This document shows positions 1 through 64,000 of a stretch of DNA of 64,000 bases, piece after piece. Made by a program: the position numbers and the translations under genes. Within the stretch, counting starts at the first letter, position 1; each line of letters opens with the position of its first letter. Source of the stretch: Patescibacteria group bacterium (lineage in GTDB: Bacteria > Patescibacteriota > Gracilibacteria > UBA1369 > PNNO01); contig JBHPIO010000004.1 of the NCBI GenBank assembly GCA_042568575.1, positions 1-64,000 of the forward strand, in the 5' to 3' direction. The notes below the pieces were generated by a model that was not told where the DNA came from, did not search any database, and was given only the letters and a program-made list of their open reading frames with translations.

Positions 1-3000
1 AAAATTAAATATCCACTTTTTTGGATAATAGCTTTCTTGTTTTTATTGTTTACAATTGCAGGACTAAATTCTCCATTTGCTGAAACAATGGAAAATTTTT
101 ATGAAACCTACCCTTTCTTGCTCCGGACTTTTAGGCAGGGCTATAACAAATTCGGCATTATATATGCTTTGATATATACGATTGTGTTTTCGATGGGTCT
201 TCAATTCCTTTATCAGAAATTCAAACACAAAGTTCTATATTTGCTCATTCCGATTCTTATTTTAGCCATACCTATATTTACGGGCAGCCTTATTTACAGT
301 GAAAATAAAACGATTATACGCTCAACAGTTGTTGATCTTCCTGAGGACTATCTGGCTTATCAAGACTGGGAGGGTAATAACAATTTGAATGCCAGATATT
401 TAGAACTGCCACTAATTCAGGGAACAAATACGATTTATGAATGGGAAAGAGGGTATAGCGGTATGGATCTCCTATTTTCACTTTCCATGAACCCAGTTGT
501 GTTCAGTGTTCATTCAAACGACATTGTTAATCAATTGGCATTAACAATTAAAAATAATGACTACGAATCATTTAATAAACTTTTGCCGTTCTTAAATGTT
601 CAGAAAATTATTGTAAATAACGACATATGTCCTGAGTGTCTTAATAATTATGCTGCTGGAGGGAAAGCGGAAACCTCAAAATTTGTTGAAAATCTTGCAT
701 TATTTGAAACTATCGGAAAGACGTTCAGAATAATCAACACCCCTTCGGATCAATTTTTGCAAAGGGCATATATTCCTTTATTAAATATTCATTCAAAATA
801 TTTGGATATAGAACATTTTGAAGGTTTAATTTTGCCTGATAGCACACCACTTCGAACGGCTGTTTTCTTCAATAAATACAATACTCAGAAAAAGTATGTT
901 TTTAATGACAACAAGAATAAGTTCACAAAAATGGAATCTGTAGGTTTTGTTCCTCAAATAGAAGACATTATTAGTGAAGAGGAGGATAGTTATGAATATA
1001 TTGATATGGATTTTGAAACATTTAATTGGATAAATCTTGCTCCCAATACTTACACAGTTTTTGATACTAGTAATAAATGGTTTAATGTTGTTCGAACAGA
1101 CGGACAAGAGGCACATCGCAGCAAGAGTTTTAGATTAATTGAAAATGCTCCGTACGATTTTCCTGATTATTCGCAGGGTTATTGGAATACAAAAGATTCC
1201 ACGCTTTTATATTTAAGAACTGGAACGGAGGAATTAGCTATTGAAGGTGTGAGTTATGAAAGTGAGCAACTGCCTATCAATAGTATTTGGTGGGATACAG
1301 GTTGGGCCGGAATGGGAACGAAAGATGTTCTTTATCCAGTTGTAATTCCTCCTAATCAAGATGTGATTATTCAGATTGATGATTCATCTCTTATCCCTGA
1401 GCTTATCTCGATTGAAAGGAATGCTTTATTTGCCTGGGATATGATTGAGGGAGGGGAATACACAATTCGAACTTATTTCGGATGGAAAACGATTACAAAA
1501 ACAGATGGAACCGAGAAAGAATCAACCTTGAGTTTTGATTCCCTTGAAGAGGCTCCTTATGAATTTCCTTCATTTTCGCTAAAACAATGGAATGCTTATA
1601 AGCCTACGCTTATTTATTTAAAAGCAGGGGATGAAGACATTGTTATTACAAACATCCTTAACAAAGGAGAAGTTGTTTCAATAGGTGGAGCGTGGTGGGA
1701 AACAGGCTGGATGGGAATGATGACAGAGGACGTTGGATTGCCGTTAACTATCCCAAAACATCAAAAAGCAATTATCCATCTCGATAACATTAAGCGAAAA
1801 GACCTTAATAGTATTACTGTTGCATTAGATACGATGCATTGTAATCCTGAAGATGCCGAAATTAATTGGCAATGGCTAGAAGAAAGAACATTTTATGCAT
1901 ATAGATATAAGCAGGAGAACAATTCTGCAGTTGTTCCAACAAATAAATCTGTATATAACTGCTCATTAAATAATCCGGATTATTCTTATGTTTATGTGAA
2001 GACAGGTGAAGAACCTCTTTACTTGGTTGATATCAAAGAAAATGATGAATCACTAGACGACATATTTGGTGTTTGGTGGGACGACGGAGGCGCATTAAAG
2101 CAGAATAATTACAGAACTATGCGTAAGGGGAAGCATCTTTTACCTATTAAATTACCTGCAAACAAAAATATTATTCTTCAAATTCAACACGTGATTGGTG
2201 ATGACGTAGAAGTTCTTGCTTTGCCAGAGATTGAATATACAAGACTTGCGCAGCATGCTCCATCACTTGAGTTCAAGCAGATTAGTAGGAGCAAGTATCG
2301 TTTCCGAATTTCAAATGTTAAGGAAGATTTCCCTCTCGTCCTTAATGAACGTTATCACGATAAGTGGGAAGCTTTTGCAAAACCGATGAGTATTACCGCA
2401 GCAACTCCGGATGTTGCTACCACTTATGTAAGTAAGGTTCCTACCTATGACCCTTTTGAACTAGATGATGGTACGCTTCAGCCTTATGAAGGAGGGAGCT
2501 ATGTATCTAAAATGATTGAAGGAAGCATGCAGAACGATAATCTTCCCGGTTCTGTGTTATTTGAGAACAAAGGAGTTAAGATTCCAGACGGGGATCACCT
2601 TGTTGCCAATGGTTATGCAAATGCATGGTGGATAGATGTTGATAATTTGTGTTCGGACGTTGAAGTGCTTGAGCGGTTTGTTGAACAAAATAAGGCCAAA
2701 AATGAAGCAAATGAAAGGAAGAATGTAGAAGCTAATCAATATAATAAATTTGAATGCGAACGCTACAAAGGAGAGTGGGACGAAGAAGCCTTTGAGTGTT
2801 TGTTTGAAGAGGGATTTGTTCCGGATGAAGAGCCAGCTCTAAAAGAAAAGGCACCTATTTATCCAAGTTACGAAAAATTATTATCAAAGCGTGAAAAAGG
2901 CACAACGTTCTGTGTGCAGAATCCTGATGGATCTTACAATATTGAAATTATTGCAGAATTTAAACTGCAAAAATTGTTCTATATTGGTTTAACAATTTCC

Positions 3001-3090
3001 ATTCTTACATTGTTAGGTCTTATTGGATTACTTGTGTATCCGCACTTTGCTCGAAAGCATAAGTTTGTATTATTTAAACGAAAGAAATAA
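1..3090 (+). CDS. C-terminal part of a large GT-C-like (AftD/DUF3367-like) membrane glycosyltransferase, 5'-truncated
   Basis: Frame is open from base 1 (KIKYPLFWIIAFLFLLFTIAGLNSPF). TM helices, FRQGYNKF motif, large extracellular region with three Trp-rich repeats, ANGYANAW motif, C-terminal TM and basic tail. Confidence 0.7.
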   Translation, partial: KIKYPLFWIIAFLFLLFTIAGLNSPFAETMENFYETYPFLLRTFRQGYNKFGIIYALIYTIVFSMGLQFLYQKFKHKVLYLLIPILILAIPIFTGSLIYSENKTIIRSTVVDLPEDYLAYQDWEGNNNLNARYLELPLIQGTNTIYEWERGYSGMDLLFSLSMNPVVFSVHSNDIVNQLALTIKNNDYESFNKLLPFLNVQKIIVNNDICPECLNNYAAGGKAETSKFVENLALFETIGKTFRIINTPSDQFLQRAYIPLLNIHSKYLDIEHFEGLILPDSTPLRTAVFFNKYNTQKKYVFNDNKNKFTKMESVGFVPQIEDIISEEEDSYEYIDMDFETFNWINLAPNTYTVFDTSNKWFNVVRTDGQEAHRSKSFRLIENAPYDFPDYSQGYWNTKDSTLLYLRTGTEELAIEGVSYESEQLPINSIWWDTGWAGMGTKDVLYPVVIPPNQDVIIQIDDSSLIPELISIERNALFAWDMIEGGEYTIRTYFGWKTITKTDGTEKESTLSFDSLEEAPYEFPSFSLKQWNAYKPTLIYLKAGDEDIVITNILNKGEVVSIGGAWWETGWMGMMTEDVGLPLTIPKHQKAIIHLDNIKRKDLNSITVALDTMHCNPEDAEINWQWLEERTFYAYRYKQENNSAVVPTNKSVYNCSLNNPDYSYVYVKTGEEPLYLVDIKENDESLDDIFGVWWDDGGALKQNNYRTMRKGKHLLPIKLPANKNIILQIQHVIGDDVEVLALPEIEYTRLAQHAPSLEFKQISRSKYRFRISNVKEDFPLVLNERYHDKWEAFAKPMSITAATPDVATTYVSKVPTYDPFELDDGTLQPYEGGSYVSKMIEGSMQNDNLPGSVLFENKGVKIPDGDHLVANGYANAWWIDVDNLCSDVEVLERFVEQNKAKNEANERKNVEANQYNKFECERYKGEWDEEAFECLFEEGFVPDEEPALKEKAPIYPSYEKLLSKREKGTTFCVQNPDGSYNIEIIAEFKLQKLFYIGLTISILTLLGLIGLLVYPHFARKHKFVLFKRKK

Positions 3091-3458
3091 TGAAGAAACG
3101 CTTGAAACGTCTATTTGGGATAAGGAAAGGAAAACTTCCTGAAGTACTTTATGTTGTTGGGGTGTGCGTCGTGCTCACATTATTCATTAGATTTGAGATA
3201 ACGATTTTTATAGCAATTGTTGCACTTTTTCTAATACTCAGGTTTAACCCAGTGCTTCCTGCACTTATTGCACTTTTCTGCGTGATTTCCTGGCCGATTT
3301 TCACAGTTCTAGAAAAGGAAGATTGGGCTGAAAAAACAGGATTTATTTCGTATTACTTAATATTTACGACGGTCTTTCTGTTTATTCTTTATGAAGCTAC
3401 TAACAAAAGAGGTCGGCCAAAAAAGGAAGCTAAAAAACCATTAAAACGTAAAAAGTGA
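3090..3458 (+). CDS. small membrane protein
   Basis: About three hydrophobic segments, basic ends; start and stop overlap both neighbours. Confidence 0.7.
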   Translation: MKKRLKRLFGIRKGKLPEVLYVVGVCVVLTLFIRFEITIFIAIVALFLILRFNPVLPALIALFCVISWPIFTVLEKEDWAEKTGFISYYLIFTTVFLFILYEATNKRGRPKKEAKKPLKRKK

Positions 3459-4096
3459 TAAAGCGAATATTTGATGCAAAAAATTGGTACATTATTTTCT
3501 TTCTCGCCCTGGCGGGGCTAATAATGTGGAAGCTTTTGCTGCCTGGTTACATACTAACTTCCGATATGGTTTTTGGGCCGCATTATGTGATTCCACCGGA
3601 GACGCCGTATCATTCTTTAGCATTTCATTATCTTCTTTCCGCGCTGCATAACGTTATCGATGGAAGCGTAGTTGAGAAAGCGTTACTTCTCTTTGTTTTC
3701 GCTTTTTCCGGCATTGCCATGTACAAAACAGTGCCGGTTGAAAATAAATACGCGAAATATTTTGCAGGAATTTTGTACGTCGTGAATCCTTTTGTCTATT
3801 TACGATTTTTCGCGGGACACCTTACGATCTTAATTGCATACGCGCTTTTGCCATTTGTAATAAAAGCTATTTTTGATCTGTTTGATGAGGAAAAGAGGGG
3901 TTTGAAGAATCCGATTTTGGCAGTGGTTTGGCTAACTGTGATGGGAATTTTTTCTGATCATCTTTTGTACATTGCTTTATTTGCGCTTGGAATTGTTTTT
4001 GTTTTGAAATTGATTGGGGATAAAAAAATGCGGAAAACCACACTTATGCAATTTGGGAAAACGATAGGTATTTTTTTGATTTTGAATTTTTTGTAA
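3455..4096 (+). pseudogene. N-terminal fragment of a second GT-C/AftD-like membrane protein, cut at the inversion junction
   Basis: LTSDMVF, FAFSGIAMY, LYVVNPFVY, YALLPF motifs; stops abruptly at IFLILNFL*, where its paralog reads LLLNLFWLIP. Confidence 0.7.
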
Positions 4097-5106
4097 AAAA
4101 TAATTCCAAGCACAGCAACGATAGGAAGAACAAAGGTTAATACAATCATTACAGGGTTGGTGTAAAGATCTACGAACCATGGGAAATAATATTCATCCGG
4201 TCTCGCTTCGCCCGTGAGAGCCCAATAACCAAGCAGTCTGAAGATATTAAAAAAGTTTGTGCTGTTAAGTTTAAGCGTATCGAGATCGTTTTGAAGACCA
4301 TAAGCAGTGTGATCTGCCTGCGCATATTCCGTCGTCATATCAAAAAGGAAAGGGATCAGCCAAAAGAGGTTTAAAAGAAGATATGTGCCACCAAAGTAAA
4401 GAACTCTTTTTATAATTGGCTTAAGATCTTTTTTGTTGCTAAACACAGCCTTGCCAATTTTGAAAGTAGCATAAGCAAAACAGAACACACCGAACATGAA
4501 GAAAAATGCCGGATTTGTATACGAAGCATTTATCCCAACCAAAAGTAGTATGAGGTTTGCTTTGAGGAAAAATCTATCTTCATCAAGCGAGCGTATAAGA
4601 AGATAAATTGCAAGTGGAAGTGATGCATAAAACTGGAAAATCATTCCCTGCTGAAGGCTCCACATACTTATGATTGCAAATGGATTTACCATGAAGAAAA
4701 TTGCACCAATTAAACGCGGAACCCTACTTATGTTCAACTTCTTTAAAAGCAAATACATTGAAATACCACTAAGCGCAAAAAAGAAGTAGAAGTAGACCAT
4801 TTCATACACAATGCTTGTGTGGAAAATTGCCTGAAAAAGTGCGCCGAGAGCAACAAATGGAAAGAGAAATGGTATTTGTCTTACGCCAGAGCCACCAAAA
4901 CCAAAGCTTGCTTCGAGCCAAGTGTTAGATGCCGATTGCCAGTATTCAAAAAAGTCTACACGCCAACCAAATGCTGCCCCAAGAATGTGATGATATCCCT
5001 TAAACCATGTCAGTGCGACAATGGAAATTAAAAGAATCAGAATAAAATCGATGTGCTCTCTTTTCAAGAATTGCTCCAGTTTTTTCGGCAGTTTTAGTTT
5101 ACCCAT
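4090..5106 (-). pseudogene. N-terminal fragment of a GT-C/AftD-like membrane protein; probable continuation is the ORF at 1-3090
   Basis: ALSGISMY, FFMVNPF, LNLFWLIP, NIFRLLGYW motifs; after IIFYKK it runs into the antisense of the 3455-4096 gene (ORF track extends it to 3958). Confidence 0.7.
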
Positions 5107-6953
5107 GTTTGTAAGAAGTAATTAAAATTAAAAATGCGTAATATTTTAAACGAGTTATCTGCTTTACCTTTTAGGTGATCGCTAAAGAGTTTTTGTACTT
5201 GTTTTTGATTAAAGTAGTCGTTTTTTTGAGACAGGTAGTCGTGCATTAAATCTTTGAGGTCGTGACGAATCCACTTATGTAGTGGAACTCCAAATCCGCG
5301 CTTTTGCCTGTAAATAACATCATGTGGGACGTATTTTGAGGCGATTTTTTTAAGAAGGTATTTTGATTCTCCACCTTTTGTTTTCATTTCTCCTGGAACG
5401 CTAAACATGAATTCAGCAAGATCTTTGTCCAATAAAGGATTTCTCATTTCTAAGCTCGCAGCCATCGTTGCGCGATCCCCTTTGACCAAGTACCAATCAG
5501 GCAGCTGAATAGCACAATCCAAAAACAATGATTTGTTTAGAACATCCGGCTGCTCGAATTTTGCACACTGCCCCAAGGCATCTTCGAAAATTGAACTAGC
5601 GTCTAAAGCGTCTTTGTTAATAACTGAATCACCGACAATCTTGCGTGCCTCGTTTTTCATAAACCCTCCGCTTCCAAACATAAACTGCCGAGCAGCAAAT
5701 GGCTCATTAAAGCCCTTCATTAACTTATAATAAGGGTGTTTTTTCGGCATAAGTCCGCCTGCCAAACGCGCAATAAAAGAAAGGTACTTATGTGCTTCAA
5801 TAAATTCCTGTGCAGTATGTTTTGGGTAACCTCCAAAAAGTTCGTCTCCACCATCACCACTTAAAGCAACTGTGATTTTATTCTTCGCCTGCTTAGCAAT
5901 AAAGTACAACGGGATGATGGCAGCGTCTGCCATTGGTTCATCCAGGTAATTGAGCATTTCCAAGAAGTGCGTTTTTACATCTGTGTCCTGGAAGTAACAA
6001 AGGTTGTACTTAATACCAAGGTGTTTTGCGACCTGCCGCGCGTACTTAGACTCGTCGGCCTCATCTGCATCTTTGTAGCAAACGGTGAAGGCATTTGTGT
6101 CTGGGTTGCTGCGCGAAAGCAGCGCGGCAACCAAACTACTATCAACCCCGCCACTCAAAAACACACCCAAAGGCACATCGGACATAAGTCGCTTTTCTAC
6201 TGCTTTAACAATCAACTCTTCGGAGTGCTTCAAAACCTCCCCTTCGCTCAAACCATGATTGATTTTGATTTCATTGAGATTCCAATACTTGTAAGTATGA
6301 ATCATTTTCCACAAAGTTTTATCAAAAACACACGCAGTACTTGGTTCAACTTTTTTTATTTGTTTAAAAATACTTCCCGGCGAAGGCACATATCCATAGA
6401 ACAAATACTTCATCAAACTCGCATCATCAATCTTTAACTTACTCTTAATATGCTCGTTTTTTAAAATAGCCTTTACCTCAGAAGCAAGCATAAAAACGTC
6501 GTCGTCCAAATAATAATATAACGGCTTTTTTCCAAAATGATCGCGCACAAAAAACACTTCTTCCCGAACGTTATCAAAAATCGCAAAAGCAAACATGCCT
6601 TCAATTTCTTCAACCATGTCATACCCCCATTCTTCATAGGCGTGCAACAAAACCTCAGTATCCGTTTTGCTCTTCCAATTATATTTATCTCCAAGACGCT
6701 GCTTAATTTCTTTGTAATTATAAATCTCTCCATTAAACACAATCCCAACCGTGCCCTTTTCGTTAAACATTGGCTGACGACCTTTGTCGCTTAAATCAAT
6801 TATCGAAAGCCTCTGGTGACCGAGTCCAATTTTTCCACCAACATAAACCCCAGCCTGATCAGGACCTCGTTTATGCAGAGTCTTTGCAGCATTGCTGCAT
6901 TGTTCTTTTTCAACCTGTTTGTCTTTTTGGACTATGCCAACGATTCCGCACAT
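5094..6953 (-). CDS. asnB: asparagine synthase-family (glutamine-hydrolysing) amidotransferase, glycan-cluster type
   Basis: MCGIVG, RGPD, RLSIID, FNGEIYN, LSGGVDSS, SGDGGDELFGGY, KRGF motifs. Confidence 0.9.
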   Translation of the reverse strand: MCGIVGIVQKDKQVEKEQCSNAAKTLHKRGPDQAGVYVGGKIGLGHQRLSIIDLSDKGRQPMFNEKGTVGIVFNGEIYNYKEIKQRLGDKYNWKSKTDTEVLLHAYEEWGYDMVEEIEGMFAFAIFDNVREEVFFVRDHFGKKPLYYYLDDDVFMLASEVKAILKNEHIKSKLKIDDASLMKYLFYGYVPSPGSIFKQIKKVEPSTACVFDKTLWKMIHTYKYWNLNEIKINHGLSEGEVLKHSEELIVKAVEKRLMSDVPLGVFLSGGVDSSLVAALLSRSNPDTNAFTVCYKDADEADESKYARQVAKHLGIKYNLCYFQDTDVKTHFLEMLNYLDEPMADAAIIPLYFIAKQAKNKITVALSGDGGDELFGGYPKHTAQEFIEAHKYLSFIARLAGGLMPKKHPYYKLMKGFNEPFAARQFMFGSGGFMKNEARKIVGDSVINKDALDASSIFEDALGQCAKFEQPDVLNKSLFLDCAIQLPDWYLVKGDRATMAASLEMRNPLLDKDLAEFMFSVPGEMKTKGGESKYLLKKIASKYVPHDVIYRQKRGFGVPLHKWIRHDLKDLMHDYLSQKNDYFNQKQVQKLFSDHLKGKADNSFKILRIFNFNYFLQTWVN

Positions 6954-6956
6954 AGT

Positions 6957-7919
6957 TTATAAGTAAAGTTGATGATGATCTTTGTACCACGAAACAAACT
7001 TCTCCATGCCTTCCTCAATAGTTGTTTCTGGAGAATAATTTAGTAATTCTTTCGCTTTTGTAATATCCGCATAAGTAATCGGAACATCTCCTTGTGGCAT
7101 TGGTTCCTGTATAATTTCCGCTTTCTTCCCAACCAATTCTTCAATAAGTTTTATGAAATTCTTAAGCTTAACAGGCTTATTATTTCCAATATTAATAATT
7201 TCAAAATCAAGATCCGCATCAAGTGCACTAGCTATTCCATCAACAACATCATCGATGTAGGTATAATCCCTTTGGGAAGACCCATTTCCAAACTGCTTTA
7301 TCGACTTGCCACTACTAATCGCGTGAGTAAACAAAAATGGAGCCATATCCGGCCTACCCGAAGGCCCATACACAGTGAAAAATCTTAGCCCTATACATTT
7401 AAGTCCATGCAAATGATGGTATGCATGAGCCATAAGCTCACTTGATTTCTTTGTAGCAGCATATGGACTAATTGGCTTATCGGTACAATCCTTTTCTCTA
7501 AATGGAATCTTCTTTGTATGTCCATAAACCGATGACGAAGATGCAAAAACCAATTTCTTTACCCCACATTTAACACACAAATCCAAAATATTTGTCGTTC
7601 CTTTTACATTTACATCCTGATACAAAAGAGGATCATAAATACTTGAACGAACCCCTGCCCTCGCAGCAAGATGGCAAACTTTGTCCGGTTTTTCTTTTTC
7701 AAATATTTCTCGTAATTTCAAATAATCACAAATGTCCGCGACGTAAAGTTTTGATCCCAAATTCCCCAAAAACTCACTGGCATTATGACGTTTTACATCC
7801 GGCGAATAGTAGTCATTAAAGTTATCGACACAGACCACTCTATTGCCAAGATCTAATAATTTTTTTACTGTATGTGATCCTATGAAACCTGCTCCGCCGG
7901 TTACCAAGACTGTGTTCAT
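6957..7919 (-). CDS. NAD-dependent epimerase (UDP-glucuronate 4-epimerase-like)
   Basis: GGAGFIG, HLAARAGVR, YAATKK, RFFTVYGPSGRPDMA. Confidence 0.85.
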   Translation of the reverse strand: MNTVLVTGGAGFIGSHTVKKLLDLGNRVVCVDNFNDYYSPDVKRHNASEFLGNLGSKLYVADICDYLKLREIFEKEKPDKVCHLAARAGVRSSIYDPLLYQDVNVKGTTNILDLCVKCGVKKLVFASSSSVYGHTKKIPFREKDCTDKPISPYAATKKSSELMAHAYHHLHGLKCIGLRFFTVYGPSGRPDMAPFLFTHAISSGKSIKQFGNGSSQRDYTYIDDVVDGIASALDADLDFEIINIGNNKPVKLKNFIKLIEELVGKKAEIIQEPMPQGDVPITYADITKAKELLNYSPETTIEEGMEKFVSWYKDHHQLYL

Positions 7920-8830
7920 TTTGTTAGTATGTTAGGTAATGAATTAACGAATTTTTTAGTGAAAAAATAAATTATGCCGTCTTTAAATCCATGTACATAA
8001 AGCTTAATCAATCGAAATTGACGTTCTTTAAGCATGAATATTGAATAAACAATAGGCCAAAGCCAACTGAAACAAGCTATATAAACCAACTTTTGAATCC
8101 AACTTCCATACCTGGCAACTAAAACCGTTCTATTCCTCATCAAGCAATATGCCTTTTGGCTAAACTTCCCTCCAAAAGATCGAGCATTCTTGGTTTTGCT
8201 AATTTTATGATAAGTGATTGCATCTTTTACAATCCCACATTTGTAAGCACTTCTAACTGCAAATGCAAAATCTGGCTCAGTAAAGGTTTGAATTAATTTT
8301 TCGTCAAAATGCCCTAACCGTTCAAACACTTCACGTTTAATCAAAAATACATTTGGCACGCCATCGCTATCAACAAGCTTTCTACTGGAATGATCCATCA
8401 AACCCCTCGTCCTTCCACTATAAAAATTGAAAGTTTGATAATCCAAATACTTTTCTTTTGTATCAAAATAAAACATTGCCGGTCCAAGAATTCCATACTC
8501 AACATTAAAATCAGCAGCCTCAACTAAATGCTCAATCATTTTTTCATCAATAACATTGTCGTCATCTATAAATAAAACATATCTTCCAGTCGCCTTTTGA
8601 GCTCCAAAATTCCTTGCCTTCACCATCATTAATGGCTTTTCCTGATGGTAAATCCGGACATTCATTTCATTAAAATCTTCACTTCTAAGTTTCTCTGTCC
8701 CATCAGTCGAAACATCATCAACAATAATAATTTCACGATCTTTAAAAGTAGATTTAGTTATTGAATCTATACATTCAAGCAAATCTTGTTTCCTGTTTTT
8801 TGTTGTAATAACAATCGAAAGCTTTGGCAT
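7916..8830 (-). CDS. glycosyltransferase family 2
   Basis: IIIVDDVSTDGT, ARNFG, FIDDD. Confidence 0.85.
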   Translation of the reverse strand: MPKLSIVITTKNRKQDLLECIDSITKSTFKDREIIIVDDVSTDGTEKLRSEDFNEMNVRIYHQEKPLMMVKARNFGAQKATGRYVLFIDDDNVIDEKMIEHLVEAADFNVEYGILGPAMFYFDTKEKYLDYQTFNFYSGRTRGLMDHSSRKLVDSDGVPNVFLIKREVFERLGHFDEKLIQTFTEPDFAFAVRSAYKCGIVKDAITYHKISKTKNARSFGGKFSQKAYCLMRNRTVLVARYGSWIQKLVYIACFSWLWPIVYSIFMLKERQFRLIKLYVHGFKDGIIYFFTKKFVNSLPNILTK

Positions 8831-9994
8831 TTATGTTAGTGAGTTATATGCTTTTTTAAAAATCACATCCCAGTCAAACTGAGTCGCATAACTTTTTACG
8901 TTTTTTCTATATTGATTAAGAATCTCCGAATTCTGCAAAAATGTAACAACCGCATCGGCTATAGAATCAGAATCGTGTTTAATTATTTTTCCACATTTAT
9001 TTTTCTCAAGTTCACGCGCAATTGGCGGCACATCAGATATTAAAATAGGCAGCCCACTTCCAAGATATGCTTTTATTTTTCCAGGATCCGTATAATAGGT
9101 AAAATTCGTCTCCAAGTTTCCTTCTTCATAAAGCGCTATTGCAAGCGCACTCGAGCTTATTATTTCTTCCACGTCTTTATGATCTTTTACAAAACCTTTA
9201 AATTCGACACTCTCCTGAACATCTAATTTGTTGGCAAGACTTTTGAGCTCGTCCAAATAAGGACCCGATCCAATAATGTTGAATTTGAAATCCGGAATAC
9301 TTTCAATAATTTTCGGAATAGCCTTAATAACATGCTGCACTCCTTGTTGCTTAATGATGTGCCCCATAAATACAAGCGATGAGTCATCAAAATCCCGCTT
9401 TTCTTGAATTCGTTTCCCCCAAAATCCCATTGGAACCGTTTTTTGTTCTGAATATTTATACGAATCAAAATTCCAAAACTTTTTGCGAGCACGATTCATC
9501 GCCTCCTCATGCAAATTCCACGTTTCATCTGCATGCTTAACACAAAATTGATCAAGCCGATGATATATCTTATTTAAAAATTTATTTTTAAAACGCTCTG
9601 GAGTGTAATCAATAACAAAATAAACAACCTTTGTAACTTTTTTAAATCTTCTCAAAACAACCCCAGCAAAAGCATTTAAATTATTGTATCCAATAAATGA
9701 TGTAAATTTGTGCTTCTTACTAAACTTCCAAACATAACTAATCGTCAAAACAATATCCTTTATATAAGAAAGGAGCGATGGGATCTTTTTGATCTTCTTA
9801 TACTTTTCTTCCAAAAGTTTTCCACCTGAAAACATCTCGTACCCAGAACTTTTTAGTTTTTTGTTGTAGAAAAGCGGATGACCTATCCATAAAAAATCTG
9901 CATGTTTGCAAGCAAGATACTTCCTAAACGCCTGAGCAGGGCCATCAGTATAAACATGTGTAGCAATAACGATTTTTTTATTATCCTGTGGCAT
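8831..9994 (-). CDS. glycosyltransferase family 4
   Basis: IIGSGP and PGKIKAYLGSGLPI GT-B motifs; start moved to MPQDN (9994), preceded by AAGGAG. Confidence 0.8.
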   Translation of the reverse strand: MPQDNKKIVIATHVYTDGPAQAFRKYLACKHADFLWIGHPLFYNKKLKSSGYEMFSGGKLLEEKYKKIKKIPSLLSYIKDIVLTISYVWKFSKKHKFTSFIGYNNLNAFAGVVLRRFKKVTKVVYFVIDYTPERFKNKFLNKIYHRLDQFCVKHADETWNLHEEAMNRARKKFWNFDSYKYSEQKTVPMGFWGKRIQEKRDFDDSSLVFMGHIIKQQGVQHVIKAIPKIIESIPDFKFNIIGSGPYLDELKSLANKLDVQESVEFKGFVKDHKDVEEIISSSALAIALYEEGNLETNFTYYTDPGKIKAYLGSGLPILISDVPPIARELEKNKCGKIIKHDSDSIADAVVTFLQNSEILNQYRKNVKSYATQFDWDVIFKKAYNSLT

Positions 9995-10925
9995 AATTCT
10001 CCTTATAGTAATTAATAGTTTTTTGAACTCCTTCCTCCAAAGACACCTTCGAGCTCCAGCCCAAAGATTTTGCTTTATCAACATTCAACAATTTTTGAAG
10101 CATTCCATCCGGTTTAGAAGTGTCATATTCAATGTCACCCTCAAATCCAACCGCACTGCTAATTAATTCAGCAAGTTCTTTAATACTCACATCGGTTCCG
10201 CTCCCAATATTTACAAAAGACGGCAAATCTTTTGCATCAAAATTTTGCATAAAATAATGGCAAGCTTCTGCGACATCTTCGCTATACATAAACTCCCGTC
10301 TTGCAACGCCAGCTCCCCAAAGAGTTACGCTTTTTTGCCCAGCGCTTTTTGCATCAACGAACTTTTTAACAAGAGCAGAAAGAACATGTGAATTCTTTAA
10401 ATCAAAATGCTCATTCACTCCATAAATATTGCACGGCATAAGTGAAATAAAATTCGTCTCATTCTGCTTGTTATATGTTTCACAAAGTTTTAAACCGATT
10501 ATTTTTGCAAGCGCATACCCCTCGTTTGTTGGCTCTAAAGTACCAGTCATCAAGTGCTCTTCTTTCATCGGCTGCTCACATTTCGCAGGATAAATACAAG
10601 AAGATCCTAAATTCAAAAGCTTTTTTACTCCGCTTTTATAAGCCCCATGTATAACATTCGAGGTAATCATCACGTTGTCATAAAAAAACTCAGCTGGATT
10701 ATTAACGTTTGCCATTATCCCCCCAACTTTTGCAGCAAAATGAAATACATATTCTGGTTTCTCCTTTTCAAAAAATTCATTAACTTGTTTTTGATTTCGC
10801 AAATCAAGTTCAGAAGAAGTTCTCACTACTAAATTCGTATACCCATTATTTTGCAAAAAATCATACATGGTTTTTCCAACCATTCCCGTATGCCCCGAAA
10901 TATAAATTTTAGAATCCTTTTGCAT
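9981..10925 (-). CDS. fcl: GDP-L-fucose synthase / ColC-like epimerase-reductase
   Basis: GHTGMVG, AAKVGGI, LGSSCIYP, LEPTNEGYALAK, SHVLSAL, KPDG. Confidence 0.9.
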   Translation of the reverse strand: MQKDSKIYISGHTGMVGKTMYDFLQNNGYTNLVVRTSSELDLRNQKQVNEFFEKEKPEYVFHFAAKVGGIMANVNNPAEFFYDNVMITSNVIHGAYKSGVKKLLNLGSSCIYPAKCEQPMKEEHLMTGTLEPTNEGYALAKIIGLKLCETYNKQNETNFISLMPCNIYGVNEHFDLKNSHVLSALVKKFVDAKSAGQKSVTLWGAGVARREFMYSEDVAEACHYFMQNFDAKDLPSFVNIGSGTDVSIKELAELISSAVGFEGDIEYDTSKPDGMLQKLLNVDKAKSLGWSSKVSLEEGVQKTINYYKENYATG

Positions 10926-12118
10926 TAATGTTTTCTATTAAAATATTCATAAAATTTGCCCACCACATAGGCTTTTTCCTCCTCGGTTAAATACTGATGA
11001 GAACCAATGTAAAATCCGCTTTCTACCATCTTCTTCGTAACCGGATAGTCACTCAAAATTTCTCCATACATATCTTTATAAAAAGGTTGATTAACAACCG
11101 TTGGTAAATCTCGTGTTTCGATTGATGCATTTTCCAGGAAATTTGTTATCTCCGTTTTAGTTTCATTTTTCATAACGATCGGGTACATCATGAAATTGTG
11201 ATCACGATCATTAGGTGTATGTGGCAATTGCAAAACATCTGTTAAACCAAATAAATTCTCACTATAATACTGCGCATTTTCTCTTCTTGCCTTAATAATC
11301 TCGTCTTTTTGATCCAACTGACCAAGGCCAATAGCAGCTTCGAGTTCAGTAGCTCGAAAGCTGTATCCCATTCTCACGAAAGAAAATCGTTTATCAATAA
11401 CTTCGGAAAGTTCCTCCTTTGTTTTTCCTTTGTCATCATCAATCGAAAGATATATTGAATCTCTTCCATGATTAACCGCACTTCGAATAATCACTGCAAG
11501 ATTAGGATTGTTTGTTGTGCAAATTCCACCAACACCTGTTACCAAAAAATGTGCAATGTAAGTCGAAAAACAACCAACATCTCCTAACGAACCAACAGAT
11601 TTCCCCTTATACTCAGCAAACATTGTTTCGCATGAATCCTCAACAATTTTCAAATTATGCTTATCTGCCAAAGCAAGAATAGGATCCATATCACATGCCA
11701 TCCCAAAAAGATGCACGGGAATAATCGCCCTGGTTTTGTCAGTAATTTTTTGTTCAATTTTTGATGCATCGATGTTGTAAGTATCAGCATCTGAATCAAC
11801 AAAAATCGGCTTTAAATTAAGCTGTAAAATTATATTACTTGTAGCAATAAACGTAGCCGACGGCACAATCACTTCATCACCATCATTCCATTTGTGAACT
11901 TCTTTGAGGGCTGCAAGAGCAACGAGAAGTGCACTCGTTCCGCTGTTTAAAAATATTGCATATTTACAGCCGTGCTCGTTTGCAAACCTCTTTTCAAAAT
12001 CTTTTGTGAAAGGACCATAAGAAAGTCTGTTCGAGGCAATCACCTTTTCCAAGTACTTTTTTTCATTACTCGAAAGCCTTATATCTCCAACTCCGATTTG
12101 TTTTCTTTGGTCAGTCAT
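10925..12118 (-). CDS. DegT/DnrJ-family PLP enzyme with His at the catalytic Lys position (ColD-like dehydratase candidate)
   Basis: NSGTSAL, PVHLFG, EDSCE, FSTYIAH; lies between gmd and fcl. Confidence 0.7.
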   Translation of the reverse strand: MTDQRKQIGVGDIRLSSNEKKYLEKVIASNRLSYGPFTKDFEKRFANEHGCKYAIFLNSGTSALLVALAALKEVHKWNDGDEVIVPSATFIATSNIILQLNLKPIFVDSDADTYNIDASKIEQKITDKTRAIIPVHLFGMACDMDPILALADKHNLKIVEDSCETMFAEYKGKSVGSLGDVGCFSTYIAHFLVTGVGGICTTNNPNLAVIIRSAVNHGRDSIYLSIDDDKGKTKEELSEVIDKRFSFVRMGYSFRATELEAAIGLGQLDQKDEIIKARRENAQYYSENLFGLTDVLQLPHTPNDRDHNFMMYPIVMKNETKTEITNFLENASIETRDLPTVVNQPFYKDMYGEILSDYPVTKKMVESGFYIGSHQYLTEEEKAYVVGKFYEYFNRKH

Positions 12119-12121
12119 AAT

Positions 12122-13186
12122 TTATATAAAAAATGAAGTGTGAAGTCTTTCCGAGTTATTTTCGCGCTCTATATCAGCCTTAACCATCATTTCAACCAAC
12201 TCATTAAATTTAACTTTTGGCTCCCACTTAAGCTTTTTCTTGGCTTTAATAGGATCACCAATTAGCAACTCAACCTCAGCAGGCCGAAAATATCTCTTAT
12301 CTATATCAACAATCACTTTGCCCGTTTTCTTATCAATATATTTTTCTTCAATACCTTTTTTCCCATTCGATTCAATATCAAAACCAGCTGTTTCAAATGC
12401 TTTTTCTAAAAATTCACGCACCGAATGTGTTTCTCCGGTTGCAACAACATAATCATCAGGATGGTCTTGTTGAAGCATCATCCACATCATCTCGACGTAA
12501 TCACCTGCAAACCCCCAGTCTCGTTTCGCATCCAAATTCCCTAAAGTTATTTTTTCTTCTTTTCCAGCAAGAATGCGTGCAATACCACGTGTGATTTTTC
12601 TTGTGACAAAAGTTTCACCTCTTCTTGGAGATTCGTGATTAAACAGAATCCCACTACAAGCAAATATGTTGTAACTCTCACGATAATTTACTGTAATCCA
12701 ATGCGCATAAACCTTTGCACAAGCATAAGGACTTCGTGGATAAAATGGTGTTTTTTCGGTTTGTGGAGTCTCTTGTATAAGCCCAAACATTTCACTTGAT
12801 GAGGCTTGATAAAACTTTGCAGGAATATGCGCATCCCTTATCGCTTCTAAAAGTCTTAACGTTCCAGTAGCAACTGTATTAGTTGTGAATTCCGGCGAAT
12901 CAAAACTTACTCGCACATGACTTTGTGCCCCCAAATTATAAATCTCATCTGGTTCAATATTTCTAAAAAGGCGTGCAAGGTTACTTCCGTCAGTTAAATC
13001 GCCGTAATGCAAATGAAGCCTTTTATTTTTGAAAAGAGGATCATCAAAAACATGATCAATTCGTTCAGTGCTAAAAGTGCTGGACCTTCTTATAAGTCCG
13101 TGAACCTCATATCCTTTTGAAAGCAAAAGTTCTGCGAGGTAGCTCCCGTCCTGCCCGGTTATGCCTGTGATTAAGGCTTTCTTCAT
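12122..13186 (-). CDS. gmd: GDP-mannose 4,6-dehydratase
   Basis: [45 protein letters not shown]. Confidence 0.95.
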
Positions 13187-13224
13187 GTTGTTAAGTTATA
13201 TAGTTAATGCGGCTCTGAGTGCTA

Positions 13225-14520
13225 CTAATTGGCCGCGAAAAAACGATCAAATTGTTCAATCATGTAATCCATCATTTCCGGAGTGATGCCCGGATAGCAT
13301 CCCACCCAGAAAGTATTTCTCATTACGAAGTCCGTATTTTTTAGTTCACCCACTTTGCGATGTGGCTTGCCCAAAAAGTACGGCTGCTTTGTTATGTTCC
13401 CTGCAAACAAAAGCCTTGTTGCAACCTTGTTATGCTCCAAGAACTGAAGCAAATTCCTTCGCTCGATACCTGCCTCCTCCCTTAACGAGAGTGGAAAACC
13501 GAACCAGCTTGGTTCCGAATTGTCCGTTGCTTCTGGAAGAATGAGGCGCTCGGCATGTTTTTGTAACCCGCCAAAAAGGTGCTCAAAGTTTTCCTTTCTT
13601 TTTGCAATGAACCCCTGAAGTCTCTTGAGCTGAGCCACGCCGAGCGCCGCCTGCATATCAGTAATTTTCAGATTATAACCAGTATCCGAATACACATATT
13701 TATGATCATACCCCTCAGGCAACTCCCCAAGCTTCCATCTAAACCTCTTAGTACAATTATTATCCTGACCTGTCCTGCACCAACAATCCCTCCCCCAATC
13801 ACGAATAGAGCGAATAACTTTGTCGAGCAGCGCATTATTGGTAACAACAGCACCACCTTCCCCCATCGTAATATGATGAGCTGGATAAAAACTAAATGTC
13901 GCCATATCACCAAAAGTCGCAGTCAATTCCCCATCATAAGTCGAACCGAGCGCATCACAATTGTCTTCAATAAGCCACAAATTGTGCTTGTCGCAAACCT
14001 CCCGCACAACCTTCAAATTAAAAGGATTACCCAAAGTGTGAGCCAAGAACACCGCCTTCGTTTTATCCGTAATAGCCTCCTCAAATCCCGCCACATCAAT
14101 GTTGTAAGTAGGAACTTCGACATCTACAAAAACCGGCACACATCCATTTTGAATAATAGGATTAACGGTCGTTGGAAAACTCGCCGCCACTGAAATCACT
14201 TCGTCACCAAGACGCAAACGTCGCTCACCCAGTTTCTCCGAACACAAAGCGCTAAACGCCAACAAATTCGCCGACGAACCCGAGTTAGTTGTTAAAGCAA
14301 ATTTAACTCCCAAATACTCTGCTAAACTTTTTTCAAACTCATCATTAAAACGTCCTTCAGTCCACCATCCGTCCAAAACTGCATCGGTCATCGCAAGCAT
14401 TTCCTCTTCACCAAATACTTTTCCTGACGCAGGTATATAAGTTTCTCCAGGCACAAATTCCTTCACCCCAAAGCGCTTTTTATATTCCTTTTTTACTGAA
14501 TCTTCCCAAGTACGACTCAT
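13225..14520 (-). CDS. rfbH: CDP-4-keto-6-deoxyglucose 3-dehydrase (E1, RfbH/DdhC)
   Basis: NSGSSANL, AHTLGNPF, EDNCDALG, SFYPAHHITMGEGG, WGRDCWC..C Fe-S motif, YDHKY. Confidence 0.92.
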   Translation of the reverse strand: MSRTWEDSVKKEYKKRFGVKEFVPGETYIPASGKVFGEEEMLAMTDAVLDGWWTEGRFNDEFEKSLAEYLGVKFALTTNSGSSANLLAFSALCSEKLGERRLRLGDEVISVAASFPTTVNPIIQNGCVPVFVDVEVPTYNIDVAGFEEAITDKTKAVFLAHTLGNPFNLKVVREVCDKHNLWLIEDNCDALGSTYDGELTATFGDMATFSFYPAHHITMGEGGAVVTNNALLDKVIRSIRDWGRDCWCRTGQDNNCTKRFRWKLGELPEGYDHKYVYSDTGYNLKITDMQAALGVAQLKRLQGFIAKRKENFEHLFGGLQKHAERLILPEATDNSEPSWFGFPLSLREEAGIERRNLLQFLEHNKVATRLLFAGNITKQPYFLGKPHRKVGELKNTDFVMRNTFWVGCYPGITPEMMDYMIEQFDRFFAAN

Positions 14521-15500
14521 TGATTAATCGAGTTAGCAAAATAAAAATCGCGATACCATTCAATCGTATCTTTCAAAGCTCCCTTTAATTTGTAAGACGG
14601 CTCCCATCCCAAAACTCTTGTAGCCTTTTCATGACTCAAATACTGCTCTGGAATCTCGTTTTTCGCATCATTTAGAATGCTGTATTTAATCGATCCTCCC
14701 ATCGCCGCTCCAACCTTATCAACCACTTCAATAACATTCATCTTTTCGTCACTTCCAAAATTAAACGCTTCACCTTTCGATTTTTCTATCTGCTCTGCAA
14801 GCACCAAGTAACCCTTCACAACATCCTTCACATAAACATATTCGCGAATAAATTTTCCGTCACTTCTTATGTCCAAATCATCATCAAAAAGTCCCGCCTT
14901 AATTGCACCCGGAATTATTCTATTAAAATTCATGTCTCCTGGCCCATAAATATTCCCAAATCGAGAAACAGTAACAGGCACCCCATAAGTATTAAAATAC
15001 ATTTTACATATCAAATCTGTACACGACTTCGAAGCATCATAAGGGTGATCGCCTTCCAGCCTGTCCGTCTCAACATAAGGCAGTTTTTTACTTTTTCCAT
15101 AAGCTTTGTCGCTCGAAGCAACTACCATGGCTTTCACCTTCGGATAATATCTTGCCGCTTCCAACAAATAAGCTGTCCCCATTATATTCGTCTCCAAAGT
15201 TTCAATCGGATTATGAAAAGCCGTCGGAACAATTGCCTGCGCACCAATGTGAAAAATTACATCGATTTCATGTTTAGTCACTGCATCAAAAACCCGCTTC
15301 CGATCCTTCAAATCACAATCCACCAGCACTACTTTCTTATCTAGCCCCTTGCTCATAAAGTACGACTTCGAATCACGACTTCTTGAAGGAATAACTACAT
15401 AAGCACCAAGATTCACCAACACCTCTGTTAGATGACTTCCGACAAGCCCATAGCCTCCAGTGACAAGTACATTTTTATTTTTCCAAAATTCTTTATTCAT
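14517..15500 (-). CDS. rfbG: CDP-glucose 4,6-dehydratase-like SDR
   Basis: FWKNKNVLVTGG, AQAIV, SSDKAY, PYDASK, GNIYGPGD; adjacent to rfbH. Confidence 0.7.
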   Translation of the reverse strand: MNKEFWKNKNVLVTGGYGLVGSHLTEVLVNLGAYVVIPSRSRDSKSYFMSKGLDKKVVLVDCDLKDRKRVFDAVTKHEIDVIFHIGAQAIVPTAFHNPIETLETNIMGTAYLLEAARYYPKVKAMVVASSDKAYGKSKKLPYVETDRLEGDHPYDASKSCTDLICKMYFNTYGVPVTVSRFGNIYGPGDMNFNRIIPGAIKAGLFDDDLDIRSDGKFIREYVYVKDVVKGYLVLAEQIEKSKGEAFNFGSDEKMNVIEVVDKVGAAMGGSIKYSILNDAKNEIPEQYLSHEKATRVLGWEPSYKLKGALKDTIEWYRDFYFANSINQ

Positions 15501-15510
15501 AATTGATTAG

Positions 15511-16365
15511 TTAATTTTTATATAGTTGAGACAAGACCCGCATACCCTCATGCATATCAGTACGAGGTTTCCACTTCAAAATTCTTCGCGCTTTCTCAGT
15601 GCTTAAGCTCCATTCTTCCGCTTCTCCTTTACGAACCTGCTCTTCACTTAGACGAATATTTCCGCTCGATTTTGTAATACTCTTGATTTGCTCAGCTATT
15701 TCCGAAGGATAATGATTCTGTATATCACCAATATTAATTATCTGATTAGCCGCCTCTTCACTCGCCATGACTTTTCTAATTGCATCAATCAAGTCATCAA
15801 TATAAATAAAATCTCTCTTTTGAGAATCCGCATTCAATACAACTTCTTTATTTCGTATGAGCTCTCTAAACAAATAAGGAATCAATCGTTCTTCTTTTTG
15901 CCCAAATCCATAAACATAAGAGACTCTCAACACTGTGTAAGGCATGTCATAAAGCCGCCCATATAATTTACAATAATGCTCGCTACACAATTTTGAAATC
16001 GCATAAGGCGATGTTGGATCAGGCAACATTTCCTCAGAATACGGGGGCTTGTTATTTCCATAAACTTCTTCTGTACTAAAAAATATAAATCGCTTCACGC
16101 CTTTATCTTTTACCGCCTCAAGCAAATTCACTGTCCCAAGGATATTTTCATCAATTGTTTTTTTCGCCTTCTCGTAAGACTTTTCTAAATTCACGTGAGA
16201 ACCTAAATGTAGTACATAATCAATTTTTTCTTCTTTTATTTCCTCACATAATTCGTCGAAATCAGTTGTTTTACAAAAAAGCGGCACAATATTATATCCA
16301 TGTAGCTTTTCGCATACATGCTTTCCAATAAAACCATTCGCACCTGTAATTAATACATTCTCCAT
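15511..16365 (-). CDS. NAD-dependent epimerase/reductase (possible CDP-dideoxyhexose synthase)
   Basis: TGANGFIG, PYAISK, RDFIYIDD. Confidence 0.8.
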   Translation of the reverse strand: MENVLITGANGFIGKHVCEKLHGYNIVPLFCKTTDFDELCEEIKEEKIDYVLHLGSHVNLEKSYEKAKKTIDENILGTVNLLEAVKDKGVKRFIFFSTEEVYGNNKPPYSEEMLPDPTSPYAISKLCSEHYCKLYGRLYDMPYTVLRVSYVYGFGQKEERLIPYLFRELIRNKEVVLNADSQKRDFIYIDDLIDAIRKVMASEEAANQIINIGDIQNHYPSEIAEQIKSITKSSGNIRLSEEQVRKGEAEEWSLSTEKARRILKWKPRTDMHEGMRVLSQLYKN

Positions 16366-16368
16366 ATA

Positions 16369-17127
16369 TTAAGTTAGATTAATAATATCCGCCCATCTAG
16401 CTTTCTTGTCCGCCCACATCCCATTTAGCAGTTCGTTTTCCTTCACCGTATCCATTCCACTCCAAAAGCCAGTGTGCTTGTATCCATAAAACTCATTCAT
16501 TTTTGCAAGCTTGGTGATCATTCCTCTCGAAAAATCAGAATCAACCAAATCCCAATGTCTAAAAATCTCTTTGTTAAATAGCAGACTTCCTGCATTCGTC
16601 CACATATTGAAAAACGTTGGCTTTTCCTCATAGTTAAACGAATAATTGTCATCATCAAGATGCATAATTCCATACGCAGTCCTCAAAGGAATCACAAGCA
16701 TTGCTGCCATTTTTTTTCTTTGTTTAAAAGCATCATACATATCTGCAAAATTCGCGTTATGCAAAACATCCGCATAATTCAAAAAGAAATCATCACTTAT
16801 CACGTCCTTAACTTTCCACAATCTTTCAGCAGTATTGGTTTCCTCACCTGTGTCGATACATTGAAGATTCAAATCTGGATCTAAATTTTCAAAATGATTA
16901 ATTATATGTTCTTTTTTATGACCAACACATAATTTGAAATTCTTAAATCCACATTTCTGATAATTTCGAATGATATGCTCAAGAACCGGCTTCTCTCCAA
17001 TCGGAACCATGGGCTTTGGAATGTCTGCAGTAAGCGGATACATACGAGTACCTTTACCACCACACAAAATCACGACATCAATGTTTTTATTGTTGTCCGG
17101 TGCTCCACGGTCCTGATTGTAAACCAT
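16369..17127 (-). CDS. rfbF: sugar-1-phosphate nucleotidyltransferase (RfbF-like)
   Basis: VILCGGKGTR, PKPMVPIG, DTGEETNT, HTGFWSGMDT. Confidence 0.7.
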   Translation of the reverse strand: MVYNQDRGAPDNNKNIDVVILCGGKGTRMYPLTADIPKPMVPIGEKPVLEHIIRNYQKCGFKNFKLCVGHKKEHIINHFENLDPDLNLQCIDTGEETNTAERLWKVKDVISDDFFLNYADVLHNANFADMYDAFKQRKKMAAMLVIPLRTAYGIMHLDDDNYSFNYEEKPTFFNMWTNAGSLLFNKEIFRHWDLVDSDFSRGMITKLAKMNEFYGYKHTGFWSGMDTVKENELLNGMWADKKARWADIINLT

Positions 17128-17136
17128 TAAAATAAG

Positions 17137-18144
17137 TTAATTACGAATAGAAACTGCCGACTTTAAAGTCACAGTTGTATATGCAAGAAAAAACAGAAAA
17201 CACGCATAAGGATGAATAAACCATGCGAAATCTCTTTTATGCACAAATCCCTTTATACTGTCGTACAAGGGCTTAACAAAAGTAACCGAATACAAACAAA
17301 ATTTTAAAAGATTAAAGACATCCTTCTTATTTTTTGGATCAAAAAGTTTATATCTTCTTCTTTCCCCCAATTTTTGTGAATGCATATTAAAATACGAAAG
17401 CCGTTTTTTAAGAAGTCCCTTAAACGACCCTCCAGTTTTATGCCATATCGAATCCTTCACTATTGCAATACGATCATGTCCCTTTTCAAGAAGATCATAA
17501 ATTACATCAATATGAAAAAAGTCTTCACCTTCATGCCTTGCCTTCAAAAGAACCTCACGTTTTATTAAAAATCCATTACATCCAACTGTAGGAAATTTCT
17601 CGCCTGACAGTTTAATAACCAAATAATTCTCTTTATCCTCAACTACATCCGTCTGGTACCATTTTTTTTCATAATTTTTTAGACGATCTGCCTTGTTTAA
17701 GTAAAGTGCAACAGGGTCATTCACACCAAAAAGCGCACAATACCTGTTATACAAGCTGTCATCTTCTTTATAGTGATAATACATCGGCTGAACAGCAAAA
17801 ATCTCTTCATTTTCTAAAAATGGCTGCACCATCTGCATAAGCCAATCTTCATGCTGCAAAATATTATCAGCATCAATAAACACAATAATCTCGTTTTTTG
17901 CCTTTCTAATGCCAACGCCCCGCCGCGCCTCTTGGTTATCCCTATATCCACCATTAAAAAATTCACACCCGTATTTTTGTGCAAGCTCCTCAGTATTATC
18001 AGAAGAACCCCCATCAACGATAAGATGTTCGATTTTGTCTTTTGGGTAAGTCTGTTCTTTTAGAGACTGGAGGGTTTCTTCAAGAATCGCGTCAGCGTTT
18101 AGAGTTACCGTTATTACCGATAAATAGGGCAAATTGACTTGCAT
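17137..18144 (-). CDS. glycosyltransferase family 2
   Basis: IVDGGSSDNT, FIDADN, C-terminal TM. Confidence 0.85.
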   Translation of the reverse strand: MQVNLPYLSVITVTLNADAILEETLQSLKEQTYPKDKIEHLIVDGGSSDNTEELAQKYGCEFFNGGYRDNQEARRGVGIRKAKNEIIVFIDADNILQHEDWLMQMVQPFLENEEIFAVQPMYYHYKEDDSLYNRYCALFGVNDPVALYLNKADRLKNYEKKWYQTDVVEDKENYLVIKLSGEKFPTVGCNGFLIKREVLLKARHEGEDFFHIDVIYDLLEKGHDRIAIVKDSIWHKTGGSFKGLLKKRLSYFNMHSQKLGERRRYKLFDPKNKKDVFNLLKFCLYSVTFVKPLYDSIKGFVHKRDFAWFIHPYACFLFFLAYTTVTLKSAVSIRN

Positions 18145-18317
18145 ACAAAAAGAAAGAAAGGAGAAAAGGCTGGGAGAATTGTAGCAAGAAAAAAGATTCC
18201 TATGCGGAAATTTTATGAAAAGTTTAGGATCAGTTCATAAAAATTTAATAACACCTCTGTATTATAGATCAGTGATAATGGGAGCACTATCCATCAGTAA
18301 TCCCTAACTTTTTTATT

Positions 18318-19088
18318 ATGAAGTCTCAGAAAGAAACAAGGCGCTCTACGGTGTTCTTGTTGGGGCGCAAACTTGCGGGAGCGGCGTGCTTTATAGCAAT
18401 CGCTTTAACAGTTACTATGTTAGCTGATTTCGCAGGAATGATCAATGTTGATGTAACATTTGGTTATGGGGGTGGAGGAGGAGGAAGTAGACGTGTAACA
18501 AGTTCAACTTCAACCACAACGACCACTACTGCCGACACTGGATCAGTACTTGGTGAAAAAATTGTCTTCGCAGACATTGCAACTCACTGGGCAGAAGAAT
18601 ACATCAGTGATCTTGCTGACGTAGGGGTTGTTGAAGGACGCTCGGAAGGTAAGTACGAACCAAACGAATACCTAACTCGTGGAGAAGCAGTAAAAATTGC
18701 TCTTGGTATTTTAGGAATCGAAGTTGATTATGCTTTAACTTCTTCATTTGATGATGTTGCATACGGCTCATGGTACGCACCTTACGTAGCTACCGCTGAA
18801 CAACATGGTCTTATCCAAGGATACGACGATGGCACATTTAAACCAGGATCAAACATCAACCGTGCAGAAATCATGAAAATTTTCCTTGAAGGAAAAGATT
18901 TAGATTTAACTGCAAGTGCCGAAGCAGACTTCTCAGATGTTGAAAAAGATGCTTGGTACACGCCATACTTCAGTTTCGCAGCTGAAAACGGAATTATTGA
19001 AGGATACACCGATGGAACTGTAAGACCTGGAAACAATATTTACCGTGGTGAAATGGCAAAGATTGCTTCACTGGTAATGGATCTGTAA
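18318..19088 (+). CDS. S-layer homology (SLH) domain protein
   Basis: N-terminal TM, Gly and Thr/Ser linker, three SLH repeats (F.D...HW/WY...G..DG.F.P....R.E). Confidence 0.88.
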   Translation: MKSQKETRRSTVFLLGRKLAGAACFIAIALTVTMLADFAGMINVDVTFGYGGGGGGSRRVTSSTSTTTTTTADTGSVLGEKIVFADIATHWAEEYISDLADVGVVEGRSEGKYEPNEYLTRGEAVKIALGILGIEVDYALTSSFDDVAYGSWYAPYVATAEQHGLIQGYDDGTFKPGSNINRAEIMKIFLEGKDLDLTASAEADFSDVEKDAWYTPYFSFAAENGIIEGYTDGTVRPGNNIYRGEMAKIASLVMDL

Positions 19089-19114
19089 AGAAAGTCTCTC
19101 TTGTTAAAATATGT

Positions 19115-19152
19115 AAAATGGCGAAGTACTAACCTACTTCGCCATTTTCTTT
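19115..19152 (+). terminator. intrinsic terminator
   Basis: AAAATGGCGAAGT/ACTTCGCCATTTT perfect inverted repeat followed by a T-rich tail. Confidence 0.75.
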
Positions 19153-19212
19153 GATGTAAAAATTTTTTCCTTTATAATTCGAATCGAAACCTTATCTCCA
19201 ATCTCCTACTAT

Positions 19213-20406
19213 ATGCCTTCCAAAATCATACCCTCAAGACGCACAGAAAACGTTACATATGCAGTTCGTGACATTGTTGTACTTGCGCAAAAGACAAAGG
19301 AAACAGGCAAAGAAATGCTGTGGCTCAATATAGGCGACCCACTTAAATATGACTTTGAAACTCCTGTTCACATGATCGAAGCCGTTTCAAAAGCTATGCG
19401 AGAAGGCCACAACGGATACTCTGCATCATCAGGAACAGACGAGGCAATTGCAGCAATCAGAAAAGAGGCAGAAAAAGCAAAAATCGGAAGTATTCGTGAT
19501 ATTTTAATAACAAACGGTGGAAGCGAAGCTATAGAAATCGGCCTAACATCACTTTTAAACCCGGGAGATAACATCCTGACTCCAAACCCAGGATATCCTT
19601 TATATGAAGCGATTATAAACAAGCTAGAAGCGGAAGAAAATCAATATGAACTCGATGAAGAAAATGGTTGGCAGCCAGATATAAATGATATTGAATCCAA
19701 AATTAACGATAAGACCAAAGGAATTGTAGTCATCAATCCAAATAATCCAACCGGCTCTGTTTGTCACAAAGACACCCTTTTGCAAATAATTGAACTGGCT
19801 CGAAAACATAATCTAGTAATTTTCAGTGATGAAATTTACGACAAATTAATTTTCGACGGGAAAGAATACACTTCAATTGCCTCATTGGCCGACGATGTCT
19901 GCTTTGTGACTTTAAACGGTTTATCAAAATCATACCTTGTCCCAGGATGGCGCTTAGGATGGGCGATAATCAGCGGACCACAAGAGTTGTGCGGAAATTA
20001 CGTGGAAGCTTATAATAAATTCACTCGTGCACGACTATGTTCAAATCACCCAATGCAATTTGCAATTAAACCCGCGCTTGAAGGACCACAAGACCACATT
20101 GCACACGCAATTCAAAAGCTCGAAAAAAGACGTGACATTTGTATGGAAATCCTGAATTCAATAGACGGCATAAGCTGCGTTAGCCCTGAGGGTGCATTCT
20201 ATGCTTTTCCTCGACTTGAAAGAGATTTGGATGACAAAGAGTGGGTGGAAGGACTCATAAGTGAAACAGGAGTGGTTACGGTCCATGGAAGTGGATTCGG
20301 ACAAAAAGCCGGAACGCATCATTTCAGGATCGTTCTTTTACCGGATGAACAAACACTTGAGAAGGCATGTTTGAACATCAAGGAATATATGAAGAAATTC
20401 TCGTAA
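19213..20406 (+). CDS. class I/II PLP aminotransferase (AlaA/AlaT-like)
   Basis: LNIGDP, INPNNPTG, SDEIYD, NGLSKSY..PGWRLGW, PEGAFY. Confidence 0.9.
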   Translation: MPSKIIPSRRTENVTYAVRDIVVLAQKTKETGKEMLWLNIGDPLKYDFETPVHMIEAVSKAMREGHNGYSASSGTDEAIAAIRKEAEKAKIGSIRDILITNGGSEAIEIGLTSLLNPGDNILTPNPGYPLYEAIINKLEAEENQYELDEENGWQPDINDIESKINDKTKGIVVINPNNPTGSVCHKDTLLQIIELARKHNLVIFSDEIYDKLIFDGKEYTSIASLADDVCFVTLNGLSKSYLVPGWRLGWAIISGPQELCGNYVEAYNKFTRARLCSNHPMQFAIKPALEGPQDHIAHAIQKLEKRRDICMEILNSIDGISCVSPEGAFYAFPRLERDLDDKEWVEGLISETGVVTVHGSGFGQKAGTHHFRIVLLPDEQTLEKACLNIKEYMKKFS

Positions 20407-20427
20407 TACTTAAGTACTCGGAGCACA

Positions 20428-20850
20428 ATGAGCGCTAAAAAAAGACCAGTTATCTTTGAGAGAGGTAAAGTTATTGGAACAGATACTCCTACTAGTGAGT
20501 TGCCAATAGTTGAACCAGAGCAAGAATCTACGTTTCCTCAAACTGAAAAAATAATCAACGTAACTTACATAAGAGCCAAAACTGCCAGTGCAGCAGGACT
20601 GGCTAATCGTGCTTTTAATAAGCTTACACAGGAACCACGGCACGCAGATACAATCCCTGTACACAGGAAAGCTTTTAATACCTTGCTGGCACTTGCAAAA
20701 GATTTCCCAAATACTGAATTCCCAAAGCAGCTTGGACTATGCATTAGAATTCTCAAAAATTTCCTTAGCGATTCATTACCAAAAGGAGTTGCCCCTTTGA
20801 TTGATAAAGCCAATACAATATTGCGAGAAGAAATCCAACCAAAACTTTAA
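20428..20850 (+). CDS. hypothetical protein
   Basis: 140-aa ORF filling the gap, co-directional with neighbours. Confidence 0.55.
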   Translation: MSAKKRPVIFERGKVIGTDTPTSELPIVEPEQESTFPQTEKIINVTYIRAKTASAAGLANRAFNKLTQEPRHADTIPVHRKAFNTLLALAKDFPNTEFPKQLGLCIRILKNFLSDSLPKGVAPLIDKANTILREEIQPKL

Positions 20851-20906
20851 ATCTTTACAAGTTGCGAATTGCAAAGTAGACTTTAGTTCGCCCGTAAATA
20901 TACCGT

Positions 20907-20999
20907 GGAGAGGTACTCAAGTGGCTGAAGAGGCGGGTTTGCTAAACCTGTAGGGTGACTTATGTTGCCGCGGGGGTTCGAATCCCCCCCTCTCCGCCA
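20907..20999 (+). tRNA. tRNA-Ser(GCT)
   Basis: GGAGAGG/CCTCTCC acceptor stem, GCT anticodon, long variable arm, GGTTCGAATCC T-arm, encoded CCA. Confidence 0.95.
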
Positions 21000-21003
21000 G
21001 TAT

Positions 21004-21123
21004 AATAGCGAGTCTTGTGATCCGAAACGAAAGGAATACGAGCTCCGCGAGCTCTTCCTGGAGTGAAGGACAAAATCACGTACAAATTGAAAATTTGATA
21101 GTGATTTTGAACAAGACCCTATT
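21004..21123 (+). repeat. multi-hairpin structured element downstream of the tRNA
   Basis: Nested inverted repeats GTCTTGT/ACAAGAC, AGGAA/TTCCT, GAGCTC/GAGCTC, CAAAATCAC/GTGATTTTG, CAAATT/AATTTG. Confidence 0.6.
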
Positions 21124-21201
21124 GCAAGACTAAGTTTGCTTCCATTTGTAAAACATTCAACGAGACGTTATTATCATCGTAGTATTTTAAACTTACTTAC
21201 T

Positions 21202-21600
21202 ATGAATGTTCCACACACTCCAACCCACTTCGAAATTCCTGTAGATGACATGGCAAGAGCTTCAAAATTCTACAAGGAACTTTTTGGATGGACAATCCAA
21301 GCAGCCGGTCCAAATTTTGAAGATTACCAGTTGATTTTTACTGTTCCTGTTGATGAATCAGGCATGCCTACAGCTCCTGGTATTAATGGCGGAATGATGA
21401 AAAGAACTGACCCAAGCCAACAGCCAATTAACTATATTAATATTGATAACATCGACGAATCCCAAGCAAAAGTTGAAGAACTTGGCGGGCAAATCTTAAT
21501 GCCAAAAATGCCTGTAAAAGGAATGGGGTGGAATGCTGTTGTTAAGGATACTGAGGGAAATACCTTTGGTTTATGGCAAGAAGATAAAACTGCTGCATGA
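21202..21600 (+). CDS. VOC/glyoxalase family protein
   Basis: HFEIP.DD..RA..FY..LFGW, GINGG, DTEGNTFGLWQ; start moved to MNVP. Confidence 0.88.
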   Translation: MNVPHTPTHFEIPVDDMARASKFYKELFGWTIQAAGPNFEDYQLIFTVPVDESGMPTAPGINGGMMKRTDPSQQPINYINIDNIDESQAKVEELGGQILMPKMPVKGMGWNAVVKDTEGNTFGLWQEDKTAA

Positions 21601-23081
21601 CAAATAATGACCCTGATCTAAAAAAAGAACTTAAAAAGAAAGAGCGCGAATTTCACGCGCTTAAGGATCGCTCTAAACGAAAATTAAAATCAGGCAAAGA
21701 AAAAATCCATCGCGAGAAAGATGAAAAACTGGAGGAATCAAACAAGAAAATGGAAGGATCTCTAAAAACAATGAGCAAGAAAGCTCTTGATATTTTTAAG
21801 AAAATTGAAAAACGCAAAACAAAGCTACAAAGAAAATTCGACAAAAAAGAAAAGGACGTTCTAGAAGATGCTCAAAAAGAAAACAAGGATATCAATAAAG
21901 AAGCTGCCAAGGCCGAAAAAGAGCTTAAGGAAATAACTCAAAAAGAAATAGAACACTCGCGTAAAAAACTCATCTCCATTAAGCGTCGCGTTTATTCAAG
22001 GCGCAGAAAGATAATAAATACGCTGCAATTCATTGGCGTAATTTATCTTTTCATGTTCTCGATAATAATAATGAAAGATGTAGCAATTGCTATGAGCAAC
22101 GGCGCAATTCAAACCATAACGTCTACTGTTGATAGTCCAGCAAGCGCGTTTGGTGCCGGATGGTTTTCCTCAATTATTGCACAATCTGCATCTGTTATCG
22201 CAATCCTTACAAACACTCTTGTAGGTGCAGACATCATAGATTTCAATACAGCTTTTTACATTCTTCTTGGACTAACTTTAGGAAATGCAGTTACGCCAAT
22301 TTTGGCTTCACTCGTAATAAAAACAAAACATCACTGGCATTTAAGGCACGGCTTTGAGCTTGGACTTGCTAATGTTGTGTATTCATTTTTTCTCATAATT
22401 ATTGTATTTCTTATTCAGGTTACAACAGGACTATTTACGACCGCAGGAGATAAAGTTGCAAAAGCAGCGGAAAATCTTCCAGCGTTTAGCGAGATTCCGG
22501 ATTTGCTGGCTGTAATAACTGATCCTGTTAAAAATTTACTACAATTTGACAAACTGCCTTTAATAGCGATTTTTGTTATAGGCGTGTTCCTTTTGATCTT
22601 CAGTTTAGGACGAGTCGGAAAAAGCATGTTCATATTTTTAGGAGGTAAAAGACACACCCGTGCGATTATGGAAAAGCACCTCAGAACTCATTGGAGAGCT
22701 TTTGCAATTGGTCTTGGGTTAACAATCGTCATTCCAAGTTCTTCGCTACTAGTTACATTAATGGTGCCACTAGCAATCGCCAGGGTAGTCACATTGAGGC
22801 AAGCCATTCCTTACATGATTGGAACAAGTGTCGGAACTTTTATCGACGTACTGCTTGCATCGTTCGCAAACGCGGAAGGGTATGCAATTGCCGGCGGAGT
22901 TGTGCTAACTCTTATGTCTGCATTTGGAATTATATTTCTCTTTGGAAATTTCGGATCAACGCTTATTTATAAAATCACAAGATACCTTTCCTTTCATGTG
23001 ATCAAAATGAGAAAGCGCAATATCCTCAAGTACATAGCAGGATTTGTGGTTATTCCGGCAATTATTATGCTGATTTTCTAG
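21597..23081 (+). CDS. Na/Pi cotransporter-like membrane protein with a charged N-terminal coiled coil
   Basis: QSASV and PSSS repeats, GLTLGN, MIGTSVGT motifs; many TMs. Confidence 0.65.
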   Translation: MTNNDPDLKKELKKKEREFHALKDRSKRKLKSGKEKIHREKDEKLEESNKKMEGSLKTMSKKALDIFKKIEKRKTKLQRKFDKKEKDVLEDAQKENKDINKEAAKAEKELKEITQKEIEHSRKKLISIKRRVYSRRRKIINTLQFIGVIYLFMFSIIIMKDVAIAMSNGAIQTITSTVDSPASAFGAGWFSSIIAQSASVIAILTNTLVGADIIDFNTAFYILLGLTLGNAVTPILASLVIKTKHHWHLRHGFELGLANVVYSFFLIIIVFLIQVTTGLFTTAGDKVAKAAENLPAFSEIPDLLAVITDPVKNLLQFDKLPLIAIFVIGVFLLIFSLGRVGKSMFIFLGGKRHTRAIMEKHLRTHWRAFAIGLGLTIVIPSSSLLVTLMVPLAIARVVTLRQAIPYMIGTSVGTFIDVLLASFANAEGYAIAGGVVLTLMSAFGIIFLFGNFGSTLIYKITRYLSFHVIKMRKRNILKYIAGFVVIPAIIMLIF

Positions 23082-23139
23082 CATTGAGGTTTTCCTCATA
23101 TTCTGCAATAATAGCTTCGATAAATTTAGCCACCTTTTT

Positions 23140-23319
23140 ATGGAAACACCTAAAGTTGGACAACGTTGGTACAAAAGAAATGACAGAAGTGATTATATAG
23201 ATATTAAATCAATTAGCGGAAGTATGGCCACGGGGTTTGATAAAGTTGGAAAAGACTATGGTAGAGGACGCCCGATGCCTATCTCAAAATTACAGAAAGA
23301 ATATACTCCTTATAAATAA
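23140..23319 (+). CDS. 59-aa hypothetical protein coupled to carB
   Basis: METPKVGQRWYKRND...YTPYK*; its TAA overlaps the carB ATG (TAATG). Absent from the ORF track. Confidence 0.6.
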   Translation: METPKVGQRWYKRNDRSDYIDIKSISGSMATGFDKVGKDYGRGRPMPISKLQKEYTPYK

Positions 23320-26300
23320 TGCCAAAAACTACTCCTGCTAAAAAGATAAAGAAAGTTCTTGTTCTCGGATCTGGTGCACTAAAGATCGGGGAAGCTGGAG
23401 AGTTTGACTATTCAGGATCACAAGCAATTAAAGCTCTTAAAGAAGAAAAGATTAAGAGTGTTTTGGTTAATCCGAATATCGCGACCAATCAAACAAGTAA
23501 AGAGCTAGCTGATAAGATTTATTTCCTTCCTGTTAATGCATATTTTGTTGAAGAAGTAATTAAGAAAGAAAAGCCTGATAGCATTTTTCTAGCATTTGGA
23601 GGACAAACTGCCCTTAATTGCGGAGTCGAACTTTTTGAAAAAGGAATCCTAAAAAAATACAACGTTCGCGTTTTAGGAACACCTGTTGAGACAATTCAAA
23701 ATACAGAAGATAGAGCACTATTTAATAAAGAGCTCGCAAAAATAAAAGTTAAAGCTCCAACAAGTTATGCTTGCGTAACTGTAGAAAGCGCAATGAAGGC
23801 GGCTGACAAAATTGGTTATCCTGTAATTATAAGAGCTGCATTTGCACTTGGAGGCAAAGGTTCGGGATTTGCACACAGCAAAAGAGAGCTTAGAGAAATG
23901 CTTCACAACGCGTTTGCATACAGTCCACAGGTTCTTGTTGAAGAAAACTTAAAAGGTTGGAAGGAAGTTGAATATGAAGTTGTGCGTGATGCGCAAGACA
24001 ACTGCATCACAGTTTGTAATATGGAAAATTTTGATCCACTTGGAATTCATACCGGAGAAAGTATTGTTATCGCGCCTTCTCAAACACTTACAAATAGTGA
24101 ATATCACAAATTAAGAGAGCTTTCTACAAAGACAATCCGGCATCTTGGAATCATAGGAGAATGTAATATCCAGTTCGCACTCGATCCTCATTCCGAAGAT
24201 TATCGTGTGATTGAAGTTAATGCGAGACTATCACGCTCGTCTGCTTTGGCTTCAAAAGCCACTGGTTATCCTTTGGCTCATGTAGCAGCGAAACTCGCGC
24301 TCGGCTACTCGCTTCCTGAGCTTAAAAATGCAATCACAAAAACTACTACCGCATGCTTTGAGCCTGCGCTTGATTATCTTGCTCTTAAAATCCCTCGTTG
24401 GGATCTCGAAAAATTTCAGCGTGTTTCTCACGAGATTACAAGTGAAATGAAATCGGTAGGTGAAATTATGGCTCTTGGAAGAACTTTCGAAGAAGTTATC
24501 CAAAAGGGCTTACGTATGCTGCAAATTGGACTTCACGGATTCACAGCAAATAAGAAAATTGCTTTTAAAACGAAGAATTTAGCTAAAGAAATTTCTGTGC
24601 CAACTCCTAAAAGGATTCTTGCAATTACTCAGGCACTTCAAAAAGGATGGAGCGTTAAAAAGATTAATAAGCTTTCGGGTATCGATGAATGGTTCCTTGA
24701 AAAACTTAAGAATATTATTACAACTGAGAAGAAATTGGCAAAGAGTAAAACAATCAAGCCAGAGTTGCTTTTGCAATCAAAAAAGTATGGATTTTCTGAT
24801 AAGCAGATTTCCAACATTACAAAGAACACCGAGGCGCAAGTACGAGCGCTACGTAAAAAGCATGACATCGTTCCTGTTATCAAACAAATTGACACGATGG
24901 CTGCGGAATATCCAGCGAACACCAATTATTTGTATCTTACATATCACGGAAAACAAGACGATGTGAAATTTTCTCGCAAGAAAAAGATTATCGTGCTTGG
25001 ATCAGGTTCTTACAGCATCGGTTCTTCTGTTGAATTTGATTGGTGCTGTGTTACTGCGCTTAAAACCGTTGGGAAAGAAGGCTACGAAACCATCATGATT
25101 AACTACAATCCAGAAACTGTTTCCACCGATTACGATATTTCGGATAAGCTTTATTTTGATGAACTTTCCGTTGAACGTGTTCTTGATATTTACGAAAAAG
25201 AAAAACCTTATGGTGTTATTTTGTCTACAGGAGGCCAAATTCCAAATAATATTGCGACTAAATTAAAGGCAGCTGGTGTGAGAATCCTTGGTACGGATCC
25301 TAAAAATATTGATCGCGCAGAAAACCGTCACAAATTTTCTGCAATGCTCGACAAACTTAAAGTTGATCAACCAAAGTGGAAAGAGCTTTCAAAGCTCAAC
25401 CAGGCCCTACAATTTGCAAAGAGAGTTGAGTATCCAGTTTTGGTTAGGCCTTCATATGTTTTATCTGGTGCTGCAATGCGTGTTGCTCATAACGAGGATC
25501 TGCTTGTTGATTTTCTTGCACATGCTACCCAGGTTTCGCCTGAAGCGCCTGTGGTGATTAGTAAATTCGAAAAAGGAGCAAAGGAAATTGAGATTGATGC
25601 TGTGGCGCACAAAGGAAAACTTATCATTTATGCTATTGCGGAACACATTGAAAATGCAGGTGTTCACAGTGGAGATGCAACTATTGTTTTACCGCCTCAA
25701 AAGCTATATATAGAAACAATTAGGCGGATTAAGACTATTACTAAGGAAATTGCGAGCGAGCTAAATATTTCTGGACCTTTTAATATTCAGTTTTTGGCAA
25801 GGGCGAATGAGATTAAGGTGATTGAGTGTAATTTGCGAGCGAGCAGATCGTTCCCATTCTCATCAAAGGTTACGGGTTATAACTTTATTGAAATTGCAAC
25901 CAAGGCAATGATTAATAAATCAAATGATCCGATGCTAACCAGCCAAGAATATAACACTTTAGACTTAGATTACGTAGGTGTTAAAGCTCCACAATTCTCA
26001 TTCTCACGCCTCAAAGGAGCAGACCCTGTCCTAGGCGTAGAAATGGCTTCAACTGGAGAAGTGGCCTGTTTCGGAGATGATCTTCACGAAGCATTCCTAA
26101 AATCAATGATGTCCGTTGGCCTCACGCTTCCAAAGAAAAATATTCTTCTTACAATCGGACGAATCGAAGATAAAGCAGACTTCTTAAATGCCGCACGACT
26201 TCTTCATCAAATGGGATACAACCTTTTTGCAACTGAAGGTACATCAGACTTCCTTAAAGAAAGTGGCATCAAGAATTCTAAAATCTACAAAGTCAGCAGT

Positions 26301-26540
26301 GGAAAATCTCCAAACATTCTTGATTATATTTCAGAGAAAAAAGTGGATCTTGTCATTGATATCCCAAAAAATTACACACGGCAGGAAATTACAGACGGCT
26401 ACATGATAAGGCGTAAAGCCATCGACATGAACATCCCGTTAATTACAAACGTTCAAGTAGCGCGCCTTTTAGTTGGCGCACTCAAACGCTATAAACTTGA
26501 AGATCTGCAGATTAAGAGCTGGGGTGAATATGTGAATTAA
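23319..26540 (+). CDS. carB: carbamoyl-phosphate synthase large subunit
   Basis: GEAGEFDYSG, NPNIAT, IEVNARLSRSSALASKATGYP, NPETVSTDYD, two ATP-grasp domains plus MGS domain. Confidence 0.97.
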   Translation: MPKTTPAKKIKKVLVLGSGALKIGEAGEFDYSGSQAIKALKEEKIKSVLVNPNIATNQTSKELADKIYFLPVNAYFVEEVIKKEKPDSIFLAFGGQTALNCGVELFEKGILKKYNVRVLGTPVETIQNTEDRALFNKELAKIKVKAPTSYACVTVESAMKAADKIGYPVIIRAAFALGGKGSGFAHSKRELREMLHNAFAYSPQVLVEENLKGWKEVEYEVVRDAQDNCITVCNMENFDPLGIHTGESIVIAPSQTLTNSEYHKLRELSTKTIRHLGIIGECNIQFALDPHSEDYRVIEVNARLSRSSALASKATGYPLAHVAAKLALGYSLPELKNAITKTTTACFEPALDYLALKIPRWDLEKFQRVSHEITSEMKSVGEIMALGRTFEEVIQKGLRMLQIGLHGFTANKKIAFKTKNLAKEISVPTPKRILAITQALQKGWSVKKINKLSGIDEWFLEKLKNIITTEKKLAKSKTIKPELLLQSKKYGFSDKQISNITKNTEAQVRALRKKHDIVPVIKQIDTMAAEYPANTNYLYLTYHGKQDDVKFSRKKKIIVLGSGSYSIGSSVEFDWCCVTALKTVGKEGYETIMINYNPETVSTDYDISDKLYFDELSVERVLDIYEKEKPYGVILSTGGQIPNNIATKLKAAGVRILGTDPKNIDRAENRHKFSAMLDKLKVDQPKWKELSKLNQALQFAKRVEYPVLVRPSYVLSGAAMRVAHNEDLLVDFLAHATQVSPEAPVVISKFEKGAKEIEIDAVAHKGKLIIYAIAEHIENAGVHSGDATIVLPPQKLYIETIRRIKTITKEIASELNISGPFNIQFLARANEIKVIECNLRASRSFPFSSKVTGYNFIEIATKAMINKSNDPMLTSQEYNTLDLDYVGVKAPQFSFSRLKGADPVLGVEMASTGEVACFGDDLHEAFLKSMMSVGLTLPKKNILLTIGRIEDKADFLNAARLLHQMGYNLFATEGTSDFLKESGIKNSKIYKVSSGKSPNILDYISEKKVDLVIDIPKNYTRQEITDGYMIRRKAIDMNIPLITNVQVARLLVGALKRYKLEDLQIKSWGEYVN

Positions 26541-27451
26541 CCCTCAGAGCGTAATTTGTGCATTATTTGGATTGTAGCCATAACACCATCGCCTCCAGAA
26601 GCTGCGACCTGTTTTACGGATCCCTGCCTTATATCTCCCGCAGCATAAATACGCGGATTCGAGGATTTCATAAAGTTATCAACAATTACCTCTCCCTTTT
26701 CAAGATCTACCTGTCCTTCAAGTACTTTTGAATTTGGAAGATATCCAATAAACACAAATACTCCATCTATTGGCATTTCATGTTCTTTGTCCTCTTTATT
26801 GTCATATAAAAGAACTCTATCAACTTTATCGTTACCACGAACCTCTTTCACTTCATTGTTCATTAAAAACTCGATTTTGTCGTTGTTTTTAGCCAATTCT
26901 ATAAGATATGGCTCTGCCCGAAATTCGTCTTTTCTGTGTACAATTGTCACTTTTTTAGCAAATTTTGTAAGAGCAATTCCTTCATCAAGCGCTGAATCTC
27001 CACCACCTACAATTATGCAATCTTTGTCTTTGAAAAATGCTCCATCGCAAGTTGCACAGTACGAAACACCTTTCCCCCTAAATTTATCTTCGCCTGGAAC
27101 TCCTAGTTTTCTAGGATTAGAACCTACCGCCGCAAGAAGATATTTAGTTTTATAAACATTATTTTTTGTAGTAATCTCCACATGATCATCGTGAACTTTA
27201 ATATTTTCTGCTCCTTCATATTGCATGTTTAAACCAAACTTCTGTGCATGCTGCATGAATTTCTGCGCAAGCTCAAAACCTTCAATATGCTCATATCCTG
27301 GATAGTTTTCAATATTGTCAGTTAAAAGAAGTTGCCCTCCAGGTGCATCTTTTTCAAGCAACATCACGTTTATATCTCCGCGAGATGCATAGATTCCAGC
27401 ACTTAGTCCGGCTGCTCCACCTCCTAAAATAATCATATCGTACATGTCCAT
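26537..27451 (-). CDS. trxB: thioredoxin reductase
   Basis: GGGAAGL, IENYPG, SYCATCDG, GGGDSA, AAGD; start moved to MDMY. Confidence 0.93.
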   Translation of the reverse strand: MDMYDMIILGGGAAGLSAGIYASRGDINVMLLEKDAPGGQLLLTDNIENYPGYEHIEGFELAQKFMQHAQKFGLNMQYEGAENIKVHDDHVEITTKNNVYKTKYLLAAVGSNPRKLGVPGEDKFRGKGVSYCATCDGAFFKDKDCIIVGGGDSALDEGIALTKFAKKVTIVHRKDEFRAEPYLIELAKNNDKIEFLMNNEVKEVRGNDKVDRVLLYDNKEDKEHEMPIDGVFVFIGYLPNSKVLEGQVDLEKGEVIVDNFMKSSNPRIYAAGDIRQGSVKQVAASGGDGVMATIQIMHKLRSEG

Positions 27452-27636
27452 ATTTCTGTTGTTAAATTGCAAATGACATTCTAGCAAAATTAATACTGCA
27501 AAGAAACACATAAATTCGCCTATACATTGACTATACAAATGACTAGCCGACGAGTACCCGCCTGACTACCCTGGACAACTTTTTTGATCTTTTGATTTGG
27601 CTTGATTTAGGGAAAACAATATGAGAATATAATAAT

Positions 27637-28797
27637 ATGGATGAACTAATATTTCAGCTCAGCATTATCGTTATTGCAACAGCAGTACTCAGTATTATTC
27701 TGGAGTTGTCGAGGCAACCACTTCTTATAGCTTTTATATTTTCGGGATTGATTATCGGTCCTCAAGGACTTGGGCTTATTACGAATAATCTCTTCTTTGA
27801 GGCAATCGGGCAGGTGGGTATCATTCTACTTCTATACTTAATAGGGCTGGAATTAAAAGCAAAAATATTTTCAGGCACTTTTGGAAAAGGCACATTAATA
27901 ACGTTAGTTGCGAGCATGGCCATATTCGTATCCGGGCTTATCATAGGCTTTTTAACACAAGTTGGTATTACTGAAACTTTCTATCTGGCTATTGTACTGG
28001 TATTTAGTAGTACGGTAGTTGTGATGAAACTCTTAAACGAAGAGAAGAATCCAAATCCTTACGTAAGACAATATTGTATTGCTGCCCTAATAACTCAGGA
28101 CGTTTTGGCAATCATGATGTTACTTTTCATCTCAAGTTCGCGTGAAGTTGGATATCTTGGAATGTTTGAAGCAGTTAAATTCTTACTCGAAGGCGCATTT
28201 GTATTTTTGCTAGCATTTGTTTTACAGCGATATGTTCTAAAACATATCGCACGAAAAATATTCCACAAACCGGATATCATGTTTCTTTTGGGACTTGCGT
28301 GGTGCTTCTTGTTTGCTGAAATAGCTGAGTTCTTTAATTTCTCAAGAGAGATCGGCGCGTTTATCGCAGGAATTTCATTAACATTCCTCCCAGCCTACAA
28401 ACTAAGAATTATTGTTAAAAAATCAGAAACAATAAGGGATTTCTTTATGATCCTGTTCTTTTTTGTATTAGGTGCAAAAGTGGAATTTCAAAACCTCCAG
28501 CCTTATTCCGCACTCATAATAATCGGACTTATTTTTGTAATATTCATAAAACCTTTAATCTTCAAGTATGCCTTCAAATTATTCAAAGCGGTACCAAATG
28601 AGAGTGTGGAAATCAGTGTAAGACTAGGGCAATTAAGCGAATTTTCTGTTATCGCTATTTTGCTTGGGGCAAGTGTCGGCCACATCTCGGGAGACTTCGC
28701 CATGGCAGTTGAAGTAATTATGTTCCTTTCAATAATAGTATCAACGTACTTTGTTAAATACATTCCTTTCTATAAATTTGGCAAAGAAAAAGATTAG
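27637..28797 (+). CDS. cation:proton antiporter (CPA2/KefB-like membrane domain)
   Basis: GLIIGP, IGLEL, SSTVVV, ITQD, GAFIAG, GQLSEFS. Confidence 0.88.
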   Translation: MDELIFQLSIIVIATAVLSIILELSRQPLLIAFIFSGLIIGPQGLGLITNNLFFEAIGQVGIILLLYLIGLELKAKIFSGTFGKGTLITLVASMAIFVSGLIIGFLTQVGITETFYLAIVLVFSSTVVVMKLLNEEKNPNPYVRQYCIAALITQDVLAIMMLLFISSSREVGYLGMFEAVKFLLEGAFVFLLAFVLQRYVLKHIARKIFHKPDIMFLLGLAWCFLFAEIAEFFNFSREIGAFIAGISLTFLPAYKLRIIVKKSETIRDFFMILFFFVLGAKVEFQNLQPYSALIIIGLIFVIFIKPLIFKYAFKLFKAVPNESVEISVRLGQLSEFSVIAILLGASVGHISGDFAMAVEVIMFLSIIVSTYFVKYIPFYKFGKEKD

Positions 28798-28800
28798 AGT

Positions 28801-29637
28801 CTAACGGTAAGTTTTCACAGAAGGGCACTCTTTCGGGATCTTTTTGAATAAGTACTTTTTGAAATAAACCCACGAATCTTTAATGTGGATTCTCATTGTT
28901 TTTTTGCGAAATACATCCATAACCCCGCCTTCGGATAACCGTGCTTCATTATGCAAAGCTTTCGCTTCTCCAACAAAATGAACTTCGTATCCCTTTTCCC
29001 ATGCATCACGGCAAATTACAACGTCAGACATAAACAAAAAATAATCCTCTGAGTTTGGGCCCGCCTCATCCCAGCATTTTCTTGTAACAACCTGAAATGC
29101 ACCAGTAAACCAATCAACAGGTTCGTTCTTTTCTGCATCTTTATCCCACATTAAATATCTGCCCATCCTTCTCTTCATCATTTTTCTTAAAAAAGGAATT
29201 CGCTTCACAATCAAATCAAATGGTCTTGGGAAAACCCGATAATTATCCTGAACTTTCCCGCTTGGATAAATTAGTCGAGGCGCAACCACTCCAACTTTCG
29301 GATGATTTTTAAAATAACTTAAAAGCTTCGTAAACGTATCTTCATCAATCACAATATCTGGATTTACCATCGCTATATATTCTGCATCGGTCTTTTCGAT
29401 TCCGAAGTTATTTCCCTGAGGAAAGCCTTTATTCGGTATATCAAAAAATCTTACATTTAATCCGTTGCGGCAAGATTCTGGAATTTGCCCATTCCCATTT
29501 TTCTCCCCATTATCAACAACAACAATTTCCGTTCGTTCTGGGAGCTCAGCTTTTTGAAGTGCTTCAAGGTTCTCCGTAACTTCTTTCGGAGTGTTATGAT
29601 GAAGGATAACTATTGCAAGTTCATTCTTTGGCAACAA
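28801..29637 (-). CDS. glycosyltransferase family 2 (rhamnosyltransferase-like)
   Basis: VVDN, NKGF..GNN.G, VNPD, VDWFTGA. Confidence 0.85.
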   Translation of the reverse strand: MLPKNELAIVILHHNTPKEVTENLEALQKAELPERTEIVVVDNGEKNGNGQIPESCRNGLNVRFFDIPNKGFPQGNNFGIEKTDAEYIAMVNPDIVIDEDTFTKLLSYFKNHPKVGVVAPRLIYPSGKVQDNYRVFPRPFDLIVKRIPFLRKMMKRRMGRYLMWDKDAEKNEPVDWFTGAFQVVTRKCWDEAGPNSEDYFLFMSDVVICRDAWEKGYEVHFVGEAKALHNEARLSEGGVMDVFRKKTMRIHIKDSWVYFKKYLFKKIPKECPSVKTYR

Positions 29638-29643
29638 GTGGCT

Positions 29644-30597
29644 TTAGGTTAAGAAATACGATTCCATTTCTTTGGGTGTGATTTTCATTTCGGGCTTTTC
29701 AAGATTTTTCATTTTTCTAACTTTAAAATACTCTCCCGCAACCTCAGGTTTTGTAAGACGATAATAAAGGAATTTCGCCATTTCGTATACAAACACCGAG
29801 ACTTTTGTCTTAAGCGAATATTTTTTACTAAAATTATTTCGAAGCAGAATTCTGTGATTTTTATAACTCATCGTTGCTTCAAACAAGGATTTCTTTTTCC
29901 CTTTCCCAAGCGTCCTCGCATGATAGCCTAGTACATTTTTCAAAAAAGAAATTTTCATTCCTTGCCACCTCATTCGATATGCAAGATCAACATCTTCCTT
30001 ATACATAAAAATATTTTCATCAAAAATCGTATGCTGTGAACCATGAAGTTTAAAAATGCATGAACGCCTTATAAAAAAAGCTGCACCCGAAACTCCAAAA
30101 ACATCATTAATTGTCGCATCATACTGACCTTTATCCTTCTTCCCTTGCCCACGATCCCAAAAATGATGAGCCTTGCTTCCAACAACACCTAAAGTATCAA
30201 TGATGTCGGTTTTTTTGTCGTTCTCAAAATCCCAATGATGCAATTTTGCAGCCACAACACAGGTTTCTTCGTCCTCATCAAGATGTTTCACGCAAGCTTC
30301 AAACCCTTCTTTTTCAATCAAGATGTCATTATTAACGCAAAAATAATAATCAGAAGCCGGAGACATTTCAACGATATAATTATGACCTTTCCCAAATCCG
30401 GTATTTCCATCTTTATGCCTTATAAAGTCGATTTGAGGATATTCTTTTTCGATAAACTTTTTGATCTCGTCATTGCCAGCATTATCAAGAATAACAATAT
30501 GGGTATTTTCAAAATCAACAATCGTTGGCAGCATCTTTTCCAGATAATGCTTATCGTTAAATGAAATAATTCCAATAACTGTTTTTACTTTCTCCAC
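29644..30597 (-). CDS. glycosyltransferase family 2
   Basis: NTGFGKGHN, VNND, VSGAA, FMYKEDVDLAYR. Confidence 0.85.
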   Translation of the reverse strand: MEKVKTVIGIISFNDKHYLEKMLPTIVDFENTHIVILDNAGNDEIKKFIEKEYPQIDFIRHKDGNTGFGKGHNYIVEMSPASDYYFCVNNDILIEKEGFEACVKHLDEDEETCVVAAKLHHWDFENDKKTDIIDTLGVVGSKAHHFWDRGQGKKDKGQYDATINDVFGVSGAAFFIRRSCIFKLHGSQHTIFDENIFMYKEDVDLAYRMRWQGMKISFLKNVLGYHARTLGKGKKKSLFEATMSYKNHRILLRNNFSKKYSLKTKVSVFVYEMAKFLYYRLTKPEVAGEYFKVRKMKNLEKPEMKITPKEMESYFLT

Positions 30598-30669
30598 ACT
30601 AAAAAGGTTAGGCGGCTTGTACTATACCACCTTCAAAAACGTTTGACTATAGATCGTCAAGTCGTTTTT

Positions 30670-31878
30670 TTATGCGAACCTGTCCTTGATTTTTTTAGCC
30701 ATTCTTCTTCTTTCGGCTTTACCAGTTATATGTATTCCATCGTTTGATTTGCTTTTCGGCAAAGTAACCGTTCGTGCATTTCCAAAGTTTATATGCCTTT
30801 TTTGAGCCATAATCCAATGATTAACATTTAACCAACGAGTATAACAAGCTTGCTCTGCAGCTTTATAATAGGCGATCGGATCATTGTTGTATCTTCTTTT
30901 GTACACTCTTGGAACCTTCTTCCAATATTTCGTCCTCCAATATGCAGCTTTTAGCCCGCTTAATCTGCGACGTTTTTCCCTATATTTTCTTGCAACATAT
31001 CCACCCAACGGAGGTATGGTACACAAATGAAGTCTGATTCCTTTTGCTTCAAGAAGTTTGCGTATTTCTTTATATTTTTTAACAGTCGGATCTTGCTCGA
31101 CAGATCTTCTCACATAGGCCAGAGATGCAGTAGTCGACATATCGTTTGTTCCTATCATCAAGACAACATCAGTCACACCCTTCTCTATAAACTTTTTTAT
31201 ATTTTCTTTTACCCTATTTTTTGCCCATAGGGACCCCTTCCCACCTCCGACTATTTTTAATGTTGGCCTTTTGTTGATTGTATTTAGATGCCCTCCCACA
31301 AACCATTTTCCTCCATTTGAATCTGCTATATAGGCAACACGTTTTGCTTTCCCTTTTATTTCAGGATGTCTTTTTTGAGTTTTTGGTAATTTTGCAACCG
31401 GCGGCACAACAACAGGAGCCTTTTTAACTAGTGGTTTTTTCACCGGAGCTGGTGGCAAACCGCTCTTTTTAGCAAATTTCTTTCTTTTATCTTTTTGATA
31501 TTCGGGGAAAATTGCCTTAAGCTCCTTTCCTTTCTTGTGCTGAAGTAAATATTGAAGTGTATATGGTCCTAATTTTCCATCTTTATATTCTGCGTATCCA
31601 TATGGCTCTGAGCGACTACCTTTTGGAATATCTGGAAATCCTAATATGTTCTGGATGCTGATTACATTCACCAATCTATCTTTAGAAGGCTTTATACCTA
31701 GCGCCTTACACGCTTTCACGAGAAAAGCATCTGGCTTAATAGAAGAAGGAAGTTTTTCTGTAAGAAAACTCTGAGTATATGAGTTGCGCGATTCTTTTGT
31801 TTCAGAAAGATCACGAATATACCGCGCTTCCGCAGCTCCTTTTAATGTCTGTTTTTTCATTACCTCAAAACGGTTCAT
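30670..31878 (-). CDS. SGNH/GDSL hydrolase with putative peptidoglycan-binding motif
   Basis: DGKLGPYT motif, Pro/Lys linker, blocks YIADS, MIGTND, DGIH. Confidence 0.6.
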   Translation of the reverse strand: MNRFEVMKKQTLKGAAEARYIRDLSETKESRNSYTQSFLTEKLPSSIKPDAFLVKACKALGIKPSKDRLVNVISIQNILGFPDIPKGSRSEPYGYAEYKDGKLGPYTLQYLLQHKKGKELKAIFPEYQKDKRKKFAKKSGLPPAPVKKPLVKKAPVVVPPVAKLPKTQKRHPEIKGKAKRVAYIADSNGGKWFVGGHLNTINKRPTLKIVGGGKGSLWAKNRVKENIKKFIEKGVTDVVLMIGTNDMSTTASLAYVRRSVEQDPTVKKYKEIRKLLEAKGIRLHLCTIPPLGGYVARKYREKRRRLSGLKAAYWRTKYWKKVPRVYKRRYNNDPIAYYKAAEQACYTRWLNVNHWIMAQKRHINFGNARTVTLPKSKSNDGIHITGKAERRRMAKKIKDRFA

Positions 31879-31952
31879 TTTTTTGTTTTAATTTTTCTTA
31901 CTATTTTAGCATAAAAAAGCCATTTTTTCAACAGCCAGAGCGCAATTTTTAT

Positions 31953-32942
31953 CTAAAAAGTGCTGTTTTGAATATGAACAAAAATCTCCTTAAAAGAGAT
32001 CTCGCGATTGAAAAATTTCTCAACTGCTTCTTCGTTGGCCTGATTAAGCTTTTGCGGCAAATTTCCTTTTCGAGACAAGACGTCATAAGCAAATTGCAAA
32101 GAAGGAAATTTCTTTGCATCAGGTTCATAAAATTCAAGCTTCTGATTAGCCAAATCTATTCGTGGAAGTTCATTCTTTTTTGCATTTGGATAATAAAGGG
32201 CATATGAAATCGGCAAACTCATGTCTGGATATCCCATGTGTGCAATATTACTTCCATCTTTAAAATAAACGATTGCATGAACAATACATTGCGGATGGAT
32301 AAGCACTTCTATCTGCTCCGGATCGAGATCAAAAAGATATTTAGCCTCAATAATTTCAAGCGATTTATTCATCAAAGTAGCTGAATCGACCGTTATTTTC
32401 TTGCCCATTTTCCATGTTGGATGATCAAGCGCTTCTTCAAGCGTCACATCGTCTAGTTTTTCCCTGTTCCAAAAAGGACCACCTGAACAAGTTAAAACTA
32501 CCTTTTCAATATCAGATTTATTTCGACCTTGAAGGCACTGGAAAATTCCTGAGTGTTCGGAATCGACAGGAATAAAATCGGCGTTATTTTCGCGGACTGT
32601 TTTCATTATAGTCTCGCCGTGTTCAACTATCATTTCTTTGTTTCCCATGGCAATTTTTTTGCCAGCATTGATTGCAGCCAGTACAACAGGAGTCCAGTCT
32701 GCGCCTCTGCAAGCCACGACAACAACATCTACATCTTTTTGAGTAACCATCTCTTCGGCTTCTTCACGAGTAAGCACTCCTCCATATTTTGGTTTAAATT
32801 CTGCAACCTGATCTTTAATTTTTTCATTCGAACGGGTGGCTAACCCAACAATTTCAAAATCATCTGGATTTGCTCGAATAACATCCAAAGTTTGTGTACC
32901 CATTGATCCGGTGGATCCTAAAATTATAATTTTCTTACGCAT
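31953..32942 (-). CDS. dxr: 1-deoxy-D-xylulose-5-phosphate reductoisomerase (compact)
   Basis: LGSTGSMG, NKE, PVDSEHS, SGGPF, HPTWKMGKKITVDSATLMNK. Confidence 0.93.
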   Translation of the reverse strand: MRKKIIILGSTGSMGTQTLDVIRANPDDFEIVGLATRSNEKIKDQVAEFKPKYGGVLTREEAEEMVTQKDVDVVVVACRGADWTPVVLAAINAGKKIAMGNKEMIVEHGETIMKTVRENNADFIPVDSEHSGIFQCLQGRNKSDIEKVVLTCSGGPFWNREKLDDVTLEEALDHPTWKMGKKITVDSATLMNKSLEIIEAKYLFDLDPEQIEVLIHPQCIVHAIVYFKDGSNIAHMGYPDMSLPISYALYYPNAKKNELPRIDLANQKLEFYEPDAKKFPSLQFAYDVLSRKGNLPQKLNQANEEAVEKFFNREISFKEIFVHIQNSTF

Positions 32943-34017
32943 GATCCTGTTTTATTAATGCCAAAAGTTCATCTAAAAGTTCGCTTTCTGGAACCGTTTT
33001 TACAAATTCACCTTTTCGATATAATGCTCCATGTTTTCTTCCTCCGGCAATCCCATAATCTGCCTCGCGAGATTCTCCAGGCCCATTTACAACACAACCC
33101 ATAACGGCAATTTTGACTGGTTTTTCAATATGGGCAGTTAGTTTTTCAACTTCGTAAGTTAAATTTTCGACATCAATTTCCGTGCGTGAACATGTAGGAC
33201 AGGATTTAATAATCGGTTCCTTGTGATACATATCAAGCGACTTCAAAATTTCTTTTGCAGTTTTAATTTCTTGAACTGGATCTGCAGTTAATGAAACACG
33301 AATCGTATTTCCAATGCCTTCTTGCAAAAGAGTTCCGACTCCAACAGCATTTCTAACAATCCCTGGGATTAATGTCCCGGCCTCGGTAACGCCTATATGA
33401 AGCGGATATTCACAGTTGTCCGCAAACATTCGATGCGCCTGAATAAAATCCAAAACGTCTGTTGTTTTTAATGAAACAACAATGTCGTGAAATCCAAGTT
33501 TCTCACAAAATTTAATTCCATTTTCCGCAGACTCAATTAGAGCCTCAGGTGTTGGATGGCCATATTTATCTAAAAGTTCTTTTTCTAATGATCCCGCATT
33601 AATTCCAATCCGAATAGTCGTCCCTGCTTTTTTGGCAGCATTAACAACCTCTTCGACTTTTTCTGGTGCACCAATATTCCCAGGATTTATTCGAATTTTA
33701 TCAACACCATTTTTTATTGATTCAACCGCAAGCCTATGATCAAAATGGATGTCAGCAACAAGCGGAATATTTGTATTCTCAATAATTTTCGGCAAAGCCT
33801 TTGCAGCTTCAAAATCCGGGACTGCAACACGCACTATTTCACACTTTTCTTTTTCAAGAGCATGAATTTGTTCAACAGTCGTCTTCCAATCATGTGTCTT
33901 TGTGTTACACATCGACTGGATAGCAACAGCATGTTTACCTCCAATAGTTAGAGCGCCTTTATTTGGCTTACCTATATGTATTTCACGCGTAATGCGCTTC
34001 ATTTTTTGCACTGCCAT
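32935..34017 (-). CDS. ispG: HMBPP synthase
   Basis: QSM, VADIHF, RINPGN, HIGVTEAG, CPTCSR, MGCVVNGPGE. Confidence 0.95.
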   Translation of the reverse strand: MAVQKMKRITREIHIGKPNKGALTIGGKHAVAIQSMCNTKTHDWKTTVEQIHALEKEKCEIVRVAVPDFEAAKALPKIIENTNIPLVADIHFDHRLAVESIKNGVDKIRINPGNIGAPEKVEEVVNAAKKAGTTIRIGINAGSLEKELLDKYGHPTPEALIESAENGIKFCEKLGFHDIVVSLKTTDVLDFIQAHRMFADNCEYPLHIGVTEAGTLIPGIVRNAVGVGTLLQEGIGNTIRVSLTADPVQEIKTAKEILKSLDMYHKEPIIKSCPTCSRTEIDVENLTYEVEKLTAHIEKPVKIAVMGCVVNGPGESREADYGIAGGRKHGALYRKGEFVKTVPESELLDELLALIKQDHA

Positions 34018-34195
34018 AATTGTAAAGATTATGCTCAGCAAGCTTTTTGGGAGTTCACTCTATCATAAATGTTTGAAAATTTGCAATTTTGTATTTGGTT
34101 AAGCTGCTAAACTGCTTGACTTTTATGCGGCTTTTCTTCTATTATCCTTAAGCGCTCAGTTCAAGCGCTGGAAATCTAATCTTAACTCCTCCTAT

Positions 34196-34705
34196 ATAAG
34201 CAAGAAATTGAGGATTAATGAAGCCATCTCAACACCTACTGTTCGACTGATTGACGATCAGGGAGAACAGCTTGGGATAATGGCTACAGCCGATGCAAAA
34301 GCCAAGGCAAATGAGAAAGCGCTAGACATCGTAGAAGTGTCCCCAGAGGCAAATCCCCCTGTATGCAAACTGATGGACTATGGAAAACATCAGTATCGCC
34401 AAAAAAAGATAGATCAGAAGCATCGAAAGATGCAGAAGCAGAGCGAAGTAAAGGGCGTAAGAATCGGATTTAGAACTGATGAACACGATCTGGAAGTAAA
34501 GAGAAAGCAAGCTGAAAAATTCTTGAAAGCACGCAACATTGTAAAAGTTGCACTCATATTTAAAGGTCGCGAACTAGCACATGTGGATAGGGCCAAAGAT
34601 AAACTTATAAAATTCGCGGAAACACTTGAAGGAATCGGAACTGTGGAAGAAGGCCCAAAAAGACAAGGAAATAACTTAATTATGATATTAACTCCATTAA
34701 AATAA
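34196..34705 (+). CDS. infC: translation initiation factor IF-3, probable ATA start
   Basis: RINEAI, PPVCKLMDYGK, FKGRE; no in-frame ATG, ATA AGC AAG at 34196. Confidence 0.93.
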   Translation: MSKKLRINEAISTPTVRLIDDQGEQLGIMATADAKAKANEKALDIVEVSPEANPPVCKLMDYGKHQYRQKKIDQKHRKMQKQSEVKGVRIGFRTDEHDLEVKRKQAEKFLKARNIVKVALIFKGRELAHVDRAKDKLIKFAETLEGIGTVEEGPKRQGNNLIMILTPLK

Positions 34706-34712
34706 CATTATC

Positions 34713-34901
34713 ATGAAGAAAAAATCTCATAGTGGCGCAAAAAAACGTGTAAAAAAGACTGGAACTGGAAAGTTCGTTGTTCAAAAATCATGCAAAAACC
34801 ACTTGCTTGTAAATAAATCGAAACGTCAAAAAAAGCTGTTTAAGAAAGGAAAAACAGCGGAAGATCCTCAACAGAAAATACTGGCTAAATTACTTGCATA
34901 A
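34713..34901 (+). CDS. rpmI: ribosomal protein L35
   Basis: KSHSGAKKR..TGTGK, HLL; canonical infC-rpmI-rplT order. Confidence 0.93.
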   Translation: MKKKSHSGAKKRVKKTGTGKFVVQKSCKNHLLVNKSKRQKKLFKKGKTAEDPQQKILAKLLA

Positions 34902-34925
34902 ACTATTTATTAATACTCACATAGT

Positions 34926-35279
34926 ATGACGCGCATCAAAAGAGGCGTAATTGCCCACCGTAGGCACAGAAAAATTGTCAGCGCTGCCAAAGGTTATCGT
35001 GGTAAAAGAAGCACCACATTCAAGCAAGCGAAAAACGCAGTCATGAAAGCAGGAATCAATGCTTATCGTGATAGAAGGCTCAAGAAGAGAACCTTCAGAC
35101 AAATGTGGATTACCCGAATCAACGCAGCGTGTCGAGCAAACGGCATCACCTACAGCCGATTTATCAATGCTCTTCTAAGAGAAGATATCCAAATTGATAG
35201 AAAAATGCTCGCTGACCTAGCGGTACACAATGAGGAAGCCTTTAAAGCAATCACTGAAAGGGCAAAATCAGCCGCATAG
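34926..35279 (+). CDS. rplT: ribosomal protein L20
   Basis: [32 protein letters not shown]. Confidence 0.96.
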
Positions 35280-35297
35280 ATTAAGGCAAAATTTGAG

Positions 35298-35328
35298 AAT
35301 AGGCACTTCGCAAGATGTGCCTATTTTT
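35298..35328 (+). terminator. intrinsic terminator
   Basis: AATAGGCAC/GTGCCTATT hairpin plus T tract after rplT. Confidence 0.75.
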
Positions 35329-35389
35329 CTTTTAAAACTGCTTCTTTTGACATATAATGCTTTTGGCAAATTGCTTGCTTAAATTATAT

Positions 35390-36679
35390 ATGAAATCTCT
35401 CTTTAGAAAAATTGTTCTTAAAGTGCTTGAAGTACTTGCGCGAATCAAGCTTAAACGAATGGGCGCAAAGACGATTGGCATCACCGGAGCAGTAGGCAAA
35501 ACATCTTGTAAAGAGGTTGTTTTTTCTGTCCTGGCAAAAAAATATAAAGTTCTTAGAAACGAGAAAAGTTTTAATAGCGAATTTGGACTTCCTTTGACAA
35601 TTCTTCATCAAAAGTCGGGATTTTCGTCACCTGTTCAGTGGCTGAAAATTCTTGTTAAAGGCTTTTTTCGAACATTCTTTGTGAAAGATAAATACGATTT
35701 TATTATTCTTGAAATGGGTGTCGATAAAGCAGGAGATATGGACTTTTTAACAAAGATCGCGCCGCCCGATATTGCTTTAATTACAGCAATTAAGCCGGTG
35801 CATATGGCGTCTGGTCAGTTCGCTACCGTTAACGAAATCTTTAATGAGAAAAAGAAAATTTTTGATTCTTTGAAAAACGACGGAATAGCTTTAATCGCAA
35901 TCGACGATAAATTTGTTGGATCGCTTGCGAATTCTGTTGAATGTAAAAAGTGCATCACATATGGTGTGTCAGGAAATGCGAAAGTGCATGCAAGAAATGT
36001 GACTCAAGCTGAAAAAGGCCTGACTTTCAGCGTTCACTATCAAAATAAAGAATATCAATTCAGAACGAATCTTTTTGGAGAGTATCAGCTTTCGATACTC
36101 ATGCCAGCGATAATTCTTGGGCTAATTAACGACGTGCCAATCCAGGAAATTCAAGATGCTATTGCAAGCTTTAGATTGCCGCCAGGAAGACTAAGTTTAA
36201 TAAAAGGCACCAAGGACACTTTGATTTTGGATAGTTCGTATAATGCTTCGCCTGAAGCTGTGATTGAATCGCTTAAGGTTCTCGACTTTTTCGGAAAAAA
36301 ACGAAACAAAAGGCGAATATTTCTATTCGGAAACATGAATGAACTCGGACAAAATTCAAGAGAGCTTCATGAAAATGTTGGAAAACAAATTCCTGCTTCC
36401 ACTGATATTCTAATTACGGTAGGTGAAGACGTTAAGTTTGCGGCTGATCAAGCCATTAAAGGCGGGCTTGCGGCAGAGAACATTCGAACGCTGAATTCCG
36501 CAAAAGAAGCTGCTGATTATTACAAAAAAATCATGCAAGAAGGAGATATTATTTTGGCAAAAGGATCTCAAAATAAAGTACGTTTAGAAATTTTCGTTAA
36601 GGAATTGATGGCTAACCCAGAAGAGGCAAAAGAAAAGCTTGTCAGGCAAGGCAAAAACTGGGAGAATATAGCTCCATAA
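35390..36679 (+). CDS. murF: UDP-MurNAc-tripeptide--D-Ala-D-Ala ligase
   Basis: GITGAVGKTS, FNSEFGLPLT, LEMG, DSSYNASP, GNMNELG, KGSQ. Confidence 0.88.
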   Translation: MKSLFRKIVLKVLEVLARIKLKRMGAKTIGITGAVGKTSCKEVVFSVLAKKYKVLRNEKSFNSEFGLPLTILHQKSGFSSPVQWLKILVKGFFRTFFVKDKYDFIILEMGVDKAGDMDFLTKIAPPDIALITAIKPVHMASGQFATVNEIFNEKKKIFDSLKNDGIALIAIDDKFVGSLANSVECKKCITYGVSGNAKVHARNVTQAEKGLTFSVHYQNKEYQFRTNLFGEYQLSILMPAIILGLINDVPIQEIQDAIASFRLPPGRLSLIKGTKDTLILDSSYNASPEAVIESLKVLDFFGKKRNKRRIFLFGNMNELGQNSRELHENVGKQIPASTDILITVGEDVKFAADQAIKGGLAAENIRTLNSAKEAADYYKKIMQEGDIILAKGSQNKVRLEIFVKELMANPEEAKEKLVRQGKNWENIAP

Positions 36680-36776
36680 TGTGCCAATGCCCTCATGATA
36701 CGTTCGGCTACGCCTAAAGTAGCATCATTCGAACATCGCCACATTATGGCAGAGGGAAGAATTTGTAATCAAGCTT

Positions 36777-37709
36777 ATGTATAATTGGAAAATTATAGGG
36801 CACAAAAAACAGCTTGAACTTATTGAGCATGATATTAAGTCGGACCGACTTACACATGCTTATCTTTTTACTGGCCCTTCTAGTATTGGAAAATTTTCGA
36901 TTGCGAGAATGTTTGTGAATATTTTGCAATGCCCAAATAATCTTTGCCATGAATGTCCAACGTGTATTCAGCTTGAAAAGGGAAGCCACCCAGACACGAT
37001 TACTCTAAAAGCAGAAGATGGATCTGAGTCCATAAAAATTGAGCAGGTTAGAGATATTATCGCAAAACTCAACATGACTAAGCAAAGCAAATACAAGGTT
37101 CTTCTCATAAAAAAAGCAGAGAGGTTCACTCCAGAAGCCGCAAACTGTCTTCTTAAAACACTTGAGGAGCCACCGCCACATACTGTCATTATTATGACGA
37201 CCGATAATGTTCGTGAGCTTTTACCTACAATCATTTCAAGAGTTCGCTTAATCAAATTTAGTGCATATTCAAATAAATTTCTTAAAAGCAAAATGACCGA
37301 ACTTTTTCCAGAAGCTAATGAAGAAACTCTCGAGCAGGTTTGTTCGCTTGCCTTAGGGAAAAGCGGGAAAGCGATTAAGCTACTCAAAAATGCAGACCTT
37401 TTAGCTTCTTACAGAACGATGTATACTATGCTCTGTGAGTTTTTAGAGCCAGCCCCTTTATATAAAAAATTCAAAGTCATAGAAGAAGTATTAGCAGAAG
37501 ACAATAAAACTACGGAATTTCTTGATGTGTTTACGCATTTAGTAAGGAGCCGCTTGCATCAAGGCATTGAAAATAAAGAACTCACGACGTCCAAAAGACA
37601 GCATCTTCTCTCTTTGCTTTCTTTGATTGAGAACACACGACAGCTGTTAAAACGTAATATTAACGCCCGCCTTGCACTCGAAAATCTTGCCCTTAAAGCT
37701 TCTTTATGA
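36777..37709 (+). CDS. holB: DNA polymerase III delta' subunit
   Basis: HAYLFTGP..IGK, Cys cluster, HPD, AANCLLKTLEEPP, LLPTIISR. Confidence 0.9.
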   Translation: MYNWKIIGHKKQLELIEHDIKSDRLTHAYLFTGPSSIGKFSIARMFVNILQCPNNLCHECPTCIQLEKGSHPDTITLKAEDGSESIKIEQVRDIIAKLNMTKQSKYKVLLIKKAERFTPEAANCLLKTLEEPPPHTVIIMTTDNVRELLPTIISRVRLIKFSAYSNKFLKSKMTELFPEANEETLEQVCSLALGKSGKAIKLLKNADLLASYRTMYTMLCEFLEPAPLYKKFKVIEEVLAEDNKTTEFLDVFTHLVRSRLHQGIENKELTTSKRQHLLSLLSLIENTRQLLKRNINARLALENLALKASL

Positions 37710-38542
37710 AAGTAATGTGCGTATATGACCAGTTTACACGCAAAGAAATTTTAATTCCTCATCCAGATGGGGCTGAAGTGTCGCCGGGTGATTTTGCCGT
37801 ATATCACGATGAAGAAAACCGTGAAAATATCGGACGGGTACATTTTGCAGACAGGGAAGAAAAGGATGAAGAAAAAATTCAGCTTAACCATTCATTTTTA
37901 AGAAAGGCAACGCCGCATGATCAACAAAAAATGGACATGCAGAAAAGTAGTGCCGAAGAGGCTATGGAAACTTGTCGTAAAAAAGTTACAGAACATAAGT
38001 TGGATATGCAGCTTGTGTTTACAGAATATTCGCTCGATGGAAATCGAATAAATTTTATTTTTACTGCTGATGATCGTGTTGATTTTAGAGAACTTGTGAA
38101 AGACCTTGCTAAGACTTTTCAAAAACAGATTCACTTGCAGCAAATTGGTCCGCGTGACAAAGCTCGTATGGTTACGGGAAGAGGAAAGTGCGGAAAAGGT
38201 CTTTGTTGCGGATGTTGGATGAAAAACCTTGAAAGTATAACTATGGAAATGGTTAGACTTCAATGTCTGGAGAGCAAAGGGAGCGCTAAGTTATCTGGGT
38301 GCTGTGGAAAATTGATGTGCTGCTTGAAATATGAGTCTGAGGAATATAAAAATCTTCGAAAGCAACTCCCGAAAGTTGGAAGTATTGTGAAGGTAAAAAA
38401 AGGTGAAGGAGAGGTAATTTCTCTTGATATTTTGAATCAAAAGGTTAAAGTGTTTTTCCCAGATAGAAGTTATGAATTTGTTGAGGCAAAAGACATTAAA
38501 AAAGTAATCTCAGAAAGCAAACCTAGAATGGTTAACAAATAA
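37706..38542 (+). CDS. ricT: RicT/YaaT (PSP1 domain) protein
   Basis: FTADDRVDFRELVKDLA, QIGPRD, CG..LCC, SGCCGKLMCCLKYE; follows holB. Confidence 0.9.
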   Translation: MKVMCVYDQFTRKEILIPHPDGAEVSPGDFAVYHDEENRENIGRVHFADREEKDEEKIQLNHSFLRKATPHDQQKMDMQKSSAEEAMETCRKKVTEHKLDMQLVFTEYSLDGNRINFIFTADDRVDFRELVKDLAKTFQKQIHLQQIGPRDKARMVTGRGKCGKGLCCGCWMKNLESITMEMVRLQCLESKGSAKLSGCCGKLMCCLKYESEEYKNLRKQLPKVGSIVKVKKGEGEVISLDILNQKVKVFFPDRSYEFVEAKDIKKVISESKPRMVNK

Positions 38543-38548
38543 TTTTTT

Positions 38549-39256
38549 ATGGAAATCGTCCTACTCGTTATCGTGCTGATTCTCACTGGAATATTTGCAA
38601 GACGCTACTACCTTTCTTTTTCAAGACACGGATCAAAAAGGGAAAAACCCGCGCATAAGCAGGAAAAAATTGCTCCTCGAATTCAACAAGCACCCCGAAC
38701 AACCGAGGCTAAAGTTCTTTTCAGCCAAGCAATGACTTATTTAGAAAGAGGTGAATTAGGCGAAGCAGAAACACGATTAGTAGAAGTTACAACAATAGAA
38801 AAAGACTTTAATGATGCAGGACATAAACTCGGGCTCATCTATCTAAAAAAAGGTGAATTTGGAAAAGCAGAAGAAATATTTAAACAGTTAGTTTTAAAAG
38901 TAGAGGACGATGCAATTTATCATAGCAATTTAGGAAGAGCACTTTATGAGCAAGAAAAATTTCAGGAAGCCCTTGGTTCATATCTAAAATCTATTGAGCT
39001 AGACGACTCAAGACCTGGAAGATTTGTTAGTACTGCGGAAGTATATAGACTCCTGGGTGAGAAAGAAAAAGCGCAAGAAATGTACAAAAAAGCGCTTAAT
39101 CTCGACCCTTCAAACATTGAATATCTTCTAACTTTTGCACACTTCCTTATCGAAGACGAAAGATATGCAAAAGCAAGATTCTATCTCGAAAAAGTTCTCA
39201 AATTACAACCGGATAATAAAATGGCACTTGAGATGATGAAGGAAATCAAAGACTAA
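38549..39256 (+). CDS. membrane-anchored TPR protein
   Basis: N-terminal TM followed by several TPR repeats. Confidence 0.85.
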   Translation: MEIVLLVIVLILTGIFARRYYLSFSRHGSKREKPAHKQEKIAPRIQQAPRTTEAKVLFSQAMTYLERGELGEAETRLVEVTTIEKDFNDAGHKLGLIYLKKGEFGKAEEIFKQLVLKVEDDAIYHSNLGRALYEQEKFQEALGSYLKSIELDDSRPGRFVSTAEVYRLLGEKEKAQEMYKKALNLDPSNIEYLLTFAHFLIEDERYAKARFYLEKVLKLQPDNKMALEMMKEIKD

Positions 39257-39257
39257 A

Positions 39258-41360
39258 TTATCCTCCTTCTTCACTAACACCCGGCCCTACAAGAACCTTT
39301 GCCGGGATGGCCTTGTAAGCACTATAAATTGGCTCCTTAATTGTCTCTCCAGCTTTTGTTAAATGCCTATACCAAGTAGCATTAAATCCTGTGTGCCCAT
39401 ATTCAACTTGTCTCCTTTGCCCCGGAGCAAGCGATGATGATTCAATAATTGTAGCAGGTCCCGGATTATGATAATTCCCAAGATAAGGCCCTTCCATCTC
39501 CACACTTCGCCCATCATCTGTTCCGTAAAATTTAAAGTAGGCATTGGCTCCTTCTGTATAAGACTGAACCAAAATATGCCCAGGAGTATCATTTAAAAAT
39601 TTGATGTCTCGTACGCCTGGATAAATAGTTGCATCCAAGCCATAGCCGTATATCTGCGCATAGTACGAAACCGCATATGAATGTGGAGCTCTTTCAGTTA
39701 TCGGCAGCCCCGACATTAACGCAGCGCGATACATTGTAGATGAAACCTGGCATAACCCCCCTCCATACTCTGGGATCGTTCCTTCGGCCTTTATAACAAG
39801 CTCTGGGCGATATCCTGTTGAGCCATCAACCGGTCCAAGATGTTCATTGAATGAGAATTCATCACCTGGTTTTACTAGCGCTCCATTAAACCTGTTCACT
39901 CCAACGCTTATGTTGTGTATACGATTTGTCGGAGAGCCCGAGAAGGCGCTTCGTCCTGTTCCAATTAAAGTTTCTATCCCCAGTAGTTTTAAGTCATCAG
40001 AAATTTCAGCATGTGCTTTTTTAACAAACACGGGAATCGGCACTTCATCAAAATTATAATTTGCTGCCAGCTCAACCGCCGAAGCAAAATATTTTCTCTT
40101 AATTTCGCGTCCATTTTCCCCTTGTCCTTCAATAATAATCTCATCATTTTCGTCTTTATAAATATTTACATCCTGTGCCTCAACTTCAACAAGCGGGGCA
40201 ATTTCCTCTTCCACATACGCAATAAAAGGGCTGTATTTGATGTTTATCCAAAGCTTTTGCTCAATCGAAAGTGACTCTGGAAGTTCGCCTGCAGATTCTT
40301 CCAACAAATCTATCGGAGCAGACAAGTCTTCTCCAACATGAAGTGTATTTTTATAATCAAAAGTAACCCAATCAACATGATCAATAAGACGAATATCAAA
40401 TTCCCAATAATCATAAGTTAAAGCAATAGTTTCATATAAGGTTGCTGTGATTTCTTCAAATCTTTCTTCCAAAAGTGCTTGCGTAACTAAGGGTTTTCTA
40501 TGAACTGTTTTCACCATAATCGGCTCAGACGAAAGTTGTCCTGCGCTTAGTTTGATATCTTGATAAAGCTGACGGATATCGATATCCTCCCCTTCTTTTT
40601 CGGCAACTATAATTAACTCCCCTTCTTCACCAAATGAAAGGTATGCATTCTTTGCTTTCTGGTCATCAAAATCAAAACGGCTTTCAATAGTCTCGGCAGC
40701 TTGATTCACGTCTACAGAAACATAGAATGGAATTTCTTGACCACCCCAAAGAGAAGTCAAAATCTTAAATAAATTAGTATTTTCAAATTTTACAAAATGC
40801 ACCTCTTGTAGTGTGTGCCTCGGCAAAAGAGAAATCCCTAGTTCGGATGGCAAAAATTCCTGACTCTCGTCTCCAAGTGCAACTCGGATAGGAGTTTCTA
40901 AAAACGGCTGACCTTTTTCCATTAATCTTTCCTGAATTTCATCCAAGGTAAGAGTTCCCACTTCAACTCCTGCAATTCTCGTCCCGGGAAGGGCTTTCCC
41001 AAGCAGCGAATATGTAATAACCGCAGACGATAATTGATAAATAATAAACAGAGCCAGCGCCCCGGATACAACAATAATCGGCGTACGAAAATCTTTTGAT
41101 AATTTCTTTTTAAAACTTTTTCGAACCTTTTTAAACCACTTTCGCCTTGGCGACTCTTTAATATGAAACAGTTTTGCCGGAGCTTTGGGCTGCTTCTTTT
41201 TAGGTTTACTTTTCTTTTTAGAAGAAGTTTTCGCAGCGCCTTTCGCAGGCTTCTTAGTCTTTTTTTGAGCATGCTGAGATTTAGCCGAAGCTTGCTTTTT
41301 CTTAGCAGATGCTTCCGCCTTACCTTTTGGGTGAACCTTTTTCTTTTTCTTCTTAGCCAT
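39258..41360 (-). CDS. VanW family protein
   Basis: Lys-rich N-terminus, TM, R.HNI, FSFN..LGP, GGGLCQVSST.YRA, G.DATIY. Confidence 0.9.
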   Translation of the reverse strand: MAKKKKKKVHPKGKAEASAKKKQASAKSQHAQKKTKKPAKGAAKTSSKKKSKPKKKQPKAPAKLFHIKESPRRKWFKKVRKSFKKKLSKDFRTPIIVVSGALALFIIYQLSSAVITYSLLGKALPGTRIAGVEVGTLTLDEIQERLMEKGQPFLETPIRVALGDESQEFLPSELGISLLPRHTLQEVHFVKFENTNLFKILTSLWGGQEIPFYVSVDVNQAAETIESRFDFDDQKAKNAYLSFGEEGELIIVAEKEGEDIDIRQLYQDIKLSAGQLSSEPIMVKTVHRKPLVTQALLEERFEEITATLYETIALTYDYWEFDIRLIDHVDWVTFDYKNTLHVGEDLSAPIDLLEESAGELPESLSIEQKLWINIKYSPFIAYVEEEIAPLVEVEAQDVNIYKDENDEIIIEGQGENGREIKRKYFASAVELAANYNFDEVPIPVFVKKAHAEISDDLKLLGIETLIGTGRSAFSGSPTNRIHNISVGVNRFNGALVKPGDEFSFNEHLGPVDGSTGYRPELVIKAEGTIPEYGGGLCQVSSTMYRAALMSGLPITERAPHSYAVSYYAQIYGYGLDATIYPGVRDIKFLNDTPGHILVQSYTEGANAYFKFYGTDDGRSVEMEGPYLGNYHNPGPATIIESSSLAPGQRRQVEYGHTGFNATWYRHLTKAGETIKEPIYSAYKAIPAKVLVGPGVSEEGG

Positions 41361-41401
41361 AAAATGGAGGTAACCAAGAAAGCTAGCTCATTCTAACGTA
41401 A

Positions 41402-41668
41402 TTATCGATTCTTTTTAAGAGCTTTTTTAATATATTTCCAAACCTTACTACCTTGTTTTTTTGCTTCCTGTTTAGCATCTTCGATTTCACCTCCGTGTTT
41501 TTCGATAAATTTATTTTTTGCCTCAATAATATCTTGCCTGGTTTCTTTCCCAGATTTTGGAGCAACTGTAATTCCAACAACAGAACCAATGGCTCCACCA
41601 ATAATCGCCCCCATAACCACTTTATCCACCATGCCTTTTTTCTTCTTTTCTTTCTTTTTTCCGAACAT
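41402..41668 (-). CDS. YtxH domain protein
   Basis: GAIIGGAIG....APKSGKETR. Confidence 0.85.
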   Translation of the reverse strand: MFGKKKEKKKKGMVDKVVMGAIIGGAIGSVVGITVAPKSGKETRQDIIEAKNKFIEKHGGEIEDAKQEAKKQGSKVWKYIKKALKKNR

Positions 41669-41688
41669 AAAGATGTAGTTAAATTAGT

Positions 41689-43218
41689 CTATTTGGCAAA
41701 GTCCACAGCACGAGTTCTTCGAATAACATTCACTTTGATTTTTCCTGGATAGCTTAATTTGTTTTCAATTTTTTCAGCAATTCCTTCTGCAAGGTCATCC
41801 ATTTTTTCATCTGTAACTTCTTCAGGCGAAACCATAACACGCACTTCACGACCCGCTGATATTGCAAAAGTTTTCTGAACCCCTTCAAAAGAAGTGGCTA
41901 TTTCTTCAAGACCACGCAAACGCTCAAGATAGCGCTCTAGAGATTCTTGCCTTGCTCCTGGGCGTCCTGCCGAGATTGCATCCGCAGCCATCACAAGTCT
42001 TGCTTCCGGAGTTTCTGGAGTTGCAGCTTCATGGTGAGTCCACGCAGCATGTATTTCTGCTTCTGAAAATTTAAATTTAGTCATAATCTCACGTGTAAGC
42101 ACGTCGTGAGAACCTTCCATATGTTGATCAATCGCCTTTCCAATATCGTGGAAGAATGCGGCTATTTTTGCTGTTTCTACATCAAGTCCAAGTTCGCTCG
42201 CAAGCAACTCAGCCATGTATGCAACTTCAAATGAATGAAGAAGGATATTTTGACCATAACTCGTTCTATATTTAAGTCGTCCAATAATTTTCAATAAATC
42301 TGACGGGAATTTACGTTTGAATCTCATCTTTTTAACAGCCTTTTCTCCAACACTCAAAAGATCCTGACTCAAAATTTTCTTTGCAGAATCAATCGAATCT
42401 CGAATCGCCTTTTCATCAACACGTCTAAGTTTAACCAGCTTCTCAAGCGCAATTCGTGCCACATTTTTCTTAAGAAGATCAAAGGTCGAAACCACAATTG
42501 TATTTGGTTCGTCATTAAAAATTACATCGACGTTCATAAGCTCCTCGAAAAGTAGAATGTTTTTCGCGTTTGGCCCTACGATTCGCGCTTTTGCATCATC
42601 GTGTTTTACAACTATTTTTGCCTCTTTTTTCTCTACAGATGTTCTATCGGTAAATTTTTGAAGTGCACCTTTGATGATATTTTTAGCAGATTTTTCTGCT
42701 TGTTCTTTTGCATGGTCGATTATCTTTTTTGCCTGCTCTGCTGTGTCTTCTTTTAGCTCTCTTTCAAATTGGTCAACCAGCTTGTCGGTAATCTCTTTAA
42801 TGGTTACCCCAACTCTTGAGGCAAGTCTTTGCTTAAGCAAACCCTCACGCTCTTGTTGCTTAAGGCCTGACTTGGAAACTTCTTCTTCAACCTGCTCAAT
42901 AAATTCCCGATATTGCTTATTTTTGTTCTTTTTCTTTGCGTAAGTATCTTCTTTAAATTTAAGGTTTTTTTCGATCGTGTTGATAAGTGTTTTCATCTGC
43001 TTAAGCATGCCTTCTGTCGACTCTTTAACATTAAAGGCATTTTCTTCCGCATCCTTGTTAATTTTCTCCGCCTCCTCTTTACTCTTTGCAAGCATTTTTT
43101 CGCTTTTCTCCTTAGTTTTATCCAGATCGATAAATTTCAGTTTTCGAAAAACAGCTTGGCTCACAATGCCGCCAAGGAGCATAGCTCCCGCTATTATTAA
43201 TATATTAGTTAAGGTCAT
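41689..43218 (-). CDS. rny: ribonuclease Y
   Basis: N-terminal TM, coiled coil, KH-like domain, RTSYGQN..HS.EVA, HDIGK, ADAISAGRPGAR, AGREVRV, YPGKIKV. Confidence 0.93.
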   Translation of the reverse strand: MTLTNILIIAGAMLLGGIVSQAVFRKLKFIDLDKTKEKSEKMLAKSKEEAEKINKDAEENAFNVKESTEGMLKQMKTLINTIEKNLKFKEDTYAKKKNKNKQYREFIEQVEEEVSKSGLKQQEREGLLKQRLASRVGVTIKEITDKLVDQFERELKEDTAEQAKKIIDHAKEQAEKSAKNIIKGALQKFTDRTSVEKKEAKIVVKHDDAKARIVGPNAKNILLFEELMNVDVIFNDEPNTIVVSTFDLLKKNVARIALEKLVKLRRVDEKAIRDSIDSAKKILSQDLLSVGEKAVKKMRFKRKFPSDLLKIIGRLKYRTSYGQNILLHSFEVAYMAELLASELGLDVETAKIAAFFHDIGKAIDQHMEGSHDVLTREIMTKFKFSEAEIHAAWTHHEAATPETPEARLVMAADAISAGRPGARQESLERYLERLRGLEEIATSFEGVQKTFAISAGREVRVMVSPEEVTDEKMDDLAEGIAEKIENKLSYPGKIKVNVIRRTRAVDFAK

Positions 43219-43282
43219 AATTATTATTAATTCGTCTGGATGATATTGTACATCAAGTAGGCAAAAGTATAAATCTTTTGTT

Positions 43283-43693
43283 TTATGTTATGTCGATTAC
43301 TTCATATTCAACATAATCGCTTATTCCTTCAATGTCCGTTGATTCCTCTGCATCTTTCGCCCATTCTTCCAATTTTCTTCCTACTTCAACCCAAAGAGCA
43401 TGGCCACGATAAGGCAATTGTAAGTCGAAATGCCCACCGGATTCCGAGTCAAATTCCGGCATATGCATAACTTCTCCGTCCGTCTCAAGATAAGCTCTTC
43501 CAAGGCATATGAAAATCGCATCGACGATTTGCCTTTTTTTAACAGAGTAAGTGGCTATTTGTGATTCATCAACAACTCGCATAGCCTGTTCAAATTCTCT
43601 CGTAATTCCAAACAATTCTAGACTAAGCATTGTAAGCTGCGTTCTAAATCTTGCATAATCAAATTTTTTCGGTTGTGGCTCTATCTCTGACAT
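43283..43693 (-). CDS. hypothetical protein
   Basis: Acidic orphan ORF filling the gap. Confidence 0.55.
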   Translation of the reverse strand: MSEIEPQPKKFDYARFRTQLTMLSLELFGITREFEQAMRVVDESQIATYSVKKRQIVDAIFICLGRAYLETDGEVMHMPEFDSESGGHFDLQLPYRGHALWVEVGRKLEEWAKDAEESTDIEGISDYVEYEVIDIT

Positions 43694-43819
43694 CTTCAAA
43701 TATTATATAAAACAAGGGCTTAATTATAACGGTTATCCCACACCTGTCAATTTACAGATGTACATATGCCCTGATATGCTTACGATGACTTTATTCTGCG
43801 TGTTTATCTCCTAACCCAT

Positions 43820-44209
43820 ATGTTCATGGAGACTACCCTCTTTATAGCTCAGATTCTTGCTGTAGCTTTGTTCGTACTTGGGGCTAGTGTGTTTTTTAAC
43901 AGCCGGTATTACTCAAAAGTATACGGCGACATAATGAAAAACACCGCTCTGCTTTTTGTTACAAGTCTTGTAATCCTAGTTGTTAGTACCGTAATTATCC
44001 TCGTTCATAATGTTTGGGAATGGCAATGGTACGTGCTTATTACCATTGTTGGTTGGGGAGGCCTTGTTAAGGCGTTCTTGCTTCTTATTTTTCCAAAGCA
44101 GACAGTGAAAATGTTTGGCGGAATGGTTAAAAGCAAAATGTTACTCATGTTTGGCGGATTAGTTGCAGTTGTAATCGGTGTTATACTTGGATACTTTTCG
44201 TTTCTTTAA
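43820..44209 (+). CDS. 4-TM membrane protein (paralog A)
   Basis: HNVWEWQWYVLITIVGW..LVK motif. Confidence 0.8.
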   Translation: MFMETTLFIAQILAVALFVLGASVFFNSRYYSKVYGDIMKNTALLFVTSLVILVVSTVIILVHNVWEWQWYVLITIVGWGGLVKAFLLLIFPKQTVKMFGGMVKSKMLLMFGGLVAVVIGVILGYFSFL

Positions 44210-44827
44210 ATGAAATTTAAAACAGCTCGTCAAAAAAAATTTGTGAATATTGCAAAATATTTAATCCTGATTTTGGCGGGCTGGTTTTTTGTTCATTCCA
44301 CAATTATCATCATTGATGGCTTAAACGACAACATAAATCAAGCGGACACAATTGTAATTTTCGGAAATAAAGTTGAGACAAACGGACTTCCCTCTGCAAG
44401 GCTTCAAAGTAGATTGGTTAAGGGGATTGAATTATACGATCAAAATTATGCACCTATCATTATTGTTAGTGGCGGTTTTGGGAAAGAAGGGTTTGATGAG
44501 GCCACAGTTATGAAAGACTATTTGTCGGATAATGGTGTTCCGGAAGAAAATATTATTGTAGATAGCGATGGAAACAACACTTATCAAACAGCAAAAAATG
44601 TAAAAAGAATAATGGAAACCCAAAATATGACCTCAGTAATTATAGTTACTCAGTATTACCATGTCGCGCGCGCAAGGTTGGCATTTAAAAAGTTTGGAAT
44701 CGAAAATGTTTATTCGGCACATGCGCTTATGCCTCCTGAGCTGCGGGATCCTTATTCGATTTTTAGAGAATTTGTAGGGTATTACGCTTATCTGTTTAAA
44801 AATTATGACGACACCACAGGAACGTAG
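44210..44827 (+). CDS. YdcF/DUF218 (SanA/ElyC-like) protein
   Basis: IVIFG, RL, IVSGG, EA.VM, NTYQTA, VTQYYH..RA, RE. Confidence 0.88.
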   Translation: MKFKTARQKKFVNIAKYLILILAGWFFVHSTIIIIDGLNDNINQADTIVIFGNKVETNGLPSARLQSRLVKGIELYDQNYAPIIIVSGGFGKEGFDEATVMKDYLSDNGVPEENIIVDSDGNNTYQTAKNVKRIMETQNMTSVIIVTQYYHVARARLAFKKFGIENVYSAHALMPPELRDPYSIFREFVGYYAYLFKNYDDTTGT

Positions 44828-44901
44828 GCTTCCTTCACAGAAAATAAAAGGTGTGATACCATTTAACAAATATACCAAGCCATATTATTAACCTTAATTA
44901 T

Positions 44902-45285
44902 ATGGAGCTTTCTATCCTCGTTGCCAAGCTTTACGGTGCTGTGTGTTTAGCGCTCGGTCTTGGTCTCCTTTTCAATGCGGGCTATTACAAAAAAGCCTTC
45001 GGCGACATGCTGAAAAGCAAAGCTTACGTCTTTATGGGCGGTGCTTTTGCGCTTGTAGTAGGTCTTTTACTCGTTATGTATCACAATGTCTGGGAATGGC
45101 AATGGTACGTTATTATCACCATCATTGGTTGGATAGCACTTGTAAAAGGTGTTTTGCTTCTTGTTTTCCCAAAGTTCGCAAACATGTTTGACTCTTGGTT
45201 CAAAAACAACAGCTTCCTTATGGTTATGGGAGTTGGATCGTTGATTCTGGGAGGCGTACTCACTTATTTCGGGTGGTTCGCGTAA
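44902..45285 (+). CDS. 4-TM membrane protein (paralog B)
   Basis: HNVWEWQWYVIITIIGW..LVK motif. Confidence 0.8.
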   Translation: MELSILVAKLYGAVCLALGLGLLFNAGYYKKAFGDMLKSKAYVFMGGAFALVVGLLLVMYHNVWEWQWYVIITIIGWIALVKGVLLLVFPKFANMFDSWFKNNSFLMVMGVGSLILGGVLTYFGWFA

Positions 45286-45308
45286 ATTCTGATTGATATG
45301 AAAATCAA

Positions 45309-45343
45309 GCCGGCACTTCTTTCTAGAGGGGTGTCGGTTTTTT
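45309..45343 (+). terminator. intrinsic terminator
   Basis: GCCGGCACTTCT/AGAGGGGTGTCGGT hairpin with GU pairs plus T tract, between convergent genes. Confidence 0.6.
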
Positions 45344-46076
45344 AGACAGCAATCTCATATTGTAGCTCTATAACTTTCTCAAAATCTTCAAAAGTTCCGG
45401 GTCTTGTACATACTTGTTCTAAGAATTCTGCAGCCTCTGGCTTAAAACCTATCGCTTCAAACACTTCTTTTCTCGCAATATTCGCCAGAGTTGAACACTC
45501 AACAATATCTTGTACCGCCATTATTGCTCGCTGACCTTGCGCACCATCAAGTTCCTTCTTTAACCCTACCAACCTCTGAAATTCTACTGGATCGTCAACA
45601 CCTAAAGCCGTTAAATCAATCTCGATTATCGGCAATTCCGGAAGCTCTCCAGATGAAGGCTGAATCAAAGCTGCCTGAGTTGTTTGTTCGAATATTTTCG
45701 CAGCAATAAGATTACTCAGATGGCGTCCTGTTGCCTCGGGATATTTGTTGCGTCCTATGGTGACAATATCTCTGTCTTGAGGCCCATACATTTTTATGGC
45801 GCTATGAAAATTTTCTAGTACCTCTATGTCACCGTCGCTTTCGATAAACTCTCGAGCTACTGCTTCAGCCAATTTGATGAGCTCCTGCTCGATCGCATAG
45901 TCAATTAACTCAGCCTCGCTCATGTCCTCCGCCCCTGGCACTTCTTGATACTTCTCTCTCAAATCAGAAGCCTTTTCTCCAACATCCATACTTTTAATTT
46001 CTTCACAGCATGTGATTACTAATTCTTCCAGTCTATCGCTTAATTCAATTACAGGCATTTGTTCAGTATCGCTCAT
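45342..46076 (-). CDS. acidic hypothetical protein
   Basis: Long ORF; start moved to MSDT. Confidence 0.6.
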   Translation of the reverse strand: MSDTEQMPVIELSDRLEELVITCCEEIKSMDVGEKASDLREKYQEVPGAEDMSEAELIDYAIEQELIKLAEAVAREFIESDGDIEVLENFHSAIKMYGPQDRDIVTIGRNKYPEATGRHLSNLIAAKIFEQTTQAALIQPSSGELPELPIIEIDLTALGVDDPVEFQRLVGLKKELDGAQGQRAIMAVQDIVECSTLANIARKEVFEAIGFKPEAAEFLEQVCTRPGTFEDFEKVIELQYEIAV

Positions 46077-46156
46077 TTTTAAATTTGTTAAAAATAGGAA
46101 GCCATTATTACCATTTTTGTAAGTTTGTGTCAAAAATTTTGGAACATTAAAGAAAG

Positions 46157-46750
46157 CTATGCAGCCTTAGTGTATACTAGCTCGGTATCATTTTCTTGAA
46201 AACCTGCTGCAATTAACTCTTCTCGGAAATCAGGTGACGCATTCCAGGAAATTAAAAATTCTCCAGAAGCAACGACCCTATGCACAGCTAAACAAACAGC
46301 TTTTATAATTTTTTTTGGTTCCAAAGTTTTGTATGTGCGAATATTTTCACGACAAAAAAGCATGGCCTGTGCAACTATAGCGCTATCTGGGGCTTGTGAT
46401 TTGAGAAATTGCAATGCGTCTTGCTTTATATATCTAACATTAGTATTTCCAATTTTCGTCTGATCAAAAGGAGGATCTTCAAATAAATCTACTCCAATAT
46501 ATTCTTTTGCTTGGCTGTCTATACAATAATCACGAAAAAGCGTACATCTTCCTGATCCTAATTCTATTATCCGTTTGTCTTTAAGACGTGCTGGAATCCC
46601 TTCGTATTTCAAAAGATTTCTAACTGTACTCCATGTGTCCATTCTAGTTTTTCCATCCAAGGATAAAGCGTTTAATCCCCCTTCGTCGCTGTCATTATAT
46701 TCCCACGCAAAACCTGGAGCTTCACCGCTATATGGATCACCATCTACCAT
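46157..46750 (-). CDS. class I SAM-dependent methyltransferase-like protein
   Basis: IIELGSG, YIGVD, QDALQFL; start moved to MVDG. Confidence 0.65.
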   Translation of the reverse strand: MVDGDPYSGEAPGFAWEYNDSDEGGLNALSLDGKTRMDTWSTVRNLLKYEGIPARLKDKRIIELGSGRCTLFRDYCIDSQAKEYIGVDLFEDPPFDQTKIGNTNVRYIKQDALQFLKSQAPDSAIVAQAMLFCRENIRTYKTLEPKKIIKAVCLAVHRVVASGEFLISWNASPDFREELIAAGFQENDTELVYTKAA

Positions 46751-46981
46751 AAAACTTATATTAACAAAAAGGTTAATAATTTGCCACAAAAACCGCGCTG
46801 TGTCAAACGACTTCCTTAAGAGGTATGGGCTGCATTGAATTATCAGCTCAAACAAGCCATTTGGTGGACCAAGGCCAAAATTTTTGGAACTCGTTTAATG
46901 AAGCGGTTGTTGAGTGGCTGCCTTTAGTGAGAAAACTTAACGAATAGTATTTAACCTTAGCAGTAAAAGATGGCGCAAGAG

Positions 46982-47010
46982 TTGACAAAGGCGCTTGGTT
47001 GCCGTATAGT
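46982..47010 (+). promoter_or_regulatory. sigma70-type promoter
   Basis: TTGACA-17 nt-TATAGT. Confidence 0.7.
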
Positions 47011-47163
47011 TGCACTTCCGCCCCTTGAAAATTTAACGACTGTTAGTTGATGAACACAAACGCCTCATTCAAGGCTTTTCAGATATGTCTGAGAGAGCTG
47101 CGAGGGGCATTTGTTCCTCGTCTGCTAATAAGACACCAAAACGTTTAATCAAAGGAGAACGAA

Positions 47164-47295
47164 ATGTGGATCCTTGAGGTTATTTTCTCGACAATAATTG
47201 TTGCCCTCACGGTGGCCGCCATAATTGTGGCGATCTGCGTCATAAGAGCCGACATGCGGATCCAACGACAATTGGCTCGAGGAGGTGGGCGATAA
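47164..47295 (+). CDS. 43-aa single-TM peptide
   Basis: AAGGAG SD 6 nt before ATG; MWILEVIFSTIIVALTVAAIIVAICVIRADMRIQRQLARGGGR*. Absent from the ORF track. Confidence 0.6.
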   Translation: MWILEVIFSTIIVALTVAAIIVAICVIRADMRIQRQLARGGGR

Positions 47296-47448
47296 CCTGT
47301 ACAACTGACTGAACTGGCAGCAACTAGCTGCAGAAAGTGTTGGTGAGTATAGCTAAAGACGAGGAAATTGGAGCGGATAGATAACTAAAAAGATCTATCC
47401 CTCCTTTTCCCATATCTAAATCTCGTTTTAAAACGAAAAGGGGTAATT

Positions 47449-47884
47449 TGGTGGAGATGCCGGGAGTCGAACCCGGGTGCAAAAACTTAAAACGAAGACG
47501 TCTACAATCGTAGTTCATTTTTGATTACGCTTCTTTAGAATAAAAAATGAACAAAAGCTCTAAAGGAGCGGTCGGTTTAAGTCTTTTGCGTTACTAAAAC
47601 CGTATAGCAACACAGCAGCCTGATGTATGGCGCCCTAATAAAATATCAGACATCAGATATTAGGACGTGGGCTTAAAAGCCCAAGGTTGAGCTATGCAAC
47701 AGTTGCAGCTAATGTAGGCTTTCCTCCGAAGAGTGAAGCGTAAAGAGCTTTCATACCGTTTGCTACTCGTTCTTTAGATTCAGCATCTAAAATGCGCTGG
47801 ACGGATATGCGGGGAGACAGCGCGATCCCCGGATTGCAATCAAACATTTTAAAAATAGTTTCTGTCGAATACCAATACATCCCC
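47449..47884 (-). ncRNA. ssrA: tmRNA
   Basis: 5' GGGGATGTATTGGTATTCGAC; 3' CCCGGGTTCGACTCCCGGCATCTCCACCA; acceptor stem with G3.U pair; internal tag frame ending LAATVA*. Confidence 0.93.
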
Positions 47885-48037
47885 CAATTTTTAAAGATCA
47901 ATTGATAACGTTGTCGTCGTATATTAATTATAGCTTATTTTAGCTGAGAGGGTAGTAAGATTGTTGTGGCGTGGCGCAAGTATGCGCACTTGCCTATCCA
48001 ATTTCCACCCACACAGCAATTCGTAATCCTTGGTTCG

Positions 48038-48229
48038 CTACTTCTTCCTTCCTTTCGTTCTGCCTTTGCCCCTACGTTTCGGGGTCTTGGCCTTGATCTT
48101 GAAACTGCCGCTGTTACGCCGAGCAGCCCGTGCAGACTTCAATGCCTCCAAGTACTCGTTCGGGTGAAGAAGTTGCTCGTGGTTATCCACCATCTCCCCG
48201 TCATATTCACAGAATCTGCATTTTGCCAT
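48038..48229 (-). CDS. small C2H2-like zinc-finger protein with basic tail
   Basis: C-x2-C-x9-H-x4-H, AAGGAG SD, K/R-rich C-terminus. Confidence 0.65.
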   Translation of the reverse strand: MAKCRFCEYDGEMVDNHEQLLHPNEYLEALKSARAARRNSGSFKIKAKTPKRRGKGRTKGRKK

Positions 48230-48243
48230 ACTGACTCCTTGAC

Positions 48244-48441
48244 TTACTGCCTGCGTGCTCCGCGACCCCTGGTCTTGAGAGCAACGGGTTGGGGAGTTGT
48301 GGTTTCGACGGACGCTTCAGTCGTCGACTCTCGAAGAGAAGTGGCGCTGTCAAGCGCCCTGTAGTGAACTTCGCGCCCTTCTATCGTATCAAAACCTTTG
48401 TGGGGTACGTCGCATCGTTCACATTGGTATTGGTTGCACAC
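48244..48441 (-). CDS. small zinc-finger-like protein
   Basis: CERC...FDTIEGREVHYR; AGGAGG SD before GTG; basic RGRG tail. Confidence 0.6.
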   Translation of the reverse strand: MCNQYQCERCDVPHKGFDTIEGREVHYRALDSATSLRESTTEASVETTTPQPVALKTRGRGARRQ

Positions 48442-48576
48442 GTGTGTCCCTCCTGCTGTGCTTGTGTGGTTCTTAACTTACTACCCTGGTTGTCAAACGA
48501 GAGCACCTGAACTTTTAGGCTTTGGCCGCTGAAAACAGCGAGCAACGCCATACAAGGTGTTCTCAAAACTAAAGTT

Positions 48577-48604
48577 ATTATAACAAGGTTTCGCCAAATG
48601 TCAA
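48577..48604 (-). promoter_or_regulatory. sigma70-type promoter with extended -10
   Basis: TTGACA-16 nt-TATAAT with TG. Confidence 0.75.
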
Positions 48605-48726
48605 CCCTCGAAGTAAAATAACTTTTACTTGTAGAACGGCTGCTAAATCAGATTGTTTCACTTCGTCGAACGGGCTCTACCCGCTCAATCAGTCGCCAAG
48701 GCTCCTTCTTCGCAGCTAGATCTAGC

Positions 48727-51700
48727 TCACTTTCTAATCTTCTGTTGTAACTTCTTTACGCTCTCTTTGAGCGCATCAAACCAATGAAGACCTAAATCCT
48801 CGATATCAATCTTTAATTTTGTCCCACTAATAAGCCATTTTGCATTGTGTTCGAGCAACTTCATAATATTTTCCGGTCTCACCGTTTTCGACATCGTAAG
48901 TACAATTTGTTTGCCCTGTGCCATGTGTAAGTTTTCCGCCTTAATGTTTAAAAGTCCGGCTTTTTTCGCTTCAATTTTCAATTCAAGAACCCTGAACAGG
49001 CTGTTAACTTCGCGTGGCATTTTCCCATATTCCTGAACCATCTCTTCATATAAATCCTGAAGATAATTTTTGTTATCAGCAGATGAAAGTTTCTGGTATG
49101 CGTTAATCTTGTCTTTTGCGTTCACGATATATCCATCAGGAATAAACGCTGTCACTGGAAGCTCAATTGAAACTTCTCGAATTTCCTCGTCATCTTTTCC
49201 AGCCGCAGCTCTTCCGGCTTTCAAGTCTTCAACAGCCTTGTTTAACATTCGTATAAAATGACTAACACCAACAACGTTGATTACACCATGCTGGTTCGCA
49301 CCCAAAATATCTCCCGCACCTCTAATCTCAAGATCCTTCATGGCAATTTGGAATCCACTTCCAAGGTCGGAAGCTTCAACAATCGCGCGTAGTCTTTTTT
49401 TCGCATCAAGTTTAAGACGTTGCCCTTGATACAAGAAATACGCATAAGCTTGCGCCTTTCCACGTCCAACACGTCCTCGCAGCTGATAAAGTTGCGCAAG
49501 TCCGAATCTTTCAGCGTTATTTACAATCAGGGTGTTTGCGTTTGATAGGTCGATTCCATTTTCAATAATTGTAGAACTCACAAGTACATCGAATCTGTGC
49601 TCTTTAAACGAGACAATTGTCTCTTCGAGATCTCCACTTCCAAGTTTTCCGTGAGCCACGCCAAATGTTGCTTCGGGTACTAATTTACGCAACTTGTCGG
49701 CCATTCCTTCGATTGTTTGAACTCGATTATGCAGAAAATAAACCTGCCCACCTCGCTCTACTTCTTTCAAAATAGCATCTCTTACTAGTCCGTTCGAAAA
49801 TCGACGAACCTCCGTAATAACAGGAAGTCTTCCTGGCGGCGCAGTTGTGATCGTCGTGATATCTCTTAGTTTATTCAAACAAATGTTAAGCGTTCGTGGA
49901 ATTGGCGTCGCTGTTAAAGTCAAAATGTCGACTTCGCTTTTGAGTTCTTTTAAGCGCTCTTTTTGCTTTACGCCAAATCGTTGCTCCTCGTCAACAATAA
50001 CAAGCCCGAGATTTTTAAAATCAACGTCCGGCTGCAAAAGTCTGTGCGTTCCAATAACAATATCCACCTCTCCTTTTGCAAGTCGTCCCAAAATTTCCTT
50101 CTGCTGTTTTTGTGTTTTAAATCGACTAAGCATCTCTATTCGAACATTAAACTCATCCATTCTTTTGGTAAATGATCGGAAATGCTGATCCGTCAAAATT
50201 GTAATTGGTGAAACAAGTGCAACTTGTTTTTTACTCTGTACGGCTTTAAACGCAGCACGCATCGCAACTTCTGTTTTACCAAAACCAACATCTCCACACA
50301 CCAACCTGTCCATAGGAGTACCCTTTTCCATGTCCTCCTTGACGTCGTTAATAGCCTTTAGCTGCCCCGGAGTCTCTTCGTAAGGGAATGTATCCTCGAA
50401 ACGCGATTGAAGATCGTTATCCTCGTTAAATGTCATTCCTTTTGCGTTCTTGCGTTTCGCATATAACATCAAAAGTTCTTTCGCAATAATTTCGGTTTCT
50501 TTTTTGACCCGACTCGTTAGGGTTGACCACTCGGCAGACCCTAGCCGCGTTAATTTCGGGGGCTGTTCGTCGGCTCCAATATATTTGTTAACTTTTTCCG
50601 CCTGATCAATTGGAACAAACAGTTTGTCATTTTCCGCGTAACCAAGTTTCAAATATTCGCGTGTAATTTCGTCGATTGTTTTTTTGTCGAGACCCATAAA
50701 TCGCGCAATTCCATGGTCTGCATGTACAACGTAATCATTCGGCTTTAGACCCGTAAGGAAGTCCAAATAAACCTTTTGATTAAACGTCTTTTTTCCTTCA
50801 TCCCTTAATGAAGAAATGTCTTTGTCTGTCAGGACGACGAGTTTCAACTCTGGATTTTGGAAGGCTCTTGGGAAAACACCCTCTTTGTCTACATCAACAA
50901 CAAATAAAAAGTGGTCGCTTTTGTTGGCGTTTTTAAGCTCCTTGAGGTCTTCGCTATGTTTAACGTTATATTCGGCCAACATATTTTTGAGCTCTTTCAT
51001 TTTTTTCGTGAAGAAAACAACGTTCCAGTTATTCCTTTGTTTTTCTCTAAGGTCGCTCATAAAGTCGTAAACACCCCTGTATTGCAAAACTGTTAAGTAG
51101 TGAAGGTGTTCGTGGTTGTCTACATCTTCATTAAAGGTTGTAAAAGTAATAGACCCTGTTTTTTGATAAGCCTCGTCAACAATCATGTTCCACGCCTCAA
51201 AGTATTCGTCGATAACATCGATTTCATCCTCGATAAGCAGGGTGTCTTTTTCAAGGTAATCAAAAAGAATTCCGGTATCTTGTTCAAAAACAAGTGGATA
51301 TATTTCGGCTTTTTTAACTTTTTTGATGGATTTCTTTCCATTCTCTTGTTCAAAAAAGTCCATTGATTCAATTTTGTCGAATGCCACTTCTATTCGAAGT
51401 GGGTAGTCAGAATTTGCCGGGAAAATTGTTAGGATTTCGCCCTTCTGATAATACATTCCCTGCTCGAGAAAGTCGCCAGGCGCAACCTCGTAATCTTTCG
51501 CAACAAAGTCCTCAATAAGTTCTATGTTTGAAATTTCCTGACCTACTTCAAGCTCGATTTTCTGTCTATCAACCTCGCGTTTCGACGGAACATTTTCTAG
51601 CAATGTTTGATATGCTGTAACAACAATCTTTTTCTTTTTATCACTAAGATTGCTTATCGTCCGGAGCGTTTCCATAAGGTGGCCTCTTTCGGAAAGGTCG

Positions 51701-51966
51701 TCAAGATCGTAAGAATGAAGGTCGGTGTCACTCCACGCAGCAAGAGTATTAATTAAATTCTCCTGTTGCCCAGGATCGTTTACAACCCATAAAATTTTCT
51801 TATATTCTTTAAATTTACTTAAAAGCTCAAATATAATGAGTGCTTTTGACGAGGCGGTTCCTGCCCCAGACAGAGAGATCTTTTTGTGTTTATGAAAAAG
51901 ATCCAAAACTCTAATATTCTGGTCATTAGGAAAAAGGTCGCAGAATTTTCTTTCTTTCACAGCCAA
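48727..51966 (-). CDS. mfd: transcription-repair coupling factor
   Basis: CarD/RID domain, GDVGFGKTEVAMRAAF, DEEQRFG, TATPIPRTL, QLRGRVGR, TRCF C-terminal domain. Confidence 0.96.
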   Translation of the reverse strand: MAVKERKFCDLFPNDQNIRVLDLFHKHKKISLSGAGTASSKALIIFELLSKFKEYKKILWVVNDPGQQENLINTLAAWSDTDLHSYDLDDLSERGHLMETLRTISNLSDKKKKIVVTAYQTLLENVPSKREVDRQKIELEVGQEISNIELIEDFVAKDYEVAPGDFLEQGMYYQKGEILTIFPANSDYPLRIEVAFDKIESMDFFEQENGKKSIKKVKKAEIYPLVFEQDTGILFDYLEKDTLLIEDEIDVIDEYFEAWNMIVDEAYQKTGSITFTTFNEDVDNHEHLHYLTVLQYRGVYDFMSDLREKQRNNWNVVFFTKKMKELKNMLAEYNVKHSEDLKELKNANKSDHFLFVVDVDKEGVFPRAFQNPELKLVVLTDKDISSLRDEGKKTFNQKVYLDFLTGLKPNDYVVHADHGIARFMGLDKKTIDEITREYLKLGYAENDKLFVPIDQAEKVNKYIGADEQPPKLTRLGSAEWSTLTSRVKKETEIIAKELLMLYAKRKNAKGMTFNEDNDLQSRFEDTFPYEETPGQLKAINDVKEDMEKGTPMDRLVCGDVGFGKTEVAMRAAFKAVQSKKQVALVSPITILTDQHFRSFTKRMDEFNVRIEMLSRFKTQKQQKEILGRLAKGEVDIVIGTHRLLQPDVDFKNLGLVIVDEEQRFGVKQKERLKELKSEVDILTLTATPIPRTLNICLNKLRDITTITTAPPGRLPVITEVRRFSNGLVRDAILKEVERGGQVYFLHNRVQTIEGMADKLRKLVPEATFGVAHGKLGSGDLEETIVSFKEHRFDVLVSSTIIENGIDLSNANTLIVNNAERFGLAQLYQLRGRVGRGKAQAYAYFLYQGQRLKLDAKKRLRAIVEASDLGSGFQIAMKDLEIRGAGDILGANQHGVINVVGVSHFIRMLNKAVEDLKAGRAAAGKDDEEIREVSIELPVTAFIPDGYIVNAKDKINAYQKLSSADNKNYLQDLYEEMVQEYGKMPREVNSLFRVLELKIEAKKAGLLNIKAENLHMAQGKQIVLTMSKTVRPENIMKLLEHNAKWLISGTKLKIDIEDLGLHWFDALKESVKKLQQKIRK

Positions 51967-52005
51967 AACTTTATGTTTGATTAATCGGCGCTGCCGTAAA
52001 TACTA

Positions 52006-53112
52006 TTAAACTTTCAGTGGCATGATAATATACACATAGCCCTCCTCCTTGCAAGGTTTAATTACTGCCGGCGACAAATCGTCGTTTAACTCAACACAAA
52101 CCTTGTCGGTATCTAGATACGAAAGTACATCCAGAAGATATTGTGAATTTAGGGCTATTTTGTTGTTATCTCCATTTATTGTGATTGGGAGTTGTGCTTT
52201 TTCTTCACCAACCTTTGTCTCGTCGGTTGATAGGTTTAAAACACCGTCGTTCGTTGCAGAGAGCTTAATGTTGTTGTTGTTTTCCCTGGCAAACAACGAA
52301 ACTCTCTTTACTGTTTGCATTAAATCTTCCTCTAAAACTTCAATTTTTGTTTTGTTGGTTTTTGGGAAGATTTTTTCGTATGCAGGAAATTTTCCTTCTA
52401 TAAGCCTTGATGTAATTTCAACATCTCCAACTTTAAACAAAATTTGGCTAGGCGAAAATTCGATTTCAACCTCCTTGTGGCCATCTTTTCCTAAAACTTT
52501 ACCAAGCTCCTGGATTGTTTTTGCCGGAACGATTGATTGTACTGGGCTTTCAGATCTCGTCTCCAGATTAACTTTCTGCTCTGCAAGCCTATAACTATCT
52601 GTTGCAACAACTTTTAAAACATCTTTATCAACAAAAAGTGCAACTCCAGATAAAACTGGCTTTGCTGTATTTTGAGATGCCGCAAATACGGTCCTTAGAA
52701 TAGCTTGGCTTAAAGCTTCTGTTGCAACTTTAACTGTTTGTGGGCTTTCAATCTTTGGAATAAGTGGGAATTCATCTGCATTAATACCTTTAATTTTAGT
52801 TTCAGACTCTTTTGATTTAATGCTTAGAGAGAGTCCTTCTGTAAGCTGCATTTCAATCTTCTCGTTTTTCAACAAAGAAACATAGTTTGTAATAAGCCGT
52901 GCCGGTATTGTTATTGATCCTTCGTTCCTAACATCTGCATCTATAAAAAGGCTAATCGCCAACTCTAGGTTTGTCGCTGATAAAAACAGCTTTTTTCCTT
53001 CCGCTTTAAGTAAGATGTTATTTAAAACGGGAAGTGTGTTGTTTGGACTTATAGCCTTGTTAACTGTATTTAAGGCGTTTGCTAAATCCTTCTGATCGCA
53101 AAAAAGTTTCAT
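52006..53112 (-). CDS. dnaN: DNA polymerase III beta clamp
   Basis: LPVLNN, ATNLE, VATDSYRLA, RLIEGKFP.Y, IIMPLKV. Confidence 0.96.
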   Translation of the reverse strand: MKLFCDQKDLANALNTVNKAISPNNTLPVLNNILLKAEGKKLFLSATNLELAISLFIDADVRNEGSITIPARLITNYVSLLKNEKIEMQLTEGLSLSIKSKESETKIKGINADEFPLIPKIESPQTVKVATEALSQAILRTVFAASQNTAKPVLSGVALFVDKDVLKVVATDSYRLAEQKVNLETRSESPVQSIVPAKTIQELGKVLGKDGHKEVEIEFSPSQILFKVGDVEITSRLIEGKFPAYEKIFPKTNKTKIEVLEEDLMQTVKRVSLFARENNNNIKLSATNDGVLNLSTDETKVGEEKAQLPITINGDNNKIALNSQYLLDVLSYLDTDKVCVELNDDLSPAVIKPCKEEGYVYIIMPLKV

Positions 53113-53531
53113 AAGACGTTTAAATTAATATCCCTATGTCGAAAATATTATACTAAAAAGAATTTTTATCACAATAGATAGACTTAAAAAGTTTTTGACA
53201 CTAAAGCTCAACTCTTCTCTAAACAATAGATTAATTATATACATAATTTAGTAGTTGACGCAGTTGCAAGTTTTCTAAAACTACGCAAAACAACAAAACT
53301 AATTATAATTAAGAAGATTAACCCTTTGATAACAAAAGCTGTCATCCGCGAACACAAAAAGCAATCAATAGGGTTAAAATTAAAAACCGCACCAGAAAAA
53401 GACAAACCAACTAAAACGACCCTTTTGAACGATTGTTCAAAACTAACCAACAAACTATAAACAACTACCAATATATGAACGAAAAATGTATATTGGTTTG
53501 GCAATATTAACATCATATAAACACCGACAAA
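53113..53531. other. candidate replication origin region
   Basis: AT-rich 419-bp gap upstream of dnaN with repeated WTWTNAACA-like boxes and a trio-like/AT-rich tract. Confidence 0.45.
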
Positions 53532-54002
53532 ATGAATAAAAAAGTAAGGAAAATTTTATATATAGTTACATTCTTTTTTCTTGTAAACATAGGGTTTTCT
53601 GTTTACTTGGCATACGAATTTTACTATCCAGACGAAAGCTCGGTTTGCTCCATAAACGCCATATTTGACTGTATAAGCGTTGCAAAATCAGGATATGCGG
53701 TTCTTTTTGGCATACCAATTGCAATACTGGGCGTGCTGTTTTATGTTGGCCTTTTTGCGCTAACCGTAGCGCTGCTTGCGGGCTTTCCTTTTAACAAAAT
53801 ACACAAAAAATTCACAAAATCACTTGTGTACATGGCGCTTCGGTTTCTAGTATACTTCGGCGTTTTATTCTCACTTGCGCTAACCTACATTGAAGCCTTT
53901 GTTATTCATGTTTATTGCCCATTCTGTGTTGCGCAACAAATCATAATAATCATTGTTGCCGGCCTACTTATTTCGGCAAAGAAGGCTATGCAAAGAGGTT
54001 AA
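53532..54002 (+). CDS. vitamin K epoxide reductase (VKOR) family protein
   Basis: C.INAIFDC.SV..S.YA..FGIP...LG, YCPFC. Confidence 0.9.
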   Translation: MNKKVRKILYIVTFFFLVNIGFSVYLAYEFYYPDESSVCSINAIFDCISVAKSGYAVLFGIPIAILGVLFYVGLFALTVALLAGFPFNKIHKKFTKSLVYMALRFLVYFGVLFSLALTYIEAFVIHVYCPFCVAQQIIIIIVAGLLISAKKAMQRG

Positions 54003-54096
54003 ATCGTGGTACAATATACAAACAGAACGCGACTGTTTATAAAATGTTTATAAATCACGTTTTGAACAATGTATGTTAATAACGCTACGAAACGGC

Positions 54097-55032
54097 ATGA
54101 ACAACGACAAAAACAAAAAAAACAACAAGGTTTCAATTGGACTTGCTCTTGGCTCTGGTGGCGCGAAAGGACTTGCCCATTTTGGTGTTTTAAAGGTTCT
54201 TGAAAAAAATGGAATAAAACCAGACATGATAACGGGATCAAGTATGGGGGCTGTTATTGGTGCGGCATATGCACTGGGAATGCCATTAAAAGAATTAGAA
54301 GAAAAAGCATACAAGTTTTTTTCATCTAGCCATATCTTTAAAGTAAGAAACTTTCACTTTTTTCACGAAAGCTTAATTCGCGCTGACGATATCCGAAAAG
54401 GATTTTATGAGTTTGTGGGAGACCACACCTTCAAAGACTGCAAAATTCCATTTATGGCGCTTGGATTAGACTTGGAGTCGGGGGAAGAGGTTCGTATAAC
54501 TTCGGGAAAACTTATAGATGCAATTGAGGCTGCATCTGCAATTCCTGGAATTTTCCCTCCCGTATTTTTTAACGGGAGATACCTCGTAGATGGCGGGCTG
54601 GTTAATCCAACGCCCGTAGACTATCTACGCGAAAAGAATGTGGACATCATTATTGGGATTCATATGACAAATATAACATCAAAGCAATTTATTTCTGCAA
54701 TGGTATGGGACAAATTTTATAAGAAGCCGGGTAAACTAAAAAAGCAAAAGCACGGAATGTTGGAACAGGCAAAGCTAAACATGACCCTTATGGTTCACAT
54801 ATTACTCCGAACAATTGAAATTGCACGAAAGCTTAATGCGAAAATTGCATTTTTAACTGCGCATCCAGACGTCGTTGTGCAACCGTACACGATGGACATC
54901 GGGATGCTTGAATTCGAGAGAATAGGAGAGGCTATTAGGTATGGAGAAGAGGCAATGGAAAGAGAAATGCCCAAGCTTCTCAAAATGATTGAAGAGAGAA
55001 AGAAAGACAAACAAGAAAGAGCCTCCGAGTAG
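54097..55032 (+). CDS. patatin-like phospholipase
   Basis: LGSGGAKG, GSSMG, VDGG. Confidence 0.92.
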   Translation: MNNDKNKKNNKVSIGLALGSGGAKGLAHFGVLKVLEKNGIKPDMITGSSMGAVIGAAYALGMPLKELEEKAYKFFSSSHIFKVRNFHFFHESLIRADDIRKGFYEFVGDHTFKDCKIPFMALGLDLESGEEVRITSGKLIDAIEAASAIPGIFPPVFFNGRYLVDGGLVNPTPVDYLREKNVDIIIGIHMTNITSKQFISAMVWDKFYKKPGKLKKQKHGMLEQAKLNMTLMVHILLRTIEIARKLNAKIAFLTAHPDVVVQPYTMDIGMLEFERIGEAIRYGEEAMEREMPKLLKMIEERKKDKQERASE

Positions 55033-55089
55033 TTGAAAACTGTTTGATTTTATGGTACTTTCATAACAAGTCTTATTAAACAAACAACC

Positions 55090-55695
55090 ATGAAAAAACT
55101 CGCAAGCGTTTTTGTTCTGTTAAGCCTTTTCGCCTTGAGCGGATGCGGCGATAGCTATCCCCAAGAACTGAGCGTGTACTCTTTTGACACGGCAATAATA
55201 CAATACGAAATCGGGGGAATTTCACAAGGAGACGAAACAGTATATATGCGTGGAGACCAAAAGTCCTCACATCGTTTTGTGACAACAGGAGCACAGGAAG
55301 AAAACACTCTTCAGTTGGATCTTGGAAACGACAGATACGTTGCGGATCTAAATAAAATGACTGCAACCAAAGTAAAAAATAACGATTACGAAAAGCTTAT
55401 TTCTATGAGTAAAGAGGAGCAAGAAAAATATCTTGTACGAAAAGCGCTTGGACTTAAAGATAGCGTTGAGGTTCCCGAACCACTCACAACTGCAATGGTT
55501 GCGGGGCAAAAATGTAAGCTATACGAAATTGAGAATATCGGAGTTGCATGTATTTGGGAGGGAGTAGTTTTGAAGAAAGAGATAAGTATACTGGGGAATA
55601 GTAGTACGAAGACAGCAGTTTCAGCAGAAGTAAATGTTGATATAGCGAAAGAGCGATTCGAGCTTCCTGCAGGGGTTATTCTTACTAACGAGTAA
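55090..55695 (+). CDS. lipoprotein of unknown function
   Basis: Signal peptide with LSGC lipobox; VAGQKC, FELPAG. Confidence 0.8.
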   Translation: MKKLASVFVLLSLFALSGCGDSYPQELSVYSFDTAIIQYEIGGISQGDETVYMRGDQKSSHRFVTTGAQEENTLQLDLGNDRYVADLNKMTATKVKNNDYEKLISMSKEEQEKYLVRKALGLKDSVEVPEPLTTAMVAGQKCKLYEIENIGVACIWEGVVLKKEISILGNSSTKTAVSAEVNVDIAKERFELPAGVILTNE

Positions 55696-55722
55696 TCGCC
55701 CAAATCACTAAAAAGTATAAGT

Positions 55723-55755
55723 AAAAAGGCCTTCCTTTATAGGGAAGGTCTTTTT
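55723..55755. terminator. bidirectional intrinsic terminator
   Basis: AAAAAGGCCTTCC/GGAAGGTCTTTTT. Confidence 0.75.
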
Positions 55756-55759
55756 AGAC

Positions 55760-55848
55760 TCCAAATTGCCGTTCCACAGTTTCATGCAGAAACCTGATCA
55801 CTCAGGTGGGTGCCCGCATTTATCAACCACGGTCGACAAAAATTAGGA
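55760..55848 (-). ncRNA. putative rod-shaped small RNA
   Basis: Nested helices with several G.U pairs on the minus strand and a GUGA tetraloop; terminator immediately downstream. Confidence 0.4.
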
Positions 55849-56193
55849 TACCCTTAGCATAAAGATGGGTTTACATGTAATTGCTTACACGAACAATTCA
55901 GAGATGTAACAAGGTTATCAAAATTCGTTTTAAATTTCAAATTCCAATAATGCGAAAACACAAAATATTGTGTGCGGCATCACGAAAACCACAACCGGTT
56001 GCGACAAATTCACTCGACAAAATAAGTGAAAAGATTTTTGGTTGCGTCGATCTGACAAAAAAGAAAGTAATTCAACATCGCTATCAAATTTGCTGCCTTT
56101 TTGCTGTATATTTTGATAGCGAATAAAAAGTCCCCCTCCAAACCTTCCTTCAAGGGGAGGCTTAAAGAAATGCTCACTTGCGCTCGTGTCTGC

Positions 56194-56283
56194 TGGCGGA
56201 GAGGAGGGGATTCGAACCCCTGGTACGATTTCTCGCACACTCGCGTTCCAGGCGAGCCCGTTCGACCACTCTGGCACCTCTCC
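56194..56283 (-). tRNA. tRNA-Ser(GGA)
   Basis: GGAGAGG/CCTCTCC acceptor, CTCGC-CT GGA AC-GCGAG anticodon arm, long variable arm, CCA. Confidence 0.95.
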
Positions 56284-56332
56284 CCGAAGTATTTGTATGG
56301 TATACTCATAGTCGCAAGTAACACAACATATA

Positions 56333-56965
56333 ATGACTTCATTTGGTGACTTAATATATTTTCTCGTAGCGCTGATAGTAGCGATTTCTGTACATGAGGC
56401 GGCACATGCTTTTGTCGCATATAAACTCGGTGATCCAACGGCAAAGCATCAAGGAAGGCTTACTTTAAACCCTTTAAAGCACCTAGATCCACTTGGAACT
56501 TTGATGATTTTCATTGCAAGATTTGGCTGGGGAAAACCAGTTCCTGTAAATCCATACAACTTCAAAAATCCGGTTCGCGACTCGGCAATAGTTTCTTTGG
56601 CAGGGCCGATGTCTAACTTTGCAGTGGCGCTAATATGCTCAATCCCCCTTAAATATTTTCCGGAAGTAATACCAGTAGAAGGGCTCAACCTTCTGTGGAT
56701 AACACTCAATTTAAACATCCTACTTGGAGTATTTAACTTACTTCCATTTCCTCCGCTAGACGGTTCAAAAATCTTCGCAGTCTTTGTTCCCAAAAAGCAC
56801 CAGGAAGGATATTTTCGCTTTCTCAAAAGAGCGCAACCATACTTTTTCGCCTTTATCTTAATAGATCTTTTCTTGTTAAGGCGTTACCTTGGTTTTTCGA
56901 TTTTGTGGAAAGTGCTTGGCACGCTCTTCGACGCCGTGAGCGTGTTGATCTTTTTAGGTGGCTAA
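56333..56965 (+). CDS. site-2 protease (M50) family
   Basis: HEAAH, GD.TAK..GRLTLNP..HLD, AGP.SN, FNLLPFPPLDG. Confidence 0.93.
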   Translation: MTSFGDLIYFLVALIVAISVHEAAHAFVAYKLGDPTAKHQGRLTLNPLKHLDPLGTLMIFIARFGWGKPVPVNPYNFKNPVRDSAIVSLAGPMSNFAVALICSIPLKYFPEVIPVEGLNLLWITLNLNILLGVFNLLPFPPLDGSKIFAVFVPKKHQEGYFRFLKRAQPYFFAFILIDLFLLRRYLGFSILWKVLGTLFDAVSVLIFLGG

Positions 56966-56980
56966 AAAGAGTACCGGGCA

Positions 56981-59900
56981 CTACTTTTTCTTCCCTTTCG
57001 CTTTTCGCTTAAGGTAGATTCCAGTAAAGATTAGTCCGATACCAACGATGAAGATTAGAAGCCATACGTATCCTGGGAAGATTAGTTCTTCGCCAAGAGC
57101 GATTCCGTGTAGAACTTGAGCAAGTGGTTCTTTAACTACGAAGTTTACGACAACTAGTTTACTCATCGCTCCGTCGGAAGGACGAACCGCGTAAACTGAA
57201 ACTTTGTGTTCACCTTTACCTAGAGACTTAGGAGCTTGTAGTCGGAACTCACCAGTAGTAAGATCAGATACGATTCCAGAAGCACCAATCACACTTTCCC
57301 AGATTCCAGACACTTCATAGTTTGGACCAGTCTTACCAAGAAGCATTGGCTGGTCGTCTTTAATTATAACCTCAAGTCCTTCAAGAACGATTTCGTCTGT
57401 AATAGTTTCTGTAGAAAGTCTTTCCGGCTTTGGCTCTTGAACGCTTAGTGAAGAATCAAGCGATACAGAGATTAGCGGTGATTCAAGAACCTGTCTATTG
57501 TCAGGGTCAAGCATCTTCGCAAGAACGTAGAATTCACCATCCAGAAGCTCTTCTTCAACCTGTAGAGTGAAGACGTTGTTGTCGTCTACAGCAGTTGTTC
57601 CAATAAGCACTTCGTGACCAAATTCATTTCTTAAGTAGATTTTAATTTCAGCACCAGGTATTGAACCAAATCCTTGGAAGAACGGTTTAAGCTCAGTAAG
57701 GATTGTTCCGTCTTTAATATTAGTGAATCGAACACCTGCATCATTAAGGTTTGTATCTGCATTCGGATCGGTTCTATATACAAGCACTTCTTCTCCATCC
57801 AATAATCCATCACCATCGGTGTCAGGGTTTGTAGGGTCTGTGTTGTGTCTGTATTCAAGTAGGTTTGAAAGACCATCGCCATCGAAGTCATCAGAACCAT
57901 TTTGAGTGCTTATTCCATATTGAAGTTCCCAAGCATCGTCAATTCCATTTCCATTTGCATCTTGTGGGAAATCAGCAGCATCTGTTGGGTCGCTACCAAG
58001 GGCAATTTCAACTCCGTCTGTAAAGCTATCACCATCAGTATCAGATTTTGTAGGATCTGTACCATATGTATTTACCTCATCACCATCGCTAATATTATCG
58101 TAATCAGTATCAGTTAATAAAGGATTAGAATTATAAAGGGTCAGCTCATCACCATCGTTAAGATCATCGTTGTCGGTATCTTCAGATTCTGGATTAGTTA
58201 AGAAGATGAAGCTTTCATCTCTATCTATAATTGTATCGTTATCAGTATCTTCAAATCCTGTGTCGCCAAGGTTTTTGTAATACGCATAGTATTCAGCCAT
58301 AGTATTGTTTAACCACGTAGGGTTACAAACCTCAGCAGGCCTTTGTTTAACAGCCGGATCACAAGCCAGCACACCAATTTCGCATGCTAAATTATAATAC
58401 GGAGGTTCCCACCATTCGTTTAGATCTGCTGCACTCTTAGCTACATTATCAAGATTTTGTTCTCCACCAATTTTTGCCACGTATTCATCGTAATATTCCC
58501 ATTCTTGACCAAGCACAGACCAGTTCAACATTTTAATTACTTCTCTACGACGAGTGTTTTGATTTGGTTTAAATGGACTTCCTGCTTCTTCATAATAACC
58601 TTGCACCATTCTTGAACGAGTCGCGAACAAAATTCCGTCTTCATGATTTTGAGAAACAGCAGCTTCACCTTCTAAAAGAGGGCCGCTTGTTGTTGTAAAC
58701 ACATCGGGATAATAACTGCTTGAGTTTGCATTGTGACTTGAGTGAATCTTAAATGGAAGCATACAGTTGTCCCAATTTTCTAGACAAGCCTTGTCTTTTG
58801 CTGCAAATCTTTCTTCTAATTCAAATTTATCAATTATTGACGCAACAACTTCTTTACGAGTACATCCTGGAATGGGTTCTTCTGGAATTTCTGCTGCTTC
58901 GTGAAGTTCTACAACCTCTTCTTCTTCTTCGTATACACATTCAGGACATGGCTCTGGCTCAGGACATTCAAGTGGTTCCGCCGGAGGTGTAGGCTCTGTT
59001 GGTTCAGATGGTGGAGCTTCCCATAAACATAAAGAACTACATCCATCGCCGTCGGTAGTATTTCCGTCATCACATTGTTCACCAACGCTATATGTTGGGA
59101 TTCCATCTCCACAAACAGGGTCTGGTGGCGGTGGCTCATAAGTTCTAAAGCTACCATTTCGAGTAGTACAATTTGGTCCAGGGTTTGTGTTAGCATCACA
59201 AATAGTTACTCTAACTGAAACATTTTCTCCTTCTGCAAAATTTGCCACAGGATCTGTTTCTACTCTATAAACACCGCTTGATTCATCTACTGTTGTTTGA
59301 GATGAAGTGTTTGTGTACCCAACGCCTTTAATTGTATAAGTTAAACTGTTGATATCAACTCCCGCACGATCGTCTGTTAGAGAGAAAACAACGTTTGTAT
59401 CTACTGGATTTCCTCCTGATCCGTTTGGAGGGAGAATAAAGTTAACTGTTGGAGGAGTTGTATCTGGATTACAGAAACCAACACCATCAACCTCTTTGTT
59501 ATATCTTTCATTAATTGAGAAAGTTTTGTTTGATGTAGAAGTAAGAATGTCTGTAAGAGTAGCTGCATCCACTATTAGATTGTCATTTGGGGCAGTTCCA
59601 AAAGTTAAAGTCATTCCTGTTTCTCCCATTTTTGGCTCAAGATCGATTGTTCCAAATGTTCCAATGCCGGTAAATCCTCCGGTTCCTCCAAAACGCGATC
59701 CGCTAAGCTGGAGCATCGTTCCAATAATATTATTAAAAGTTTCCATTGGAAGCGGAGATCCTACAGACATGCTATTGAAGGTAATTTCGCTACTATTAAA
59801 ATTAATTGTTGTATCCGCAGCAAAAACACCTTTGCCTTCCGTATCCATCATAATTTCAACAGTTCCGTCGCAACCTTCAATTAGACCACTGTTGTCCTTA

Positions 59901-60007
59901 AAGTACAAAGTAGCTGCTAAAGCCTCTGGCATAATCATAGTAAATCCCATGATTAAGAACAGGAGGTGCGCGCTAATACGTTTTGTGAGGGATATATTTG
60001 ATTTCAT
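56981..60007 (-). CDS. membrane-anchored surface scaffold: cohesin-like, Ig-like, Cys-rich (DUF4215-like), SLH-like and Ca-binding DTDxD repeat regions
   Basis: Signal peptide; ATLYF..TVEIMMDT..AAD..INF..GTFGTI cohesin pattern; CGDG..EQCDDGN..DGDGCS; DTDGDG..DG.E repeats; C-terminal TM plus KRKAKGKKK. Confidence 0.8.
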   Translation of the reverse strand: MKSNISLTKRISAHLLFLIMGFTMIMPEALAATLYFKDNSGLIEGCDGTVEIMMDTEGKGVFAADTTINFNSSEITFNSMSVGSPLPMETFNNIIGTMLQLSGSRFGGTGGFTGIGTFGTIDLEPKMGETGMTLTFGTAPNDNLIVDAATLTDILTSTSNKTFSINERYNKEVDGVGFCNPDTTPPTVNFILPPNGSGGNPVDTNVVFSLTDDRAGVDINSLTYTIKGVGYTNTSSQTTVDESSGVYRVETDPVANFAEGENVSVRVTICDANTNPGPNCTTRNGSFRTYEPPPPDPVCGDGIPTYSVGEQCDDGNTTDGDGCSSLCLWEAPPSEPTEPTPPAEPLECPEPEPCPECVYEEEEEVVELHEAAEIPEEPIPGCTRKEVVASIIDKFELEERFAAKDKACLENWDNCMLPFKIHSSHNANSSSYYPDVFTTTSGPLLEGEAAVSQNHEDGILFATRSRMVQGYYEEAGSPFKPNQNTRRREVIKMLNWSVLGQEWEYYDEYVAKIGGEQNLDNVAKSAADLNEWWEPPYYNLACEIGVLACDPAVKQRPAEVCNPTWLNNTMAEYYAYYKNLGDTGFEDTDNDTIIDRDESFIFLTNPESEDTDNDDLNDGDELTLYNSNPLLTDTDYDNISDGDEVNTYGTDPTKSDTDGDSFTDGVEIALGSDPTDAADFPQDANGNGIDDAWELQYGISTQNGSDDFDGDGLSNLLEYRHNTDPTNPDTDGDGLLDGEEVLVYRTDPNADTNLNDAGVRFTNIKDGTILTELKPFFQGFGSIPGAEIKIYLRNEFGHEVLIGTTAVDDNNVFTLQVEEELLDGEFYVLAKMLDPDNRQVLESPLISVSLDSSLSVQEPKPERLSTETITDEIVLEGLEVIIKDDQPMLLGKTGPNYEVSGIWESVIGASGIVSDLTTGEFRLQAPKSLGKGEHKVSVYAVRPSDGAMSKLVVVNFVVKEPLAQVLHGIALGEELIFPGYVWLLIFIVGIGLIFTGIYLKRKAKGKKK

Positions 60008-60052
60008 TTTTATTTTAATTTGTCTAAATATTATATCATAAAACGACGGCTT

Positions 60053-61597
60053 TTAAAAGGCCTGAGAGGCAAAATATTCACCTTCTTCTCGGTAGTTCCA
60101 AAGTAGCACTGCAATATCGAGAGCATTTACGATTTCTTCTTTTGTTAAATCGCTAACATTTGTACCTTCTTCTCGGTATGAATTAAGCATTCTTGCTATG
60201 TCCAAGGCGTTTACGTAGTTGTCATCATATATATCACCTGCTGTTAATTCGAAGACGTCAGCAAATGTGAAGTCGAGTTCTACACGCTCTGTTGTTTCAA
60301 GAATTATCACATCCCTAACGATTTTTGTATTATGAGCCTCACCATTTAGGGCGATATCGTAAGTTCCCGTCATCAATTCTCTTTGGTGCTCCTTAAGACC
60401 ATATGAATCTAACGTGATAAGGTCTGTTTCTAGAGTTCCGGCACCATGTTTAAAAAAAGTTAACTGAGAATTAAGTCCTAAATTTGGTGTAGAATCGATA
60501 ATTGTACGATATTCAGGTTTTCCTTTAATATCGAAAATAACCTCTACAAGAAGTTCTTCTTCACATAAAGAGCTACAACCATCGCCGTCAATTAAGTTTC
60601 CGTCGTCACATGCTTCGCCAGCATCAAGGATTCCGTCTCCACATTCAGGAAGCTCTTCTTCACAAGCAGCACTACATCCGTCGCCGTTTATGGTGTTTCC
60701 GTCATCACATTCCTCTCCAGGCTCTCTCAAGTTATTTCCGCATACTGGATCTGTGCCACCGCCACCTCCAGCTGGGGGAGGGTCAGGGTCGCCGCCACCT
60801 CCGGTATCTTCAAACTGAGTTGAGAACACAACGTCTGAATACGGACTTAATCCTTCGTTATTTAATGGATCCGGATCGTTATCCTGACTTTGAACGTCAT
60901 AAAAATATGTTTCGCCTATAGTTAGGCTATTAAAAGTATGTGAATAAGTTTGTGCAGGATTGCTGCAGTCATTCCATCCGCTTTCTGCAACTGTTGCTGC
61001 TGCTGGATCTAATGCAAGGTTTTCAAGGCTTGCTCGCACGTTACAAGTTAGGTTTATTGCATCTACTCCGTCTACTACCCCGTTGTTGTCAAAGAAGATC
61101 GTATTACTAGTTCCTTCGGTGACACCAGGTTCTGCTTGAATGTTTGGTGCGGGAAGGTTTGAGGAAGGGGTGCAGGTGGTAACTACTCCTGAGCTCTGCA
61201 AAACTCCTGCTTCTGAAGTGAGGGTGAAAATATAGGTCCAACCAATAACAAGATCGGTTATATTTGTATTAGGAGGATAAAATGAAATATCATCAGGCGT
61301 AGTGGATCCTGGAAAAGGATTAAGATCTCTTAGCGTCAAACTTACACCAGGCCCTTGAGGACCGTCGATAACTAGCGCTTGATTATCTATATTTGGGGTA
61401 ACACTAGTTGTCCAGTTTAAACCACATTCCCCCGACCCTCCTCCTATATCTGTAGCGACGAAACCCGTCGCATCTGCAGGGAGTACGGTTACTGAAACTG
61501 GAACATCGCCAACGTCTGCTTTAACTTGCAAAGCAGGCCCCAAAACGAAGGACAAAACTATTATAATGGCAATTTCGCACAAAACCCGTTTAAACAT
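60053..61597 (-). CDS. secreted protein with FN3-like and Cys-rich repeats and a C-terminal dockerin-like domain
   Basis: Signal peptide, GDVPVSVTV, two CDDGN..DGDGCS repeats, duplicated D..D..VNALDIA motif. Confidence 0.8.
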
Positions 61598-61680
61598 ATT
61601 TTATTTTGTTTTTATTCTCTATCTCTTATATTTTACAACATTTTGAGGGAAATATCAACCCTCTTTGGCCTATATTTCAA

Positions 61681-61710
61681 TAAAAGCCAGAAGTTAATCT
61701 CTGGCTTTTA
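61681..61710 (-). terminator. intra-operon hairpin/terminator
   Basis: TAAAAGCCAGA/TCTGGCTTTTA. Confidence 0.65.
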
Positions 61711-61729
61711 TCTCTAAATTTGTACTAAT

Positions 61730-63061
61730 TTACTCCTCCATTTTTTCTAATTTCTTTTTCATTTTCGCGTATTTCGAAGCTCCCTTGTAAATACCAAAAA
61801 TCACAAGACCCAAGATAATAACGATGATTATTAATTGCCACCAACTAATTACCCAAAATGCAATACTCTGTGTTGTAGAACTTGCACCGTCATTAAATGT
61901 GAAAGTTAAATCCGCAGAATAATAACCTAGGGCAAGTCCAGAATCCCAGACTGCTCTTTCTCCAAGGTTCATTGATCCTGCTGGCAAAAGCTTGTATCCG
62001 TCTGGATAAAGATTTACTGTTTCTTTCGGCATACCGAAGGCATTTTTGATCTCGATTGTTGCGCTTCCTGAAATCAAATTCGAACTATTGTTTATAAGGT
62101 TTCCTTCAAATTCTACCGGTAAGCTGGAATGGAATGACGAAGTGCTAAAATTCTCAATTATTACTTCTTCTGTAATTTCAAACTCTGCTTCTTCTTCGAA
62201 ATTAGTAGTTTCGCCATTGACAGCATAATAGGCTGCTAATTTAGCTTTATATTTGCCTGGTTTAATATTAAGACCACCAACTTTAGTTTTTATCTCTTTC
62301 GATATATTTGGATAGGCAGAAGACAGAGACGGGTTGAAAGGAACAACATCTTTAAAGCCTTTCGTTATAGTCTCTTCACCTACTTCCTCAGTAATTCTTA
62401 TGATGTTTTCAACTTGTTCGTCGTTCTCATCATAAATTGTAATATTCCCCATAGGGGCTATAGCTATATTTCCTTCATTTGTAAATTTGGCTACAAATGA
62501 CAAAACCCCGTTTTTCAACAACTCTTCATCTGCAAAAAACTCTTCTAATTCAAGAGAAGCATTTACATCTCCTAAAACATTCACTTCAACAAGAAGAAAC
62601 ACTCTTCCCGAAACGCCAACACCAACGGGTTCACCTGTATCTGTCGTTGGAACATGTTTTGTCAAAGACACTGCGGCCAGGTGTGTTCCGGGTGATGCGT
62701 CTGCAGGGATATCAAAGCCCATCGTAACCTCTATTTGATCATTGGCTGGAACAGAAAGCGGCAAGGTTGCTCCAATTTTTACCCAAGATTCTGCACTGTA
62801 AGGAGGCTTAGGATCCTCAGGAGCTAGGAAAGTTTGATTCCCATCTTCTCTAAGAATATAACTCATTGGCACAAAATCGTACTTTTCCGGCTTTTCAGTC
62901 GGGTTGATTACGTTGATAGTTCTCTCTATAGTTTCTCCTGGATTACCCTCTACCACAACTTTTCCTGGCATTAAACCAAGAGCTGCAGCACTATTTACTA
63001 AAGTTACCCACAAAATAATTGGGAGGGCTACAACTAACATTTTTTGAAAAACTTTCATCAT
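61730..63061 (-). CDS. DUF916/PapD-like Ig-fold protein with C-terminal membrane anchor
   Basis: Signal peptide; GLMP...NPGET....I.V.N, SW, IPADASPG.H.A, NEGN...P.G.I, GKYKA; C-terminal TM. Confidence 0.75.
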   Translation of the reverse strand: MMKVFQKMLVVALPIILWVTLVNSAAALGLMPGKVVVEGNPGETIERTINVINPTEKPEKYDFVPMSYILREDGNQTFLAPEDPKPPYSAESWVKIGATLPLSVPANDQIEVTMGFDIPADASPGTHLAAVSLTKHVPTTDTGEPVGVGVSGRVFLLVEVNVLGDVNASLELEEFFADEELLKNGVLSFVAKFTNEGNIAIAPMGNITIYDENDEQVENIIRITEEVGEETITKGFKDVVPFNPSLSSAYPNISKEIKTKVGGLNIKPGKYKAKLAAYYAVNGETTNFEEEAEFEITEEVIIENFSTSSFHSSLPVEFEGNLINNSSNLISGSATIEIKNAFGMPKETVNLYPDGYKLLPAGSMNLGERAVWDSGLALGYYSADLTFTFNDGASSTTQSIAFWVISWWQLIIIVIILGLVIFGIYKGASKYAKMKKKLEKMEE

Positions 63062-63126
63062 TTTCGGCAGGTTAAATTATGTAATTCACAACTGATATTA
63101 TACCTAACTCTATTACAAAAATCCAT

Positions 63127-63165
63127 AAAAAAACAAGGGCGGCATATAGAGCTACCCTTGTTTTT
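63127..63165 (-). terminator. terminator/stabilising hairpin after the pilin-like gene
   Basis: AAAAACAAGGG/CCCTTGTTTTT hairpin with T tract on the minus strand. Confidence 0.7.
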
Positions 63166-63182
63166 AATTTAGATTCAAAAGA

Positions 63183-63782
63183 CTATGATCCAACGATCAA
63201 GTTAAGAACCCAAGTATCAGAATATGCTTCAGAAACCTGATCAGTATTAGTTGATACAGCCATACCTAATGTGAAATTGTCTAAGTCGTTTACATTAGTT
63301 TCGTCATCAATTGGACGACCAGTTTCAGTTGCTTGTGCTGCACAAACAGAAGTTGTACCAGTACAAGTAGCAACTGTATCACCAGCAGCAGTACTCATGT
63401 AGTATCCTACTTCAGCAGTTCCAGCAGCTGGATCTTGTCCAGTAAATACTGATCCTGGGAAATCGTCTACACCTTCAACAAAGTCAGTTGGACCGGCAAT
63501 ACAACCAGTTTGTGTACAACCTTCAGTACCATCATTGGTATCTGTTACGTAAACATCATGAGTACCATTAGCACTTACGATGAAGTTACAAGATGCACTA
63601 GTTTCTGCGTTTGCTCCAAGAGAAGCAACGATAAGTCCACCTGGAGTATCACACGCATCCATGTCAAGGATAACACCTGCATCTACAGTTACTGAAACAG
63701 GAACGTCTCCTGTAGCAGCGAAAGCTACAGATGAGATAGCAACCATTGCAACAAGTGCACCTAAAGCGATAAGCTTTTTCAT
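63183..63782 (-). CDS. secreted pilin-like (Csu/SCPU/WxL-like) subunit
   Basis: Signal peptide (AFA), N-terminal beta strand GDVPVSVTV, paired Cys, C-terminal YSDTWVLNL strand. Confidence 0.65.
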   Translation of the reverse strand: MKKLIALGALVAMVAISSVAFAATGDVPVSVTVDAGVILDMDACDTPGGLIVASLGANAETSASCNFIVSANGTHDVYVTDTNDGTEGCTQTGCIAGPTDFVEGVDDFPGSVFTGQDPAAGTAEVGYYMSTAAGDTVATCTGTTSVCAAQATETGRPIDDETNVNDLDNFTLGMAVSTNTDQVSEAYSDTWVLNLIVGS

Positions 63783-63908
63783 TTTTGTTTTGGTTAATTA
63801 TAAAGCTTTACAATTATCCCCTTTCCCCCGTGTCCCTTTTGTTCCGCCTCGACCAGTACGGCAACATTATAGAAATTTAGTCGTATTTTTATTTTGTGTT
63901 CATGTAAT

Positions 63909-63937
63909 ATTATATAACATCGGGCAGACAAAGTCAA
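63909..63937 (-). promoter_or_regulatory. sigma70-type promoter of the surface operon
   Basis: TTGACT-17 nt-TATAAT, about 120 nt upstream of the pilin-like start. Confidence 0.7.
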
Positions 63938-64000
63938 ACATTAAATTTTCTTTGATTTGCCCTTTTTACTGCCCCTTTTTGGCTTATACCACCAAAAATG

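Follow-up and report, generated by a model that had tools for sequence, protein, structure and literature searches.

The locus described here raises the question of why two secreted proteins that are otherwise dissimilar should share the nine residues GDVPVSVTV, placed in each directly after a predicted signal peptide. The window (the whole stretch of 64,000 nucleotides that was analysed, from a Patescibacteria group bacterium) encodes both a 199-aa and a 514-aa protein with this strand. We consider it probable that the locus encodes a chaperone-guided donor-strand pilus, distantly related to the Elr/WxL pilus of Enterococcus and carried by a Peregrinibacteria-like (CPR/Patescibacteria) genome; the shared strand most probably inserts into a single groove of a hair-like fibre on the cell surface. 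The Elr/WxL pilus of Enterococcus faecalis, as described in the accessible part of an October 2026 preprint, is built by chaperone-guided donor-strand exchange and comprises the ElrD pilin, the DUF916/DUF3324 chaperone ElrE, the donor-only terminator ElrB and the tip protein ElrA (Sleutel et al., bioRxiv 10.64898/2026.10.17.759780). The features on which the argument draws are the following.

63909..63937, minus strand: promoter-like site TTGACT-17-TATAAT upstream of the 199-aa gene (11/12 matches)
63183..63782, minus strand: open reading frame of the 199-aa secreted protein, candidate major pilin (predicted signal peptide 1-22, donor strand about 23-36)
63675..63716, minus strand: proposed donor strand of the 199-aa protein, residues 23-36 (shared 27 nt at 63684-63710)
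63123..63165, minus strand: terminator-like hairpin with U-run directly 3′ of the 199-aa gene (predicted fold -23.7 kcal/mol)
61730..63061, minus strand: 443-aa WxLIP/DUF916-like membrane-anchored chaperone candidate (from profile, fold and transmembrane helix)
61679..61712, minus strand: strong hairpin directly 3′ of the 443-aa gene (predicted fold -23.6 kcal/mol)
60053..61597, minus strand: 514-aa donor-only subunit candidate (predicted signal peptide 1-27, N-strand 28-39)
61481..61516, minus strand: N-terminal strand of the 514-aa protein, residues 28-39 (shared 27 nt at 61484-61510)
60056..60241, minus strand: dockerin-like module at the C-terminus of the 514-aa protein, about residues 453-514 (two repeats of the form ...D.N..N.LD...)
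56981..60007, minus strand: 1008-aa membrane-anchored surface protein (Big_5, DUF4215 and TSP3 repeats, C-terminal transmembrane helix)

Translation of the two 27-nt stretches bears out the identity reported in the initial annotation. The reverse complement of 63684-63710 reads GGA GAC GTT CCT GTT TCA GTA ACT GTA in the 199-aa gene and that of 61484-61510 reads GGC GAT GTT CCA GTT TCA GTA ACC GTA in the 514-aa gene, each encoding GDVPVSVTV, and codon comparison confirms that the four differences (positions 3, 6, 12 and 24 of 27) are all synonymous third-position changes. Similarity does stop outside the motif, as had been claimed: the 30-nt flanks of the two genes are identical at 9/30 positions on either side, which is background level, and BLASTP of the 199-aa against the 514-aa protein gave a 12-residue match (10/12 identical, residues 22-33 vs 27-38) with E 0.028 as the value for this single comparison, all remaining segments having E of at least 0.6. 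Signal cleavage is predicted two residues before the motif, at AFA|AT in the 199-aa and VKA|DV in the 514-aa protein, because of the AxA rule and the point at which signal-peptide conservation ends in alignments, in line with the placement first proposed. A six-frame search of the 1,203,139-base genome (stop-to-stop frames, 40 aa minimum) with the loose pattern G[DENST]V.V.V.V finds the two strands described here and no other site. For scale, 93 pairs of frames of at least 100 aa in this genome have some 9-mer in common, nearly all within recognisable shared domains such as P-loops and DUF4215.

If both strands must fit the same groove they should change together between species, and co-variation of this kind is observed. 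Across 13 orthologous operons (10 genomes of the same family and loci L052, L063 and L065), the within-genome strand similarities sum to 334 vs 226.5 ± 19.0 for shuffled pairings, a value reached by 2 of 200,000 shuffles, and identities number 68 vs 48.1 ± 3.9, which none of 200,000 reach, the related genomes being non-independent samples in these statistics. The first 10 genomes alone give a similarity of 281 vs 182 ± 18 (0/200,000 shuffles). The central strand residue is equal in both proteins in 10 of the 13 genomes (one each of V/V, T/T and A/A, seven of G/G; a figure matched in 118 of 200,000 shuffles), and hydrophobic residues fill 85/104 cells at odd positions and 11/104 at even ones, with the offsets for both counts picked for maximal similarity and one of them by eye. 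The signal is uneven: a strand's own partner ranks first for 6 of the 13, and for the added loci L052, L063 and L065 it ranks 9th, 7th and 2nd, respectively. The amphipathic pattern across operons, V5-x-V7-x-[G/V/A/T]9-x-[VIL]11 with no conserved Phe, supports the earlier reading of the alternating residues as a donor strand, as does the complex model described below.

An identity of this kind could also be a trace of DNA copying, by local gene conversion or a small duplication of 5′ ends, with no shared binding function. The two genes lie on the same strand 2.2 kb apart, and 5/9 codons are identical here, including the four Val codons in the order GTT, GTT, GTA, GTA. Even so, we regard copying as highly improbable. 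Selection appears to act at the protein level because codon sharing at the 68 identical residues is at expectation (27 vs 23.3 ± 3.9, no excess), because Ser codons at identical strand residues switch between the AGY and TCN families in three loci, which copying cannot produce, and because the differences are synonymous and the flanks unrelated. Protein-level similarity is moreover kept in lineages with differing DNA, and a conversion tract repeatedly limited to the strand would itself imply selection. The core reading is thus that selection maintains the strand since a single groove has to accept both N-termini. The proposal of purifying selection on a common binding peptide is in this way upheld computationally, by co-variation that lacks codon excess and by a groove model that passes its controls.

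The groove would be contributed by the 199-aa protein, which is likely a pilin. Its body has 6 Cys and ends in ...AYSDTWVLNLIVGS; only 2 distant relatives were found among 1.84 billion representatives, and weak relatives occur in 7/40 related genomes. No Pfam family matches it at E ≤ 1, Peptidase_M73 (TasA family) included, and the AF2 monomer model is poor (pLDDT 48), with residues 25-35 unstructured. A search of the genome for the WxL domain (PF13731) is negative at E ≤ 10, the pilin-family profile retrieved no WxL chain among PDB sequences, and hhalign of the pilin against CPR WxL-like neighbours aligned only the last 27 columns (probability 13%). The nearest Atlas cluster with a family is WxL (score 0.93), which we take as a lead only; SCPU and Fimbrial clusters are among the structure neighbours there, on the basis of a model with pLDDT 0.51.

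Modelling of 199-aa residues 35-199 together with 514-aa residues 28-146 nevertheless places the strand in a defined groove. The complex reaches an ipSAE of 0.70 (runs 0.63, 0.71, 0.70) vs 0.00 for the best of 3 controls, where the ipSAE mark is one reached by 58/80 solved complexes and 2/110 mismatched pairs; contact agreement between runs is at least 92% and partner pLDDT at least 87. In the model the 514-aa strand sits between the pilin C-terminal strand (180-195) and residues 48-58, with 514-aa residues 28-41 antiparallel to 199-aa residues 184-191 and alongside residues 50-55 (199-aa to 514-aa contacts 191-32, 187-36 and 184-38). This predicted antiparallel arrangement is the geometry given for ElrD-ElrD in the accessible part of the preprint. 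Part of this success against the controls may reflect donor-strand complexes of solved structure that the model has memorised.

Between the two genes, in 13/13 operons, lies the gene for the 443-aa protein, a candidate membrane-anchored chaperone of the WxLIP/DUF916 kind. Its signal peptide is followed by three beta-sandwich domains and, at the C-terminus, by a transmembrane helix (about 407-442; AF2 pLDDT 81), and the hydrophobic 19-mers of the protein start at residues 397-413, fitting the model helix 407-442. The 443-aa family is homologous to WxLIP and has a fold like that of chaperone-usher chaperones. A profile of 6 orthologues matches EfmWxLIP1 (9i1y_A, E 2.2e-6, query positions 42-184), and Foldseek of the model retrieves 9i25_C (E 9.7e-11) and 9i1y_A (WxLIP), with E about 1e-10, as well as the pilus chaperones CfaA and DraB; the CfaA matches (6k73_B, 4y2o_A, 4ncd) have TM by target of 0.56-0.57. 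By sequence and by fold alike, the best specific matches of the family are the E. faecium WxLIP entries 9i1y and 9i25 (‘WxLIP bound to long WxL’), but the structural alignment has 15% identity and TM by target of only 0.43-0.45, and the 443-aa protein is longer, with its three beta-sandwich domains ahead of the membrane helix. PF06030 (WxLIP_PGBD) scores 14.3-16.8 bits on this protein, under the 27.3-bit Pfam gathering cut-off, and PF11797 (WxLIP_HBD) scores 12.6 bits, under 28.9. Genome-wide, PF06030 matches nothing but the locus's three chaperone-like genes.

The constant position of this gene also suits a different account, in which the shared strand is a recognition tag read by a third component (the 443-aa chaperone-like protein, signal peptidase or a sorting factor) and both proteins are clients. 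The strand lies directly at the predicted cleavage site in both, and co-variation alone is silent on which surface the strands fit. We consider a tag rather unlikely. Conserved machinery should read a conserved tag, yet no part of the otherwise conserved 514-like proteins varies as much as the strand; the complex model places it in the 199-aa protein, with controls at 0.00; and no dedicated peptidase gene is present among the ORFs read in the locus. In addition, the Elr chaperone, according to the accessible part of the preprint, occupies the groove of the pilin, whose N-strand stays free (bioRxiv 10.64898/2026.10.17.759780).

Seen as a donor-strand pilus, the locus resembles the Elr system in several respects, as far as the accessible part of the preprint describes it. 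Both combine a small exported pilin with a chaperone that ends in a membrane helix and with an end subunit that carries the pilin's N-strand and no acceptor domain. Both also have large upstream proteins with pilin-like C-termini, and in both the mature N-terminus provides a donor strand of some 14 residues, predicted here to run antiparallel to the acceptor's last strand. The differences are equally clear. The preprint reports the Elr-type system from Bacillota only, from a survey of RefSeq reference proteomes at Pfam gathering thresholds, and defines it by a PF06030 plus PF11797 chaperone above thresholds, a PF13731 pilin and an LPxTG/sortase-anchored terminator (bioRxiv 10.64898/2026.10.17.759780). 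The loci related to ours come instead from Candidatus Peregrinibacteria, Candidatus Peribacteria or Patescibacteria group; the 199-aa pilin has no PF13731 signal and both chaperone modules fall under the Pfam cut-offs. The strand, V-x-V-x-[G/V/A/T]-x-[VIL], departs from the ElrD consensus [S/T]8-x-[G/A]10-x-[V/I]12-x-F14, whose Phe14 is absent here, and it is hypervariable between species while co-varying in both proteins. The end subunit has 514 residues, a dockerin-like tail and no LPxTG.

The chaperone-free donor-strand fibres (TasA, archaeal threads, bundling pili, cannulae) also complete a neighbour's beta-sandwich with an N-strand and need no outer membrane, as far as their accessible descriptions go. 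Here, unlike in those fibres, a dedicated chaperone gene adjoins the subunit gene, and the same descriptions give them no donor-only partner with a co-varying strand. A third comparison, made in the initial annotation, was with PapH, the terminator of the P pilus in the classical chaperone-usher pathway, itself a pilin-fold subunit that works with the periplasmic PapD chaperone and an outer-membrane usher. As with PapH, the N-terminal extension of the end subunit would fill the last pilin's groove and stop growth at the cell-proximal end. The likeness goes no further: ElrB is the better analogue because PapH has a pilin fold, and the 514-aa protein shows no pilin similarity besides its strand in BLASTP against the 199-aa protein. 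A Pap-type chaperone-usher pilus was rejected, since neither the usher (PF00577) nor a PapD-like chaperone (PF00345, PapD_N) has a match at E ≤ 1 in the genome, which is 81.8% complete, and the candidate chaperone belongs to the membrane-anchored WxLIP/DUF916 type. ElrB, in the accessible part of the preprint, is a donor-only terminator of 13 kDa with the donor-strand pattern of the pilin at its N-terminus (bioRxiv 10.64898/2026.10.17.759780).

From this topology and by analogy with ElrB, the 514-aa protein may be a donor-only terminator, the end subunit at the cell-proximal base. The N-strand is followed by a conserved P.DAT domain and other conserved domains, then by 2 DUF4215/Cys-rich repeats, a beta module and the dockerin-like C-terminus, with no transmembrane segment besides the signal peptide; orthologues are 44-75% identical overall, although their N-strands vary. 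The C-terminus scores 17.7 bits for Pfam Dockerin_1 (cut-off 22.9), and a profile of the last 170 aa from 10 514-like orthologues matches X-dockerin 2b59_B (E 2.8e-4), with dockerin modules in 13/13 chains listed at E ≤ 1. These 170 residues thus match the X-module-plus-dockerin chain of the cellulosomal cohesin-dockerin pair (CipA X-dockerin, PDB 2b59), but no cohesin partner was found in this locus. A gene of the 1008-aa type lies downstream of the 514-like gene in related loci; the 1008-aa N-terminus has no Pfam match to cohesin (PF00963), a profile of 11 orthologous N-termini retrieves nothing at E ≤ 1 from PDB sequences, and hhalign against the genome's own cohesin protein gives a probability of 0.3%. 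That protein, the sole cohesin-domain protein of the genome, is encoded on another contig and has no membrane anchor. None of the 199-, 443-, 514- and 1008-aa proteins has an LPxTG-like motif; a sortase gene is present in the genome, on contig C30.

The donor strand could be real without the 514-aa protein being a cell-proximal terminator: the protein might serve as adaptor or payload on single 199-aa units (a 1:1 heterodimer with no fibre), or hold another position in a differently polarised assembly. We judge this unlikely. The protein is large and multi-domain with adhesin-like modules, in contrast to the small ElrB of the preprint, no anchor partner for it was found, and the three chaperone-like paralogues and several pilin-like ends of the locus permit more complex wiring. 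Yet a strand that comes with no groove fits only the groove-free end of a donor-strand chain, and that end faces the cell in chaperone-usher pili and, in the accessible part of the preprint, in Elr pili. The 199-aa gene also has its own promoter-like site and 3′ hairpin, as is often the case for major-subunit genes, which speaks weakly against this alternative. The promoter-like site is the best in 56500-64000, where 16 sites compare with 16.5 ± 3.8 in shuffles (no excess). The hairpins at 63123..63165 (z -3.5) and 61679..61712 (z -4.6) each have 0/200 shuffles that fold equally well, and neither was listed by a consensus terminator scan.

In the preferred donor-strand pilus, both proteins would be exported and signal peptidase, acting at the AxA sites, would expose the strand at the new N-terminus. 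The 199-aa pilin would be an incomplete beta-sandwich, with the modelled groove between its C-terminal strand 180-195 and residues 48-58. By analogy with ElrE, the membrane-anchored 443-aa protein would hold this groove until the next pilin's N-strand displaces it. The 514-aa protein, a donor-only end subunit like ElrB, would plug the last free groove and allow no further extension because it has the same strand and no pilin similarity besides; its strand-in-groove step draws on the controlled model and the co-variation, and its base position on analogy. More speculatively, the fibre may be attached to a different surface protein through the dockerin-like tail, which would then substitute for LPxTG. 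It is possible, if doubtful, that such chaperone-guided donor-strand-exchange pili are widespread in CPR/Patescibacteria, the strand being a fast-evolving, species-specific key that co-evolves in the pilin and the dockerin-tailed base subunit and prevents cross-assembly of the locus's three chaperone/pilin sets, with the fibre held non-covalently by a dockerin-type module and no sortase.

CPR bacteria are tiny, mostly uncultured and live attached to other cells. The surface fibres known from them are, to our knowledge, type IV pili, and we know of the strand-into-groove principle so far in Gram-positive and Gram-negative bacteria only. PF06030 is above its cut-off in 92/401 sampled genomes of this phylum. 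Natural co-variation between a pilin strand and an end-subunit strand amounts to comparative evidence for strand-groove specificity, and the co-varying strands form a natural collection of peptide-pilin pairs, both matched and mismatched. If the proposed assembly is correct, it would widen the range of the mechanism past Bacillota to a phylum absent from the report in the accessible part of the preprint, and a donor-strand-exchange fibre would be a second class of CPR fibre and a candidate attachment organelle.

The strand GDVPVSVTV, which the initial annotation placed near the N-termini of both a 199-aa and a 514-aa protein with four synonymous differences between its codings and dissimilar surroundings, proves to be a real feature of two reading frames.

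63183-63782, minus strand: ORF of the 199-aa protein, a candidate pilin (ORF reading)
60053-61597, minus strand: ORF of the 514-aa protein, a candidate donor-only end subunit (ORF reading)

Between the two 27-nt codings there are four differences (positions 3, 6, 12 and 24), each at a third codon position and each synonymous; their 30-nt flanks are identical at 9/30 positions per side. The sole BLASTP match between the two proteins spans 12 residues, and a six-frame search of the 1.2-Mb genome for the looser pattern G[DENST]V.V.V.V returned these two sites and no other. Common 9-mers link 93 other pairs of frames, nearly all within recognizable common domains. We infer the cleavage sites of both proteins from the AxA rule and the end point of signal-peptide conservation. 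Across genomes, the small proteins keep their signal peptide (MKKLxALxALVAMVAxSSVAxA; 63717-63782 in the window, minus strand) far better than the mature part, with 9 of the 10 invariant columns of the small-protein alignment (A2) falling inside it.

The operon order of small protein, chaperone-like protein, 514-like protein and 1008-like protein recurs within the family, where the chaperone-like gene is present in 11 of 13 genomes (10 of 12 when the window's own genome is set aside). Related loci, which carry the labels Candidatus Peregrinibacteria, Candidatus Peribacteria or Patescibacteria group, were sought with an alignment of 514-like C-termini (A4), yielding 12 loci from genome contigs and 4 from metagenome contigs; the search with the single 443-aa protein yielded none. 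Only L052, L063 and L065 were complete new operons from the A4 search, L059, L064 and L066 being without the N-terminal genes, and the genome of locus L047 was left out of the pair counts because its small gene is missing at a contig end. Small unrelated genes separate the 514-like and 1008-like genes at L015 (4507-6001), L044 (12387-13175), L063 (8240-8548) and L065 (8621-9466); the intervening genes include nucleotidyltransferase/HEPN-like pairs and proteins of ~260-300 aa starting MPN.KI.V.G.

Both N-termini were readable in 10 genomes and three further loci, giving 13 operons for a comparison of two stretches: the first 14 residues downstream of cleavage in the small protein and, in the 514-like protein, the 12 residues that lead up to its conserved P.DAT anchor. 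The two N-peptides co-vary within genomes across these orthologous operons, though unevenly: the within-genome score sum is 334 versus 226.5 +- 19.0 for shuffled pairings (reached by 2/200,000 shuffles), and strand identities number 68 versus 48.1 +- 3.9 (0/200,000). For the first 10 genomes alone the score is 281 versus 182 +- 18, again reached by 0/200,000 shuffles. Of the 13 strands, 6 score best with the partner from their own genome; in the three added loci that partner comes 9th, 7th and 2nd. With strand offsets chosen to maximize similarity, one set by eye, the two proteins share their central residue in 10 of 13 genomes (reached by 118/200,000 shuffles), and hydrophobic residues fill 85/104 cells at odd positions and 11/104 at even ones. 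The central pair is V/V in the window genome, T/T in a genome of the same genus, A/A in another genus and G/G seven times. Against an overall identity of 44-75% among the 514-like proteins, their variable N-strand stands out. A chance origin of the shared strand was rejected on the genome pattern scan, BLASTP, the 9-mer background and the pairing shuffles.

A further reading is that the likeness was copied at the level of DNA. Codons are alike at 27 of the 68 identical residues versus 23.3 +- 3.9 expected, and switches between AGY and TCN serine codons occur. Codon sharing at expectation together with the serine switches thus points to selection on the peptide and, with the unlike flanks, led us to reject gene conversion as the main cause. 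The data speak for a strand kept by selection on the peptide, as had been proposed from the sequence, rather than by DNA copying.

A predicted complex that pairs the 199-aa protein (residues 35-199) with the 514-aa protein (residues 28-146) places the strand in a groove. The model has an ipSAE of 0.70 (runs 0.63, 0.71 and 0.70) versus 0.00 for the best of 3 controls, a mark reached by 58/80 solved complexes and 2/110 mismatched pairs, although solved donor-strand complexes already known to the predictor may have helped it pass. Contact agreement between runs is at least 92% and partner pLDDT at least 87. Residues 28-41 of the 514-aa protein are modeled between residues 180-195 (antiparallel) and 48-58 of the 199-aa protein, which supports binding of this strand in the groove of the candidate pilin. 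As the two strands share their nine core residues, the prediction also implies this arrangement for the strand of the 199-aa protein itself.

Homologues of the 199-aa protein are few. A word-index search returned only itself (1/529 candidates), and a full HMMER search over 1.84 billion representatives recovered 3 proteins, counting the query; with so few relatives the AF2 alignment has only 12 rows and yields a poor monomer model (pLDDT 48). Its Atlas neighbors, leads built on a low-confidence model, are a WxL cluster by features and, by structure, SCPU, DUF4402 and Fimbrial clusters. No WxL signal was found in the protein by Pfam, genome profile search, PDB-sequence profile search or profile-profile comparison; WxL membership is thus not supported by sequence, with a profile-profile match limited to 27 C-terminal columns at 13% probability and nothing from the profile against PDB sequences.

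For the 443-aa protein the only Pfam match is WxLIP_PGBD, below threshold. PF06030 has only three matches in the six-frame translation of the genome, at 16.8, 14.3 and 11.1 bits against a cut-off of 27.3, and these are the locus's three chaperone-like genes. A profile of six 443-aa orthologues matches the solved E. faecium WxLIP (9i1y_A, E 2.2e-6). In the AF2 model (pLDDT 81), three beta-sandwich domains precede a C-terminal helix at 407-442, and Foldseek retrieves WxLIP (9i25_C, 9i1y_A) and the pilus chaperones CfaA and DraB, together with many generic Ig-like multidomain proteins ranked equal to or above them. Positions 35-152 of the family profile (A1), the chaperone-like N-domain, weakly match Ruminococcus scaffoldin cohesin modules (5m2o_A, E 0.0015), which may be a fold-level likeness only.

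According to the available text of a preprint dated 17 October 2026, Enterococcus WxL proteins build a pilus by donor-strand exchange, with the DUF916/DUF3324 membrane protein ElrE as chaperone; mature residues 1-15 of the pilin ElrD are donated, antiparallel to the acceptor's last strand, and ElrB, whose N-terminus is in the pilin donor pattern and which bears LPxTG, is a donor-only terminator (10.64898/2026.10.17.759780). The initial annotation had likened the 514-aa protein to PapH. Among known systems, however, ElrB of the Elr/WxL pilus is a closer analogue than PapH, and searches of the genome (81.8% complete) turned up neither an usher nor a PapD-like gene. Donor-strand complementation is the best-supported explanation of the shared strand, and we consider it fairly probable.

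Unlike ElrB as described in that text, the 514-aa protein is without LPxTG and has a dockerin-like tail instead; it has no membrane segment besides the signal peptide. The last 170 aa of the 514-like family match X-dockerin chains (2b59_B, E 2.8e-4), and all 13 chains among the matches listed bear dockerins. The 1008-aa protein carries a membrane helix at its C-terminus, and in related loci a gene of this type lies downstream of the 514-like gene. A cohesin in its N-terminus was rejected, with no cohesin signal in Pfam, profile searches against PDB sequences or profile-profile comparison. The genome's one cohesin-domain protein, without an anchor, lies on another contig (C2).

C2 17498-19096 (745-2343 of locus L084), plus strand: 532-aa secreted protein with a cohesin (Pfam, 56.4 bits) and its own dockerin-like tail

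A neighboring ORF of 188 aa is cohesin-like by eye. A sortase gene is present on contig C30.

The window covers the opening 64 kb of a contig 90.5 kb long, one of 31 in the genome (GC 0.34-0.42). The minus-strand order is two giant proteins, 618-aa and 357-aa chaperone-like proteins, the 199-aa protein, the 443-aa chaperone-like protein, the 514-aa protein and the membrane-anchored 1008-aa protein. Hairpins after the 199-aa and 443-aa genes were found by folding and missed by a consensus terminator scan; promoter-like sites did not exceed their count in shuffles. Further features are as follows, the first three on contig C26 beyond the window, in coordinates of locus L002.

6887-13051, minus strand: giant protein, 2054 aa, pilin-like C-terminus ...IITTNP (ORF reading)
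13059-17999, minus strand: giant protein, >1622 aa, pilin-like C-terminus ...IITTNP (ORF reading)
5026-6882, minus strand: 618-aa ORF with chaperone-like part, membrane helix, basic stretch and second signal-like segment in one frame
47449-47884 of the window, minus strand: tmRNA gene, tag AESKERVANGMKALYASLFGGKPTLAATVA
20907-20999 of the window, plus strand: tRNA-Ser gene
56194-56283 of the window, minus strand: tRNA-Ser gene

The 2054-aa protein starts with the strand-like QDIVDIALTADVDTGC, resembling the N-strand of a second pilin-like set (D-I-x-V-x-M-T-V), and both giants could be tip or inserted adhesins of that set. In the 618-aa ORF the second signal-like segment, ...IPSVAA followed directly by QDSDDISVNMTV, precedes a pilin-like domain ending ...TFTLNTTP; this ORF may be a fused chaperone-pilin or contain a missed internal start.

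Across 401 sampled genomes of the phylum, one of them unpublished and carrying no weight in any conclusion, PF06030 matches 148 at E <= 0.001 and 92 over the Pfam cut-off. At six loci in six genomes of other CPR families (L085-L090), PF06030 genes are flanked by small secreted proteins and proteins of 500-800 aa, with common C-terminal endings of the ...Y.a.v..T[IV]. type. Of eight neighboring proteins tested at these loci, five match WxL below threshold (13.7-23.7 bits; cut-off 25). A literature search, partly by titles and abstracts, found no link of WxL or DUF916 with CPR/Patescibacteria. The available text of the Enterococcus report describes the Elr/WxL system in Bacillota only, using Pfam gathering thresholds and one RefSeq proteome per genus (10.64898/2026.10.17.759780). 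As far as that text extends, the locus sits in a phylum where an Elr/WxL-type system has not been reported, and the gene neighborhoods at L085-L090 suggest that chaperone-pilin-adhesin triads may occur in many CPR lineages.
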